Shown one piece after another: positions 1 to 64,000 of a stretch of 64,000 nt of DNA. The DNA lies in the NCBI GenBank assembly GCA_015680685.1, contig MNCI01000986.1, positions 293,648 through 357,647 on the forward strand, given 5' to 3'. The first letter of the stretch is position 1. The number at the start of each line of letters is the position of its first letter. The notes under the pieces are model-generated. The model worked only from the letters and a program-made list of their open reading frames with translations. It had not been told where the DNA came from and ran no database searches. Made by a program: the position numbers and the translations under genes. The stretch comes from Gnetum montanum (taxonomy: Eukaryota; Plantae; Gnetophyta).

Positions 1-103
1 TCACTTTTAATTTAATTTCTAAGTTGAATAGTGAAAAACTATGAATGATGTATGAAGTTGTTAATTAAATGGTAAAGTGACCCATTAACTTGTTAGTTAA
101 AAT

Positions 104-2006
104 TATTGAGCATTTTGAGCTTGTTTGTAAGTTTAAATTTGCTGTAGAGATTTATATCTTTCATCTGTTCTTTTGCAAGAAACCTTTTCTTTGCACAAGT
201 TATTCATGGAACATCAACACCTAAAAGGAGCTTGTAGATATATTTTCTAGCTCTACAAGGGCCTGCACTTTCAATGACTTCTCTTTCTACCATGTAACCT
301 TATAGTTTTGGTTCTACATAGCTCACCCAAAATGGTTCTACTAGCTCAATATTACGTGCATCCAAAGTTTTTAATCCAACTCAACTCCTTGTTTTAGTTT
401 TAGACTAGTTTTTCAATTCTACAAAGGGTGCTTGAAATGGTTTTGCCACATTAATAGTTTTTACCATATGTGCAAGGAAAAATTATTTTTTAAAAATAGA
501 GAATCAATATTATTATTTTGAAGAGCATGTAAAGCCACATTAGCTCCTAGCCATGCAAGCTTGTAGAACCAAAATCACAATTAGCCCTAGAACTAAATTT
601 AGTTCTACAAGGCTTATGAAATAGGTTCTACATTGAATAGCTTCTATATTCCACATTACCATGAAAAAGAGGCCTAATATGTATTTTAAAAAAGGAAAAA
701 ATCTTTGAGAAGCATAACTTCCTTAAATAGTTTTTGTTTTAACAAGCTTATGCTAAAGTGTATTTTCCACTTCAACTTGAGAGAAGAAAGGACTTTAGAA
801 TCCATTTTCTCAGTTCTAAAAGAGTTATCCTAATAAGTGTAACACACTTATCTCATTTACGAGAGAGCTTAATACTAACAAGAATTTAATATGCAATGTT
901 AGCTTAAAGAGAGATAATGCCTTAAAATCATTTGTGGTTCTAGAAAAGTAGTGCATTATTTGGAACCAAAGAGCTCTTGAAAATTCTTCTACCAACACAA
1001 CATGATCATAGAGCTAGTTCTATTCAGCCTAGCCTTTTCTCATAAAGATAAACTTATGAAAGTCATAGTTCATAAATGAAAAGCTCATTTATAGTAAAAG
1101 TGCATCATATCTAAAATTTCTATGAAAAAAAGCTCAAAAATATAAAAATACTTAGAATACAGAGAGCCATTATGTAAATAAGTTAAAGAGTATATTATTG
1201 TAGATATTGGTAGAGCCACATTAATGAAAAAGGACAATGACAGTTAGATGAAGTCAAATGAGCCATTATTCTTGATGCAATCTAAGTCAAAATATTGCCA
1301 TAGTAAGTAAAAGGGATCATTACCACAAAAAATGAAATAACAAATTTCTTTCTCCTCTATGAAGCTTTCAATGCTCATCTCTAGCTCATACCAAAAGTAG
1401 TAATATAGGTAAATATCTAATGGATACTAATTTTTCTTTGTCAGCCATTCTTCTCAATGGTTTTGCAATAGCTAGATCTTCTTCTCTCCCATGCTTCTCT
1501 AGCTTTGTATCTCTAACATATCAATAATGCTTTAAGAAATAGTTACAAAGAATGATAGCTATAATTTTAAGTTCACTAGCTTAGCTTGATAATTCCTGTT
1601 TTGGTCCTCTTGTACTTGAACTAGAATTTCTTCTTCTCTTCTTCTTGGTTCTTATTCTTTCTCTTTCTCTTCTTTGTAAAAGCTCTATTCTTTTTCTCAA
1701 AAAAAAAAAAAAGTTTTATAATTCTTGAGTCTTTGTGTTAAGAAAAGACAAAGTATTTCTCTCTTCTTTTGTGATGTGAAAGCAAATTTCTATCACTTTG
1801 ATCTTGGTCATTGTGCTTAATCCAAGGCTATAGAAGAAGCCCTTAAAAGCCTTTTGTCTATTTATTCTTTCTTTCATAGTTATTCTGTTTATTAGGTTCA
1901 GTTTTCTATTTGGGACTTTTTGCTAGTATCTAATTAGCTTAGATTTTTATAAGGCCCTGATTCACTCTCCCCTCTTAGTACCTTTAGCTACATCCAAGAA
2001 AAAAAA
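104..2006 (+). repeat. 5' LTR of the copia element (~1.9 kb)
   Basis: TATTGAGCATTTTGAGC at 104 aligns with TGTTGGGTGTTTTAAGC at 12644, and homology continues for ~750 bp. The 3' end is placed just before the PBS. Confidence 0.8.
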
Positions 2007-2008
2007 AT

Positions 2009-2020
2009 TGGCATAAGAGC
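2009..2020 (+). promoter_or_regulatory. Primer-binding site, tRNA-iMet type
   Basis: TGGCATAAGAGC versus consensus TGGTATCAGAGC, lying between the LTR and gag. Confidence 0.8.
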
Positions 2021-2074
2021 CTAATCAACACTTCTAACCTAACAATTTATGTTGCATTCCTTTATTTCCTAGAC

Positions 2075-3671
2075 ATGGTGTAGAATCCAAACTTCTCATC
2101 TATCAGAGCTCCATGGTTCAATGGCTTAGGTTGTCCTCTATGGAAGTTTAAGATGAAGACATATCTCCTAGCTGATGGTAATAAGAAATGGAAGGTAATA
2201 AATAGATGAACCAATAATTTTGTGCATGATGCTTGAGCTATGAATGCATTGGCCTATGGCTTGAATACAATAGTATGTATGAATATTATGCATTTTCAAT
2301 CATAGAAAAAAATGTGGGATCATCTTAAAGTTATTTATGAAGTAAATGATAAAATAAAGAAGTCTAAGTTGTTAACATTAAAAGCTTGGTTTAATGTTCT
2401 AAATATGGAAGAAAATAAAAACATTAGTGGTTTCTTTAGTAGAGCTAATGAAATTGTTAGTGAAATGTCCATGTTGAGAGAAGCATAATCAAAGGATATC
2501 ATTTGTTGGAAAATCCTATCTGTATTTCCCTCCAAATTCAAAGCAAAGGTGTCATCCATAAAAGTGATTAAAGATCTCTCTAGATTGATAGTAGCTAGGC
2601 TCTATAGTATTCTTTTAACCTTTGAAATTAGAAAAGGTGAAGTCAACCTTTAAATCCCTCAATGGAGGCAATGTAAGCTTTGGTGATAAAGGTAAAGTTG
2701 TGGTAAGAGGTATTGGCTCAATTAACATTCATAGTGCTTTCATAAAGTTCATAATGCTTATTTTATTGATGACTTGTATTATAATTTGTTAAGCTTAGGA
2801 TAATTTTCAAGAGAAGGTTATTATAATATCACTTTATTAATGAGAAATGTATATTCGAAAATAAGGAAAAGGATTTTAAAGTTTATGTTACTTGAGTAGT
2901 AAATTATGTATATTTTATAAATGAGAAACCTTAATATTTGACTCTTATTTTTGAGATAAGTGCTAGCAAGTTATGGCACAAAAGAGTAGGACACTTAAAT
3001 TCAAAAAACATCCAAGCTCTCATCAAAGATCAAAGCATAAGAGGCATTCCTCAGGTAAGTTAACTAGAAGAGGTATGTTTCACATGCCAACATAGTAAGC
3101 AAATTGGAGCTACCTTTAAGCTAGTGAGCTTTCATTCTAAAAATAAGCTTAAATTATGACATATGGATGTTTGTGGACCTTTTGATATAGTTGGTTTTGA
3201 TGACAATAAATATTTCTTTCTTATTGTTGATGATTATACTAGAATGTCATTACTAACATGTATTTAGAAAATTTTTGATGTCTTTAAACATTTTAAGATA
3301 TTTTAAAGTATAACTAAAACTGAAATAGGGTGTAAAATCAAATCTATTATGATTGACAATGGACATGAGTTCACCTTAAATGAATTTTATGAGCTATGTA
3401 GAGATTTAGGTATTAAGAGATAATATTCATTAGCTAGAACACCTAAGAAAAATGGTGTCATAGAGCAAAACATAGAACTATACTCAAGATGATCTAATCA
3501 ATGATGAATGGGAAGAATGTACCAAAGTATCTATGAAATGTGGTAGCCAAAACAGTTATGTATATCATCAAAAAATATTTAGAAAGAGTGGATATTGATA
3601 ATACTCCTTATCAAATATGGTATGATAAAATTTGCTAATGTTCAATATCTAAAATTTTTTTGTAGCAAGTG
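2075..3671 (+). pseudogene. Copia gag, protease remnant and integrase (many stops, frameshifts, internal deletion)
   Basis: Hand translation gives SSIRAPWFNG..WKFKMKTYL (gag), GGNVSFGDKGKV and YNLLSLG (after PR), and LWHKRVGHLN, CFTCQHSKQ, HMDVCGP, IVDDYTR, DNGHEF, RTPKKNGVIE (IN). Confidence 0.9.
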
Positions 3672-4584
3672 TGATGAGCAGCGAGGTACCCCCTACGCCC
3701 AACCATATGAATCAAAAGCATTTAGGCATGATTCATGTGAATTCCATGGAGGGGAATAGTTGTGGCATCTAGATTGTTATGCCTTGATCACAGTTTGTTG
3801 TCTTTCCACTTGGAGTAGTGGTAGCTTTGTCACGTATGGTTTAGTCCAAAGTGAGGCATATGATTCTTGATGTTGTTTTGGCCTTATGCCACTTCTAAGG
3901 AAAATAAAGAAATAAATTATTTAAATTAATTAACAATGGAAAGTAAAGTCTAAAATAGCCTATGGGCAATGAGTGTTCATTATTAGCTTGCTGTACACAT
4001 CCTAAACCCATGTATCCACTAATGGGATTACCAAGTGCTATGCTACTAGGTGAACTAAGCAATAATGCTATTGGGGTTACCAAGAAAATACATGTTTATA
4101 CTTGAAAATGGTCATGCTCATTTTGCTAATTAATTAACGTGCATGGAAATGTAAATATTAACTAAGTACATGAAAAGTAAATTACATGGAAATTAAATCT
4201 AATCTAAGTGAATGTGCTGCAATTAATAAGAATCAATCTTGATCTTATTGTCATTCATGGAATGTGTCCAGGTACATTTCCACTCAAATAAGATGATATA
4301 CAACTAAGTCAGATCCACACTATGAGCACCTATTGACTATTTTCTAAGATATGGAATAAAATTGCAAGAGTTCAACTATGTTATTAATCAAAGAATGCCA
4401 ATACACATTGGAAGCATGTGTATTTATAGGCAAAGAATAGAGACTATGTTGATGGGGCCCCATAAATGTAGCAAATGCTACATCAATGCAACCCCATTGA
4501 TGGGGCAACAGCACATCGATGAGGATCCATCAACAAGGCCATGTCGATGAGGGTCCTTCAATGTGACAATTTGACATTTCATCA
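3672..4584 (-). repeat. 3' LTR of Athila-like element 1
   Basis: Direct repeat of 9063-9932; ends TTCATCA next to TACCTCCACGACT (PPT reverse complement). Confidence 0.9.
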
Positions 4585-6825
4585 TACCTCCACGACTAAA
4601 TGAAAATGCATGCTCGAGTTAATAGGATAGGACAATGCTTTCCTTACAAAAAATTGGGAATGATGGATTTATTGACTGACTCTAAGTGCCACATTACAAA
4701 ATTTTATTCGAGTGGATGCATTACAAAATGATTGGACAAACATTAAAGACTACATACTTTGTAGAGGTCTTTCAAAAGTTTATTGAAAGTAGTGGTAGAC
4801 TTTCAACCTTGATTATTATGTTAATGCTTCTCTAGTTATGTAGAACATTCTTAAAGGATGGATAGAAATTTCTTCTCATCATCCCATGGATCTAGTAAAC
4901 ATGAGATGCTTGAGTTGCTATCTTGTATGTGCTACGATTTTTTCATGGGCATATCCTCCATTATCATCATCTTGATTTCCTTTTTGTGCTAGCAAAAGAC
5001 CTCCTTCCTTGGACATTTCTTTTAGCATCACCTATAGTTACCAAAGGATCAACATTAGTTTTGGTAAATTTTCCTTAATAATTAACCCTTTTGGATCCCT
5101 TAGTTTTCATTTAAGCAAAAGGTGATTACAACATACTATGCCCAAGGCTATGAGGTAATCATCAAGCTGTTCACATTATTTTGATCAATTACTATTAATT
5201 ACCATGATGTTCGAAAATAGGATGTTAGAGATATTTCAAAGTAGACATCCCTAGTCCCCATGAGTAATAAGCATAACTTTGGAAGCACACAAGTTTTCAA
5301 ACAATTGAAACCAAAGGTCTAATTTAGAAGATGACTAAGAAATATTAATGGATATGAAAATAGAAAAGAAGGAAAAATTAATGAAATGGATGAGAAATAG
5401 TCCCAAAATCATGCATAAATTTAGAGAAACCATCATTGATGTTTTGGAAGATGTGAAGGTTAGTTCAAAGCCATGATCAACAAAAGTTATTCAAGTGGAT
5501 CCTTCCCAAAGTAGGCTCTTGCCATAATGCCTTTGCATAACGACTAATATAGATGTCTGTGGACACCCTAGAAGTTAAGTGTAGATCATGTTTTTGTTGC
5601 AAACGACACACAACTATAATGGTTGGGATGTTGCATTATACTACACAAAACCAAAAGGCTCATAATTTCATGTAGCAATGAGGTGAATAATGGGATGATA
5701 CGGGATTATAGAGATCATGATGTAAGGTACTTGACTAGGTCCACAATAGGTTCTTATGAGAAATGTGATTTAAATGATTAGCATACCTATCTGTCCAAGT
5801 TTAGACCAAGTCCATACCATGAACAGTGATCTCACATTGATTTGTTTCTTCTTTTTGACCACCATGAGTCCACAACCATCCCAAAAAACAATCATCACTT
5901 CAAAAAGATAAGAAAAGAGAAGAAGGAAGAAAGAGCCTTAGTTAGAGGGGCACCTTCAAGTATGGGTAACATGTCTTTCCAACCCCACAACTAGTGCTTG
6001 TAGCCCATTATTGTGTCTATGTCTGCTTTAAATTCCCATTTATATATATATATATTTTCCTTTTTTGTTCATTTCATTTTTTTGTTTTTTAAATTATTTT
6101 TTCTTTTTCTATTTTTTTGGATTTTAAATGTTTTTTGAAATGGAAATCAAACTATGCAAAGACATAGCTTCCGATTTATTGGTCGATGAAGAAGTGATGA
6201 TATGTTCCAAGAGGAGTCATAAACCACATGAAGGAAGTTAAGAAGAGAACCCAACAAGTTTCCTTGAGGTCACACCCATTGCCATTTTCACTTGGTCATT
6301 CCCTCTTTCTTCAAGGTATAATGATCATTGATTAATTTTAGTTTCATAAAAGAAGAACCAAATTATTTCCATGAAAAAGACCTTTTATTTAGAGAAATGG
6401 AGGAATGGATGAGGTGGTCTCATTGCTTTACATAATTACTTACCCAATCATCTTGATAGGATAGAGCAAAAACCCAACACATAGCTTTTGACTTTTGCAT
6501 CATGACTTGGCAATATTATTAATGGAAACATAAAAGACATTCATAAACATTTAAAAAATGACTTAGGAAAAGAAAATATTATAAAGAAAAGAAAAGAAAA
6601 ATATTAAGAAATGGAAAACATATGAATAATTAGAAAATTTTTGAAAAAAATAGAAAAATGATAAAAAATTGTAAAACAAAAAAGATGAAAAATACTTATT
6701 AGTTCTTGAACTAGGATGGAGCATCTCCCCCATGACTAATCTATGGTCACACATTTGGGAGATGGACCACATAATCCCCTAATTATACACCACAAGTTTT
6801 CCATTTATCACCATTATTCATTTAA

Positions 6826-8939
6826 TTAATCATGTGGTAGCACATCTAACATTGGTGATAGTCTCGTTTGGATCATTTGGAGATGTATCGATGTGTTTGC
6901 TTCTTCTTCTTCTTGATTTTTTACTTTAATTCTTCGGTCTTCATGTTTAAGATCCTTTTCTGGTGTATAATCAGAGTATAAGATATATGGGTCTAAGTCC
7001 TCTGGTTGGTCCTTTTTCTTAATTATAGAACTAATAAGTGGATTAGTTGCCTCCATGCATTTTTGAAACAATTTTATATTCTCATTTTCAAGCCACTAGG
7101 TGTCTTTTGATTTAGTGGATACTACGTAGATTGGTTTTTGCTCATACACTTGCTCTTGAACTTTTTGTGTGTTGTGTTAATATTTTGAATTTCTAGCCCA
7201 CAAATTCACCCTTTACTATTAGTAGTGATGCATGGATTCTTTTGTCTCTCCACAGTGATAGGTTCATCATTTTTGTCAAATATTGGAGCAACGATGGATG
7301 TTGGCCTTTGCTTATGATTGAAGGATATTCATTGTGAAAGGAAGGTTGTTGTACTTGATTGGCATTACGCTGGTTTAGATTAGTTAGTAGGTCCATGAGT
7401 GTTGTGCTTATGCATGGGAACCTTCCTAAAGAAAGGATGTTTCAAATATTGTGGGGGAGATCTATTGGCATTATCATTTCTATGTATGTTACAACACAAG
7501 TGGCATTCTCTTGTTGATGTCGTGGTGCTAAACATTCCTATGTTGCTAGCAGTGACATATAGTGGAGGGAAGTATGAGAATATTGATGATATGATAAAGG
7601 ATGAGAGGTGTGAGGTGGTGACCTCATAGAAGATATTGTAGGATGATGATATTCGGGAGAGTGATAGTAGTGTTTTGAGGTAGAGGAAGCGGAACTAGTC
7701 AAGGAAACAAGTTGTTGAACATAATATTCGTATGGGTTTGGCTAGCAGTAAGGGTAATGTTGGTTTGACGATGGCCTCCCTTATGATTGTGGCTTTTTCC
7801 ACTACATTGGATGATAGTGTTGAGGCTAGTAAGAAGTCCCACTAGGATGGTACGATTGGTTGTAGGACTATATATAATTACCTTGTGAGAAAGGTAATTT
7901 TCTAGGCATTTGCTTTTGTACAAGCTTGGGATTCAATGTAAAAGCCCAATACTCATGTAGATGTAACATGACTAGGCAATATCCCTTCAAATGGTCATAT
8001 ATGTAGATGTCACATCCATCATCTTCTTCGGTGGTTGAGTCTATAGTTTCTTATTCTACAGTCAGTTCCCATTTCTACTGATTAGTGTTCTTACTTGTCT
8101 CTTTGTTCCTTTTCCTCCTTTTGTTGTGGTTACTTGATTTGTTTTGCGTTACTCTTCCCTCTATGATTTCTATGCAAGTTTTCTATGCAAGTTGTAATTT
8201 TAGCTTTATCTATTAGTGTCCTAGAAAAGAGCTTAAGCTTTTTCCACCCACTTTCAATGTTTTGTAAGATGCAGGCATCATAAAAGGCTTGCAAATGATT
8301 TTGTGGATCAGAATCATAGCCTCCCACAAATTTAGAGATGTTATTCATATCAAGCCTTTTGATGCAACTTTCCTTGCGATGCCTATGGGGTATTTTAGCT
8401 ACCTCTATGATCTGCATCATGCTCTTAGTGCTCAACAAGGATTCACTATCATTAGACACGTGGTAAAAATTTCTATTTATATTTATCTTGTTGTGACTAT
8501 TTTTTCTATGCTCATTTTTATGTCTTTGATCTTGCCCTTGTTTTCAATTTCTATTTTTATTTTGACCCCATAGTGGAGCTCTATCTCTATACCTATATGT
8601 TCATCTACATTAGAACTAGACATTGAAGAGGATGAGGAAGATGAGGAATGGAAGAGTTGCCATGGCTTCTATGGTGTTCCCCATGGTTCCTTGATTTATT
8701 TTTTCAAGGTTTTGAGGAGGTCCTAGGCCTTGAGGCCTCCCCTAGTCTAGAACTTCATCTCCTCTAGGATTGTTTGCCTTAGGTAAATGTAGTCCTTGAG
8801 TGTAGTTAAGGTGGTCATGAACATATGAAACTCCTACATGAGATTGGTCACTCCAATTTTCTTTAGTATATATCTCATTAGTACTCTAATGAATGTTCTC
8901 TCAATATGATGCATTGTCGCTTTCTTATGAGAGAGACAT
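6826..8939 (-). pseudogene. Athila-type gag (retrotransposon gag domain, CCHC-like knuckle, Pro/Gln/His-rich tail)
   Basis: ORF 8130-8459 contains KFVGGYDSDPQNHLQAFYDAC..KLKLFSRTLIDKAK. A knuckle remnant DGCDIYIYDHLKGYC lies near 7975-8020. Colinear with the gag at 55674-57850. Confidence 0.8.
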
Positions 8940-9062
8940 TTTTGTTAATTAGTGATGTGTGTGACTTAATATTTTCTAAAAGATAATTCAATAATCTATT
9001 TATAGTGATCGTGTGTGATATAACTAATCTAGATAACTAGCACCATCCTCAGCAATGACGCT

Positions 9063-9932
9063 GGCGAGGTACCCCCTATGCCCAACCATACGAATCACAA
9101 TCATTCCTATACGATCCAATTGAATCCTATGGATGGGACTAGTTGTGACATCTAGATCATTGTGCCTTGATTGTAGTTTGTTATCTTCCCACTTGGACTA
9201 GTGGTAGCTTTGTCATGTATGGTTTAGTCCAGAATGAGGCATATGATTCTTGATGTTGTTTTTTCCTTATGTTACTCCTAATGATAATAAAAAAAATCAA
9301 TTATTTAAACTAATTAATAGTGGAAAGTAAAGCCTAAACTAGCCTATGGATGATTAGTGTTTGTTCCTAGCTTGCTATGCACATCCTAAACCCACATGTC
9401 AACTTCTGGGATTACCAAGATGCTACTAGGTGAACCAAGCAATAATGCTACTAGGGTTATCAAGTGAATACGTGTTTACACTTGAAACTAGTTACATTGA
9501 TTCCACCAAATGATTAAGATGCATGGAAACATAAATATTAACTAAGCACAATAAAAGTAAATTACATGGAAATTAAATCTAATCTAAGTCAAAGTGCTCT
9601 AATGAATAATAATCAATCTTGATCTTATTACCATTCATGGAATGTGTCCAAGTACATTGCCACTCAAATAAGATGTCATACAATTGACTGAAATCCACAC
9701 TGTAGGCACCTACTGACTATTTTCTAAGACTACAGAATAAAACTGCAAGAGTTCAGCTGTCCTATTAACCAAAGAATGCCAATACACAGTGAAAGCATGT
9801 GTATTTTTAGGAAAAGAATAGATACTACATTGACGAGGCCTCATAAATGCAACAAATGCTATGTCGATGGGGCCTTGTAGAAGAGGCCATGTCAATGAGG
9901 GCCCATCGATGCAACACTTTGATGCTTCATCA
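9063..9932 (-). repeat. 5' LTR of Athila-like element 1 (about 8 terminal bases next to the PBS are missing)
   Basis: Direct repeat of 3672-4584. It is preceded by TCCTCAGCAATGACGCT, a decayed reverse complement of the tRNA-Asp PBS TGGCGCCGTTGCCGGGGA. Confidence 0.88.
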
Positions 9933-9937
9933 AAGTG

Positions 9938-11899
9938 CTATATTAAGAATCAAGATAATGTTCATAAGCTTGATAATCATTGTGAGGATGGTTTTTTATT
10001 AGATATTCTAGTCATTCAAAAGCTTATCATTTCTTAAATTTGAAAACATTAAAAATTATTTCATGCTAAGATTGATAAGTTATTTGAAGAGGCTAATAAT
10101 GTGGTTGAGAAAGATATGAATGCAAATGAAGAAGAAAATAATGATGAAAATTTGACATCTAAACAACCTGATGAGAAGAGTAGATAGCCTTAGATAATGA
10201 GGTAGAAAAAGAGTAACATGCTACAACCAATTATGGTTTAAGGAGAACACAAAGGTTCAAATCCATGATAGATATCCTTAAGACACCTCTTAGACAAAGG
10301 ATAGTAAGTGCTAAAGCTAAAACAATGGATCATGGCTTTTTAGTATGTTTTCTTGCTTTTTCTATTCCTCTAATCATCAAGGAAGCTCTTGGGAGTGAGG
10401 ATTGGAAGAATGCTATGAATGATGAAATGAAGTACATTGTAAAGAATGATACTTGGAAGGTAGTCCCATACCTCAAAGGAACTAATGGCATTGGAACCAA
10501 GTGGATCTTTGCAAATAAGTTGAATGAGCATGGTGAAGTAACCTAGAGTAAGGTAAAAATAGTAGCTAAAGGCTTTGATCAAATTAAGGGATTTGATTAT
10601 CAAGATAATTTTTCTCTAATTGCAAGAATGGAATTTATTAGAATGTTATTAGCTTTTGCAACTTATCAAAGATTTAAGATCTATCAAATGGATGTGAAAC
10701 TAGCCATTCTGAACAAAGAAATAAGGAAGATAGTGTATATTGAACAACTAGAAGGATATATTAACATTGAAAAACCAAATCATGTGTATTAGCTACATAA
10801 AGCTTTATATGGCTTAAAATAAGCCCCCAAGGTATGATATGCTAAGCTTGATTCATATTTAGCTAGAAATGGATATTTGAAAGCTCTTCTAGATAGTACT
10901 CTTTATATTAAAAAGGATAATACAAGTTTTTTAGTTGCTTAGATTTATGTTAATGACATAATATTTGAAAGAACAAGCTCAATTTTAAGCAAAAAATTTA
11001 TTGAAGCTATGAAATCAAGTTTGATATGTTTATGATAAGAGAGTTATCTCATTTCTTGGGCCTACATATTCAACAATGTAGGGATGGAACCTTCATTTCT
11101 CAAATAAAGTATATTCAATAGATGCTGAAGAATTTTGGCATGATAGAAGCTAAAACTTGTGTAATCGCTCTTAGCACAAGTATATACCTCTACAAGGATG
11201 AAGATGGGAAGAAAATTAATGCTACAATATATAAATCCATCGTAAGAAGCTTGCGTAATGCTATAGCTAGTAGGCGTAATATAGCTTTTGCAGTAGGCTT
11301 AATTTTTAGATATTAGTTAGTACCAAAAGAAGCACACTTTGTTACAGCCAAAAGAATTCTATGGTATTTAAAAGGCACAACTAGTTATAAGCTTTGGTAT
11401 CTAAAAAGTAGAAACTTTGAATTACAAGCATTTATAAATGTAGATTGGGTAGGAAATCAAGATGATTGAATATCCACTAACAGAAATTTTCATTTTTTCA
11501 ATAATAGACTAGTATCATGGTTGAGTAAAAAGTAGAACTCTATAGCCTTATTGTTAGCTAAAGTTGAATATGTTGCAACATCACACTATTTCACACAAAT
11601 TATCTAGATGATGGAAGTACTAAATCTTTTTTGTATAGCATTTTATAACCCAAAAATTATTCATTGTGATAATAGTGCAACTATTTCTATTTCTAAAAAT
11701 CCATTTTTAATGGAAATACTAAACATACTAAAATAAAATATCATTTTTATCGAGATCAATTAAAGTTACAAACAATAAAATTATCATATATTTCATCCAA
11801 ATAACAAAGGGAAAACATTTTACAAAGGTTTTGAATAAAGAAAAATTTTTATATTTAAGAAGATTATTGGGTGTAACAACTTTACCCAAACATGCTTAA
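9938..11899 (+). pseudogene. Copia integrase C-terminus, reverse transcriptase and RNase H (degenerate)
   Basis: EALGSEDWKNAMNDEM, IGTKWIFANK, QMDVKLAILN, KALYGLK*AP, IYVNDIIF (YVDD position), and in RNase H VDWVGN, HCDNSATI, IKYHFYRD. Confidence 0.92.
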
Positions 11900-12643
11900 T
11901 TTTCTTCCTTTCTATGTTGTGAGTTTAGGAATTTTATATGAGCTAAACTCTTATGTTTATCTTTATTTTTTCTAGTTTCTTGTTAGTTTAGTATAGCTAT
12001 ATCTTTTGCTTGTTTTTAAGCTTGATTTGCTTGATGATAATTAAAGCTTCTTTTCATCTTTTTGAATAAAAAGGGAAAGTAATATGTGATGTGATTGTTG
12101 ATGTGTGAGTTGTTGTTTTGTCATAAATAGTTTAAGATTATTTCTCTATCTTTATCATGTGTACTAATAGAAGTATTAGCGTTTTGATTGATGATTTCTT
12201 TGTATAAGCTTGTTGCATTACTAAGCCTATCTTATGCTTGATTGAGTTTTTTTATTGTAAAGATGTAGTGTACTTCTAACTACTTGATTAAATGTGAGTT
12301 TTGTGTGTATGATTAGCTATACGAGGTGTCTAATTATTTGTTTAATTTTTTGATAGAGTTATGAGCTATGTCATGACAATGATTTTCTCATCTTTAATTG
12401 ACTGTATGATTCTTATGCTTAACTAGATGCTTACTTGTTAAGATCTTATCAATATAAGCCTAATAAGTTTCTTGATTATAATCTATATGTATAAGCTAAG
12501 TTGATTTGTGAGGGGGTTCTAAGATTGAATCTACTTATATTTTTTTTGACCATTCATGTGTGCTTGGTTCCATATGTTCTTCCTTTGTTCTCTTGTATTC
12601 AAGGTCATGATGTAAGCTCTCCCAAACTCAAAATGAGGGAGAT

Positions 12644-13430
12644 TGTTGGGTGTTTTAAGCTTTGTTATAGGTGTGACTTTGTTGTAGAGCTTCAATTCTA
12701 GTGGGTTTGAGTTTTCATTTTTTTTTTCTACAAGAAAGCTTTTGTTTGTACAAGTTATTCGTGCCACATCAACACATAGAACTAGCTTGTAGAATATGTT
12801 TTTAGCTTGACAAGAGATTACGCTTTCAATGGCTTCTCTCTCAACCACGTAAGCTTCCAATTTTAGCATTGCACTATAGAAAAAATTTTTGGTTCTACAT
12901 AGTTCATCCAAAATGGTTCTACTAGCTCAACATCCCATGCATCCAAAGTTTTTCATCTAGCTCAACTCTTAGTTTTATCTCTAAAACTATTTTTCAATTC
13001 TACAAAGGCTATTTGAAATAGTTTTTCCTTATCAACACTTGTTACCACACATGTAGGAAATCTTATTTTAAAAATAGAGAATTAACATTATTCTTTTTAA
13101 GAGCCCATGAAGCTACATTAGCTCCTAGCCACGCAAGCTTGTAGAACCAAAATCACAAGCAAATTTAGAACTAAATTTAGTTCTACAAAGCTTGTGGAAG
13201 AGTTTCTACATTGAATAGTTTCTATATGCCACATCAGTGTAAAAAGGGCCTAAGATGCATTTTAAAAATGGAAAAAAGCTATGAAAAGTGCAACTTGTTT
13301 AGAACTAGTATTAGTTTTACTAAGCTTATGCTAAAATTTATCTACCACATCAACCTAAGAGAAGGAAGTACTTTAGAACCTTTTTTTTTATTCTACAAGA
13401 GTTGTGCTAAAAGGAGAAGTGTCACAACTT
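12644..13430 (+). repeat. Truncated 3' LTR of the copia element, preceded by a PPT (AAAATGAGGGAGA, 12630-12642)
   Basis: Starts TGTT immediately after the purine tract; aligns to 104-~850, then homology stops. Confidence 0.85.
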
Positions 13431-15389
13431 AAAAATTTGCAAATGTTTAGTTATTTAATTTAATGCATGTGATTAATTCTTTAATATTATCATATGTGTT
13501 TCAATAAATTAGCTCTAATTTTCTTGGTTGAATCATAGAATTATATAATTATTGTTATTATTATCATTATTATTCTTATTCTTAGTCTCCTACATAAATG
13601 AATGCAATTTGCTTACTATGGTACTTTATTAAAGTTTTGGATCCCTTGTTTTTCTACTATTGGAGCTTAATCATAGATCTACTATATATTTTATAATTAA
13701 ATATTGAAATCTACTTACCTCTATAATTTTTTCTTTCTAGAAGTTATCATATCTTCACAAGTATTTAGCTATGCGTATTTTATTCTTTATGCACATTCAA
13801 TTATGTAAATTTAATCTTTAGTATGCAAATTTGATATGCACATTTATGCTTTATTATGCACATCTAGTTATGCATTTTTTAATTTTTATTATACATATGT
13901 GATTATATAATACTCTATCCATGGAGAAATTTTGGACTCTAACCTTTTCCATATCCCTTATTACTTTTTCTCATTAAATTGGAATTCAAAGTTCATTTTT
14001 AATTATAATGAAATATTGCATAAATTTACTTTGTTAAGGAAATACTCTAGGATGATGTCCTACCTAGAATTTAATCTTATCGATGTGTCTAGATATTCAA
14101 AAATGTTAGTTCTAATCCTTAGTTCACTAGAATTGGAGTTACGGTTTTCAAGATATCATATCTCCAATTTGCTAAAAATGCCTAAAATGTTTCAATATTT
14201 GAACTAGGTGACTATGATAAGTGAAGGTTAGATATGATTTTGGCATAGGATCATGTAATGCACTTGTTGTAGGTTCAAATGGAATTTGATTTAGAGTATG
14301 TATGTGATTGTTACAAGTGTTTGAATGCTAAAGATATTAGTTGGAAGGAAAAGAAAGAAAATGAACTTATAAAAATAAATTTGAAAAAAATATATGTAAA
14401 TTAAAAATCAAAATTTAAAAGTTCACATGCAAAAGGAGAAAGATAGTTTATGTAAAGGCATTTTGAAAAGCATGTTCAAGTGCAAGGTGATTTTTCTTAT
14501 AACATATAGATGTAATGTATATGTTATATAATATATATAACCTATGTCATTGCCTTTCTCTTTATGTTGTCTTATTTGTTTCCACTGTTTTGCATCCACA
14601 TAGGTTTTTTTTTATAGAAATTGTGTTCTATTGCATTTTTCATGTAAAAACCATTTCCTGCTTTTTTTTTCCCTTTTTTTTTAAGCTAATTTTAGCCCAA
14701 TTTCTTTTGTTTCAAGATTGTCTCTTCTATTTTTGAATACATAGCAAGTCCACATGTCACATTGCATGTGATTTTTTCAATTATAAATAGATTGTGCTCT
14801 TTAGTACATCTCATTTCACTTCATAAAAAGGATTTTTGATGCATTAGTTTAAAGTAAAAAAGCTAACTTTGGGCATGTTGGTGAGAAAGAAAGAACATAA
14901 GAATATTTAAAAGTCCTATGACCATAGGTAAGAAAGCTTCTTTTATTTTTCTTTTATGTGACTACCCTATATTGTTGTGGATTTTCTATTTCCTTTTTCT
15001 GCATTTTAGTTTTATACTATTCTACCTTATTTTAATTATTATGCCGAGATTTTGCCAGATTTTTTCATTTTGGACTTATTTTTATATGAAAATCATTATT
15101 TTAATGTTATCTAAATCATTTTTCTATCTTTTGGTGAATCTTTGGATTATGTGAAAATCTTACCCAATGTGCCTCTCAAATATTTTATAATTATTTTGAA
15201 TTAGCTTTTGATATACACATATTTTTGTAAAAATTTTGTGAGATTTTGCCTATTTTAGAAATATTTTGGATTTTTGGAATAAAATAATAGTATTTATGTG
15301 ACCAATTTTGCTCAATTGGTAGTGGGAGTTGCAAATATTTTGAATATCCTCATCTACATGTAGTAGTGGAGTGTTCCTTAATAGGATCC

Positions 15390-18333
15390 ATCCCTGTTAT
15401 GAACATTCTATTATGAACATTAAGCCTTGAATCATTTCTTTGAAGAACATAAGTAATCTCATTATTATTTTCTAGATCTCTCAGAAGAGTGGATTCTAAA
15501 GATAATGACTAAGGATCATTGTACCTAAAATTGAAAGATATGGAAGTTGAATATCTATATAATTTTTATTCAAGATAAATTAAAGTATACATGCTAATAA
15601 AAATAAATGTAATGGCTAGGAAATAGTAAGGAAATAACAATTCAATTAGAATAGGGTACCTGCAAACTTCTCTACCATTATGTTTTCATAAGCATGCATT
15701 GAGTTTGTAGACAATATGTCTTTGAACAACATTAAGCAAATTAACATAATCAGTTTCCAGATCCATACATTGTAGTTGTTTAGCAATCAACTCACATGGA
15801 TGATGTAACATATTTACATGTAAAGCCTAAGTGGGAAGAGAACTTGAAAGATATAACAATGGAGAAATTAATATTTGTGTATTCCAAGAAATATCAACAA
15901 AAAAACTTTGTGTAAAGAACATCGAAGATAAATGAGAACTTACATTAATTGGATGTCCCTTGGCTGTAAATCTTTGATTCCATGCATTTGTGATTGAATC
16001 AAAAAATTCCTTTACCCTACGCATGACATGAGGATCATTATGGTCGAGTTCATCTACCTTTGGAGCACCTTGTATTCACAAGAAACCATGCACATGTGGA
16101 GATTTGCTATACTGTCACTCATATCATATCTAATAGTCAACAACATGGAATTCATTCATCAAAACTATTTTAAGAAATGAAATGTGATAATAATGCACGA
16201 ACTTTGCTATTATATGTAGATTTTGTATAATATTACACTGCCTCAAACGTTTAAGTTCTAATAAGTTCTCTAGTGGATCTTCTTCCATTAGATTATGCAA
16301 CTCAAGCCAATAGATATTTGCTACACTTAGAGTAAAAATAATAGTAGGTGTTCCCAATTGATTCACCATGTCAATTAGCTTTGCTTTACATTTTCTCCAA
16401 TAAGATGGTGTGCTATACATGGAGGTACCATATCACATCAAATTATCAACAATGATATGTGATGGAGAATTATGCATTACTCTCGTTGTTCCTCAACAGT
16501 TATCAACAATATTCTTTTTTAAAAAATATAGAGGTAGATTCCATTGCCCGTCTCCTTCTAATAACATTATAGATGTAATACCTAAAAATAAATCATACAT
16601 AATTGTTTCAATGTTTTTAAAAAATACTCTGAATAATAAAAATAACAAATAAATCAAGAAATAATACTTACCTAAAATGCTTGTGTCATCCAAATCCACC
16701 ATCTTTGTAATGAATAAGATGTTTTGCATATTCATGCAGTTTGACATCTTTAGCTCTTTGTTCAAGAAAATCACATTTTTCATATTGAAAAGACTTGGAA
16801 ATGCCATTGTAAACAATCCCATCATGTTAAACTCATTAATAGAAGAATCAAACATGGAAGCAACATCTAAATCCTACAATGATGGATTATGCATCCATGC
16901 TCTTATCCAATCAATTTCCTTTCTTACAATTCTAGGATGACATGCAACTAATGATGTATTACTGATAATGTTTTCTTCATCTATTTGAAGTAAAGGACCT
17001 TCAAACTACAATCTATTTTTTTCAATCTTTTTTTTATAATGGACTATAAGGAATGCTATGAAAGATGTTAATATCAGTGTTATTAGCAACTTCGTCTAAT
17101 TCATGCATATTGATCTTGACATCGTGATAGTACAGATCATTTGCCTTCTTAAAATGCAAGGCTTCATAAACCTGTCTCTTGTTAACAATGAATTTATACT
17201 CAGTGTCCATTTGATTTGCTTTTCTCAATATCAAGAAAGGGATATCTTTAATTCGAAGAGGAAGTCTCTTAGAAATCTATGTGACAATTTAAGAAAAGCT
17301 AATTGTGTGATCCTTATACCTAAACTATCCATCAATTGCATGTGTAACTTGCAATATGGGATTGATTTTTGCAATTAACATTTCTTCAACCTTAGTTAAA
17401 TAGGCTAAAACAGGTGGTTGGATTTTTGGATCCATGTTATTTTTAGCAGAAAATGGTTTGATCTCACAACCAAAACTATCAAAAATATTTTGTTTCTTTT
17501 CATTAGTGCACCTATTGCATGTGGGTCCTCTACTTCTGGTTGAATCCAATAATATGCCAAGAAATATTTCATTACATACATTGTAAGAACATGCATTTGC
17601 AAAACTTTTAACTATAGTATTAAAATTCTATATTACATGGGCAATTTTTGTAGATGTCTTTTGCAAGTTTGGAAAAGACTAAACATGTTTTGAAGAAGGC
17701 ATTTTCACTGTTGGTACATTGACAACATTTGTAGGTTCATGCATTCAATGAAATTAATTATCTTTGTGTTGATGTTACCTTGTTCGGTGCTCACTCTTGC
17801 TATACTCTACCTATTGTTGATCTTGTTGCAATTGTTCTTCTACATGTGTGATTTCTAGCATGAATGTTGCTTGAATAACATGTGTAGATGCATTTCCAAT
17901 TTCTTGCAAAATGTTAAGAAATGTAAATAAAATATTCAATAACAATATATACTAACATGAATATGGGTAGATAATAATAACATGCATTTCTTGTTGATTA
18001 TTTTTATTATTGCTATTAATAATGTGGATTATTCTTGAGGATGAATTTCTAAGTATTGAGAGAAGATTTGAAGTTGACACATCCTAAAAAAATATCTGCA
18101 ATATAAGTAGATAAATAACATGATAATATTTGCCTACATGAAATATTTTTTTTGATATATTAAAAAATGCATAAATAAATTTGTTATTATACTCATGAAT
18201 CTTGTAGAGTCCATTGTCATTCTTGCTCACATCATTTTGCTTCTCGTTTCTAAAATCGTCTTCTCTCCTCTACACTCATCGATTCTAGATTTCTACCTTC
18301 TATGATCTGTGGTCATTCTCCGCCTTAGCCATG
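15390..18333 (-). pseudogene. Helitron-like HUH Rep initiator gene (DUF6570/Helitron_like_N-type), intron-containing, truncated before motif 3 and the helicase
   Basis: CNRC..FSAKNNMDP..LTKVEEMLIAKINPILQVTH (ORF 17325-17549), AFPSLF, HLIHYKDGGFG*HKHFR|YY, motif 1 PTIIFTLSVAN.YW.ELH (ORF 16130-16420), motif 2 YE*QYSKSPHVHGFL*IQGAP (~16065-16125), and RNDSRLNVHN (~15410-15440). The upstream boundary is approximate. Confidence 0.85.
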
Positions 18334-19960
18334 CCCACAACCGCTACCACAACCTCTATGAATCACATTATTTGTTGCAATAGATAGTTGTTGTAGCTAA
18401 TCTTGATGAGAGTGTTTTATGCTTTACTTATTGGGACTAGTAGTAGCAGGATCTATGTTTCTAAAAATGCATAAATTCAAATATTCCACCTCATCATCCT
18501 TAAACATGATGCTTAAGTATAATATTTTTCAATAAAATTTACATTTATTTTCCTACCTAGTTAAATCATTTAATATTTGTTGTCATAGATATACACCATT
18601 GTTATTGAGAATTTGAGTTTAAAAGGATTTTAGAACTGTTGTCTTCAGGTCATTTGGTAAACTTCCAAAGGGGGCATAGCTCTCTCTTATTTCATAATGC
18701 ACTATCAGACTTTTATAAATAGAATAAACCTCATCTTATATTTACCTATTTAATTAAAATTCAGTAGCATTCAAGTTTGTGCTTAACCATTTACTCTCAA
18801 ATCTTACCTTTCAGTTAAGTTTGATAACATGTACTGTAACAATAAATCTCTTTCACTCTCTATTTAACAATGATTAAGTAGTTACCCATGTTCATAATAT
18901 ATTTAAGATTTGTTAGCTTACATGATTTCTTAATTTGATTATACATTTAGAACATCACTACACTTTTCCGTCTTATTAAGAATTTTGCTTATATTTTTAA
19001 AATTCATTTTCGGATTCTGCCGAGTTCAAAGATTCAAATGAAGAGCTGTAAGAGTAATAAGAGGAGCTTTCCTAGTATAATGTTCTTCATGGTATAATGT
19101 TGTTTGAAATAGAAGACTATCTATGGTATTTAATCCATGAAATTTTGTGGCCTTAGATTAGTAAGCAAGCGTATTGTAGCTTTGATTTTGTTTGAATGTT
19201 AATGTTGAAAAGATTTTTTTTTTATTGCAGAAAATTTTTACATAATATAATAGATCTTTCATGGTATAATGATGATCAACAGCAATCACATACATATACA
19301 ATTTTGGGAGATGTGGAAAGTAAATAACACAATATTTCAATTTCTGGTGCAATTTGTGTAACCAAATTTATATTATAATTTGTGGTGAACCTCATTATGT
19401 TTGTTGTGAATGTGGTTTATAATTGCTGAGATTAACACTATTACTAAACTATGTTGCAAATGCCGAATCAGTTGTGCTACGTATGACTATTGAGTTGTGC
19501 TAGGTTGCGGGAGAGAATCGAACCATTGGAGGCTTATATAGGGTAGTAATTAGGGTCAACCAGAGAGGAAGGTAGTCAAAAATAAAATTAGAAATAGCTA
19601 AAAATGAAGTTAGAAATTTCCAAAAGTATATTGTGAATGGAAAGTCGCATGTGCACTGCTGCAAAGCGTAGGTTGCCAAAAAAGAAATATGAAATTTCCT
19701 TGTTAGAGACTACCATTATTTAGGATAAACCATAGCAATGGTAGGGTTTGTTGGGCATGAGTTTTGGCATTGGTATGCCAGCTGAACCCATGACCTCTTG
19801 CCCTATCTTTGTTTTTTTTTTTAAATATATATATATAGTTTTTCACAAGCTGTGTTGGCTTGCATGGGTCACAAATGCCCTATCACGGTTGTGAGCGAGA
19901 ATGGTTGCACGTGTATGGTTATGGCGATTCTTCCAACCGCCGTGTTCTTCTTCTTGTATG

Positions 19961-20135
19961 GTGCTGCTGTACCTGCACGAAAAATGGGAGCAATGGGTGG
20001 TGCACTGCGGTGTCACCAGCAGCAACATCTTCTTGGACAATGACCTCAATCGACATCTTAGCGGCTTCGCACTCACCCAGTTCATCAAGTGTGAGGGCAA
20101 GTATGCAGTGACTAGGCTTGCCACTGTGGAAAGGA
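19961..20135 (+). pseudogene. Receptor-like Ser/Thr kinase fragment (subdomains VIa-VIII), most like L-type lectin receptor kinases
   Basis: VLLYLHEKWEQWVVHCGVTSSNIFLDNDLNRHLSGFALTQFI...TRLAT matches LYLHEEWEQxVVHRDVKxSNVxLDxxxNARLGDFGLAR; the catalytic HRD and DFG motifs are destroyed. Confidence 0.85.
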
Positions 20136-20706
20136 GACGTGTATGTGTTAATCTCATTTCTTTTCGATTTAGTGGAACCTTACGTGGCATGATGTGGCAA
20201 TGGTGATGAACTTCAACCCCACCAGACTTGTTAACCTCTTGGCTAAAACTAAATCTTGCAGAAACATCACGATACCGTATATCCAGCGTCATTCGCAAGT
20301 CGTAAGTCGTATCGCTTTTTCTATTGGAAGAAGAAATCATTTGAAAACATGTCCTGTTTATGTACTTTTTTATCAAACTAAAGGAACTGACAATATGTCA
20401 AAGTTGGGCATCTTTGCCACGCGGTTACGGATAGGGATCCGCTTTTGTGGACCTGGACCTGTAAGAGAAGGTCATTGATGGGGTACAACCGTACAAGAGA
20501 TCAGTTCAGCTCGTGTTTCATCACAGTGATAGGGATATTGTTGCCAGATGCTTATGAATGAAAGGCACGATAACATTTTATCATAAAATATACTGAACTC
20601 CAAACTGAATTGCAGGAAGACGTTATCATCACCACCTGTCTTTCCTTTCGTGATCATCTAAAAAGAATAACAGTGAATTTCATGACTCTTCGCGTACACA
20701 AGCAGC

Positions 20707-20880
20707 ACTACGTAGTACGTACACGTGATGCTATCCTTGTTCGCAACTTGTCGGTAAATAATCTGTATATGTTTTTGTTGAAAAAGACCAAATCAAAGAT
20801 GCAGAGGCCGTCGTGTAGGTTTGTAAGCCCAACGCTGCAAGAAGAACCATCATAGGAATCCAAGTATGAATGCTATAAAA
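20707..20880 (+). promoter_or_regulatory. Putative peroxidase promoter: cluster of three ACGT cores including a G-box CACGTG (20722-20727) and TATAAAA (20874-20880)
   Basis: The motifs are seen directly, with the TATA ~85 bp upstream of the ATG at 20963. Function is inferred. Confidence 0.5.
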
Positions 20881-20962
20881 CAAGAGCGCGAGAGGGTGAC
20901 CTCCACGCCTCATCATCCAAAGAGCTGTGGCAGAGTTGCAGAGGAATCACAGCGCCAGCAAC

Positions 20963-21894
20963 ATGAGCAGAATGGGAATGAGAATGACAAGGGCAGGAAC
21001 GTGGACGATGATGCACATGTGCATGGCAGTGGTGATGCTCACCATTACCGGATTTGAGGTGGCGTAGGCGTAGAATAACACACCATCGCAGCAGCAGCAG
21101 GAGGTCAAGAACTTGTACACCAAGATTTGTCCACCGGCGGAGTTCATCGTGGCGGACGCGGTGAGAGCGGCGATAGCGAAGGAAGCAAGTATGGGGGCGT
21201 CGCTGCTGTGATTACATTTCCACGACTGCTTCGTGCAGGGCTGCGACGCCTCCATTCTCCTCGACGGAAACAAGACCGAGAAGACGGTCGCCACCAACAA
21301 CAACTCCGTGCGCAGCTACCAAGTCATGGATGCCATCAAGACACGACTGGAGGTGGTGTGCCCGAGAGGACTCGACGTTCATTCTGGGCGGACCTTTCTG
21401 GAGGTCGAGCTCGGCCGCCGCGACTCCGTCATGGCAGCCAGTGCCTCCTTGTGTACGCTTCCTTCGGTGTTGTCCAATCAGGGACTCTCTGTCACCGACC
21501 TCGTCGCTCTCGCCGGCACACACACACATCATCGGGCAGGCCCGCTGCACCAACTTCCGAGCCCACATTTACAACGACAGCACAATCGATAGTAGATTCG
21601 CACGCATCCAGTAGCACTGGCTCCGATGATAATCTGGCTCCTCTGGATGTGGGCAGTCCCAACATATTCGATAACAGCTACTACGTGAATCTCATCCACC
21701 AAAAGGGGCTTCTGCACTCAGACCAGGAGCTCTACAATGGATCTTCCCTCACATCCCCACTTGTCCGCAGATACGCCTGCTGGCAATCTTTCTTCTTCCG
21801 CGACCTCGTCATTGCCATGCTTAAGATGGACCGCCTCAACGTCCTCACTGACACTTAGGGCCAGATCCGCGACAACTGTCGCTGTCCCAACTAA
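20963..21894 (+). pseudogene. Class III (secretory) plant peroxidase pseudogene, intronless
   Basis: Signal-peptide-like N-terminus, then [79 protein letters not shown], AMLKM and GQIRDNCRCPN*. Carries premature stops, frameshifts and three internal deletions. Confidence 0.95.
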
Positions 21895-23537
21895 GTAACA
21901 TCATTATAATTGTCTCATCCATCCATCCCTTCCAGGATCGCTATACTGTCGCTGCATTCCGTCATCCATCCTTTGTTTCCTTTGTTTGTTTCGAGTGAGC
22001 CCCATTGCATTCTCCTTTGTTTGTTTTCCCAATAACAACTCTGGCCTGCCCTCCGTAATGGTGCAGCATTCCTCTCGTGCTTCCCTGCCGCTCTTTGAAA
22101 TTTTGTTTCTAAACATTTTCTTATATTTTTTGCAAGTTTTCTTTCTTTTTAATCTTCTATTTTTCATACATAGCATCTCCCATGTATTAAAGAGATAACT
22201 TTATAGCTCTCAAAAAACATCTTAGGAAACCCACAAGCAAAAAGGACCTCAAACAACCCTAATGAACATATACAAGGATAAACAAAAATGAATATACATG
22301 CAAATAGTCCTTAATAATCAAACCAATGAAGCCTAGAGTAAAAGGAGACTAAATGCTTGCACAAAAAATAGGCACTTTTAAAATCACAGAACCTACAAAC
22401 TCGAAACAAACTCGAGAAAGACCTTATAATTTTCATTTTTCCGAGACTCCCATTTACATTATATCTTTGCATCGATGAAGAGTTTGAAGGTCTCCATGTT
22501 TCTTTCCTTCCTTATTTAGGTGAGCATGAATGTAAAGTATTCAAACCTTTTTAATAATAACCATTGAGGAGGAGGAACTCAAAAATTACAACACCTCAAA
22601 GGAAGAAGTGTGTTATAGAACATATCCCTTCCCACTCTTCTTCATCTGCACATAATGGGAAACCTCAAGGACTTGTGAAGGAATGGCATCATTCTCATTG
22701 TTAGATTTCTATGTTGAACATGAGGTGGTAGTAGTAATGAGTTGTGCCTTCATGTACCAAAAGGCATTGACACGCATCATCTCATTGTTTCATAGGTGAA
22801 GCAATAGTCAAAATAGTCATTGTGACATGCAATAATTCATTCCTAGTGTTATCGTGTAATAAAATGTACGTTGCTTGCTTATGATCATAGTGTGAATTTG
22901 CAAGAATTTTTACACATTTTTCCCTATTTTGAATTTAAAATATTTTTAAAAATTTTAAATGCAAGTTTTAAAAAATTTCAAAATTTTTATGAATCTCATC
23001 ATAATGATATGTAAACTTTTTCCAGACTGTCATTGATTAATATTGTTAGTTTATATATTATGACATAAAAAAGGGAGAAGGTAAAATCATGAACTACATT
23101 TACTTTGTGAAAGGTTTAAGCAATGGCTCTAGCCTCTATACCTTCAAGGCTTCTGCTAGAGACTCTCTTATTAGCTTTGTTGATAAAAGATGAGCCTAAA
23201 TTGCTCATAGAAAGTTTAACAAAGCATATAAAATAGTATGTTAATCCAATTATTTTTTTCTCATTACATGGAGTTGTTGCAAAGTTGATGCGTACATGAT
23301 TTATCATCATACAAGAATAATAAAGCTAGATTGAGCATAATGCCCTAGCTGATTATGTTAGCCCTACGGAAACTAATCATCTTAGGTAAGTTTTGCAATC
23401 TTTTTGATAATAGGCCATTGCAATTTCTATCTTTAATTAAAACCAAGGGCATTTTAAACAATTTTACTAAAATGTGGTTTTTATTTTTCCCAAGAAAATT
23501 CTCTTTTCTTGGGTGTTACCTATTTATAGTTTTGTAG

Positions 23538-24370
23538 TGATGAAGCGTCTTCCTTGGGTTGCATTGACAAGATGCTATTGACGTGTGGTTTGATGTGTTG
23601 ATGAAGTCCTATCAATGTAGTGTCTATCTTTTCCTATAAATACACACTCACCAGCTACATTTATGGTATTCCATAGTTAGTATCCTAATGAAGCTCTTGC
23701 ATTTTGTTCATTTGATAGTTAGAATATTTGCTAAGTGCTCATAAAATGAGTAAAAAGTGTATGGATCTTTATTCGAAAAATGATGTGACTAAGCACCTTG
23801 GTGTGATTAACAATAAAAGCTTTCTTCACAAACCTTGCAACATTTGGAATTAGCTTAATGTTTACTCAATACATTTATTATTTGAGAAATTTACTTTAAT
23901 GCACCAAATTAATTAATTAAATAAAAATTAATTAATACACATAAGTACGACCACTTTGAGCATACGTTAATGCCTAGTAATCCCAATAGCACCTAATGCT
24001 TGGTAACCCAGTAGTGTTGTTATGTGTTTAGGATGTGTATGAAAAGTGGGAACAAATGCTTATGTTAGGATTAGTTAGGATATTAGTTAGTTATTAGATT
24101 AATCAAACATTTAATTACTTTATTTTATTTTCTAGCACTTAGGTGATTTAAAAAATAAATATAAAATGATAAAAATTAGATGCCTCAGTTACACTTAACC
24201 ATATATTTGCACTTCATAAGTAAAACTGAGAAGACAATGATCACATATGTTAGATTCACTTTCTAGACATAGTGTACTTAGAGAGCTAAAGTCTACGGAA
24301 TTTGACCAGATCGCTTAGTGAATGCTAGTGCTTCATATGGTTGGGTGTAGAGATTGCTGATTGCTCATCA
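23538..24370 (+). repeat. 5' LTR of Athila-like element 2
   Basis: TG...CA termini; reverse-complement similarity to the LTRs at 30811-31725 and 44354-45237. Confidence 0.85.
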
Positions 24371-24505
24371 TTGATGTTGTTGTCAGGGACTTTAGTTAGC
24401 TACATGTGCTACCTAGGAGTTAGTGAAAGTTGTAACAAGCTTAAAGTCTCAATCATTAAAAATAATAATAATAGTAAAAGCACACTATTTTTCTTTCCAA
24501 CTAAA

Positions 24506-27500
24506 ATGTCTTCTTCTCATAGGGATGAATCTCCACCATTGTTTAAGCATACATCTAATCAACAAAGGCATGAAGGGTCAAAATTGCTAATGCCCCAACA
24601 ATGTAGAGTGATCTATACTCATCCTGATGAGTATGTGCCAAACCTCACCTTCATTCTACATTAGGATGAATAGTTGTAGTAGAGGAACATGGAGGGCAAC
24701 ATTATGTTGATGCTCGATTGATTAGTTCCTACGATGTTGCTTTAAACTATCATGAAATTGGTTATCTAGGGGCTCAATGCTAAATATGTTATGTAGGACC
24801 ACCACTATCAAGATTATAATCCCATTGAGGCACAACATAAGAAAGATCATCAACAGGAGATGCATTACAAAGCATCGAAGGGGAAATGGTTCATAAACCC
24901 CTTATTTCTGCTAATTTAGAAGGAAGGAGAGGATCCCTTTTCTAAGGGACCTCAATTCACGAAATCTCCTCCCCTTTTCTTTGATGAGGGGACCCTTACC
25001 TGAAACTTACAATCCACCATAAATAATCCTAGTTTAGGGAAGAATAGGTCCATGACCATTGGGGCTCCAAAGGTGGGAGTCAAGCTAGGAACGTGGACAA
25101 GTATCACGATGATGAAAAGAATTATGATCATGGCCATGACTAGAAAAGCGGGGTTAGTAGACACTATGTTGGTGATGACTCTCCTTCCTCTTCACCTTCA
25201 ACATTCTCATCTTCTTCCTCCTCTAGCTTTGACCAAAGTTGCAAAAGATGTGACCATGATGGAGGTGACCAATGAGATAGAGATGATTGTAGGGCCCATT
25301 GAACTAGTAGAGATCAAGGGCATGGATAATCAAGGAAGGCCCACCACTACAAAAGAAGGAACAATAGAGGAAATCATAGGCATCATGGTCATCACAAAGA
25401 CTATGACTAGGATGGGCCTTTGCTTGCAACCATAAATATGTTGAATATTACAGAGGTTGTGAGAATTTTGATGATGCATCTAAAAGATAGAAAAATTAAA
25501 AGGTTGCATATAAAAAATATCCTCAAGTTCAAAGGGGAATACAACTTAGATCCATAAAATCATCTTTGAGCCTTTCATGATGTCTATGCATTATAGAACA
25601 TTGAAAATGAATGGAAAAAGCTAAAGCTATTCCAACAAACAATCATTAAGGAGGTTAAAAGCTGGTACTAGTCCTTAAAAACCTAATTAATCAAATGATG
25701 GAGTATGATGCTTGAACTCTTTAACAAAAATATCAGACATACTCTTGAGTGTCCAATCTCAAGAAGCAAATCCCAAGGGTGGGGACAAGGAACACATGAA
25801 TCCTTGGATGCAGCCATGAACAAATATTACTCTCTATTGCATAGGTGGCTAGGCCATAGCTTTTGTCAAAGGGAGCAACTTTTTCATATCATAGGTGGAC
25901 TCTAAACATAAATGAGGAGGACTCTTGGGGTTATGCTCAAGGGAGAATTTGAAATCTTAGAGCCCATCAAATCCAAATGCTGATTGAACAAGTAGCTAAA
26001 CAAGAAGGTGAGTTGTAGAAAAAGAAAAGTGTATAGGAGTATAACTGGGACCCTTCCATCCAAAAAAGGGAAGTCTAGTTCTATGACAATGAGGAGGAGG
26101 CACCACTTGATGAAATGGTGTATCATAAAACCTTGCTGATCCAAAAATCTATTTTTGAAATATTATCCAAGGTAAACAAAATGTGGGATTCTTTAGAAAA
26201 GAAGTTGCAAATTACCCTTAGAATTACAGAAGAGTCCAAAGAGCAAGGTAGTAGCTATGACTAAGGAGAATGTAAGAGGCTAAATGTGCCTATCAAAGGG
26301 GTAAGGGCAAAGCTGCTGCTGTTGAAGAGGCTACAAAATCTGAGACAAATGATGATGGTGGGTGTGACATATGCTAATATGAACATCCTAAGGGATGTTG
26401 TCCCATTGTGTCACACTTGTAGGAGTTTGGGGTGTATGCGCTAAATCTCAAATTGGTAAAAAGGAAACCACCTAGGAGGTTGCCTTATCCTTAAGGAAAC
26501 TATAGGTAGTTCCACCAACAATAAGCCTACTATTTGAGTGGAGCTCCACCCCAACCTCATGAGTAATGCAAGTAGTGGTAGCACCCATAGTCATGGGGAA
26601 TGCTACCGCTAAGGTAGTAGTACCTTTACCAGTAGCCAGATTCCTATGTGTTCTATGTTTAGCAACCAATTTCTCTATGTGACTCTTACATTCATGCCTC
26701 CTTTCAACACCATTACTACCCTCCTAAATATTATAGATCTTAATCTTCAAGAGGGGAATCACCATTTCCATTGTACCCTTCTCATCCTTCCGTACTTGTA
26801 CCTCTACCCTCAACTCAATTGCCATCAGTTCCATCCATGCAAGGAAAAATTCCTACCCAACTATAGCAAAGAAATGTCATGAGGGCTGTTGACTTACAAT
26901 CGACTTCTTAGCCAAGTTTCTTGGAAAAAAACCCCAAAAGACCCTTCTTTTAAACTAGTAGTTCTTCTAAGCCCTAATAGACACCTACAACTAATGACCA
27001 TGCTTCTCCCTCATCCTTTGCAACCTCATTCAATGTCCCATCAAACCAAATGCCTCTCAAAGTACGTATTATGATGTTGATCCATGTGGTCATTGATTAG
27101 ATTAAGGGTGGTCACCTTCCCAAAAAATGATCTGATGTTAGGAATCCACTTATTTATTTGTGAATTGTTGGCAATGAGCCTTGCAAGGCTCTTTTGGACT
27201 CAAGTTTTGGTGTAAATTTGATCTCCCATGAAATGTACAAAGCTTGGAACCTACCTCCACTTATGAAGAGAAACATTCATCTTAAGTTGGCAGATTAATC
27301 CATCACTGTTCTCATGGGATTGGTGGAGGATATTATAACCACTGTTTGTAAGTGGTCCTATCTTGCTGACTTCTTGGTGATTCATGTTGATAATTGTAAG
27401 GGGGACTTCCCAATCATCATGGGAAGGGCTTGGTTGAGCATCATAGATGCATGGCTTGGAATCTGAGACCTCTCCTTGAAAATTTCCAAGAAAATGAATT

Positions 27501-27800
27501 TGGAAAGATTGAGAGGAAGTGCATTTCATGCATTATGTTTAGTGACATCAGGTGTAATTGTGTGTAAAAATTATGGACCTTAAAAGGAGCATCTATCACA
27601 ACATGTAGATAGTGTGCCGATGTGACAGAAATTCAAAGGTGCTTATATGTAGTAGCCACAAAATAAGAGGGTACCTAGTGGCTCATTGCTAAACCTGATA
27701 GTAGCTCAAGCATATGCATGAAACTAACTAAGAGCCTTAAGAGTGCCTATAGTAAAGGCATGGATGAACTACAATGGATTGCATTAATCAACATATCTAG
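24506..27800 (+). pseudogene. Athila gag-protease pseudogene
   Basis: KFKGEYNLDP*NHL*AFHD, WKKLKLF, knuckle, and aspartic protease ALLDS..VNL plus PIIMGRAWL; homologous to 52250-53360 (minus strand). Confidence 0.8.
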
Positions 27801-30800
27801 ATATCTACATCACAAACCTTTGTATATTATATCAAGAATGGTAAATTTTCTCTACTACACAAGTGATGGACTCACACAATGTATCCTTAAAGAAAATGTA
27901 GATGCTATGTAGCCAAAGCAACATCCATAGTTTGAAGCTTTAATCTCATAATAGCACTTGGCCCAATGCAAAGACAATTTGTAATGATTGCAAAGAATAT
28001 AAAGGTAGAAAAATTTAGTAAAATGGGAGAGGGCAAGGAATCCTAAAGTTCAATTTTGCTATTACACTAAGGAGGTTTATATAGGATTGGAAGTGTGCTA
28101 TTAATGGCCAAGATAAGGTCTAATAAATATTTGGCCCTATAAAAAATTTGGACATGGAAAATAGGATTAACATATATTTAACATAAAAATAGAGGTCACA
28201 AGCTTCTATATGCTTTAAACCATGTTTGAAAATTTAACCACATGAGAAAGATATGATTGTTCCAAGTTTTCTTTTATTATGGGTCTTAAAATTTCAAATT
28301 GATAATAAAACTTAAAATAGCATAACAAAGGAGCTTTGACCATGTGGTGAGATGAGAGGAGAGAAGAGATAAGGACTTCTTATTAAATCATGGTATCAAA
28401 TCTAAACCTTTAAAAATAGTTTTGGCTTTATTTTTTTTTACCCTGCAACATTACAATTCCAACCATCATAAAATATCATTAAAATTTCAACCCTTAAAAA
28501 TTCTAATTAGAATGTTGCAATGATGACTTAATCCTTGACTTAGTAAGATGTTAATGCTGACATGGTAGTGCTAGATACTAATGTGACAAGTACTACACAT
28601 GGCAAGTGAGACCTACTTGATAATGTGGTAATGACATCATCATGTTGACTAATTGATGTGGCACTTTAACTTGATGTGGTGTTGACATAATCAATTTGAT
28701 CACTATTGACTTATTATCCATATTTGACCAAAACTTTAACCCACCATATTTCTCTCATTTAGGTTTCATTTCTAGCAAATAAGGGATCATTTGTGAAGTT
28801 TCTAAATGTTCTAAACATAATGGTGAAATCAAATTCTTCATCTAAGATCATCTTAAATCATTTATAAAATTTCACGATAATCTAAATGCTTCCAAAAATA
28901 ATTAATAATGCCACTTTAATAATGAAATATAGAAATCACTATTACTTATTTGCAATATTCTTAGTAGCAATAAAATATATAAATTTAGTTATTAGAAATA
29001 CATAAAATATACACGTAAAATATGCTAAAAATGATATAACTCAACTAACATTTTGCCTATTCCATGGTACAATAATGCAAAAATAATAAATCATCTCAAT
29101 TTATTATTTCCAATAAAAAATAATTTTTAATCACTAACTTCTTTTCCTATGACAAGATTGTCCATTTATATCTTTTTTTGAAAAAAGTTACTTTGGTATG
29201 TACCCCATAGTAACTAAAATACCCTTACAAGGTTTACATCGTCCTTACTAATATGACTTACAAACTCAAAGTATTAATCCCCTCTTCCTAAGTTTTAATG
29301 ATTTGAGGTACATATTAGCTTTGACTCATTTCTTAACTTGATTTTTAGTATCATCCTTATTAGTCATAACTATTAGTCTTCACACTAGGAGTTTTATTTA
29401 AGTTTAAACTTAATTTAAGATATTTTAATTAAGGATGTAAGGAAACTAAAGTTCTTGAACGAAAACTTTACCTTTATTTAACCTGAATTATCATTTTCCT
29501 CATTGCTTCTAGCCTCAAAACAAGCTTTGTAGGTAAAAAGAACTAAAATGATAATTTATTTAACTATGAGCATTAATATCTACTAGTATCCATAATATAA
29601 GCATATACTATATAATGGTCATTAGAGGCTCAATTCTCATCTCATCAAGGTTGGGTCCTTAGAGAGGTAGTGAACTCCATCACTCTAAGTAGTTATTGTT
29701 CCTACAATTTTTTCTTCCTAACTTTACAATCACACCTTCATGAATTAAGCATTAAAGTACTTAATCCATAGTCACAACCGGTCTTTGATTTGACTTGACC
29801 TTCATTAAGCCAATGATAATGACATGATGAAGCATAAATATCCAATGAAATGTAGACTTGGCCTAGTGCATGTGAACCAGAAATAATAAAGGAATGATAA
29901 AAATGTTGGAGTTAAATGATAAAATTGACTAAGATTTTATTGTTGAAAATAAAACTAATTATGAAAGATGAACTATGTGAAATGAAATAGAATCCAAGTA
30001 TAAAAAGGTGAATAAAAGAACATAAAACATTAAAATATAGGGAGTTATGATGTGAGGAAAAGGATTTTAGTTTTGTTCCCAAAAAAATTAGAAAAATGCA
30101 TTATTACTAGAATAGAAGTCTCCATCTTTTATGGAGGTCCAAATTGCAAGTGTAGTTGAAAAACGTAACTGAAATAAAACTTTTAATAAGAGCCCAATTT
30201 GTGAGTAAAATGTGGGTTTGGAGAGTGAAATCAAAGCTTTGGAGGATGGATATATGGATGGAGAAGTTGTGAATGCTTTCCAGAATCAATCTAAGTTTAA
30301 AATAGGGCTATTTTAACTAAGTGTGCCAAGAATGATGCTAGAGCTAAAAAACTTCTCTTGGGAGACTTACATATAAATATGGACAAAATTCTCTAAGTAT
30401 GGGATGTTAATACTGGTGTTGCTTCACTAATGGTAATGCTATGTTAGTATAAGTACTGGAGCCATAGAAGGTATCATGATGATCATGAAGTACATAGAAG
30501 ATGCTAGGATGTCTACTAGTCATGCTTTTAATCTACTAAATCTCAAAAAGCACTCTCAATCTCAACAAAATGGTCTTGAATTTAATTTTTAATGTAGTAT
30601 TTATAGGGCTAGGGTCTTCAAATTCAACCTCGAAGTTAAGTGTAGTTAACCCAAAGTTTGTTTTTAGAATCTAGAAGTTAAAGGACATATTGATGACACT
30701 AAGAAAAATAACTCTAGTGCCAATGCTCACACTCAAATCAATGTTAACATTACCAAGGACTTCAAAAAATTTTCCAAAATTTTCCAAACTACTTTCCAAG

Positions 30801-30810
30801 TCTTCATGAT

Positions 30811-31725
30811 TGATGAGTGGCGAATAGACCTTACACCGAACCATACAAATTAGTAAGTGTTCACATGCGATCTAGTCAAATTCCATGGACTTATAGCCTT
30901 CTGAGTACATTGGTTTCTAAGAAGTGAAACTAACTATTTTAATTGTTTTCTTCTCAATTACACTTGTGAAATGCAAAGGTATGGTTAAGTGCAACTAAGG
31001 CATATGATTTTTATTATTTTTATGTTTTATGTTTTAAGTTGTATAAGGGTAAAGAATAATGCATAAAATAAAATAATTAGATCGATAACTGAATTTAACT
31101 TGCTACACCTAACTAATTCTAACATAAGCATCCATTCTCACTTGATATACACATCTTGAACACATTTAACACTAGCAAGTTACCAAATGTTAAGTGTTAC
31201 TTGGATCACCAAGCACTAAGCATATGTTCAAAGTGGTCGTACTTATGTGCTTCATTAACTGGTATTTAATCTAGCTTGATTTAGCTTAATTATTTAAAGA
31301 ATTAAAGGAAATTACATAAAACATTAAATGCATAAATAAACAATTAATCTATTTGAAAGTGATGTAAGGTTTATTAGAAAGCTCGTCTTTATTGCCACAC
31401 ACACTATCATGCTAAGGTATAATAGTGATCGAATAAAGATTCGTACACTCTTTAACTCCTACTGTAGACACTTAAAAAAATTATTTTAACTTTCAAGCAA
31501 GAAAACTACAAGAGATCTACTACAATATGACCAAAGATGCCATAAACATGATCGGTGAGCATGTATTTATAGGTGAAAATAGACATTGCATTGACAAGGC
31601 CATGTCAACAAATCAAATCCCATGTTAAGGTAGGCATGGTGATGGGGTCATGTCAATGGGGTTGTGTCCATAGGGCCACATCAATGAGGCCTCATCGACA
31701 GGACCCAAGAAAACATGATTCATCA
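30811..31725 (-). repeat. 3' LTR of Athila-like element 3
   Basis: Family-typical termini, TATA reverse complement (TATTTATA, ~31564) and U3 palindrome array. Confidence 0.85.
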
Positions 31726-31978
31726 TACCCTCATGATTGAATAAAAACTAGTCCTCAAGTGAACAAAGGAGGAACCAATTTCTTCAAAAATTTTGGGAAG
31801 GTATGGGATTATTGACTAACTATTAACATTCACAAACACAAACACAAACAAATAGTAAGTTCCCAAGTGTATATATTTATAATCATTACAAAATTTTGGT
31901 ATTTAGGACAACAAAATTAAACACCAAAACAAAAATTACAAATACAATTCCTCTGATGGTGTGAAACTAAGGAAGAAA

Positions 31979-34582
31979 TTAAAATGGTCCTAGACAGTGG
32001 AGGTTCTTGAGACTTTGAAGGAACTTCTCCTACTTCAAGCGCATGTGGTGGCTGAGGTGGTTGTGGCTATCTTGAGGCAGTTGCAACTTCTTGGGAAAGA
32101 TGGAAGGCATCCAATAGTACTTTCATCTTCTCCTTCTTACTTTTGGTATCATTCACAGTCCACACCACCTTGCAAATGTGGACTAGTGTGGGAACATCCC
32201 AAGGATAGGGCATTATCGGTAATAGCTCCTTCACATTAATGAACTAAATAGCAAAACATTTTCGTTCAACATTAAACACCTTGACTACATTCTTCAACTT
32301 TTAGTAGTCACTCATTCTCTTCGTTAGGTTCTCGGCTGTAGACCATTGATCGGTGAAGCACTACCTAATTACATTGAGTCTTTAATTTTCCACCTTAAGC
32401 TTCTACTTAGTGTCTTTGTGATGCTTGAACTCAGCTTTGTATAGTAAGTACGAACTAGCCACCTATTTCTCTAATTCAAACTACAACTATTTGATAGTTA
32501 GCATTGCTAGATTTGCATAGCAGAGATTGGCAAGCTCCATGAACTCTATCATGTCCTTGATTTGCCTCTCTTTCATGTAGATCTCCACCTTGTTGTAGTC
32601 ATTGAGCGCATCAAAAATAGGCTACCAGACATCACCTCCTTCCTTGAGTTATTGGAGGGCCTCATTAACTTTCACCTTCACTATCTAAATATGTTTTTCA
32701 TTGATTTATTTTTGTAGACCAATTTGATCTTTGTAGTGAATTTTAACTCTCTTAAATTTGAGAGCCTCATTTTTCTAGGTGGCCACCTCTATTATAGATT
32801 TTTTGACAAAGGGCCCAAACTTCCTCAATGGAGAGATTTATATTTTTGGTTGCCAATCTCCTTAGTTCAGTGTTTAGTCTAGCTAACTACTTCTGCTATT
32901 GATGGATGAAATCTTGCATTTGCTACTTTTGCACATCAACATTCCATAGGTAGTGATTTTCTATGATCATAGTAACCTTCTTCTAGTGAATTTGATTCAA
33001 GGTCTTTTGGATATTATGCATGGTAACATTGGCCAAGGATTGATCAACGATTGTTGTCTCCTTCACATTCTCAACCTTCTTAAGCTTTTCCTAAAGCTAT
33101 TAAAAAGCTTCATCACAAGTCAGTGTAGGGCTAAGAAATGCCAAATCAGCAAAGTGGGCCCTTAGTTTTGCTACCTCTATAGCCAAGCATTGGTTTTGAG
33201 CCTAGGCTATTTTGAGTTGCTCTTCCATGCTAATGCATTTTCCCTTTGCTTCCAATAGGTTTGACTAGGTTGTAGTGACTGTATCTGAAAGATCAAAGAC
33301 ATCTAAAATCAATTTCCTGATTCCCACTAGTTAGTCTAGTAACTCCTCATGTTGCGCTATGTTCAATTTACTGCTAACTATTCCTGTGGATGTCTGCACA
33401 TCTCTTAGTGTTGAACCATTTGGTATAGACACCATAGGTGTGTTTAATGCTTTGGTAATTCTATCAACAACCACCTCTACTACTGTCTCCTATCCATGGT
33501 GCTACATCACCAAGACAGTTGCTCCCTCACCCCCTCCAAGAGCACCGAGAAAGTAATGACATTCCTAGAGACTTCTAGAAATTGTTGTTGTTGTGAGAGA
33601 GAGATTGTTACCTCTTAAGTGCTAGGATTCGATCTTGTGGGCAGCTGCATTCTTTGAGTTGAGAAGATTAGCACACATCCTTCCATATAGCTAATGGTTT
33701 GAGCTAGTTCATTGAGGTGCCATTTTGCATAGTTTTCTAATGAGGTAAGGAAAGGGCAAGGCCTTTCTTCCATGTTTTTTTTTCCATAAGTCGCTTCTGT
33801 GTCTCCAAAAAGATTAGTTGTGGAAGATTCACAGGGAATTTCCCATTGAAAGTACCACATGCATGGGCAGAAAAGGCAATCACCTTACTAAACCTCATCG
33901 TTGGATTAAGATGATAGGTTCCTATCTTGAAATATACATGCTTCACTAGGGTGAGTGCACCATAGTCCTTGTAGTCTAGTCCATAACATCACTAGGTCTA
34001 CTCCTTCTTTGCCTCTAGGTCTACTTGTGTGAAGATCTCTATCAAATCTATTCCAATATTAGGGAAATCAAGGACCTGTGCAATATCCTCCACTGAGTAG
34101 GATACCTAAATCTCCTTGATCTTCACAGTGGCTCTTGCCTTCCTACCATTTTAGAAGAAATATGTCTCTTCCATGTACCATTCTCCATTGGAAGTGATGA
34201 TTGGCCACATGGGAGAGTTCTACAATGGTGCTTTGACTTTTGGTGGAGCATGTTCTAGGAATGATCCAAAGCTCAATTCTTAGAGAACTAAATGTTGGAT
34301 ATTACAAGGCTTGATCTGATCTAGGTAGGCTTGAGTTAATGTGACCTCAAGTCTTCGCACTGGTCCTGGTGCCTCATCCCAATGGGATTGTTTAATTATG
34401 GCCACTTTCTTGGGAATCCATTGGACAAATTCCACTTTAGGCTACTCCCAAAGATGTCTTGTTACATGAGTTTTTGGTGCTTGTTCTTGAGCTTGTTCTT
34501 GTTGCTCTCTTCTAACTCTAGGTTGTTTGTCCCTTGGTTGAAATAGTCCTCCTTCCTACATGTGTATTGTTCTAGGTGCCAC
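31979..34582 (-). pseudogene. Athila ORF2 ('env-like' accessory ORF): conserved N-terminal domain, long coiled-coil region and C-terminal PYPWDVP motif
   Basis: SPMWPIITSNGEWYMEETYFF*N, YFKIGTYHLNPT and MPYPWDVP are shared with 45440-47014 and 60042-62790. It occupies the slot just upstream of the PPT and 3' LTR. Confidence 0.75.
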
Positions 34583-35740
34583 ATGTAATCACAACATGAC
34601 CAAGGATTAGCACTTATTGTGTAACTTGAAATACTTGGAATACCTTATCTCTTAGGGTAGTTACACTTAGAAAAGTTGTGATCATGGTAGATTTGATTAT
34701 TTTAATATTATTTTATTATTATTTGATTAGATAGATTATTGCAGTGTGTTGGAAGGGTTTAACTCTCATAGGTTGATGATTTAATATTATTTTATTCATT
34801 AAACCCATGGGAGAGTTAGAAAAGTTCCATTTTTTTTTTCCAAAAACCTAAGGTTTGTCATCCCTGTGACATAAAGAATACCTTCGAAAGCTACAAGACT
34901 GAGGAACAAAGTGAATTGAACAAACAATTTAAAAGTTATGGGCTCTGGAAGATTTTAAACTTTGCAAAATTGTAATAACTTCCCTTAAATTTGAAGAAAA
35001 TGATAAAAAATTCCTAAGTGGTGGGCACTATATATAGAATTTTTTCCATGCATTGACTAGGCCTCATTGATGGGGCCTAGTTGATGTGGTTAGTTACATT
35101 AACTGGGCTTAGTTAACACAGATACTGATCCCTATTGACCAAGTAAAAATTAAAAAAAAAAATACAAAGAGCTTTTGAATGAGATTGGAAAAGTCCAAAA
35201 AGCCATGAACACAATGAGATACATGAAGAGGGCTTGAAATTTGATAAAATATGGACAATGATTGGAGAAATGCCTTAAGGAGTACATAGTTGGATGTAAC
35301 TGATGGGGTATACAAAAGATTTGATTGTCAAAATGTTCCTGGATAAGGGACTTAACTAGTCCAACCAAGAGCTATACAAGTGGATCCTCCCCATAGTAGG
35401 CTTATCCCCTTTTTTTGACCTTACATAGCCTCAACTAAGGAGTCCATGGGTCCCATAGTTGATTAATGGTTATGAAAAGTTAAGGACCAAATCTGAAAGA
35501 ATCTACTTAAGAATTTTAGCACATCAAACTAAGACATTGAACAAAAACATGAAAATCAGTAGTGAGGTGAGTTATGAAAAGCATTGATAGATGAGATAGA
35601 GATTGAAATGGATTTCCCAATCATGGTTGCATGAAGTCCCTTATGAATTTCATGGTTAAATGACCTGATCAAGTTCATCCTTAGTCTAGATCAAAACCAA
35701 CCAATTTTGATGACTTTGCATCATCACTCTAGGACCAGTT

Positions 35741-37423
35741 TGAAACACCACAAAATTTGGGTTATTGCTTCTTGACTACAAATTTGGGACTATGTTCTTC
35801 ACTACACCAAAGTGTAGTCAACATAGTGGAGAGTGTAGTTAGCTTCAAAGACTAATTTTTGTAATTTTTCTTAAGTGTTAGTATGAAGTAAGAAGCTGCA
35901 AATTTTTTTAAGTGTTGGGACTATGCTCTTCACTACATCAAAGCATATTCAACTAAGTAGAGAGCGTAGTCAACACTAAAAGCCATTTTACAAATTTTTC
36001 TAAGTATCAAGCCAGCAACTGCAAAATGTGGTGGACATGGAAGAAATAGTTTGGAAAAAATTTTCTAACTATTGAGACTATGCTTTCCACTAGATTGGAG
36101 CGTCAAGGCTTAGTATTTTGTAGTCTTTTCTAACTATTGAGACTATGCCCTCCACTACCTTGTAGTGTAGCCAACTAGGAGTCAAATTTTGCATAAATTT
36201 TCTAACTGTTGGGACTATGCTTGACCCCAGTTGGGAGCATATTCAACCTCTCCCAGAGTGTAGTTATCACATAGTCACTTTTCTACAAAATTTGTCTAAG
36301 TGTTGGAGTACACTTTTCCCTAATCCAGAGAGTAGTTAAGCATATTCATGCAAAATAGCCTCCAAAGGCCTCCACAACATAGCATAGGCATTTAGGTCAT
36401 CTTTGACATATCTCTAGCCAGTCACATGTATCTTTTTGGCATCCCCCTTTGTCCCAAAATTGTAACTATGCTTGACACCACTCGAGACAGTGGATAGCAT
36501 AGTCCCAAAGTGTAGTCTCCAAATTTGCATTTTTGTTAGGTACATTATGGTCTTTTCAGCACACAAATGTGTAGATGGTAGCATAGTCATAGTCTGGTAG
36601 TCTTAGAGAGTCCATTGGAGCATACTAGAGCATAACACCATTTGCTTCAGTGGAGAGCATAGGTGGGTGTATCGTAGTTCAAACTGTCCCACTGCCACAT
36701 GGTAGCCAATCCACTTTTCATGAGAACCCTAGGCCTATAAATACCCTAGCCCTCAACATTTTAGGGGTTGGCAAATTTGAAGGTTGGCAAATCTAAAACG
36801 AGCTTGACATTTTTGGCATTTTTAGTTAGCATCTCTAGCATTTTGACACTTTGGCATCTCAGCAAGGCAAGATGTTTGAACATCATCATATCTCATTATA
36901 GGACACTACAAACTATTGTAGTCCATTACACACCATGGCAGCCAACCCAATAGGCATAAACATCATAGAAAAATGTCAATTTCATGGCTTAGACATCCTA
37001 AGACTATGACTATGCTATCCATTGCACTTACTATACACCGTAGACCTTCTCAGCCCTCTTGAGGTTAATGACACTTAACCTTGTTTGGGGTGGTGTTGCT
37101 TTCTTTCTTGCTCTCTCCCCCATACATTTTTAACATTTTTACTCAAATTTTGGCATTTTACTTATATTTTTGTTTGTTTTCACACACCGCCATGCATTGA
37201 CACCTTCATTTTGCATTAAAAACCTTGACTACGCTCACTCTCATTAACACTATGAACACTATATAAACACTTAGCACCATTTTGACATCTCATTTTGTAA
37301 GTCTTTATTCAATCGGTAAGACTGCTATGGGCACCCCTGTCTCACATGGATGTGGGGTCAAAGCTATGAGCTTGTGAACCTCTCGGTGTTCCATTCTAGC
37401 CATCGAGGTTTTCGGTCACTATA
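35741..37423 (+). repeat. 5' LTR of the Tat-like element, with an internal array of GACTAYGC..GYGTAGTC units
   Basis: Begins where Athila homology breaks and ends before the PBS; repeated GGGACTATGCT units at ~35785, 35915, 36075, 36140, 36210 and 36465. Confidence 0.7.
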
Positions 37424-37682
37424 ATTTTTTGGTGCTAGAAGGTGGGCTAGATCTATTTCCCTCTTTCAAAATTATGTTGGTTGTTGTCTCGTGTGCTCTT
37501 TATGTCACTATTGCTAGCTTTGGGCTAGTATAGATCGAACACCCCTGTGGACCTGCCACATGCAATAGTAGCTAGATCTTAGGCCAGTGCAGGTGTTGTC
37601 TACAAACTGGTGGGTGTAGACTGGACCTCATTGTTAGATTCCATAGAAGCCTGTGTCACAACTCCAAAATACATATTCCTAT

Positions 37683-37905
37683 ACTTAGCTAAATTTTTGG
37701 CTCTTAGTAGAGAGTGTAGTTATCTCTCAGCGTAGAGAGCATAGTCTCTAGACTTAGCCATTTTTCTATGATTTTTAAACTTAGCCATTTTCTCCAGGGT
37801 TAGTCAATTTTTTGCAGTTTTTAGACTTAGCCATTTTCTGCGATTTCTAGATTTAGTCATTTTTCTACCATTTTTAGAGTTTTCCATTTTCATAGTCATT
37901 TTTCC
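37683..37905 (+). repeat. Tandem repeat of ~20-29 bp units (ACTTAGCCATTTT...) in the Tat leader
   Basis: Repeated ACTTAGCCATTTTTCT..GATTTTTAGA, about 7 degenerate copies. Confidence 0.75.
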
Positions 37906-38289
37906 TTCAATTATCACCATGAATTTCAAACAACCTTAGGCATTCGTTCCAAGCACACTCGTTGTCTTGTCTAGTCAACAAGAAAATAGGGTTGACCACC
38001 TTTCCAATCTTGCCATTGTGAAGTTTATGCAATCCCTTAGGTTGCACAACCAGGAACCTAAGTAGACAAAGCTCAACCATGAACTTTATCTACATGAAGC
38101 TTTAAGTGGGCTTATTCATAGATTGCATGGACATGAAGGCCAAGCAGGGTTACGAACTCATCCATTGAAATGGATAGGACTACATCCCTTCCTCTATTGA
38201 CTTCATCTTACTTACCAAACCCTACTAGTGGACCCTAGCCCACCTCATTCGAATAAGTGAGTGTGAGGCAGGGATGGACTATGAGGAAC

Positions 38290-41200
38290 CCATGAAAGAA
38301 GATTAGGATGAGTTTGAGGCTTGTTCTAAGCATGAGAACTCCTTTTACACCTTCTTCCAATGGACAACCCCCACTCTAGTCTTCCCACAATCTCATCCAC
38401 CCATTTTTCCCAAAATAGTTATAGCCTTGATGTCACCTCCCAGGTCAACATCAATGGTAGCGAGCCATCAAACATAGTACACATGTCAAGATGAAGTGCC
38501 TCCATTTAACTTGCCCTTTGTGGTATCATCGCAACCTACTTAGTTATCCTTGCTAGCAACAATCATGTCTACATGGCCCTACGTGCACACCATGCACCCT
38601 TCCTAGCCCCAAATGACATAGGCACCCTCCATCTTGTCTATTTCATCTACATCTTCAACAGTGGCCCAACCCATCCACACATGGTTTGCCTCAGTCACTA
38701 TGCCCATAGTGTAGCCTATGCAGTAAGCATCCCATATGGTCCCATAGCCTACAACTAGGTCATGGACCACATAGCCAGCATAGCAGGTAGCATCCCATGT
38801 GGATCAAGCATTTTAGCTAATACAAACCTTAATGGAAGAGGTAAAGTAGCTCAAGGCTACCTCCTTTGAAATACTTCACTTGATGGACTTCTACCAAGAT
38901 GATCCCATAAGTTTTATTGTTCCACCACTGACTCTTCCAATGGGGAATCCTTTTCCTCACTTCACTAAGTACAACAGTGAAGGAGACCGTAACACCCACT
39001 TGGTGACCTTTCAGTCTAAGTGCATATTACTATAGGCATGGCCCCATGCCATCAGATGTGTGTTTGCCATGTCCCTAATTGGCAAGGCATTATATTAGTA
39101 CTGGGCATTGCTCAGGCCTTCCATCTCCTATTTAGAGGATCTACTTAGTCAATTCATCACACACTTCAAGTATAATTTGAAGCTAGAAACTATCCTTGAC
39201 TAGCTCATGTAAATCAAGTAGGGCCATCTAGAGCCTATGCAAAAATTTATCCAATGTTGGAGCACTTCATTGAATGAAAACCATGAGCCAATCATAGAAA
39301 TGCACTTTCTAGATATCTTCAAGGACGTAGTCAGTTACTTTATTAAGTCAAAATTATATTATCTAGCCCTGTAGTCCCTAAGCTAGGACTTTGCATAAAC
39401 AAAAAGCATTAGGACATGGTAGAAGCCAACAAGGACCCAGCCTACATGGCCTATAAGAACTTGCACATGAAAAAGGACAAAGACAAGGGCAAGCAAGCTA
39501 CAATTGTGGCAACTATGATGAACAAAGCCAAAGCTACTAATCCAAAGCCAATACCCATGCCACCTAAGGCCCTGACCAACAACAAGATTTTCGACCTTGA
39601 CATCATAACAATAAACTAACCTACAGCATCAACAACCACAACACAAGTGGCTCCAAGGCCCAACTTTGAGCACAAGGATTGCTTAAAGTTTATTCCATTT
39701 CCCCCTCAAATCATCAAAACTCTTGAACCAGCTGCTTAAGGTTGGACATATCTAGTACAAGAAGATGTTTGAGGACACTTGCAAAGGGCATGATAGATAC
39801 TATGAGCTCCTAAGTAATTGCTTGGTTATAGCCCCAAATGAGCCTCTAGTCCCTAAGAACTTTAGGTTGGATAGATTTTGTCACTACCATTAGTTTCCTG
39901 GCTAGAACACTAAATTTTGCATGGCCCTATAGCATGATCTACAATGAATGATTGATAGATGCAAGTTGGTGCTTGATGCTACCAACCCAATGAGGCCTCA
40001 AAACCAATCCATGAGGGTATATAAGGATCCTTTGAATATAGATGATGTAGGGTACATCATCAATTCTATCAATGTCAATGGCAACTTAGAGCCAATGCAA
40101 TGACCATTCATGGTCCATGTGCCCTCTGGCAACATAGGGCCCCCCTCAAACTCCATGAATTTGAGGCCTCCTTTTATCATTAGAGTACTACCTTAGGCAC
40201 CAACAACACCTTTCGTGGTTAGGGTTCCCCAACATGTTGCAGTAGCAACAATTCATCCACCCTTTGTCATAAGGGTGTCCCAACATGCTAACCCCACACC
40301 TACCCAAAGTACAGTGGTTGGTTATGCATTAGTCCCTTCTCACCTAAGGGCCAATCCTACTAGCCACAACAACAGACCATCTAGGTGGTAGCTCGAGAGG
40401 CCTAATGAGCATCTCACTAATAAGATGGCTAGACAACATCAAGAGTAAAGTGCTAGACCTACCCAAACCAATCCCCCTTTCCATAGTCCCTATGGTTGAA
40501 GCAACTGAAAAGGCCATCACCAGCAAGCCACAATGGGGCACTGAGGCCCCAAAATAGGCCAAGTAAACCAAGCCCAAATCTCTTTTGGGAGAGATCCATC
40601 TCCTAAGGTGTATGGAGGAGGTAAAGGCCCAAAAAATGACAGACACTGACAAGGATTTCCTAGATGCACTAGCCTAGGTCAAGTTGGTGTTAAAGTAGAA
40701 AAACATAACTTTGAGCCTATACTACCTAATTATGACTACCTCTTCCCATTGCTAAGTGCTAGTCCAAATATTGACTTCTATTCTTATCACAAAGGACATC
40801 CCTATAGTTGAACATTCTATCCATGCTGTGATGTTGCCTCCTACATCATAGGAATTGAGCTCAACACCCCTAGCATTCCCCAACGAGGTAATAAAGGTTG
40901 ATCCTAAGAAGGGTCAAGTCATCACAACATCCATGTTTATCATGATATGCGTTGTGCAGTGCAAGATCAGTAGGGTTCATGTTGATGATGGGGCAGCAAC
41001 AAATGTCATCCCATGCACTGTCATTGACAAACTAGGCCTCATTGAGTAGATGCAACCTAGAAGGACAATGTGTCTAAAGTCCTTCAATGGGTTGTGCATC
41101 ATTGTTAGGGGAACCATAACGATAACCTTTTTGGTAGGGGAAGAATTCACCACTATTGCTGAGTTCATTGTTGTAGAGGAAATGCCAAGCTTCAACCTAA

Positions 41201-41580
41201 TATTGGGCAAGCCTTGGTTGGCCCAATTATGGGCTGTTTTGTCTTCCATTCATCAAGAAATCCACCTTTCATATGAAGGTGGTGATGTCATTATTCATGG
41301 TGATAATGTAGCCCCATTTCACCATAAACAACATTAACACAAAGCAAGGGTCAGAGGTGGAGTTTCTTGATGACGCATTCATAGTAAGGATGAGGATGAA
41401 ATAGGTGAGGCTAACCCACTCGAATAAATAGAAGAAGCCAATGACCTTCCAAAGGATACTTTATGGGAAAAAATACCCTTTGAAATAGTAGACGAAGATG
41501 AAGGGGAATACCACATAGTACCATCTAGGCCCTACACACCTCCTAACCCACACTGGGTTAGGAAGCAATTGTGCGACAAA
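38290..41580 (+). pseudogene. Tat/Ogre-type gag-protease pseudogene
   Basis: FTKYNSEGDRNTHLVTF, FAMSLIGKALY*Y, knuckle FCHYH*FPG*NTKFC (~39877-39920), and protease RVHVDDGAATNVIP and SFNLILGKPWLAQLWAVLSSIHQ. Boundaries are approximate. Confidence 0.85.
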
Positions 41581-41864
41581 TTTATCTCCTTAGTCCAAAC
41601 ATGTGTTAGGGGCTTACTTGCCCTTTATTTTTACATTTAGTCATGCATTAGATTTATCTACACATTTACATTTAGCTTTATTACTTAGATTTTGCATTAT
41701 TTTTCTTTTTTTACATAGTCATTTGCTTTATTTATACATTCTGTTTAGTCTATGAATTTCCTTATTTAGCTTATCTTTTAGTAGTTATTAGCTTATGCAT
41801 GAAAAACATGCAAATGAATAAAAATCAAAAAGCCAAAAAATCGCAAAAACAAAGTAGCTCTACA

Positions 41865-42030
41865 TGGCCCACCATGGCTTTAAACTAGCAATGTTATGGC
41901 CTGGAATGGCCTTAAACTACCATGGGGCCTAAAATGGCCTTAAACTATCATTGTGGCCCAAAATGACCCTAAACTAGCATGGGCCCTCCTGCTATGGCCT
42001 TAAACTAGCATGGGGCTCACAATGGCCTAG
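41865..42030. repeat. Tandem repeat of ~29 bp units (ATGGCCTTAAACTAGCATGGGGC...)
   Basis: Five to six copies of GGCCTTAAACTA(G/C/T)CA lying between convergent gag-PR and the antisense gene, an arrangement like Retand elements. Confidence 0.8.
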
Positions 42031-42229
42031 TTACATTATCACTGCATAATCTTAACTTAATGCATTAATCCATCGCATCACAACTATAGTAATCACAAAA
42101 GAAATAAAATAAAATAGAGTTTGCACATTGCACATATAGCAAACACATGTATTACATATCACGCAAATAGCAGTACATAGCATGAGCAGCATGAACAACA
42201 AAAAATACAAAAAAAAATGCAAAAATGCC

Positions 42230-44300
42230 CAGTATGAGGGCTACATCAGGACATGCTCAACTGGTGGCACTAGGTGGAGGTGGAGGTTTCTATTCCCCAC
42301 TATACCGTTGGGGCCTGTAGCATCTCTTGGTACTTGCTGCCAAAACTGCAACAAAAATGAGTAGTTAGTAAGAAAACCTATAATACTCAAGATAACAAAA
42401 AACATGAAACAATAAAAAACTAATAACTAACCTAAGAGGGTCCCACATTAACATCTTCTAGAGGCAACTTGTCAAGGCCATCCTCCAAGTGTCAGAGGAT
42501 CTTAGCCTTGGAATGCTACATTTAGTACTCCTAGCCAAAGTCAATCCCTACAAGGGTCTTGCCTTTGTCCATGGTGGTCCATGTGGGTGGCTTCGTGGAA
42601 AAGGTAGTAGAGGAAACTTCTTCTAAATGGGTGGCAATATACTATTCAAAAGAGACACTCACCACTGTATGCTGAGTGGACAACTCATAGGACTACCTCC
42701 CACCAGTCACCTCAAGGAACCTTTTTAGGTAGCGGTGTTCAACAAATTCTTTCTTGTACCATCAAAGGTATGCATCGTGCTTACACTTGTATTGGTGCTT
42801 GTGATTCTTCTAATTCCACCCCCATTGGTACACCTTCGTATTGTAATTCTTCTAGTCTTGGTTCCTTTGAGTGAGTAGGTTCATCTATAGCCGTTACTCA
42901 ATCACCTCCTGAGTAATCTCATTCTTGCCTCTAAGAGTTGACCAATAACAAGCATATTCTATCTTAGAGGTTCTCCAAGCCTTATCTCTGATTGCTAGAA
43001 AGTCATATCGGGATTGAAGATCTCTGATTTTTATATCTTAGCTAGTCACTCTCTCTTGCAGCTCATGTATGTGTTTACATAGGTGCTCATTCGAGTGCTT
43101 GTAGATCAATAACGCCTTTGCACAGGAAAATGCACACTTTCTTGCTATCTTGTACATGCAACAAAACATCTAATCCACCTCAGGAGGGAGGTTAGGGAGG
43201 GCATCCAGCTTTGCTACCCTGCTTAGATCCCATTGAATCTTAGAACCTATTAGCATGTAACAAGTGAATAATCTTAGCCACAACATTCAATCAGTAAAGT
43301 AATATAAGCAAAGGAACAACATAACAAGCATACCAAGCTTGGGATTTGCCTATTGCAAATGGTCCACCATGTCCTCCACAATGTCCTTCATGAAGGAAAG
43401 TTTGTTGGGCATGTCTACCCATGACTCCATGTGGTAGGTAGAGGTGGGGCCACTAGTAGGAACATCTAAGGCTGTAACACAATGATGTAATCTACATATA
43501 ATCAAATAGCCAAAGATGCTAGAGAAAATATACAATAACATGTGGCAATCCAAATCACTTACCTAGCAAGCCTTCAAGTGTTAGTGCAGGAGGATCACCC
43601 AACTGTATGTCATCAAATAGGCAATCAAATTCACCCTCATCGGGGTGGAGTAACCCCTCCTCCTCTAATTACTGAAGGATCTTTGTTGTGCCAGGTAACT
43701 CATCTCCATGAGTCTCACCCTCAGTTTGGGAAGGTGCTTCTTCTATTACTGCCTTGATAGCTACTTTGGTAGCCCTCTCTCCAATCTCTATAATCAACAC
43801 ATATGCATAACATATTAGTACTAGTCAATAGCATAGCATAATAAAAACCTAAAAATATAAACAAATATTAATACAATAAATGCATTTAACAAGTTACACA
43901 TACTAACTTGAAACCTCCGTACACAAGCTTTGGAACTTGATATCGATCTTCTTATTACTTAGCCTCCCAACCTTAGGAGTAGCTTCCTTTGTAGGGTGTG
44001 GCCTCTTAATATTTTCCTTGGATGATCCTACTATCTTTGGAATGCAACGATCCATCTTAGTCACATCTCTAGTGCTAATAGGGGGACCATTGCCTACATT
44101 GTCACATGAATAGTGTGACCATGCCATGGTATCTTTAGTCATTATTGATATTGACTCATCGATCTCCTCTGGGGGATCCTGTGCCTATGTGGTCATAAAT
44201 AGGTGGTTGAACCATGGTTTGCATAGCTTCTCGTGGTCTTGCACCATCTAATGCCCATGATCACGTATGACTAGTAGCTCTACAAACCTTCACAGGAACC
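42230..44300 (-). pseudogene. Multi-exon antisense accessory gene of unknown function in the Tat-like element (exons 44300-43908, 43787-43563, 43471-43334, 43246-42432, 42345-~42230)
   Basis: Four AT-rich GT-AG introns of 120, 91, 87 and 86 nt (donors GTTAGT, GTAAGT, GTATGC, GTTAGT; TACTAAC branch point at 42364-42370). The first three introns join reading frames in phase 1. Confidence 0.7.
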
Positions 44301-44353
44301 CTGCAAAGAATATGAAGTGAACGTGGGATTGTGCCTAGATATTAAACCATAGC

Positions 44354-45237
44354 TGATGACCAGCGAGGTACCCGTATGCCCAACCATACAAATCACGAGC
44401 ATTCACGTGTGACCCAGTCGAATTCCAAAGACTACAAGCACTTATGTACAAAGAATTTTAGCTAGCAAAACCTTAGTTAGAGCAGTTGTTGTCTTCCCAA
44501 CCTTACTTGTGATATTCTAAAATGATGGTTGAGTGAGATTGAGGTAAATGATTTTTATAAGTTTTCTTTTTATCTTGAAATTCTAATTCTTTTAGTGTAG
44601 GAAATGAAAGGCTATATAATTTTACAATTACACTACTTTATCATTTAACTATTGCTCACATAAACAACCAATCCCATCCTCTGTGCACATCCTGAGCATG
44701 TCCTAACCACTACTAGGTTACCAGACATTAAGCATCATTGGGTTATCAAGTGTCAGATATATGTTCAAGATGGTCATGCTTGTGGTTCTCATAAACTATG
44801 AAAAGGACTGTAACTGTAAAGCCATAATAACAAAATCTAAAATTATTAAAATATTAAAATATTTTAATGCTTAAGTAGTTTAATCCAAATGCTGCAAGGA
44901 ATGTCAAAAATTTCATCTTTATTGTCCGTCATGCCAATGGGCTCAGGTACATTAGCAATCGAATAAAGAGTCGTATACTCTTCAACTCCTGCTACGAGTA
45001 CTTGGGAAATATTCTAACTTTTGTGGAAACAAAATACAAGAGCTTTTCTACAACTATATCAAAAAGATGCCACAAATGCTACGGGTGCATGCATATTTAT
45101 AGTAGAAGACAGACTCTTCGTTAATGAGGTCATGTTAATGCATGGACAGATGCGTCGATGGGGTTATGTCATTGTGGCCATGTCAATAAGGCTTAGTTAA
45201 CATAGCCCAGTCAATGCATCAACTGAACACTTCATCA
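44354..45237 (-). repeat. 3' LTR of Athila-like element 4
   Basis: TGATGACC...TTCATCA; homologous to the other Athila LTRs in the window. Confidence 0.88.
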
Positions 45238-45439
45238 TACCCCCACGACTGAGTGAAAACTCATCCTTGAGTTTATTACAACTTGGAAGGTATGAAGTTA
45301 TTAATGACACACACAACAAAACACATCTATATAAACACTAACTCTATCAACACACCAAGTGCCCAAGTGTATGAAAAAAAAAATTGCAAAATTATGGTGC
45401 TCATAGACAATGAAATTGAACACCCTAACAATAATGGAT

Positions 45440-47014
45440 TCTCAACCTTGCTGAAATGCTGAAGTTGCTAGAGAAGGTCACACAGTTCCTAGTGGCAGTG
45501 GTTCTGACGGGCCTTCACTAGCTTCTAGTGCACGTGGCGATTGAGGCATTGATGATGGTTACCTTGTGGTTGCTGCAACTTTTGGAGGTAATTAAAAAGC
45601 CTCCAAAAATGCCCTCATCTTGTCTTCTTTGCTTCTAGGATATTCACAGTCTAGGTAGCTTCGCCAATGTGTGCTGGAATAGGAACATCTCAAGGACATG
45701 GAAGTGCAGGGAAGAGTTTCTTCAAGTAGTGGCATTTCTTGAAATTTTAAGAAATAGTTGTTGGGTGGACACCATTACTTCTTGAACATTGGGGTCTGTT
45801 CTTGCAAGAACTTGTGTTCATGCAGCAGAAAACATCAGCCCTACTCTCTCTAGCATACTTACAGATCAAGCCACTTGTTCAAGATGGCTCATTGCAAGGT
45901 AGTACACTAAAGGGTCTTCTCCACTACCAGTTCCTATTGATTGCTCCTATTGGCTTAAGAATGATTATTGGATTTCACGTATGTGCTCTATGATATATGA
46001 AAATCTAACCTTGTTGCTTGTGCATGCAGTGGAGGTGGTTGTTGTTCTTTCCTTATTTATGTTGTGGCAGGAGTTTTGTCCTTCATCATCTCACACCACG
46101 AGGCAATTGGGGTGTGATGAAGTGTATCATTGGCATAATGTGCTATCCTTGCTTATTTGCACAATCTTTTAATTAGGTAAGGAAAGGGCAAAGCTCATCT
46201 TCCACATTCATTTTCAACAAATATTTTCTCAATTTCAAGAAAAAACAACTATGAAAAGTTTATGGGAAATTTTCCACCTAGAGTAGCACATGCAGGAGTA
46301 GAGAAGGCAGTGATCTTGTTGGGTCTTACTGTTGGATTTAAGTGGTAAGATGTGATTTTTGAGTAAACCCTCTCTATGATGGTTAATGTGTCGAACTCCT
46401 TACAGTCTACCCCATAGCACCACTTGATCCACTCCCTTTTCACCTCAAGGTCCACTTTTTTTGGAATCTCTACCACATTAGCCCCAGTCTCAGGCAACCC
46501 AAGAGCTTGCACGATTGCCTTTGCAGAGTAAGATACATGGATGTCCTTACTTCTTACTCTGGACCCCAGCTATTGATTTTTCTAGAAAAGATAAGTTTCT
46601 CCTAGATACCATTCACCATTGGACGTGATGATTGGCCCACATACGAGAATTTTGCAATTGGGTGTTGGCTTCTTCTGATGCATTTTCTAGAAATGGTCTA
46701 ACGTTTAATTCTTGAAGGACCATTCGTTGTAACTCCCTTGGCTTAATAGCATTAATACAAGCATGGGTTAGGGTGACCTCAAGTCGTGGTGCTATCGCTA
46801 GAGTCTCGTCCCCTTGCGATTGTTCACTAGGAACATCCTCTTCAGGAATCTAACGAACAGATTCCACGTTAGGTCCTTCGTAGAGAGGGCTATTTGCATG
46901 TGATCCCTCCACATGCTCTTGAGGTTATGCACCATATCCTCTTCCAGCTCTAGTTTTCTTGTCCCTCAGTTGTGAGATTCCTTCTTCCCTTGGATGCCTT
47001 AGTTTAGGTGCTAT
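45440..47014 (-). pseudogene. Athila ORF2, short form lacking most of the coiled-coil region
   Basis: ORF 46249-46512 (KREWIKWCYGVD..YSKITSYHLNPT) and C-terminal LPCP*DVP are shared with the other ORF2 copies. Confidence 0.7.
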
Positions 47015-49179
47015 TTGTAGTCATAGCATAACCATGAATTAAAATATGTATAAGTTGTTCAAAATGGAAATAATACACTTTCTCATTTTGGTCAAGCTAT
47101 GACAATGGCACATGCATCCTATTTGGTTCCCCGGAGTGTAGTTGATGTGTTAAAAAAATAATAAAATATGATAAATTTAAATTAATAATTACTTTTTGTT
47201 TGTTTAACCCTGAAGAGGTGTTAAGTCTTTGATAATCACAATAATCATAGATCCCTTCCCCCCACGATGTGGAGCATACCTTCGGTAGCAAAAGGGTAAA
47301 AAAAAATGGATAGATTGGAATACACAGTAGGAAAGGTATGTGCTTGAAAAGAAGACTGAACGTAGAAAAATCAAAAAGCTCCCCTAGTGTTATGAACAAG
47401 TGAACAAACTTCAAAGGCATGACGTGGTTATATATAGTATTTTTCTATTGTGTCGACGGGGCCGCGTAAACAAGGCTACGTAAATGTAGGTGGATGCATA
47501 TACAGGTCCTAGTTGATGTAGTCGTTCAGCTGAGTTGACCTACGTTGACCATTGAATTAAGAGCCCAATTCTATGAATTATAGCATAAAATTGGAGTGAT
47601 CCAAGAACCTAGAAGCTAGATAAAAATATGAGATAAAGAGAAAGGTAGATTGTGATCAAAAGAAGAGTCAAATTTAGGAGAATCATAACATGGAACTTGG
47701 TGGATGAAGAGCCTCACAATGGGCAGCATAGAAATGATCAACCAACTATATCAAAGGGGTAGGAGATTAACAAACGAAAACAAAGCATGTGGAAGTGAGT
47801 CCTTCCCATAGAAGGCTTCAACCTTGTTTGCCCCTTGCACATCATCAACATAAGACTTCATGAGCCCCATAGTTAATTAATGGCCACTGAAAGTTAGTAC
47901 TCACATCCATGAGAATTAGTCGAAGGTTTTACAAGTTCTAGCAAACCAAGAAAGATGATCAAAACATAAAACTGGGAGTGATGTAAGTAACAGAGAGCAA
48001 TTGATGAAGGGAAGAGGGTGTGAAATGAAATTCCTAATTGTGGTTACATGAAGTCCCTTGTGAAGTGTGTGATTAAGTGACCCGGTAGGATCCATCCTCA
48101 ATCCATACCAAAACCAAGCACATGCAGTGACTTTGCATCAACATTCTAAGACTAGTCCATCCTTTGAGACATAAGAATGCTCCTACAAAACAACCACCAT
48201 TCCAAAATGGATGAAAGATAGGAAGTGAGAAAGGGCCTTAGTTAGAGGGGATAAAACAAGTCCTATAACTAATGCTTGTAGCCTTTTAGAGTTGGTCTAA
48301 GGGGTGTGCTTTGAATTCTCATGTTTTTTTTTGTTGAATGGGAACCACACCATGCAAAAACCCATGCGTTTTTGCATGTATTTTGTCCAAGGAGTGTGCT
48401 TTGAATCCTCATCTTTTTCTTCCTTCTTTCTTGTATTTCTCTCTTTTTTTTTGAATGATGAGTACCACACCATGCAAGGACTGATTGCTATTTAAATTCC
48501 TGTTATGGAAGGATATGGAATGGTAAGAAGTCCATGAGAACACTCTCGCATACAGGGGAACCAAAAAGCACAAAGAATGTTGCATTCCCTTGATGTCACA
48601 CCTTATTCACACCATTGGATCCTCCTCAATTCTGGAAACTACACAAGTCACAAATTAATTAAAGTTGTTTTTAATGAAAAAGGGATTGCATGTTTCCAAA
48701 ATAAGGAAAACCATAGAGTGTGTGGATGGATGGATGATGTGGACTTACTACCTGTTACATGAAAAGAAAGTATAACTTAGCTTCTTAGAACAAAAAATGC
48801 TAAGGTAGGAACTAGATATAATAGGCAAATTATAATATGCAAACCACCACAAAGAGAAACAACTGCACCATTGTATTATGTGGCAATAAGATATCTTATT
48901 AGCAAAAAATATAAAACAATTGAAAGATAAGTAAGTATATACATATAGAAATAAAGAAAGAAAAAGTAGGTAAGAATTGTAAAACGTACGAATGATAGTG
49001 TAAAAGAAAAACCAAAAAAAAAAGAATTGAGGGGCCAGTAAAATATTTTAGCATGGATGGTAATCTCCCCCACGACTAAGCTGGGAGGAGGAGATCCAAA
49101 AAATGGAACAAGGCTAACTGTGCGATAAGAGGGTAGTGACACTGGTTTGGTGGGGTTCATGGAAGGGTTTTAATTATTG

Positions 49180-52100
49180 CATATTGACTAATTGTGTTCT
49201 ATAGGATCCTTAGGTTTGTGTATAAGTATGGCCCTACATGGAAAGGTCTTGGAAACAATATAAGATCCCTCTCACAGTGTTTGAAACTTAGTACATTGTG
49301 GTACATGTGTGGGGTTCCAATAGAGAATCTTATCTCCATCTTGAAATGTTACCTTTAAAATCATAAGATCATGACATTTTTTATTATAGGCCTTATGCAC
49401 TTCATTGGATGATAGGGCTACTAATCAATTATCATCTAGCACATTCAAGTTGATGAGTCGTTCTCGTTGTGCTAGGGATAAGTCAAGACCCAAGTAACTG
49501 GTGGTGGATAGTGTTCAGAGTTTTTCTTGAATTGGAAGTTTTGGTAGTTTTCTGTACACTAAATCATAAGGAGAGTAGCCTATAGGAAGTTTCCACATTA
49601 AGCGGTAGGCCCAGAGGGCATCGTTAAGTTTTGTGCTCCAATCTCTCCTATATTTGCTAACGGTCCTAGTTAGGATCTTTGTAATCTTCTTATTTATGAC
49701 TTTGGCTTGCCCATTGGCTTGGGGGTAATAGGGTGTTGTAAATTTATGTTCAACCCCCAAGAACTACATGAGTTTATGAAAAGTAGTACCCATGAAGTGA
49801 GTGTTGTTATCTGAAATGAGTGCATGTGGCACCCCAAACCTGTTCACAATTTTCTATTGGACAAACTATGCAGTCATGGTTGAGGAACAGTCAATGACAG
49901 CTACTGCCTTTGCCCACTTTGTATAGTAGTCTACTACGACGATGATATACACCTCCCCATTGGACATGGGTGTGATGGATCCCACGAAGTTGATGCCCCA
50001 AATATCGAAGGGTTCAAGTGGCTGAATTCACTGTTGAGGTCCCTCCATTCTTGTCATCATCCCACCATCTCTCTGACATTGTTCATAAGAGTAGATGAAC
50101 CATTAAGAACCTTCAAAGAGTGTAGGCCAATAGTAGCCTATAAGTAGGATCTTAATGGCCATGCACCATCTAGCATAATGGCCCCCACAAGGGCCCTCAT
50201 GAGCATCTTGAAGGATGTGCAGTTTATCCGCATCAGGGATGCACCATTGAACCAAGCCATCCATACACACCTTGTAAAGGTGTCCATTGATTTCCATGAA
50301 GTACTTGACTTTGTGAAGAAATTGTTATTTATTTCGATGATCCCACTCCTTTGGTAGCTTTTGTGTCAAAAGATAGGTAAGGATGTCGCCAAACCAAGTT
50401 GATCTTGTGGGCACTTTCTTGGCAATTGCTCCAACGAAGAGGAGTTCATCTGGAAACTAATTAGAGAGTGGCTCCTCCTCCTATGTGTGGTGCCATCGTA
50501 ACTGAGACAAGTGATCAGCAACCACATTCTCGATCCCCTTTTTGTCCACCATAGTAAGGTCAAATTCTTGAAGAATCATGAGCCACTATATTACATGGGG
50601 ACTTAGCGTTGGTTTGTTCATAAGGAACTGGATGGCACTATGGTCAGCATGCATAAACACCTTGTATTTGAGCACATAGTGTTGGAACTTTTCCAAGGTG
50701 AACACCACCACCATTAATTCTTTTTTGATGGTAGTGTAATTGAGCTAAGCACCCATAATGCTTCAGCTTGCATAGTGGATGTAATATGGACATTTTTGGT
50801 CATCCAACTGTGTCAGCATAGCTTCCAATGCATAATTAGACGTATTTTTCATGATGTGAAATGGTCTAGACTAGTCAAGTGTTTGTAGAATTAGAGTCTC
50901 TATGATTTTCTATTTTAGTGTTTGGAATGCAAACTCACATTCCCTAGTTTAGACAAACAGAGCGTCTTTCTTTGTTAGTTCCACCAATGGCATGGTGATC
51001 TTTAAGAAATTCTTGATGAAGCATTGATAGTAACCAATGTGTCCAAGGAATGACTGGACATCTTTTACAGTACCTGGTTGACTAGTGATTCCTTGGATAA
51101 TCCTAATTTTTTTAGGATCCACACTGATCCATGCTTGTAAGATTTAATTCCCTAGAACAATGTCCTCTTAGACCATTAAGTGGATCTTTTGCAAGTTGAG
51201 CCATAAATTATTTTCCACACATATTTTTAAAACTTGCTCAAGGTGGTCCAAGGCTTGCTCAAATGTTTCTCCATAGGTGGAGAAGTCATCCATGAAGACT
51301 TCTACACCATTGCCAAGCTGTTGCTGAAAGATGCTAAGGACAAGGTGTTGGAAGGTTGCAGGTGCATTGCATAGGCCAAAGGGCATCTTCTTATATGCAA
51401 AAGTCCCCTGGGGACTTGTAAATGTTTTCTTAGCATGGTCTTCAAGAACAATCTAGATTTGGTTATAGCCACTATAACTATCCAAGAAGCCATAGTAGCA
51501 ATGCCCCGAAATGGTATCCAACACTTGGTCCACAAATGGAAGTGGGGAATGATCCTTAAAAGTTACCATATTTAGTAATTGGAAATCTATACAGACTCTC
51601 CATTTGCCATCCTTCTTTTGCACAATAATGAGTGGATTGACCTATTCACTATCTACAATGGGATAGATGAATCCTGCTTTTAGCAATTGTTCAATTTTAT
51701 CTTTGATGATTTGCTTAAGTTTGGGATTCAATTGTCTTTGTGTCTATCATCATGGCTTCATGGAGGGGTTGATATAGATCCAATGTTGGCATACCCTAGG
51801 ATCAACTCCTATCAACTTAGGATATGACCATGCGAAAGTAGTCAACCATTTGTTCACCATCTTTAGCAGTCTTTTTTTTTTAGAAGCAAGAGTGGCATTG
51901 ATTATTACCGGCTTGCCATTTTGCAAGAATGCATATTCCAGATTGGCCAGTAAGGGTTTTAGTTCTAGGTGTTCCTATTTAAATTTTTTAGGGATCTGCA
52001 ACTTTCCCCAATTAGCATTGTCATTAATAGTGGAAAGTTGTTGATAGACTTATTCCAATTCATCCATGCTTTCCATATAGGCACATACAAGGCCTTCAAA

Positions 52101-52750
52101 GGATTCCATGCATATATTGCTACTATTAGAATTAGTGGTCAGCCACTAGGTGCCTTCCTGGTTAGTGGCTATTAGATACAAGCATTATTGAATTTGTGAT
52201 TCTGCAGCACATCGACTATATGCTTGAATGGATGCCCAATTAATGGACCAAAGTTACTGCACATAGTTGCACTCGGAATCACTGTATGTGATGCATGGAA
52301 CATGCTTCTTCTCAATCTTCCCAAAAGGATTTTCCTTTGAAATTTCAAGGGAAAGATCTCGGAGTCCCAAACATGCATCCACCATGCTGAGCCAAGCTCT
52401 TTCCATTATAATCAGAAAATCCCCCTTGCAATTATCAACACGGATGACCATGAAGTCAGCAGGGTAGGACCACCCACAAACAATGGTCATAATATCTTCT
52501 ACCAATCCCAAGGGAACCGTAATGGACTGGTCTGCTAGCTTAAGCCAAATGTTACTTTTCTTCAATAGGGGCAAGTACCAAGTCTTGTACATATCATGTG
52601 AAATCAAGTTGACACCTGACCTTGAATCCAAAAGTGCTTTGCATGGCTCGTTTCCTACCACTTGGAGGTATATGAGGGGACTCCATAGATTAGTCAATTT
52701 TCGAGGAAGATGACCTACCTTTATCCAGTCCATTATAACATGTGTTAACA
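49180..52750 (-). pseudogene. Athila pol: protease, reverse transcriptase, RNase H and integrase (degenerate)
   Basis: PR KALLDSRSGVNL; RT WRVCIDF..LN..KDHSPLPFVDQ, MPFGLCNAPATFQ, VFMDDFS; IN HEGPCGGHY, PFDIWGINFVG, ISDNNTHF, YYPQANGQAKVINK, DWSTKLNDALWAYR. Order is PR-RT-RH-IN. Confidence 0.95.
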
Positions 52751-53362
52751 TGATGGTTTGTACTTTTGGAGGTGTTTGGCTTGAAGGCTGCTCAAAGGAT
52801 CGAGTGGTAGAGGTGATTGGAGATTTAGAGGCACTAGCCATAAGTGAATGTGAGGGCATGTTTGGGTTATTGGGCTAGAAAAAGGAACGTTTCCATGGTT
52901 TTGATTCTGGCCCACTTGGCTAAGAAGCCAGTTGTAAATTGACAGCCCTTGTGGCATTACATTACTGTGGCTATGGTGGTATTTCTCCCTGCATAAGTGG
53001 AGCAAGAGGTAGTTGAGTTGAGGGTTGATGAGTAGGTATGGCAAGAGAAGATGGCGGAGGATAATGTAGATGTGGGTTCTTCCCCCTAGGTAATGAAGAC
53101 TAGGTTCAAAAGTATTTTGATGGATAGTAATGATTTTGGAAAGGTGCATGACAAGAAGAGTCTCACGGGGAGATTGGTTGTTGAACGTAGTACCCATAAG
53201 GATCTGGCTCCTGGTAAGGGTACAACTACCTTGGAGGTGGCATCCCCCATGATTGTGGGTGCTTCCATTACTGGTAATGCTCATAAGGTTGTGAGATGGG
53301 GGATCTCACAAAAGAGATCATGATGATGGGGGATGTTCATATTGGCAAATCACACCTCTCAT
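52750..53362 (-). pseudogene. C-terminal gag remnant of element 4
   Basis: Homologous to 26500-27070; ends at the zinc-knuckle codons at the fold-back junction. Confidence 0.7.
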
Positions 53363-53382
53363 AAGGACCTATCCATAAAAAA

Positions 53383-54744
53383 ATGAGAGGTTTGATTTGT
53401 CAATATGACCATCCCAAAGGATGTTGCCTTGTAGTGTACACATTGAATCCTTACCTAGCTTGTAGGCAAGCTCCTAGATGATTACCTTATCATCAAGCCA
53501 ACCTAAGGTAGTTCCACCAACAACAACAAGATTACTACCCAATTGAAACTCCTCCACAACTGTATGAACAATACCAACAATGGTACCAACCACAATCATG
53601 GGAATGCCACCACCAAGGCAGTAGTACCTTTATAGGCAACCAGATCCATATAGGTATTATGTTTAGTAGCCCATCTCTCCTAGAAGTTTTGCAAGTCATA
53701 TATCATTCCAGCATCACTATTACTCTTTAGAGTATCACCGAATACATTCACCATCTACTCATGGGGAAAACCCATATTTGTATCCTTATCATCCTCCATA
53801 TTTGTCTACACCTACACCTCCACCTTTAACCTAATTACCTCTTACTCCATCTATGCAAGGTGAGATTCTTGCATAGTCACAACAAAGGCACTCCCCTTCC
53901 CATGCCTCATCAAAAAACTATGTCAAAGGGGAGGAATAGCCCGCTATACTAATGATGTTATTTAATGCGCTTTGACCACTACCTAGAAGGAGATGATGAA
54001 GGATAAAACTCCTACAACAATAATCCAAAAAGAGGACCAGTAACCACCACCTCCACCTATCACTCAAAAAATAGTGTCAAATGTCACTGCAACATCCCAA
54101 CGGTTGCATGAGTTCTAAGAATGGCTCTTGAGCAAGCAAGAGCAATAAGTAGACATGCTCTTGAGCAAGAAAGAGCAATAAGTAGACATGAGTGATGGAG
54201 AGCCATATGTGCACCAGCCTATGAGTTACCTAAATGAGCTAGCCCAAACACTTAGCTAGATGGAGGAAGGTGGATCCATTTTCTTTGCCCAATGAATGTA
54301 GTTATTCACAAGGTAATATCCTAGCATCAAAGAGGTAATAGTATCTCTCTCAAAATAGTAGCAACTCCCAAAGATTTCTAGGAATGTAGCAACCATTTTA
54401 GTGCACTTGGAGGAGGGTGAGGGGACAATAATACTAGTGATGTAGCACTAAGGATAAGAAATAGCAATAGAGATGGTTGATGATAGAATCATTGAGACAC
54501 TCAATGCACCTGCAACAGTTATACTAGACGTCACTACACTTAAAGATGTGTAGACGTCCGTAGGGACCATAAGTAATAGATTAAGTGTAGCACAACATGA
54601 ATAACTACTAAATTGATTGGTCGGAATCGAGCAACTACTTCCAGATGTCTTTGATCTTCCAAATAGTATAACTGCAACATCGTTGGAGCTGCTAAAGACA
54701 AGGGGCAAGAATATTATTCTAGAAGGGAAACTTGAAATAGCCAA
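53383..54744 (+). mobile_element. Highly deleted Athila fragment (gag C-terminus joined to the middle of ORF2); host of element 5, resumes at 63832
   Basis: 53383-53880 is homologous to gag 26350-26880, and 54200-54744 to the reverse complement of ORF2 33200-33700. Confidence 0.75.
54125..54190 (+). repeat. 33-bp tandem duplication
   Basis: CTCTTGAGCAAG(C/A)AAGAGCAATAAGTAGACATG x2, with one mismatch. Confidence 0.9.
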
Positions 54745-55548
54745 CAATGAGTTGTGATTTGATGGGCCCTGACATTGGATACCCGACATCACCTCATCTG
54801 GATCTTGCCTATAAATACTGCACTTGGGCTCTCAGATGAGACAACATGTAGAACATAGGACATAATTTTAATTTTCAGTTTCTTCTATTTTAAGTCTACA
54901 TTTCTAGTGCATGCATGTAGCATGATGTTTGTAACCATATGAAACCTTTGTTTGAGTGTGACATACTTAGACATGTTGCATGATTGGCAATAAAAATTGA
55001 GATTAATCCCATCATTGCATCATCTACTTTGATTAATATTGTTGCTTTAATTATTTATTTTTTTCCTTAAACATTTCCATTTATTGTTATTTATTATTCC
55101 TATTATTAAGTGGAATGTATACACCTTAATCATGAGTGTGTAAGTGTAAATACTTGGTAATCCATAGGTGTATCATTTGGTACGACTAGTGATGTACACT
55201 TGGCAATCCATAAGTAATCTCACAAAGTCCAAGACATGTACAGATAGTTAGGAGAAAATACCATCACCCATAGGCTAGTTAGATTTTTTTTTTCCATTAT
55301 TCATTAGTTTAATAATTCATCTATTTATTGTCATCAGGAGTAGTGTAGAAATTAGATAACATCATATGCCTCACTCTGGAGTAAACCATATGTAACAAAG
55401 CTACCACTAAAGTGGGAAGATAGTGAACTATGATCAAAGCATAACAATCTATGTGTTACAACTAGTCCCATCCATGGAATTCTACTGAATTGCATATGAA
55501 TGCTTGTAATTCATATGGTTGAGCATAGGGGTACCTCACCACTTGTCA
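54745..55548 (+). repeat. 5' LTR of element 5 (terminal TG mutated to CA)
   Basis: Direct repeat of 62980-63826; TATAAATA at 54810. Confidence 0.9.
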
Positions 55549-55673
55549 TTAGCACCATTACTGGGGATGGTGCTAGTTATCTAGATTAGTTATATTATAC
55601 ATAACCCATGTAAAGGAATTAATGATATATCTTTTAGAAACTCTTCACTCACTCACACCATAAACCCAAAACA

Positions 55674-57850
55674 ATGTATTTTTTACATGGAAGTGACTAT
55701 GCACTATATAGCGAACACATTCATTGGAGAAATAATAAGATATATGATGAAGAAGACTACAATGATCAACCTTATGCAGGGGTTTCTTATGATTATGGCC
55801 ACTTTAACAGCACTCAAAGACTACATTCACCCAAGGTAGACAATCTTAGAGGAGATGACATAGGTCCTAAACTAGGGGAGGCCTCAAGGCCTAAAACCTC
55901 CTCAAAACTTGGAAATGATAAACCAAGGGACTTTGAGGAACACCATAGAAGCCATGGTAATTCTTCCAATTCCTCATCTTCCTCTTCCCCCTTAACATCT
56001 TGTTCTAATAAAGATGAACATAGGTATAGGGATAGAGCTCCATTAAAGGATCAAACAAAAAACTGGAATTGAATCCATAGGAAGAGTCAAAGAGGACACC
56101 ATGAACATAGGAACTTCCCTCATAATCTGTTTGATGATGATGAACCCCTGCTGGCCACTTGGAGCCTAATGCATATTACAAAGGCCATTAAGATATCTCC
56201 TAGGCATCACAAAAAGAGTCATTTACCCAAGCTAGACATGAATAATATTCCAAAATCTGCAAGAGGCTATGATTTAGATCTACAACATCATTTACAAGCC
56301 TTCCATGATGCTTGTGCTTTCTACAACATTGAAAGTGGATGGTAGAAGTGTAAGCTCTTTCCTAGGATACTAATTGATAAATCCAAAGTGTGGTATTAAT
56401 CATTGAAACCACATTCAATCCGATGGTGGTCAACAATGTTAGAAATTTTCAATGAGAGATACCAAACCTATAAGAGAGTGTCCTACCTAAGGAGAAAAAT
56501 CCAAGAGTGGAAACAAGAGCAACATGAACCCTTGAACATGGCCTTAGATAGATATTATGCCTTGCTAAATAAATGCCCAGGCCATGGTTTCTCTAAGGAA
56601 GAGAAACTTTACCACATCGTAGATGGGCTTCATAATGAAACAAGGGAAACCCTTGGGATGTATGCCCTAGGGAAACTATATGAGCTCCAAGCCCATCAAA
56701 TCAAAGAGCTCATAGAGCATATGGCAATAGAAGAAGGAGAAATGTGTAAATGGAAGTATGTTGAAAAACATCAATGGGACCCAACTCTTCAATCGAAGCA
56801 AGTCCAAATTTATGGTAAGGGAAATGAAACTACCTTTGATAAGGTGATCCCACAACAAACTTTGCCAATAAAGAAGTCTCTGGATGATTTAGAAGCAAAA
56901 TTTAATAGGATGTCTAAATGGATAAATGACATCATGATAACTCTTGTTAAGATGATCATAGAGAAGCTCATGCAACACAAGCCAGGTAATCACAATCAAT
57001 AGAGGATATAGAACCAAGCAACAACTAAGGACACTTTTCGGCAAATGAGAAAAATGGTTGACGAAAGTAAGGCTATATACTCCATTGCAAAAAAAGATGA
57101 TGGATGTAGCCTATTCATATATGACCACCCAAGGGGCCAATGCCCTATATTATTGCATCTATAGGAGTATTGGGTAGGTGCCTTAAATTTGAAACTTATG
57201 CAAAAGCACATGAACAAGAGACTTCCTCTCCCACAAGGTAATTTTAGATAGTCCCACAACCAATCATACCATCCTAGGGGGACTTATTACTAGCCTCAAC
57301 ATGATCATCAACTATAGTGGCAACAACCATAGTCATGGGGGAAGCCACCACCAAATCAACCATACTTGTCAAAACCTCATGGATATTATGTTCAACACCC
57401 TATTTCTCCAACTAGTTGGGTGTTCTCCACTTATAATTACCACTACCACTCTCCTAAGTATCATCAATACATGACATTCCCTGAAGGATCACCACCTCAT
57501 GCCTCTTACCATCCCACCTACCCTTGATATTCTCATAATTCACCTCCTTCAATGCCATCACTAGTAACTCAGGAAGGTCTAGCATCCCAATATCAACAAA
57601 CAAATGTCACTTGTGCTACGAATGTGCATAGACATGCTGATCCCAATGGGTCCCAACTACAACATCAAAAATGTTCCTTCTGGAGGAAAGCTCGTAAGCC
57701 AAAGCAAACCATGCATGAATCCACCACATCAACTAAGCTAGCACAAGGTCAATCTAGTGCACCACCTTCCCTTCCTCAACCAACGTCCTTCAGTTATACA
57801 CAAGGGCCACTATCCATTAGTACTTGAATCCCACATCCAACCAATGAATC
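55674..57850 (+). pseudogene. Athila gag pseudogene of element 5
   Basis: ORFs 55674-56072 and 56403-57002 (KPHSIRWWSTMLEIFNERY..LLNKCPGHGF..IVDGL) and knuckle remnant DGCSLFIYDHPRGQCP. Confidence 0.85.
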
Positions 57851-59445
57851 TACAAATATGGGAAGATAAATAAATCCATGCATACCACCTCATAATCAAG
57901 GGTGCAATCATGGGCCAGCCATCCATAATGTTCACACATCCTATAGCTTGACCCACCATACATATAACCATCAAGTGTGTCACCAACAATTTTTCTGCCA
58001 ATCCACCACACCATCAATAGGCACCTAGTGGCTAGGGCATGAAGGGTTCCCAATGTTTTATACATGCATGGATCCTATTCATCCACTTACTAATCCTAGT
58101 CATGACCAAATGTTTAGTCATTGGGATTACCCTCCATTATAATCTTTAGGATTTTTAAGTGTTTTTTCCTTTTTTGTTTTATAATTTTTTTATCATTTTC
58201 CTATTTCTTATACTTTTTTCTAGTTGTGATTTTAATTTTCTTGTATGTATTCTTGCTATTAATCATGTTTCCCATTGAGGTGAGGTTTTCTCTATGTTAT
58301 TGAGTCACAAGGGACTGATTATTTAGACATTGAGACCACGTCATCCATCCACCCATTCCATTAATAAGAGGTTCTTGCTCTAGTCATGATGGTAATCTTT
58401 TTCATCATCCAAACTCTAAATAACTTCATAATCATTGTGTTTGGATGGAAGAGTGCAGAACCAAGAAGGAATGTAATAGGTACGACATCAAGGGGATTTG
58501 TGGACTCTCTTTGGCTACTTTTGTGAGTTCTATTATGTTGCTGAGGTTGTAACCATATCCTTGTTGATCGAAAAAAATGGAAGTAAGAGCAACCTCACAT
58601 GGCATTGAATAAGCTTCTGTGGGTCCCACTAGAAAGACATGTACCCATGCCTAAAGGTTGGTAGCTTTATAGAACCCATCAAAAAACAATAATTGTGCCA
58701 TAATAACACTTCTTCCTTGGACAAAACACCAAGTGATGTTACTCCTTGCAACTTTAATAGTCTTATGATTATCTACTAATGAGATGAAACAATGCAGTGT
58801 CACTAAAAGATGGTTTGGACTCAATTCAAAGGTTGGAAAGATGGACACATGACTATTTAACCATTAATAACACCCAAGGTTTCATTGTTACATAGTACAA
58901 CATCTCATGTCCAGATTCCTATGATCCCTTCTACAATCCATCTCATATTATTGTCTGAATGCTCATAACTTGTGGTTTTATGTAACATAGAGTTGTTATC
59001 TCAATTCAGTGGTTTTAACATGTGTGTTTTGTTTCATAGGTAGGTGTTACATTCAACTCTAATAGTTCCTACAGACATTATCAGCATGATTACATAAGGG
59101 CATCATAAGCTAGAACTTGCTTTAGGAAGGATCGATTTGTGTAACTTTTGTGACTTGTACTTGTTTAACATGACCACATCATTTTTCACCTTTCATAAAC
59201 TCCATTTGTTATATTTTATTGTTTCCCATATCATATAATTTGTCCCATAGTCATGCTTTCAACACCCTTTTCTTGCTTGTTCTTGTACTTTTCATGTTAA
59301 CGACTTCACCTTATCCTACTTTCAGTGCCTCCAATTAATTTTCCACTTACCCAAATTGCAAAATTTAACTTGCAATATTCCAATCAACCCTAGAGCTTCA
59401 ATTTGCATGTCTTTTGGCCCCATCAAAATTGAAATTTTTGGACCT

Positions 59446-59487
59446 TGATGTCATGTACCTGACGTCGAGTTTGTACAAGCTTATAAA
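59446..59487 (+). promoter_or_regulatory. Putative internal ORF2 promoter (two CGACGTCG-derived palindromes 14 bp apart, then TATAAA at 59482)
   Basis: TGATGTCA at 59446, TGACGTCG at 59460 and TATAAA at 59482. The same geometry occurs at 35029-35086 and 47429-47486 on the minus strand. Confidence 0.55.
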
Positions 59488-60041
59488 CACAACCCCCACG
59501 ACACTTAGAACTTCATTTTTCTCATTTGATACTAGGGAAGTTGTTGAAATTTTTTCTCATGAGTTAGAGCTCTACGCCTCCATCTTCCACTTGTGATATC
59601 TAGCTCTCTAATGCTCTAATTTCTGTACCATTTCAATCTATCTAAACTTGGAGTGTTCAACTTAGTCGTGGGAGGTGCGTGCATGCAAACCTTATGTCGA
59701 TTTGTTAAAATTTTCTATTGCCTAGAAGGTATTCTAAGGGTAAGAATGTTAAAAACCTTAGGACTTATAATGAAAAATCATTAATGATAGCACTAGACAT
59801 CCAATTTTTCTAACCCTTGAGCCTATAACTGTTATTTTAAGCCCTAGATAATGAAAAAGGAACCAATCATGATGGGTCATAGAAGAAATACACACTTTTT
59901 GGGGGATTTTTCTTGAAACTTTTCCTAACCCTAAAATCATATGCATAATGAGCTTAATGAACTAAGGTTATGTGTAAGGTATGAATGGATTAATGATAAT
60001 AAATATAACCTTGGTAACACTTGGTTTTTGCTTGATTACAG

Positions 60042-62790
60042 ATGGCCCCAAAAAGAGGTTCTCACAGTGAACCCTTATGGAGAGCCACTAAGCATCCACA
60101 TGATGGTGATGACTAGCAAAGAGAACATGTGGAACATGTTGAACAAGAGGCCCAATGTTTCAGTATCCATCAAGAGGCCCTTGCTATTGGGCAATTGGCA
60201 CAAGGTGAGGTAGTAGAAGTATCAGCTCCTAAATAGGGACAACATCTCACATTGTCCCCTGACTGCCTTGCTGCCATCTTGGAAAAGTCCACATTGGCCT
60301 CGATGATTTTGGAAATGAACTTTAGCTTGTTCATGAAATTTTCCCCATAAGTGATGCAAATGCAACTCAAAACATCCCCATTGTGGCCAATCCTATCAGA
60401 CAATGGTGAATGGTACCTAGGGAAAGGCTATCAATTTTGGAACAATAAGGATGAAGGTACCACTATGAATATTTGTGGGATGAATGTCTCTTACCTAGTC
60501 AAAGATATAGCTCTAACTCTTAGCCTACCTAATGAAGGGGCCAAGGCTGCTCATCTATCCACTAGATCTAATCCTAAAACAAATAGACTATGGTTGAGGT
60601 GGGCATACAACAAAGAAGATAAGTCATACAATGAGATGACTTTGGAAGAGAGAACCTACTTTAAGATTGGGACGTACCATCTATTTCCTACCAAAGGGCT
60701 CAATTGAATCTTAACTTATGCAACTAGAGGAAGTACCATTCTAATGGAAAAATTTGTAGTTAACCTTCCCCAATATTACTTCACAGAAATCCAATAGTGG
60801 TTTAAAGAAACAAAGTTAGGGAGACCAACACTCCCATTTTCTTATTTGATCAGAAAGCTATGCAAGCATGCTAGAATCTTGGGATATACCAATGCTATCC
60901 CTAGAAAGGCTTAGCATGCCTCCTTCACAGAACTTCTAAAAACCATAGCACCAAGAAAAGATTCTAGTGAGGAGTAAGAAGCCAAAAATAAGGTAAAACT
61001 AAGAACAAAAATGCAACAAGAGCCTGAATAGCATCTACAAGCATAGGCTCAGCCATGACTACCGTAAGATTATAGACTGTCAATGAGCCACCTATAGAGA
61101 ATCGCTAAAACCATTAGCCGGGAAAGCAGGAATGAGGCCAATCTCTTCCACATTATGGATGATGTTGTACGACCCACTATATCAACCAATCTAACACAAG
61201 GAGAGATCTTAATTCAGTTAAAAGTAGGGGGATTCCAAACGTTATGCCAGATCTCTAGAAACGTTGCATCCTTTCAAGTCACCTTGGAAACTAGCAAAGG
61301 AACCATAGTTGTGGTGCTACAACATGAGGATGCAATGGGAATAATAGAGGTGATCACTAATCACATCAAGGAGTTATTTAATGTTCCTATTATGCCTTTG
61401 ACCAATCTAGCAGGAACTAGGGATGCACAAATGCTAGTCGGGACCTCAATGACTCTTATAGTGCATGAGGACGTGCTTGATTGTTTGTTGTAGATATGTC
61501 AAGTGATGACCACTTTATTTGACATCCCTAGTGATTTCACTAGAACACAGTCAAACCTCATCACTACCAAAGGAAAGTTGGTCATGGTTGAGGTTAGGGA
61601 AAAACATGCAAAAGCTAAAGTACATAGATTACAAGAAGAGCTAGCTAATCTGCGAACTAAATGATAGGATCCTACCTGATTTTTCATGCTTGACCAACTA
61701 AAACAATTTCGAATAGAAGAGCTTGCCAAGCTAGTGAAAGAAATAGCAGCTATAGAGTAGGAAAAGGAGATGGTGGTCTAGAATGCCTCCACTACAGATG
61801 TGCAAACCCATGTGCATAAAAAGGCACTGATCACCACCCAAGAAGAGAACAAGCAACTCATCATAGAGAATGCCTAATTGACCATAGTGGAGAAGCAAAA
61901 GAACATTTTGAAAGAGAGTGTCCACTAGTTAAGAGAACAACTAGTGAGGATCAACCAAGATATGAGTAGATTGGCCCAAGAAAATAGAACCCTCTCTATA
62001 GAGAAGGTACGTGCTATTCGTTAAAAGACAGCAATCAAGATCAACACATGGTAGAATGAGGCCAAGAAACATGAGAAGTTAAAAGAGAACCTCCATGACT
62101 AAGTTGGCATATATAAGGAAATTAATGAGATGGAAATCAAGATGGCCAAGGGCCACATCAGCTCCTTGGCAATGCAAAATTTTGAATGGCAGGCCATTTT
62201 GAATAGTTATGCCATGGTCCAACAAGTGGAAGTTAAAAATAAGGATCTATAAATAGAAGATTTGAAGGAATACATGTCATTGGCTAACCTCAGGTATGCC
62301 AACCTTACCATGTTAACAATAGATCATCCCCGAAGTGACTTGGAGAAGTAAGTGACAACCACCTATGCACTTTATGAAAAAGAGTTTGTAGATTGAAAAG
62401 ATGATTTGCAAAAGTTACAAGTGGCAAACTCAGAATTGGAGGTGGTCAAAGCTAGTTATCAAGGATAGAAAGATTTAGCCTCAAACCTAGCTCAGAGATT
62501 GATAGACTATCATGTGCTAAGAGATAAAGCTAGGGCTTTTGAGGAAGAACAATGATAGTTCGTGACATGGTACGTAAAGGTAAATCAAATGTTTCTATAG
62601 CTACCATGTCCTTGGGATGTACCAATGCCAACAAACATCATCATAGCAACCTAGATGATGCATGACCAAGGACAGAGGAGGAAAAATTGTAGGCCTTGCT
62701 CAACTGTTACAAATTTTAGTAGCCTGATGATAAAGGGAAGTGGCCAATGGAAGAGTCACCACCTCTAGGCACTACATGAGCTTTCTAATC
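60042..62790 (+). pseudogene. Athila ORF2 of element 5
   Basis: TTACAG|ATGGCCCC start; ORF 60351-60707 (SPLWPILSDNGEWYLGKGYQFWNN..YFKIGTYHLFPT); E/K/Q-rich coiled-coil-like region at 61600-62550; LPCPWDVP at ~62600. Confidence 0.78.
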
Positions 62791-62979
62791 TTATTTTTTT
62801 TATCTTATTTTGTAATAATGTGTCCCATTTTTGTACTGCACCACTGCAACATTTGAAGAGTTAGTTATTTTTTCCATTGTTTGAGTCAGTCAATAATCCC
62901 ATACCTACCCAATATTTTGTAAAGAACTTGTTCCTCATTTTTTTTAACTTAAGGACAAGTTTTCATTCAATTGTGGGGG

Positions 62980-63826
62980 TGATGAGTTGTGATTTGATGG
63001 GCCCTAATGTCAGGCCTAATAACTAACATTGGATACTCAATGTTGCCTCATCTAGATCTCACCTATAAATACTGCACTTGGGCTTCTGGATGAGACAACA
63101 TGTAGAACATATGGAATAGTTTAAATTTTTAGTTTCTTCTCTTTTAAGTCTACATTTCTAGTGCATATCCATAGCATGATGTTTGTAACTGTATGACATC
63201 TTTGTTTGAGTGTGACCTACTTGAACACATTACATGACTAGCAATAAAGATTGAGATTACTTCCATCATTATAGCATTCACTTTGATTAATACTATTACT
63301 TTAATTATTTAATGTTTTTCTTAGTTAAACATATTCATTTATTGTTATTTATTGTTCCTATTATTAAGTGTTCCTATTATTAAGTGGAATGTGTACACCT
63401 TAATCACAAGCATGTAAGTGTAAATACTTGGTAATCCATAGGTGTATCATTTGGTATAGCCAATGACATACACTTGGCAACCCAGAAGTAATCTCATGAA
63501 GTCCAAGACATATACAAATGGTTAGGAGCAGATACCATCACCCATAGGCTAGTTAGATTTTGTTTTCCATTATTCATTAGTTTACTTAATTCATCTCTTT
63601 ATTGTCATTAGGAGTAGCATAGAAATTAGACAATAACATATGCCTCACTCTGGACTAAACCATACATAATGAAACTACCACTAGTCTAAGTGGGAAGATA
63701 GCAAAGTGCAATCAAAGCCTAATAATTTAGGTGCCACAAATAGTCCCATCCATAGAATTCAACCAGATTGCATGTGAATGTTTGTAATTCATATGGTTGA
63801 GAATAGGGGTACATCATCACTCATCA
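62980..63826 (+). repeat. 3' LTR of element 5 (contains a private 16-bp tandem duplication at 63355-63386)
   Basis: TGATGAG...TCATCA followed by the TSD GCCAA; TTCCTATTATTAAGTG x2. Confidence 0.9.
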
Positions 63827-63831
63827 GCCAA

Positions 63832-64000
63832 GAAGCTGAATGAACACTTGGTTGTGGAAGTTATTGAAAAAAGAGCCCAAATTGTCAATCCTACACTTCT
63901 CAACCTAGCATTGACAAGAGATGAAGCTCTTGAATAGCTTTATACCAGGTTGAAAGGGGTTGAGGGTGCGATGGAGATGACAATGTTCTACCAATCCTTG
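63832..64000 (+). mobile_element. Continuation of the host Athila ORF2 fragment after element 5
   Basis: Continues the sequence broken at 54744; homologous to the reverse complement of ~33035-33200. Confidence 0.75.

Follow-up and report, generated by a model that had tools for sequence, protein, structure and literature searches.

The minus strand of the window (by which we mean the whole stretch of 64,000 nucleotides analysed) carries a multi-intron gene between positions 42241 and 44300, the reality of which is confirmed by the analyses below. The best reading, to which we assign a probability of about 0.7, is that it is a spliced antisense accessory gene of a non-autonomous Tat-type LTR element and that its introns survive retrotransposition because the gene lies antisense. 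The gene copy present here is a decayed fossil. It was shown to be dead by its 19 stops, by a strong CpG and CHG loss and by an Athila-like insertion in an upstream intron.

Exon-intron structure and reading frame

The four minus-strand introns proposed in a sequence-only reading of this DNA are present. The gene is laid out as follows, in the direction of its transcription:

44301..44353, minus strand: 3′ part of a further intron upstream, truncated by the insertion; its acceptor is strong
43908..44300, minus strand: exon 1 (first visible), 130 codons, 3 stops
43788..43907, minus strand: intron 1, 120 nt, GT-AG, phase 1
43563..43787, minus strand: exon 2, 74 codons, 1 stop, acidic (24% D+E)
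43472..43562, minus strand: intron 2, 91 nt, GT-AG, phase 1
43334..43471, minus strand: exon 3, 45 codons, 1 stop
43247..43333, minus strand: intron 3, 87 nt, GT-AG, phase 1
42432..43246, minus strand: exon 4, 271 codons, 14 stops, with a heptad-like stretch at residues ~50–85
42346..42431, minus strand: intron 4, 86 nt, GT-AG, 57% T, phase 0
42241..42345, minus strand: exon 5, open in phase 0 for 34 codons up to a stop, followed by a T-rich 3′ region

All four introns are GT-AG and AT-rich (69–78% AT), as had been described, and their T content is 45–57% against 24–26% in exons 1–4. The acceptor proposed at 44301-44302 is the strongest of all sites scored. The branch point motif TACTAAC pointed out in intron 4 is indeed present, at a distance of 25 nt from the acceptor; with 12 occurrences in the window it proves little alone. 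Intron 4 has a second, frame-preserving acceptor at 42337, 9 nt downstream of the first. Both strands of the window (128 kb) were scanned with our own rough splice weights. When the thresholds were set at the weakest of the four introns, which makes the test partly circular, the scan returned four intron-like units, all of them being the introns listed above. Looser thresholds yielded 15, 60 and 155 units in the window; four of the 15 are confined to 1.6 kb of a single strand, for which random placement gives P=0.0087. A minus-strand cluster of intron-like units found at 59.7–61.7 kb with loose thresholds was rejected as false, since a long sense ORF occupies the opposite strand there.

The claim that the first three introns join their exons in phase 1 holds, exons 1–4 being connected in a single frame. 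Stops number 18 in the 520 codons of this splice-joined frame, as compared to 34.2 expected (shuffle mean), a count that low being reached in 0 of 2000 shuffles; against a null in which the best frame is chosen for each exon the probability is P=0.02. When a codon-position score trained on an unrelated Athila-like pol is applied, the predicted frame comes out as the best of six in all five exons, with a total reached by 0 of 5000 shuffles, and in the controls the gag and protease frames also rank first. The two tests are independent of the splice scores and they agree; the region was therefore a protein-coding spliced gene. Chance GT-AG pairs around AT-rich patches of a non-coding 3′ sequence could mimic introns, as illustrated by the 60–155 units that the window offers at loose thresholds, by the similar loose cluster at 59.7–61.7 kb that proved false and by the lack of spliced reads in four shallowly sampled RNA runs. 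This explanation is very improbable given that the frame statistics do not depend on the splice scores and that the strict-threshold units are the four introns, four out of four.

Two details of the earlier model are probably wrong. Frameshifts had been assumed inside two exons, but one frame with in-frame stops suffices. Exon 4 taken alone is weak (13 stops in 270 codons, P=0.08) and might hold a small internal frameshift. The product had also been thought to end with the sequence NVGPS at the fourth donor. That stop is likely a result of decay because exon 5 continues in phase 0 with an open frame of 34 codons, which is also the best-scoring frame of that exon. An acidic region and a coiled-coil-like stretch had been noticed in the product; exon 2 is acidic and exon 4 has the heptad-like residues. 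The product predicted from the joined frame would have at least about 550 residues.

No known domain had been recognised in this product, in line with the Pfam search, which is blank for every frame of the gene, including for transposase families. The exon 3–4 frame, with stops written as X, gave 0 matches among 315 candidates at E up to 0.01 in a protein search, and 0 matches among 1.84 billion representatives in a search of low power. Homologues of the protease and gag, used as controls, were not found either, and for that reason the blank says little. The three PDB matches of the exon-4 frame (E 0.8–1.8) are chance matches, and the single-sequence fold of exon 4 has a pLDDT of 34. Scans of metagenome contigs gave 18 pattern matches with the gene frame, none confirmed, and 0 matches with a 20-nt motif of the array described below; the protease had 24 matches in viral contigs, none confirmed, and no autonomous relative was recovered. 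There is no second copy of the gene within the window. The description of the gene as “host-like” is thus justified by its exon-intron structure only, no host homologue having been found.

The element around the gene

The gene is convergent with a protease-bearing ORF, as had been noted for gag-PR. The features found upstream of it in the plus-strand direction are:

35741..37604, plus strand: candidate 5′ LTR, with TG...CA ends, internal repeats and a TATA-like box near 36738
37800..37890, plus strand: 26–27 bp tandem array in a putative 5′ leader
38913..39389, plus strand: decayed gag-like frame, best of six frames by codon score
40891..41313, plus strand: decayed retroviral-type aspartic protease, its frame extending to about 41600
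41865..42028, no strand assigned: tandem array of 28–29 bp units, past the protease ORF and before the antisense gene's 3′ end

The 5′ boundary of the candidate LTR was inferred from the end of an Athila-like match at 35739. The LTR is covered by many contigs of the sequencing runs presented in the next section; no second copy of 35741-37604 is found in the window and no target site duplication was seen. Inspection by eye of the sequence after 37604 identified no primer binding site (PBS). At 37597-37622 the reverse complement of the last 7 bases of the LTR is found just past its candidate end, and the two could form a short hairpin where the PBS is expected. A short coding-like frame without Pfam match is found upstream of gag (37919-38221, plus strand); it may be what is left of a 5′ extra ORF or of gag's amino-terminus. 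The gag-like frame has neither a Pfam match nor a homologue and its motifs are presumably Tat/Ogre-like. Two Pfam families match the protease without reaching their curated cut-offs, RVP_2 with E=0.0036 and gag-asp_proteas with E=0.0084, and we take its motifs to be Ogre-like. Reverse transcriptase (RT), RNase H (RH) as well as integrase (INT) are absent behind the protease in a six-frame Pfam scan of 33000-47500; the same library does find RT, RNase H and rve in an Athila-like pol. An intron-like unit detected at looser thresholds only (41557-41748, plus strand) begins at the end of the protease ORF, at the place where Ogre elements have the intron between gag-PR and RT; no RT follows it here. 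About 300 nt of AT-rich sequence separate the protease ORF from the 28–29 bp array, whose units are arranged head-to-tail and which is heavily covered by contigs in the four DNA runs compared.

This layout (LTR-like sequence, gag-like frame, protease, array and antisense gene, with no RT, RH or INT) is that of a non-autonomous Tat-type element. An antisense coding region and a tandem array are both present 3′ of the polyprotein, provided that the gene belongs to the element. The frequency of stops per codon is similar in the gene (18/520, 3.5%), in gag (8/183, 4.4%) and in the protease (7/286, 2.4%). The observed/expected ratio is 0.18 for CpG and 0.47 for CHG in the gene, as compared to 0.10 and 0.33 in the gag-protease ORFs of the host element. 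The decay signature of the gene is the same as that of the gag-protease region, which supports their association. The lineage of the element cannot be placed because RT, RH, aRH and INT are absent from this copy, and membership in Retand or Ogre is unproven.

Antisense ORFs in the 3′ region are reported for 86% of Retand, 60% of Ogre and 18% of TatIII elements (Additional file 5 of PMC6317226), extra ORFs (eORFs) being defined there by a length of 250 codons. The sections cited of a Retand survey (PMC11963269) report antisense ORFs in all recent Retand clusters, 97% of them with the TRP28 domain, ORFs being called at 600 bp with no mention of introns; tandem arrays often adjoin pol, the 3′ region measures 2.9–6.6 kb and defective elements remain mobile. 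The part cited of PMC7264820 regards the antisense ORFs of Tat elements as being of unknown origin and role, explicitly urges a search for antisense and spliced transcripts and describes the product of Grande gene23 as nuclear and its gene as having its own promoter. Retand elements (Grande gene23, RIRE2 and Silene Retand; PMC11963269, PMC7264820) thus resemble the one studied here by the antisense gene 3′ of gag-pol, the array beside the end of the polyprotein, a 3′ region of at least ~3 kb and the existence of defective members. They differ by having plain ORFs (there are 0 occurrences of the word “intron” in the portions of PMC11963269 and PMC7264820 consulted), whereas four introns and a fifth acceptor are found here, with no RT by which to place the element and no TRP28 in the visible exons. 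No Pfam match to TRP28 (PF04195), at E up to 1, or to the plant mobile domain (PF10536) was found in the visible exons, the 5′ exons being hidden, and the sensitivity of Pfam must be judged from the fact that it also missed the gag of the element itself.

Ogre elements share a gag-protease separated as a unit, an antisense 3′ ORF in 60% of the cases and a long LTR (sections of PMC6317226 and PMC12786077). Their known intron is single, in sense orientation and situated between gag-PR and RT (PMC6317226), and the antisense ORF of 57% of the elements is reported to encode a plant mobile domain, for which there is no match here. No tRNA-Arg PBS typical of Ogre was identified by eye in the present element; in Retand the PBS is for tRNA-Lys, Arg or Asn. 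Gymnosperm TatIII elements also include old decayed copies and carry antisense 3′ ORFs in 18% of 39 elements (PMC6317226, part cited), but TatII and TatIII are defined by the position of aRH and by RT phylogeny, two features absent here. The antisense ORF2 of common-bean Ty3/gypsy elements (pvRetro13 group; PMC4093653) is alike in its opposite orientation, in a similar size (proteins of 436–849 aa among the rows listed) and in a coiled-coil/SMC flavour, some of its proteins having SMC domains; it is found as well in two families without RT. ORF2 differs in that it is a single ORF (“intron” and “exon” occur 0 times in the portion of PMC4093653 consulted) and that no SMC-type Pfam match was obtained for our gene.

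Copies, transcripts and retention of the introns

Among the 20 sequencing runs listed, nine DNA runs from five organisms contain part of the stretch. Four of them (four organisms, three studies) were compared as contigs with positions 35600-44400 at 80% likeness. Between 31,983 and 47,265 contig pieces were placed per run, covering 30 of 30 bins between 35600 and 44400. At the sites listed, 4–104 contigs per run differ from the window in the gene and 3–102 in gag-protease. The gene is therefore a repeat, multi-copy in the four DNA runs, although summed contig depth is not to be equated with copy number. In exon 3, 82–104 contigs per run differ at 43449, and 17–42 differ at sites 43813 and 43826 of intron 1. 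None of the 40 variant sites listed, out of 1645, is a splice dinucleotide; the list of loose ends has 24 of 20,070 rows.

Diverged DNA copies were shown to keep the introns. Intron 4 is bridged, with the intron in place, by a contig that is ~82% identical (48 other letters; X1 record 7), and intron 3 is fully covered by a diverged contig (51 other letters; X7 record 23). No intron-skipping joint is found among the 15 listed of 1765 joints. Two routes are conceivable for a multi-copy gene that keeps its introns, transfer as DNA and transfer on the non-template side of an RNA intermediate. The position behind gag-protease and the array, the equal decay, the similar contig counts and the lack of a CACTA or Helitron end favour the RNA route.

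Movement as DNA would imply that a separate DNA transposon (with a CACTA TnpA-like gene, a Mutator accessory gene or Helitron cargo) inserted into the retrotransposon, an alternative that we consider less probable. Transposition at the DNA level keeps introns whatever their orientation, and plant DNA transposons commonly contain multi-exon genes that encode acidic and coiled-coil proteins. A Mutator-like element would have long TIRs and a 9-bp TSD, its far end lying outside the window. The window is furthermore a deep insertion nest and no contig bridges protease and gene among the 32 pieces listed, of which the longest has 514 nt. However, the junction segment 41540-42260 shows no CACTA terminus (two CACTR matches, both without terminal context) and no Helitron-like end (0 of 7 CTRRT sites with a GC-rich hairpin), even if decay could hide one. 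The gene frames have no transposase Pfam match, the array is head-to-tail at the usual place of Tat arrays, and contig counts and decay match those of gag-protease.

A host gene taken up once, or a host gene family beside the element, that decayed in place is an improbable source of the sequence. Its short introns are host-like and capture of gene fragments by LTR elements is described as frequent in large plant genomes (section cited of PMC13477047), but this origin fits poorly with the diverged contigs, which number from dozens to about 100 at a site and come from four organisms, with a TE-like loss of CpG and CHG that contrasts with the peroxidase-like gene of the same window, and with the absence of a homologue among the 1.84 billion representatives of the low-power search.

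Under the preferred reading of an antisense accessory gene, genomic RNA of the plus strand would start at the 5′ LTR, pass through gag-protease, the tandem array and the gene, and end at the 3′ LTR. The introns would be read in this RNA as CT...AC and hence remain unspliced, so that each cDNA copy would retain them. RT and integrase would be supplied in trans, as the copy has none. By analogy with Grande gene23 and with HBZ of HTLV, a promoter situated within the 3′ LTR or close to it would drive a separate minus-strand transcript, which would then be spliced to the mRNA. HBZ of HTLV-1, a spliced antisense gene transcribed from the 3′ LTR (part cited of PMC3185765), and APH-2/3/4 provide the precedent for such a mechanism in an LTR retroelement; they belong to animal deltaretroviruses and consist of a leader exon and a main ORF, not of a five-exon coding region. 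By these analogies the gene would work like Tat antisense accessory genes and, in its mode of expression, like HBZ. Also by analogy, its product would most plausibly have been a nuclear regulator or an anti-silencing helper of the element, a tentative proposal of low confidence.

RNA was searched in four of six raw runs, 2% or 26% of each being examined, and strand could not be assigned. At this shallow depth no joint matching an intron was found in the four runs. The three joints listed are all inside the tandem array, and six reads of run X10 inside intron 1 are unspliced. Only 1 of 4052 reads placed is at least 99% alike to the window, so the RNA signal comes from other copies. First mates of X10 map mostly to the plus strand over both gene and protease, the library type not being given.

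Tat elements are already known to have antisense ORFs, and retroviruses to have spliced antisense genes. Plant LTR retrotransposons are generally without introns, Ogre and EVADE being sense-strand exceptions (section cited of PMC12786077). A full-text literature search revealed no multi-intron antisense gene in a plant LTR element; a prior description is possible. Work by Steinbauerova on extra ORFs in Ty3/gypsy elements (2011) and on Ogre splicing (2008) may already describe spliced eORFs. We lean towards the view that a high-copy Tat-type family carried a host-style gene with at least five introns, and without known relative, through many rounds of reverse transcription in at least four related species. 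If the gene was kept in many copies it would be a natural demonstration that orientation decides on intron survival in retrotransposition. The antisense 3′ slot of Tat elements would be a shelter in which intron-containing genes are fixed and spread, which may also explain the origin of Tat antisense ORFs, and the positions of the introns would offer a handle for tracing the donor gene. An entire class of spliced accessory genes would have escaped surveys based on ORF length (250 codons or 600 bp). This would be a blind spot of TE annotation, as only exon 4 of the five exons is long enough for the threshold of REXdb (250 codons) or that of the Retand survey (600 bp).

The inserted Athila-like element and the rest of the window

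The 5′ end of the gene had been described as hidden by an insertion at 44354. This is indeed the case, and the 3′ LTR of the host element is likewise out of reach. The insertion starts with the following feature:

44354..45237, minus strand: 3′ LTR of the inserted Athila-like element, TGATGA...TCATCA

Its 5′ LTR is absent from the window. Pfam matches in the inserted element identify Transposase_32 at about 46140-46560 of the window, and RT, RNase H and rve in 49500-53300. Loose ends at 44354 were counted in 229–321 contigs per run, with an agreement of about 0.4 and unrelated flanks. Records of organisms B and C pass the junction by 29 and 24 letters, the bar being 31; it is only suggested that the insertion is common to these two organisms. 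A 50-nt motif spanning the polypurine tract (PPT) of the inserted element (45232-45281) attracts most RNA reads in the four RNA runs, these reads originating from diverged relatives.

Old fragments of LTR elements form a nest in the window, their LTR pairs being 77–83% alike, and CpG (observed/expected 0.22) and CHG (0.41) are strongly depleted. The scan of 33000-47500 also gave a match to the Pfam family “putative plant transposon protein”, in keeping with a plant. A GC-rich, apparently intronless and frameshifted sequence at ~20960-21890 (plus strand), which we take from its motifs to be class III peroxidase-like, shows no CpG or CHG loss (observed/expected 0.88 and 1.04). Two related Athila-like elements with both LTRs, 81–83% alike, occupy 54747-63826 (plus strand) and 3672-9869 (minus strand). 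The former has a gag (Pfam E=1e-7), followed without an evident pol in between by a long sense 3′ ORF whose end is coiled-coil-like (~60000-62500).

Follow-up and report, generated by a model that had tools for sequence, protein, structure and literature searches.

Matching family-specific CpG-palindrome arrays at the LTR and internal promoters of Athila-like elements, with ORF2 as a candidate reader

Elements and promoters in the window

The window, the whole 64-kb stretch of DNA analysed here, carries LTR retrotransposons with arrays of an 8-bp CpG-rich palindrome upstream of their promoters. The palindrome is either CGTCGACG (A-type) or CGACGTCG (B-type). The features used below are as follows:

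3672..9932, − strand: element 2, complete and non-autonomous; TSD CACTT; A-type arrays in both LTRs (9828-9924, 4447-4563)
23538..24370, + strand: truncated element, 5′ LTR; A-type array 23562-23617
30811..31725, − strand: element 3, 3′ LTR; A-type array 31589-31700
32133..34582, − strand: element 3 ORF2, broken and frameshifted
35029..35086, − strand: element 3 internal A-type array (35051, 35065, 35079) and TATA (35029-35036)
44354..45237, − strand: element 4, 3′ LTR; A-type array 45119-45216, TATA 45094-45101
46015..47014, − strand: element 4 ORF2, N-terminal part, broken; PF20167, 23.5 bits
47429..47486, − strand: element 4 internal A-type array (47451, 47465, 47479) and TATA (47429-47436)
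49464..52769, − strand: element 4 pol (RT, RNase H, integrase; gypsy order)
54745..55548, + strand: element 5, 5′ LTR; TSD GCCAA at 54740-54744 and 63827-63831
54770..54791, + strand: B-type array in this LTR, 2 units, period 14, ending 18 nt before TATAAATA at 54810
55549..55568, + strand: decayed tRNA-Asp primer binding site (PBS), element 5 (cf. PBS in PMC2844528)
56352..56633, + strand: gag domain, element 5 (PF03732, E 7.7e-10)
59446..59467, + strand: internal B-type array, element 5, 2 units, period 14
59482..59489, + strand: internal TATA-like box, element 5, 14 nt past the array
59729..60041, + strand: predicted leader intron, element 5; donor-like GAAG|GTAT, acceptor-like TTACAG adjoining the ORF2 ATG
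60042..62768, + strand: ORF2, element 5; 908 codons in one frame, 31 stops
62980..63826, + strand: element 5, 3′ LTR; B-type units 63005, 63024, 63038, TATA 63064

Assignment to Athila was based on priming and on domain order. Besides the site in element 5, a decayed PBS complementary to tRNA-Asp follows two other 5′ LTRs, the reference PBS being that of PMC2844528. A PBS scan of viral contigs gave 0 matches. In element 4 the Pfam order was RT-RNase H-integrase; RNase H and the integrase zinc domain are only about 110 residues apart, and RNase H was matched just once in this element, giving no sign of a Tat-type aRH, which decay could hide elsewhere. An extra aRH domain marks Tat and is absent in Athila by the criterion of PMC6317226.

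Domain and motif scans of element 2, a complete copy, detected no ORF2, pol or internal array, and a domain search of element 5 detected no pol. The two LTRs of element 5 have diverged by K2P 0.17, and sliding identity showed its 5′ LTR to be a mosaic with a crossover near 55225, downstream of which it resembles element 2; the U5 regions of these two elements are close. The interval 59729..60041 is predicted from its splice-like signals to be the leader intron of ORF2, and the donor-like sequence is equally placed in elements 3, 4 and 5. Contig depth was low and similar over the U3 and internal-promoter bins of element 5, and up to ~200-fold higher over the U5/gag bins. This contrast would suit a rarer B-type block, but depth is not copy number and we gave it no weight.

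Matching arrays at two promoters

The palindrome words reported in the earlier note were present at all of its cited coordinates. A scan of the 64-kb window for pairs of a word at 14-bp period, with CpG decay and at most one other mismatch per pair allowed, gave 17 A-type pairs against 0.3 expected. Sixteen of these fall within LTR or internal arrays, representing five LTRs and two internal promoters; the 17th (40980), inside the protease region of another element, is probably a chance occurrence. The B-type word gave 3 pairs, all in element 5: 54770/84 and 63024/38 in the two LTRs, and 59446/60 at the internal promoter. The null was a set of 20 order-3 Markov simulations, with a mean of 0.3 for each word and maxima of 1 (A) and 2 (B), so B-type pairs exceed chance only modestly across the whole window. 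The weight of the B-type evidence is in the placement of all 3 pairs in the LTRs and internal promoter of element 5.

That decayed sequence reads as a B-type array by chance is extremely unlikely, and this explanation is largely refuted. There are just 7 B units and 3 pairs, and 2 pairs were reached in one null simulation; however, all 3 pairs stand where sister elements have their A arrays, A words are missing at those sites, and B words occur in the U3 of other copies from related organisms. When all 256 8-bp palindromes were ranked in 10 promoter regions, the A-type word held ranks 1-7 in the 7 A-type regions and ranks 29-46 in element 5, while the B-type word ranked 1-3 in the 3 regions of element 5 and 21-80 elsewhere. 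The pair scan and the palindrome ranking thus confirm the central observation of the earlier note, that matching LTR and internal arrays lie upstream of a TATA box and that their word differs by family. Within each family, A-type or B-type, the LTR word is the internal word.

Several details required correction. A-type arrays, described for elements 3 and 4 and found there, also occur in the element at 3672-9932 and in the one whose LTR is at 23538-24370. The LTR coordinates ascribed to elements 3 and 4 together all come from the 3′ LTR of element 4; the LTR array of element 3 is at 31589-31700. The distance from array to TATA, previously put at 18-19 bp in the LTRs of elements 4 and 5 and 15 bp internally, was 17-18 nt in 7/7 LTRs and 14 nt in 3/3 internal sites. 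The B-type word had been described as a permuted A-type word, but is instead a symmetric two-base substitution at constant distance to TATA. A 3-bp register shift as the source of the motif change was rejected by the same constant distance. Of 37 hand-picked A units, 35 had T..A at the non-CpG positions 3 and 6, and all 7 B units had A..T there, a count that is partly circular since units were chosen by motif. Arrays in these elements hold 2-8 units. Their CpG slots have survived in 17 of 132 cases (13%) versus a rough 5% in the remaining LTR sequence, which gives no sign of lasting protection.

Copying, linkage and ORF2

Flank identity between each internal promoter and its own LTRs was 0.43-0.57, and that of random pairs was 0.49 +/- 0.05. 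Flanks no more alike than random pairs indicate that the internal promoter is not a recent U3 copy. Its origin as a wholesale duplicate of U3 was rejected for this lack of homology. The match could also have arisen by finer copying: palindromic units would be duplicated, and template switching or conversion would carry short patches from one of the two sites, U3 and internal, to the other. Any function would then be structural (hairpins, or a small-RNA source). Word and 6-bp spacer co-vary as a 14-bp unit, with a TA centre in 3/3 B spacers versus 0/23 A spacers, although this fits whole-unit copying and a longer binding site equally. Within a single element the two LTRs can differ in unit number, element 5 shows clear signs of recombination, and Sirevirus LTRs are described with palindrome-sized indels and hairpins (PMC4728375). 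We nevertheless consider copying quite unlikely, given flanks without homology, a TATA gap kept separately for each promoter class, and the loss of the internal array where ORF2 is gone.

Because the genomic RNA carries the internal array, ORF2 and U3 side by side, linkage alone makes them co-segregate. An LTR crossover such as that in element 5 would move all three as a block, which confounds the co-segregation test proposed earlier. Co-segregation with ORF2 was accordingly rejected as proof of co-evolution, the 3′ block being linked and the element 5 LTR mosaic. Linkage leaves unexplained why both arrays match while their flanks are unrelated. The proposed subfamily operator module is partly supported: the arrays are real, lie at a fixed TATA distance, match between LTR and internal site, and are internally missing from the one complete ORF2-less element. 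The window supplies one independent A/B contrast for it.

ORF2 of element 5 is, as had been claimed, the most divergent, but modestly so: it is 37-38% identical to those of elements 3 and 4, which are 46% identical to each other. Matches to PF20167 were weak (element 5, 60579-60878, 18.4 bits; element 4, as listed above; cut-off 45). Comparison of ORF2 with a bona fide PF20167 alignment by hhalign gave a probability of 17% and E 0.0014, and the best match of a window ORF2 profile among outside loci was a true PF20167 ORF (E 0.0086). A HMMER search against 1.84 billion representatives returned 2 matches, both short fragments, and word-based homolog searches with the window ORF2 returned none. 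Pfam searches of the decayed ORFs found no DNA-binding domain and no match to VANC, MAIN or the plant mobile domain. The element 5 protein has a basic N-terminus and a charged C-terminal half low in Pro and Gly; the highest 19-residue Kyte-Doolittle mean was 1.52 for the decayed ORF2, with no strong hydrophobic helix. Two AlphaFold models were both of low confidence (pLDDT 44), and PDB sequence searches and one Foldseek run gave no match; none of this is evidence against a fold.

Our best explanation, to which we give a probability of about 0.45, is that the arrays may be operators for a dimeric or oligomeric factor, most likely ORF2, which would turn on transcription of the genomic RNA as well as of the spliced mRNA predicted to encode it. 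That ORF2 binds the arrays is, taken by itself, likewise a little short of an even chance. The word match, the fixed TATA distance and the lack of an internal array in element 2, which lacks ORF2, count for this model. Counting against it are the missing DNA-binding domain, the weak PF20167 match, the outside loci without a shared word (see below), and the unchanged word in elements 3 and 4 despite ORF2s only 46% identical. Under the operator model, selection by one trans factor would have kept LTR and internal arrays alike, and ORF2-less copies that keep an LTR array, for example element 2, would be driven in trans. Element 5 may have arisen by a template switch in reverse transcription, its 5′ part being element-2-like and its 3′ block (internal promoter, ORF2, U3 and R) coming from a distant B-type family. 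Such a block transfer would cause word and ORF2 to travel together.

Other plants and known systems

Among 11 informative Athila-like loci in other plants, 4, representing 3 families with three different words, had their LTR word repeated internally, and 7 had no shared word. A locus counted as positive when its internal cluster of the LTR-derived word exceeded that of every one of 23-24 other loci. The word shared in L006/L066 is far from the likely TATA, ~1.4 kb ahead of ORF2; the LTR cluster of 3 in L005 is at null level; and the L005 and L014 sequences stop short of ORF2. The internal array of L043 resembles a separate inverted-repeat insertion and was scored as a miss. Excluded from the 11 were L036 and L045 (earlier misses with LTR-side clusters and no gag downstream), L032 and L079 (upstream sequence coding), and L080, L008, L044, L056 and L069 (<700 nt upstream).

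The words vary widely and arbitrarily among plant families, a pattern that would be more expected of a reader encoded by the element than of a conserved host factor. The arrays might still be host transcription factor sites, a word switch tapping another host factor and ORF2 sharing the promoter design for co-expression with genomic RNA. The array-TATA distance is constant, ACGT forms the core of the B word, GTCGAC lies in the A word, and the A spacer is similar to GGCCC sites; these may be related to bZIP, CBF/DREB and TCP motifs. Host stress-factor sites were also preferred by the Sirevirus authors (PMC2829016), but the same paper (Bousios 2010) reports that no single factor was found for the Sirevirus words. 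Since dense CpG sites would in addition be methylated, we regard host factors as rather unlikely.

The role of the extra Athila ORF has been a question for two decades, and a family-specific word at fixed distances from both promoters names a candidate target for it. It is possible, though we hold this more loosely than ORF2 binding, that the PF20167 'env-like' protein of Athila is not an envelope but a sequence-specific activator or anti-silencing factor, co-evolving with private CpG-palindrome operators at both promoters. It would be a retrotransposon counterpart of VANC/TnpA, with operator, ORF2 and U3 forming a swappable cassette moved between families by LTR recombination. The known Athila env-like ORF (ATHILA ORF-1 PF03078, Transposase_32 PF20167) is likewise a 3′ extra ORF with internal promoter and leader intron in an Asp-primed gypsy element (PMC4977677, PMC7197481, PMC11728184), but the window ORF2s are very distant from it and those excerpts report no shared LTR/internal operator word. 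In Athila6A an internal ENV-ORF promoter and an intron are described (PMC4977677). According to another paper the ORF2 mRNA of Athila is made by splicing of full-length RNA (PMC7197481), which counts against the operator model. The sunflower Athila PF20167 protein is predicted to be nuclear (PMC11728184), VANC-like pentamers are predicted for the Athila domain (PMC13547354), and LTRs are hypomethylated in one sunflower Athila clade (PMC12844716).

Should ORF2 prove to read the arrays, one of the most abundant lineages of plant retrotransposons would encode a regulator of its own, and a similar arrangement could be expected for the RM boxes of Sireviruses. Otherwise, the arrays still show a promoter design on which copia and gypsy lineages converged, and they warn that 3′-block linkage mimics co-evolution. 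The layout, less new than the earlier note implied, is already published for Sireviruses (PMC2829016), while no shared-word arrays for Athila appeared in the literature searched.

Sirevirus RM boxes are also element-specific CpG-rich palindromes upstream of the LTR TATA, with the word repeated upstream of an extra ORF (PMC2829016, PMC4728375), and their internal copies are gone when that ORF is gone (PMC2829016), for which the window holds one case, element 2. Sireviruses, however, are Ty1/copia elements whose motifs have a CGG-CCG core and number 8-32 per element. Those in the window are Ty3/gypsy; their 8-bp triple-CpG word lacks that core and recurs on a 14-bp lattice, their internal TATA is defined, and the word switches by two bases between families of one genome. 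This A/B switch is a built-in specificity control. VANDAL VANC (PMC5735166) and Spm TnpA (bioRxiv 10.64898/2026.08.24.746577) share with the window elements family-specific short motifs repeated in non-coding DNA beside an accessory gene. They differ in that binding and demethylation have been proven experimentally and in that their motifs are not CpG palindromes, which for VANC (PMC5735166) counts against the operator model. They also belong to DNA transposons, MuDR/VANDAL in the case of VANC, whereas the arrays described here lie in LTR retrotransposons.

Elements in the window and their clade

The window has a plant-like composition (GC 36%, CpG observed/expected 0.22, CNG 0.36) and consists of nested old LTR retrotransposons, five of which are related gypsy elements relevant to the arrays. 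A decayed tRNA-Asp primer site, together with the domain order RT-RNase H-integrase and no extra RNase H, points to the Athila clade.

Related gypsy elements in the window
3672-9932, minus strand: element 2, complete, 5-bp target duplication, LTR divergence 0.21
54745-63826, plus strand: element 5, complete, 5-bp target duplication, LTR divergence 0.17
Elements 3 and 4: 3' LTR, ORF2 and the stretch upstream of ORF2 retained
23538-24370: 5' LTR of the fifth related element

In element 5, gag and ORF2 (the extra 3', env-like gene) were detected and pol was not; in element 2, neither pol nor ORF2 was detected. Element 2 is hosted by a copia-type element (159-13410; LTRs about 159-833 and 12713-13410) whose translation shows integrase-like and RT-like stretches. 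Element 5 is inserted into a fourth ORF2 fragment (53882-54724, plus strand), which adjoins an inverted gag-region duplication (52966-53293 versus 53555-53881). Its 5' LTR begins with CA (54745-54746) and its 3' LTR with TG, as would be expected from CpG decay. Between element 3's internal promoter and element 4, more nested elements occupy 35800-44350, including a protease-like stretch (40966-41223) and tandem arrays of 26-29 bp (37800-37890 and 41898-42028).

Matched arrays at the LTR and internal promoters

The earlier note had proposed that matching palindrome arrays precede both the LTR TATA box and a second, internal TATA box ahead of ORF2, and these arrays are real. A decay-aware scan of the window found 17 pairs of CGTCGACG (the A word) and 3 pairs of CGACGTCG (the B word) at period 14, against means of 0.3 and maxima of 1 (A) and 2 (B) in 20 simulations. 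All but one of the A pairs (16/17) lie within five LTRs and two internal sites, and all 3 B pairs lie within element 5's two LTRs and internal site. When all 256 palindromes were ranked by region, A ranked 1-7 in A regions and B ranked 1-3 in element 5, while the non-matching word ranked 21-80.

The final word ends 17-18 nt upstream of the TATA box in 7/7 LTRs (one box decayed) and 14 nt upstream of it in 3/3 internal sites. As this gap is fixed, the B word is not the permuted palindrome first supposed; A changes to B by a symmetric swap of both non-CpG bases, the position of the word staying constant. The spacer of 6 bp differs as well, with a TA centre in 3/3 B spacers and 0/23 A spacers. 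Further B-type units occur in U3, the promoter part of the LTR, on contigs from related organisms, so B is a family trait. Surviving CpG slots in the arrays are few (17/132, versus roughly 5% in the rest of the LTRs), and these copies have therefore long been methylated.

A donor-like GAAG|GTAT lies 155-247 nt past the internal TATA box in 3/3 elements (this 8-mer occurs 7 times across the window), and element 5 has an acceptor-like TTACAG ahead of its ORF2 start. These putative sites fit an internal promoter and intron of the Athila6A type, as described for Arabidopsis Athila6A (PMC4977677); elsewhere, Athila ORF2 mRNA is described as spliced out of full-length RNA (PMC7197481). PPT-like purine tracts at 59667 (element 5) and 47266 (element 4) lie 3' of the internal TATA box.

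Linkage and the proposed reader of the arrays

Element 5's ORF2 (908 codons, 31 stops) is the most divergent, as had been noted, with 37-38% identity to elements 3 and 4 compared with 46% between those two. Its N-terminus is basic and its C-terminal half is charged and helix-prone; it matches PF20167 (the Transposase_32 family) weakly and shows no strong hydrophobic helix. Homolog searches recovered two fragments; two structure predictions were both of low confidence, and neither PDB sequence searches nor one Foldseek search from a low-confidence model gave a match.

The LTR of element 5 is a mosaic with a switch near 55225. Its final 300 nt differ from element 2 by 0.06-0.07 transversions, about as little as sister LTRs differ (0.04-0.06). 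No LTR sequence is more distant than its promoter half, at 0.28-0.36 to every other LTR. The internal array, ORF2 and U3 lie next to one another in genomic RNA, so a single template switch moves all three, and co-segregation independent of gag is expected even without co-evolution. This linkage leaves one independent contrast in the window. Co-segregation of the words with ORF2 was rejected as proof of co-evolution, since linkage of the 3' block would suffice.

Linkage does not account for the two arrays sharing a word though 3.5 kb apart with unrelated flanks; such a match calls for either one trans factor common to both sites or the copying of short patches. Our candidate reader is the ORF2 protein, with a probability of about 0.45; this figure covers reading, and anti-silencing would be a further, separate step. 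ORF2 is favoured because the words are arbitrary and family-specific, and because the internal array is lost together with ORF2. It is also favoured because a sunflower PF20167 protein is predicted to be nuclear (PMC11728184), the Athila domain is predicted to form VANC-like pentamers (PMC13547354), and sunflower has one hypomethylated Athila clade, for which its authors raise the same idea (PMC12844716). In view of the arbitrary, family-specific words we consider host factors a less likely reader. Less probable still is a match arising from copying, or a structural role: the flanks of the internal promoter resemble the element's LTR promoter no more than randomly paired sequences resemble each other, and a recent U3 copy was rejected for this reason. 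The mechanism hypothesis, with ORF2 as reader, is sharp but unproven.

Other plants and known systems

A scan for Asp primer sites gave at least 111 metagenome loci from other plants. Among the matches listed, 21 of the 56 loci whose upstream sequence reached 700 nt or more had a word cluster (at least 5 in 350 nt), against 1/40 simulations; several clusters are CpG palindromes immediately before a TATA-like box, and the word differs by family. Eleven loci were informative, with gag or protease downstream and non-coding sequence upstream, the word being taken from the LTR side alone. Among the matches listed, 4/11 (L005, L006, L014 and L066, three families) clustered their own LTR word internally above all 23-24 other loci, and 7/11 lacked such a cluster. 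In 6 of these 7, LTR clusters numbered 2-3, the null level, as was the LTR cluster of L005. The L005 and L014 sequences end before ORF2; L066 has a PF20167-like ORF, and both its arrays are far from likely TATA boxes.

About 6200-6900 nt past its primer site, L066 has a tandem array whose units are about 39 bp long and each contain an inverted repeat. The word of these units recurs in the LTR and just before the PF20167-like ORF, which has 555 codons or more. A nested element in L056 (2400-3980 nt past the primer site, opposite strand; sequence excluding its U3) has two CCGCC/GGCGG palindrome clusters immediately 5' of a PF20167-like ORF. CpG arrays were not detected in the Asp-primed L048 family (L048:4334-5644; related L039 and L063), and the L048 3' region holds two gene-like pieces, one LOG-like (PF03641, E 4e-37) and the other resembling a viral nucleic-acid-binding sequence (PF05515, E 1.4e-6).

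A full-text literature search, covering passages of main texts mostly outside subscription journals, found no report of words common to the LTR and internal arrays of Athila; the accessible text of a cranberry preprint and a 2026 transposase preprint does not describe this layout. VANDAL identity was rejected, as these are LTR retrotransposons, and Sirevirus identity was rejected, as they are gypsy elements with RT-RNase H-integrase order. Sireviruses nevertheless have the same layout and, like element 2 here, no internal copies when the extra ORF is absent (PMC2829016; PMC4728375). The layout is therefore known from Sireviruses, and on the sources accessible its variant in Athila-type elements appears to be new.

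Follow-up and report, generated by a model that had tools for sequence, protein, structure and literature searches.

A TATA-donor-acceptor module shared by three Athila-type retrotransposon copies of Gnetum montanum suggests an internal promoter and a 5'UTR intron in front of ORF2

The DNA analyzed here, a window of 64,000 nucleotides from Gnetum montanum (contig MNCI01000986.1), is plant DNA dense with nested, decayed LTR retrotransposons. Three decayed Athila-type copies were identified, one on the plus strand (copy A, 54745-63826) and two on the minus strand (copies B and C); their features are listed in Table 1. Copy A contains a gag frame and ORF2 and is non-autonomous: gag is not followed by pol, and no protein family was found in three frames of 58100-60041. 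Its two LTRs are identical at 684 of 802 aligned bases (85%), with 92 transitions and 26 transversions. The primer-binding site is five transitions away from the motif of loci L001, L002, L004, L010 and L013; judged from the motif, it is presumably of the tRNA-Asp type. Copy C retains ORF2 and the 3' LTR.

The assignment of these copies to the Athila type, made in an initial annotation from the sequence alone, was supported by tests of clade features, taken from the available portions of PMC6317226 and PMC2844528. The order RT, RNase H, integrase was found in copy B, a primer-binding site of the tRNA-Asp type (the Athila type according to PMC2844528, in the portion available) and a 5-bp target-site duplication in copy A, and an extra sense ORF lies between pol and the 3' LTR. 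The absence of an archaeal RNase H distinguishes Athila from Tat in the same sources, and no such family was detected in three frames of 48000-53400 of copy B, a decayed sequence missing the 5' part of gag. The RT of copy B was 50-51% identical to conifer-named proteins and 44-48% identical to most angiosperm-named ones. In a tree of 35 rows, unrooted (midpoint root) and with no Tat outgroup, it formed a long branch (0.9) between the conifer-named and the angiosperm rows, the latter including a PF03078-bearing locus. On these sequence comparisons we call the family Athila-type and deep-branching. Copies A, B and C are all dead, with stops and CpG loss (CpG observed/expected 0.12-0.23), and the candidate promoter module that they carry is a fossil of the workings of an active family.

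Table 1. Features of copies A, B and C (window positions)
Feature	Position	Strand	Remarks
Copy A target-site duplication GCCAA	54740-54744 and 63827-63831	+	
Copy A 5' LTR	54745..55548	+	own TATA near 54811
Copy A primer-binding site, decayed	55549..55567	+	motif common to 5 related intact loci
Copy A gag-like frame, decayed	55701..58030	+	Retrotrans_gag E 2e-10
Copy A internal TATA	59482..59487	+	
Copy A conserved T-rich tract and AGGG(A/G)AG block	59510..59545	+	leader start, or alternatively splice acceptor (AG 59534-59535)
Copy A initiator-like TCAT	59513-59516	+	31-34 nt after TATA; predicted start site
Copy A conserved local splice-donor motif	59725..59734	+	GT at 59729
Copy A predicted 5'UTR intron	59729..60041	+	313 nt; 13 upstream ATGs; branch-like TAAC 60015-60018
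Second AAGGTAT donor-like site, copy A	59976-59982	+	61-63 nt before ORF2 ATG (A and C); donor-like site at 59979
Second AAGGTAT donor-like site, copy C	34646-34640	-	
Copy A acceptor AG	60040-60041	+	directly before ORF2 ATG 60042
Copy A ORF2	60042..62714	+	one frame, 891 codons, 31 stops; Transposase_32-like N-terminal domain
Copy A polypurine tract	62969-62979	+	
Copy A 3' LTR	62980-63826	+	
Copy B gag end and pol, decayed	48000..53400	-	RT, RNase H, integrase, one frame, Ty3/gypsy order
Copy B module	47015..47436	-	TATA 47436, AG 47385-47384, donor GT 47279, predicted 265-nt intron to 47015
Copy B ORF2	45300..47014	-	decayed; internal deletion after about 46010; PF20167 E 3e-6 (below curated cut-off)
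Copy B 3' LTR	about 45237-44354	-	
Copy C module	34583..35036	-	TATA 35036, AG 34985-34984, donor GT 34881, predicted 299-nt intron to 34583
Copy C ORF2	32000..34582	-	decayed, frameshifts
Copy C 3' LTR	about 31725-30811	-	

Other parts of the nest belong to the same group of elements. A gag-only sister of copy A (element E; 3681-9869, minus strand; 5.4 kb between LTR starts) has neither pol, ORF2 nor the module, and a fourth, internally deleted copy (53400-54741 and 63832-64000, plus strand), in which a gag piece is fused to the middle of ORF2, received the insertion of copy A inside its ORF2. The presence in copy A of gag and of an ORF2 frame of full length, free of frameshifts, together with the lack of pol, suggests a non-autonomous subfamily that retained ORF2. 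The stretch just 5' of the polypurine tract (45232-45281 in copy B, 62888-62949 in copy A) is common to both copies, collects many RNA reads from relatives and is a conserved 3' signal.

Upstream of each ORF2 the same series of motifs was found: an internal TATA, a donor motif and, immediately before the ORF2 start, the end of a predicted intron. Every coordinate proposed earlier for the module was correct, and the decayed acceptor and start forms at 47014 (B) and 34582 (C) were exactly as first described. The TATA-to-donor distance is 247 nt in copy A, 157 nt in B and 155 nt in C, and the predicted introns (313, 265 and 299 nt, respectively) have an A+T content of 66-71%. All three copies carry an initiator-like TCAY, 31-35 nt from the start of the TATA, and a branch-like TAA(C/T), which in each copy precedes the intron end by 23 nt. 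No ATG occurs in the leader of B or C (3.2 expected) and four occur in that of A; the predicted introns have eight ATGs each in B and C and 13 in A. By a splice-donor matrix the donor of copy A scored 3.1, below three other GT sites in the same leader. The second donor-like site of copies A and C could possibly define an alternative, very short intron.

The ORF2 proteins of A are 37-39% identical to those of B and C, and protein alignment showed the three ORF2 starts to be homologous. The donor 10-mer GAAGGTATKC occurs three times in the window, only at the three donors (0.23 expected; 0 of 100 shuffles). As this motif was chosen after the fact, a position-matched test was added, in which an 8-mer of shuffled copy A was shared with B and C at the matching position in 55 of 2000 shuffles, and at any position in 1573 of 2000. 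For the 70 nt following the TATA, with the TATA itself masked, comparison of A with B and C gave z values of 3.9 and 4.7 (0 of 500 shuffles each), and for the last 35 nt of the intron 3.5 and 5.1. Background values were obtained for the intron core (z -1.9 and 0.2) and for the 300 nt upstream of the TATA (1.2 and 0.0). Conservation between A and B or C is thus confined to islands, namely the TATA block, the donor and the acceptor, separated by diverged spacers. Unanchored local alignment of the TATA block was equalled in 8 of 300 shuffles for A-C and in 116 of 300 for A-B, the latter not being significant, and a TATA at initiator-like spacing is not rare in the window (19 found, 12.75 expected). 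Copies B and C are closer kin and hence amount to little more than one witness. Profiles of the TATA block and the acceptor, searched against the window and 79 external loci, matched the three copies only. By island conservation and shuffling, the shared TATA-donor-acceptor module pointed out initially is real and moderately above chance.

The N-terminal domain of ORF2 resembles PF20167 (Transposase_32), with E values of 6e-4 (A) and 3e-6 (B), both below the curated cut-off, and ORF2 matched a profile of the ORF2 of relatives with a probability of 66% (E 5.5e-5). The tail of the copy A protein, judged by eye, is likely a long coiled coil. The extra ORF had been labeled env-like, a label made doubtful by the lack of a membrane-spanning stretch: none was found in copy A ORF2 (best 19-residue hydropathy 1.52), and no 19-residue window rose above 1.6 in the ORF2 of A or of loci L002, L010 and L034; the PF03078 protein of locus L030 reaches 2.3. 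ORF2 is probably a soluble nuclear protein and not an envelope. Of 3322 candidates with lengths of 490-1560 aa, none matched ORF2 at E 0.001, a search of 1.84 billion representatives yielded one relative of 103 aa, and a search of metagenomes found no locus.

Eight RNA runs bearing the same species label were listed, none of them as carrying copy A, which is evidence in neither direction. Almost all reads that matched at 80% likeness came from relatives. The predicted ORF2 junction was not seen among the joints listed in the first read survey (15 of 34), and no joint was listed for the copy B module, which 94 reads from four runs covered, on the basis of 2-26% of the reads of each. Sixteen unspliced reads cross the acceptor of copy B (six in run X1, five each in X4 and X6, none in X3). 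Hence the splice junction predicted initially did not appear, in a test of low power: the first exon of the relatives was unmapped, so that a junction could appear only as a loose end, and five loose ends fell outside the listing. Moreover, in all unspliced reads of X1 the first mate maps to the minus strand, usually antisense in stranded libraries, and these reads may therefore not test splicing. In this run, position 47006 is covered by ten reads and 47012 by six. At the place homologous to copy B, reads from relatives show a canonical acceptor in 11 of 16 cases and a canonical start in 17 of 17, indicating that the deviant forms of B are due to decay. Around the donor of B, 13 reads fit over about 35 nt with their flanks unmapped, nine of them sharing one start, and this island of reads reaches about 20 nt into the intron. 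A lower read depth upstream of the B TATA than over the ORF2 start was rejected as evidence of a start site, since reads that relatives yield from diverged non-coding DNA do not map.

Athila elements of other plants were obtained by scanning metagenomes with an RT alignment of conifer type, which gave 79 loci; the 36 with long downstream sequence were screened. The ORF2 start could be placed in 16 of them, eight angiosperm-type and eight conifer-type, representing 11 families. The best donor 60-700 nt upstream of ORF2 surpassed shuffled sequence (10 or fewer of 100) in nine of the 16 loci and in six of the 11 families; in the controls, none of the 16 did so on the opposite strand and two did so in the region further upstream. 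In the angiosperm-type loci a YAG lies within 10 nt of the ORF2 ATG in seven of eight, and the 150 nt before the donor are free of ATG in all six checked (6.9 ATGs expected); no TATA-like word was found in the 300 nt preceding the donor in any of six checked. The full layout of leader, donor, intron and acceptor is present in L034, in the family of L059, L026 and L038 and, less clearly, in L020; L042 has neither donor nor acceptor. The word AGGTA(T/C)G is common in the conifer-type loci, 147-290 nt before ORF2, and the pairs L001/L003 and L010/L013 show unconserved acceptors and TATA boxes and three to five ATGs before the donor. Since the word occurs there with no conserved acceptor, it need not be a donor. 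Loci L002, L010 and L064 have TATA boxes 100-170 nt ahead of ORF2, which at first suggested intronless promoters; this reading was dropped because the box of L010 is missing in its relative L013.

The three copies share the motifs, their order and spacing, the conservation in islands and a homologous ORF2, and we consider it rather probable that the module is an internal promoter followed by a 5'UTR intron in front of ORF2. ORF2 would then form a second transcription unit, its RNA started from the internal TATA promoter about 33 nt downstream of the TATA, giving a leader exon of 120-215 nt. Removal of the predicted intron of 265-313 nt would join this exon directly to the ORF2 start codon and clear 8-13 upstream ATGs, so that ORF2 would be translatable as a first cistron independently of an LTR transcript; full-length RNA would be left unspliced, presumably for packaging. 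Sister element E, which is without both ORF2 and the module, speaks for the internal promoter. The initial proposal is thus supported as regards the local donor-intron-acceptor layout, conserved in the window and in elements of other plants, while independent transcription is the part that we infer.

In the strongest rival reading, the T-rich tract with an AG about 50 nt after the TATA may itself be a splice acceptor, and the leader may therefore be an internal non-coding exon of RNA started in the LTR, giving an LTR exon, an exon of 100-190 nt and ORF2. The AG (59534, 47385 and 34985) follows 20 nt of 65-75% pyrimidine at an equal place in all copies, the initiator-like TCAY could serve as a branch point, a GTAAGT is found in the LTR of copy A (63414, score 4.2), and the angiosperm-type external loci lack a TATA. 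We regard this arrangement as unlikely, given that copy C has AAG and not YAG, that conservation extends about 7 nt beyond the AG, more than an acceptor needs, and that the stretch from TATA to tract is C-rich. Plant introns, by contrast, end in U-rich sequence. An internal promoter has, in addition, been reported for Athila6A in the accessible text of PMC4977677.

Retrovirus-like splicing, in which the acceptor would be used by a donor in the LTR or its leader and the local donor and TATA words would be DNA-level or RNA-structure elements, is the long-standing view (PMC7197481, PMC7264820 and PMC2829016, in the parts available). The AGGTA(T/C)G words of conifer-type loci with no conserved acceptor fit it, as does the island of reads running about 20 nt into the intron of B. 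We find it improbable for this family, as no strong donor is present in the 5' LTR or leader of copy A (best score 1.6, in a decayed sequence) and the external loci show a strand-specific donor excess and ATG-free leaders. An alternative in which the common words play no part in expressing ORF2, and are present as inherited remnants or by chance, could be argued from the small number of copies (three, of which two are closely related), from the post hoc motif, from the 55 of 2000 shuffles with a position-matched 8-mer and from the non-significant A-B alignment; three separate islands in the expected order, with spacers at background, and an equal layout in unrelated angiosperm families make this very improbable.

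An internal promoter for the second ORF of an Athila element has a precedent: for Arabidopsis Athila6A, the sections available of Panda et al. 2016 (PMC4977677) define start sites and one intron as well as an "ENV ORF promoter" or "internal promoter region". Athila6A has one annotated intron and, as is probable for the family described here, an internal promoter for its second ORF; the available text gives neither intron position nor motifs, and the likeness rests on the description. In contrast with Athila6A, the present family is a deep branch, its ORF2 is PF20167-like and not PF03078, and the acceptor abuts the ATG. Available portions of Lee et al. 2020 (PMC7197481) and of Vicient and Casacuberta 2020 (PMC7264820) describe LTR-driven or spliced expression, and an internal promoter is raised for the env of Sirevirus in PMC2829016, within the text available. 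The accessible parts of PMC2829016, PMC7264820 and PMC7197481 cite a model of spliced env-like RNA for Athila4, Calypso and Bagy-2. These elements share with our copies a splice acceptor right before the extra 3' ORF; different here are a conserved donor 265-313 nt before that acceptor, preceded by a TATA block, and an ORF2 devoid of membrane helices. Gene23 of maize Grande has its own promoter (PMC7264820, available part) and is, like the present ORF2 with its predicted promoter, an extra 3' ORF of an OTA retrotransposon; gene23 is antisense and belongs to the Tat/Retand clade, while this ORF2 is sense. No published description of a TATA-donor-intron-acceptor cassette across Athila families was found in the literature covered here, and nothing further was contained in the available parts of PMC3276544, PMC3817159, PMC11410651, PMC7385966 and bioRxiv 2020.02.20.956714. 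In the portions available, the literature is split on the expression of the Athila extra ORF, between an internal promoter (2016) and splicing of LTR RNA (2020). The exact start sites and junctions predicted here, for a deep-branching family and three angiosperm families, can be tested directly with long-read or 5'-end data.

A possible function of ORF2 was suggested by structure prediction. The model of the ORF2 domain of the intact relative L034 (L034:7037-7780; pLDDT 77) found its best match in VANC21-DNA (PDB 9lnk/9lnj), with 197 of 248 residues aligned at 12% identity, an rmsd of 4.2 and a Z of 6.3, and a Z under 8 can reflect a common arrangement. Of the 48,161 chains compared, VANC21 alone reached a Z of at least 5; the next best reached Z 3.8, and the others aligned at most 89 residues. 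Foldseek gave a TM of 0.42 (E 1.7) for the same pair. The ORF2 domain of the window gave a poor model (pLDDT 54.8), with a best Z of 2.9, no match at Z 5 or more and none in a viral structure library. From the L034 model, Transposase_32 may be a relative of VANC and the plant mobile domain.

Family-specific repeated 8-mers were found in the 1.1 kb before ORF2 in seven of the 16 external loci (0 of 50 shuffles). These arrays (L034, L059, L026, L038, L030, L002 and L003) comprise 5-13 copies, most with CG, and sit inside and around the predicted leader intron; no such array was detected in copies A, B and C of the window. VANC21, an anti-silencing factor of VANDAL transposons, binds motif arrays in introns and intergenic DNA (PMC5735166, in the text available). 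Plant mobile domains (MAIN/MAIL1) are carried by Gypsy elements according to the available part of PMC5418596, and a likeness of VANC to MAIL1 is described in bioRxiv 2024.04.02.587720, section 7 of which does not connect this likeness with ATHILA. The possible resemblance of VANC21/VANDAL, as described in those portions, to the relatives examined here consists of the fold match of the L034 model and of short motif arrays in non-coding DNA near the gene; VANDAL is a DNA transposon and not a retrotransposon, and the match is at 12% identity with Z under 8. We take this modeled likeness in fold and motif arrays as a lead. It is conceivable, if doubtful, that the Athila "env" is transcribed separately and encodes a VANC-like DNA-binding protein. 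Its ancient promoter-leader-intron cassette would then allow expression of ORF2 even under silencing of the LTR, and its product would bind the family-specific arrays in the non-coding DNA of its own element and counter silencing. Were this true, an LTR retrotransposon would possess an anti-silencing system that had been retained from gymnosperm-grade lineages through to flowering plants; a VANC-like ORF2 would replace the "plant endogenous retrovirus" reading of this genome-filling clade by an anti-silencing one.

Some further features of the window were noted. On its upstream side, copy C is flanked by an unrelated insertion of 8.6 kb (35750-44350). It contains short tandem repeats near 35784-36238 and 41865-42028, and the three minus-strand frames of 35700-40200 showed no Pfam family of note. 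Diverged direct repeats at 306-833 and 12713-13410, 12.6 kb apart, together with a weak RVT_2 match at 10217-10546, probably represent a copia element. A class III peroxidase-like pseudogene (20874-21900, plus strand; Pfam peroxidase E 2e-11, in-frame stops) is rich in GC and CpG, unlike its surroundings.
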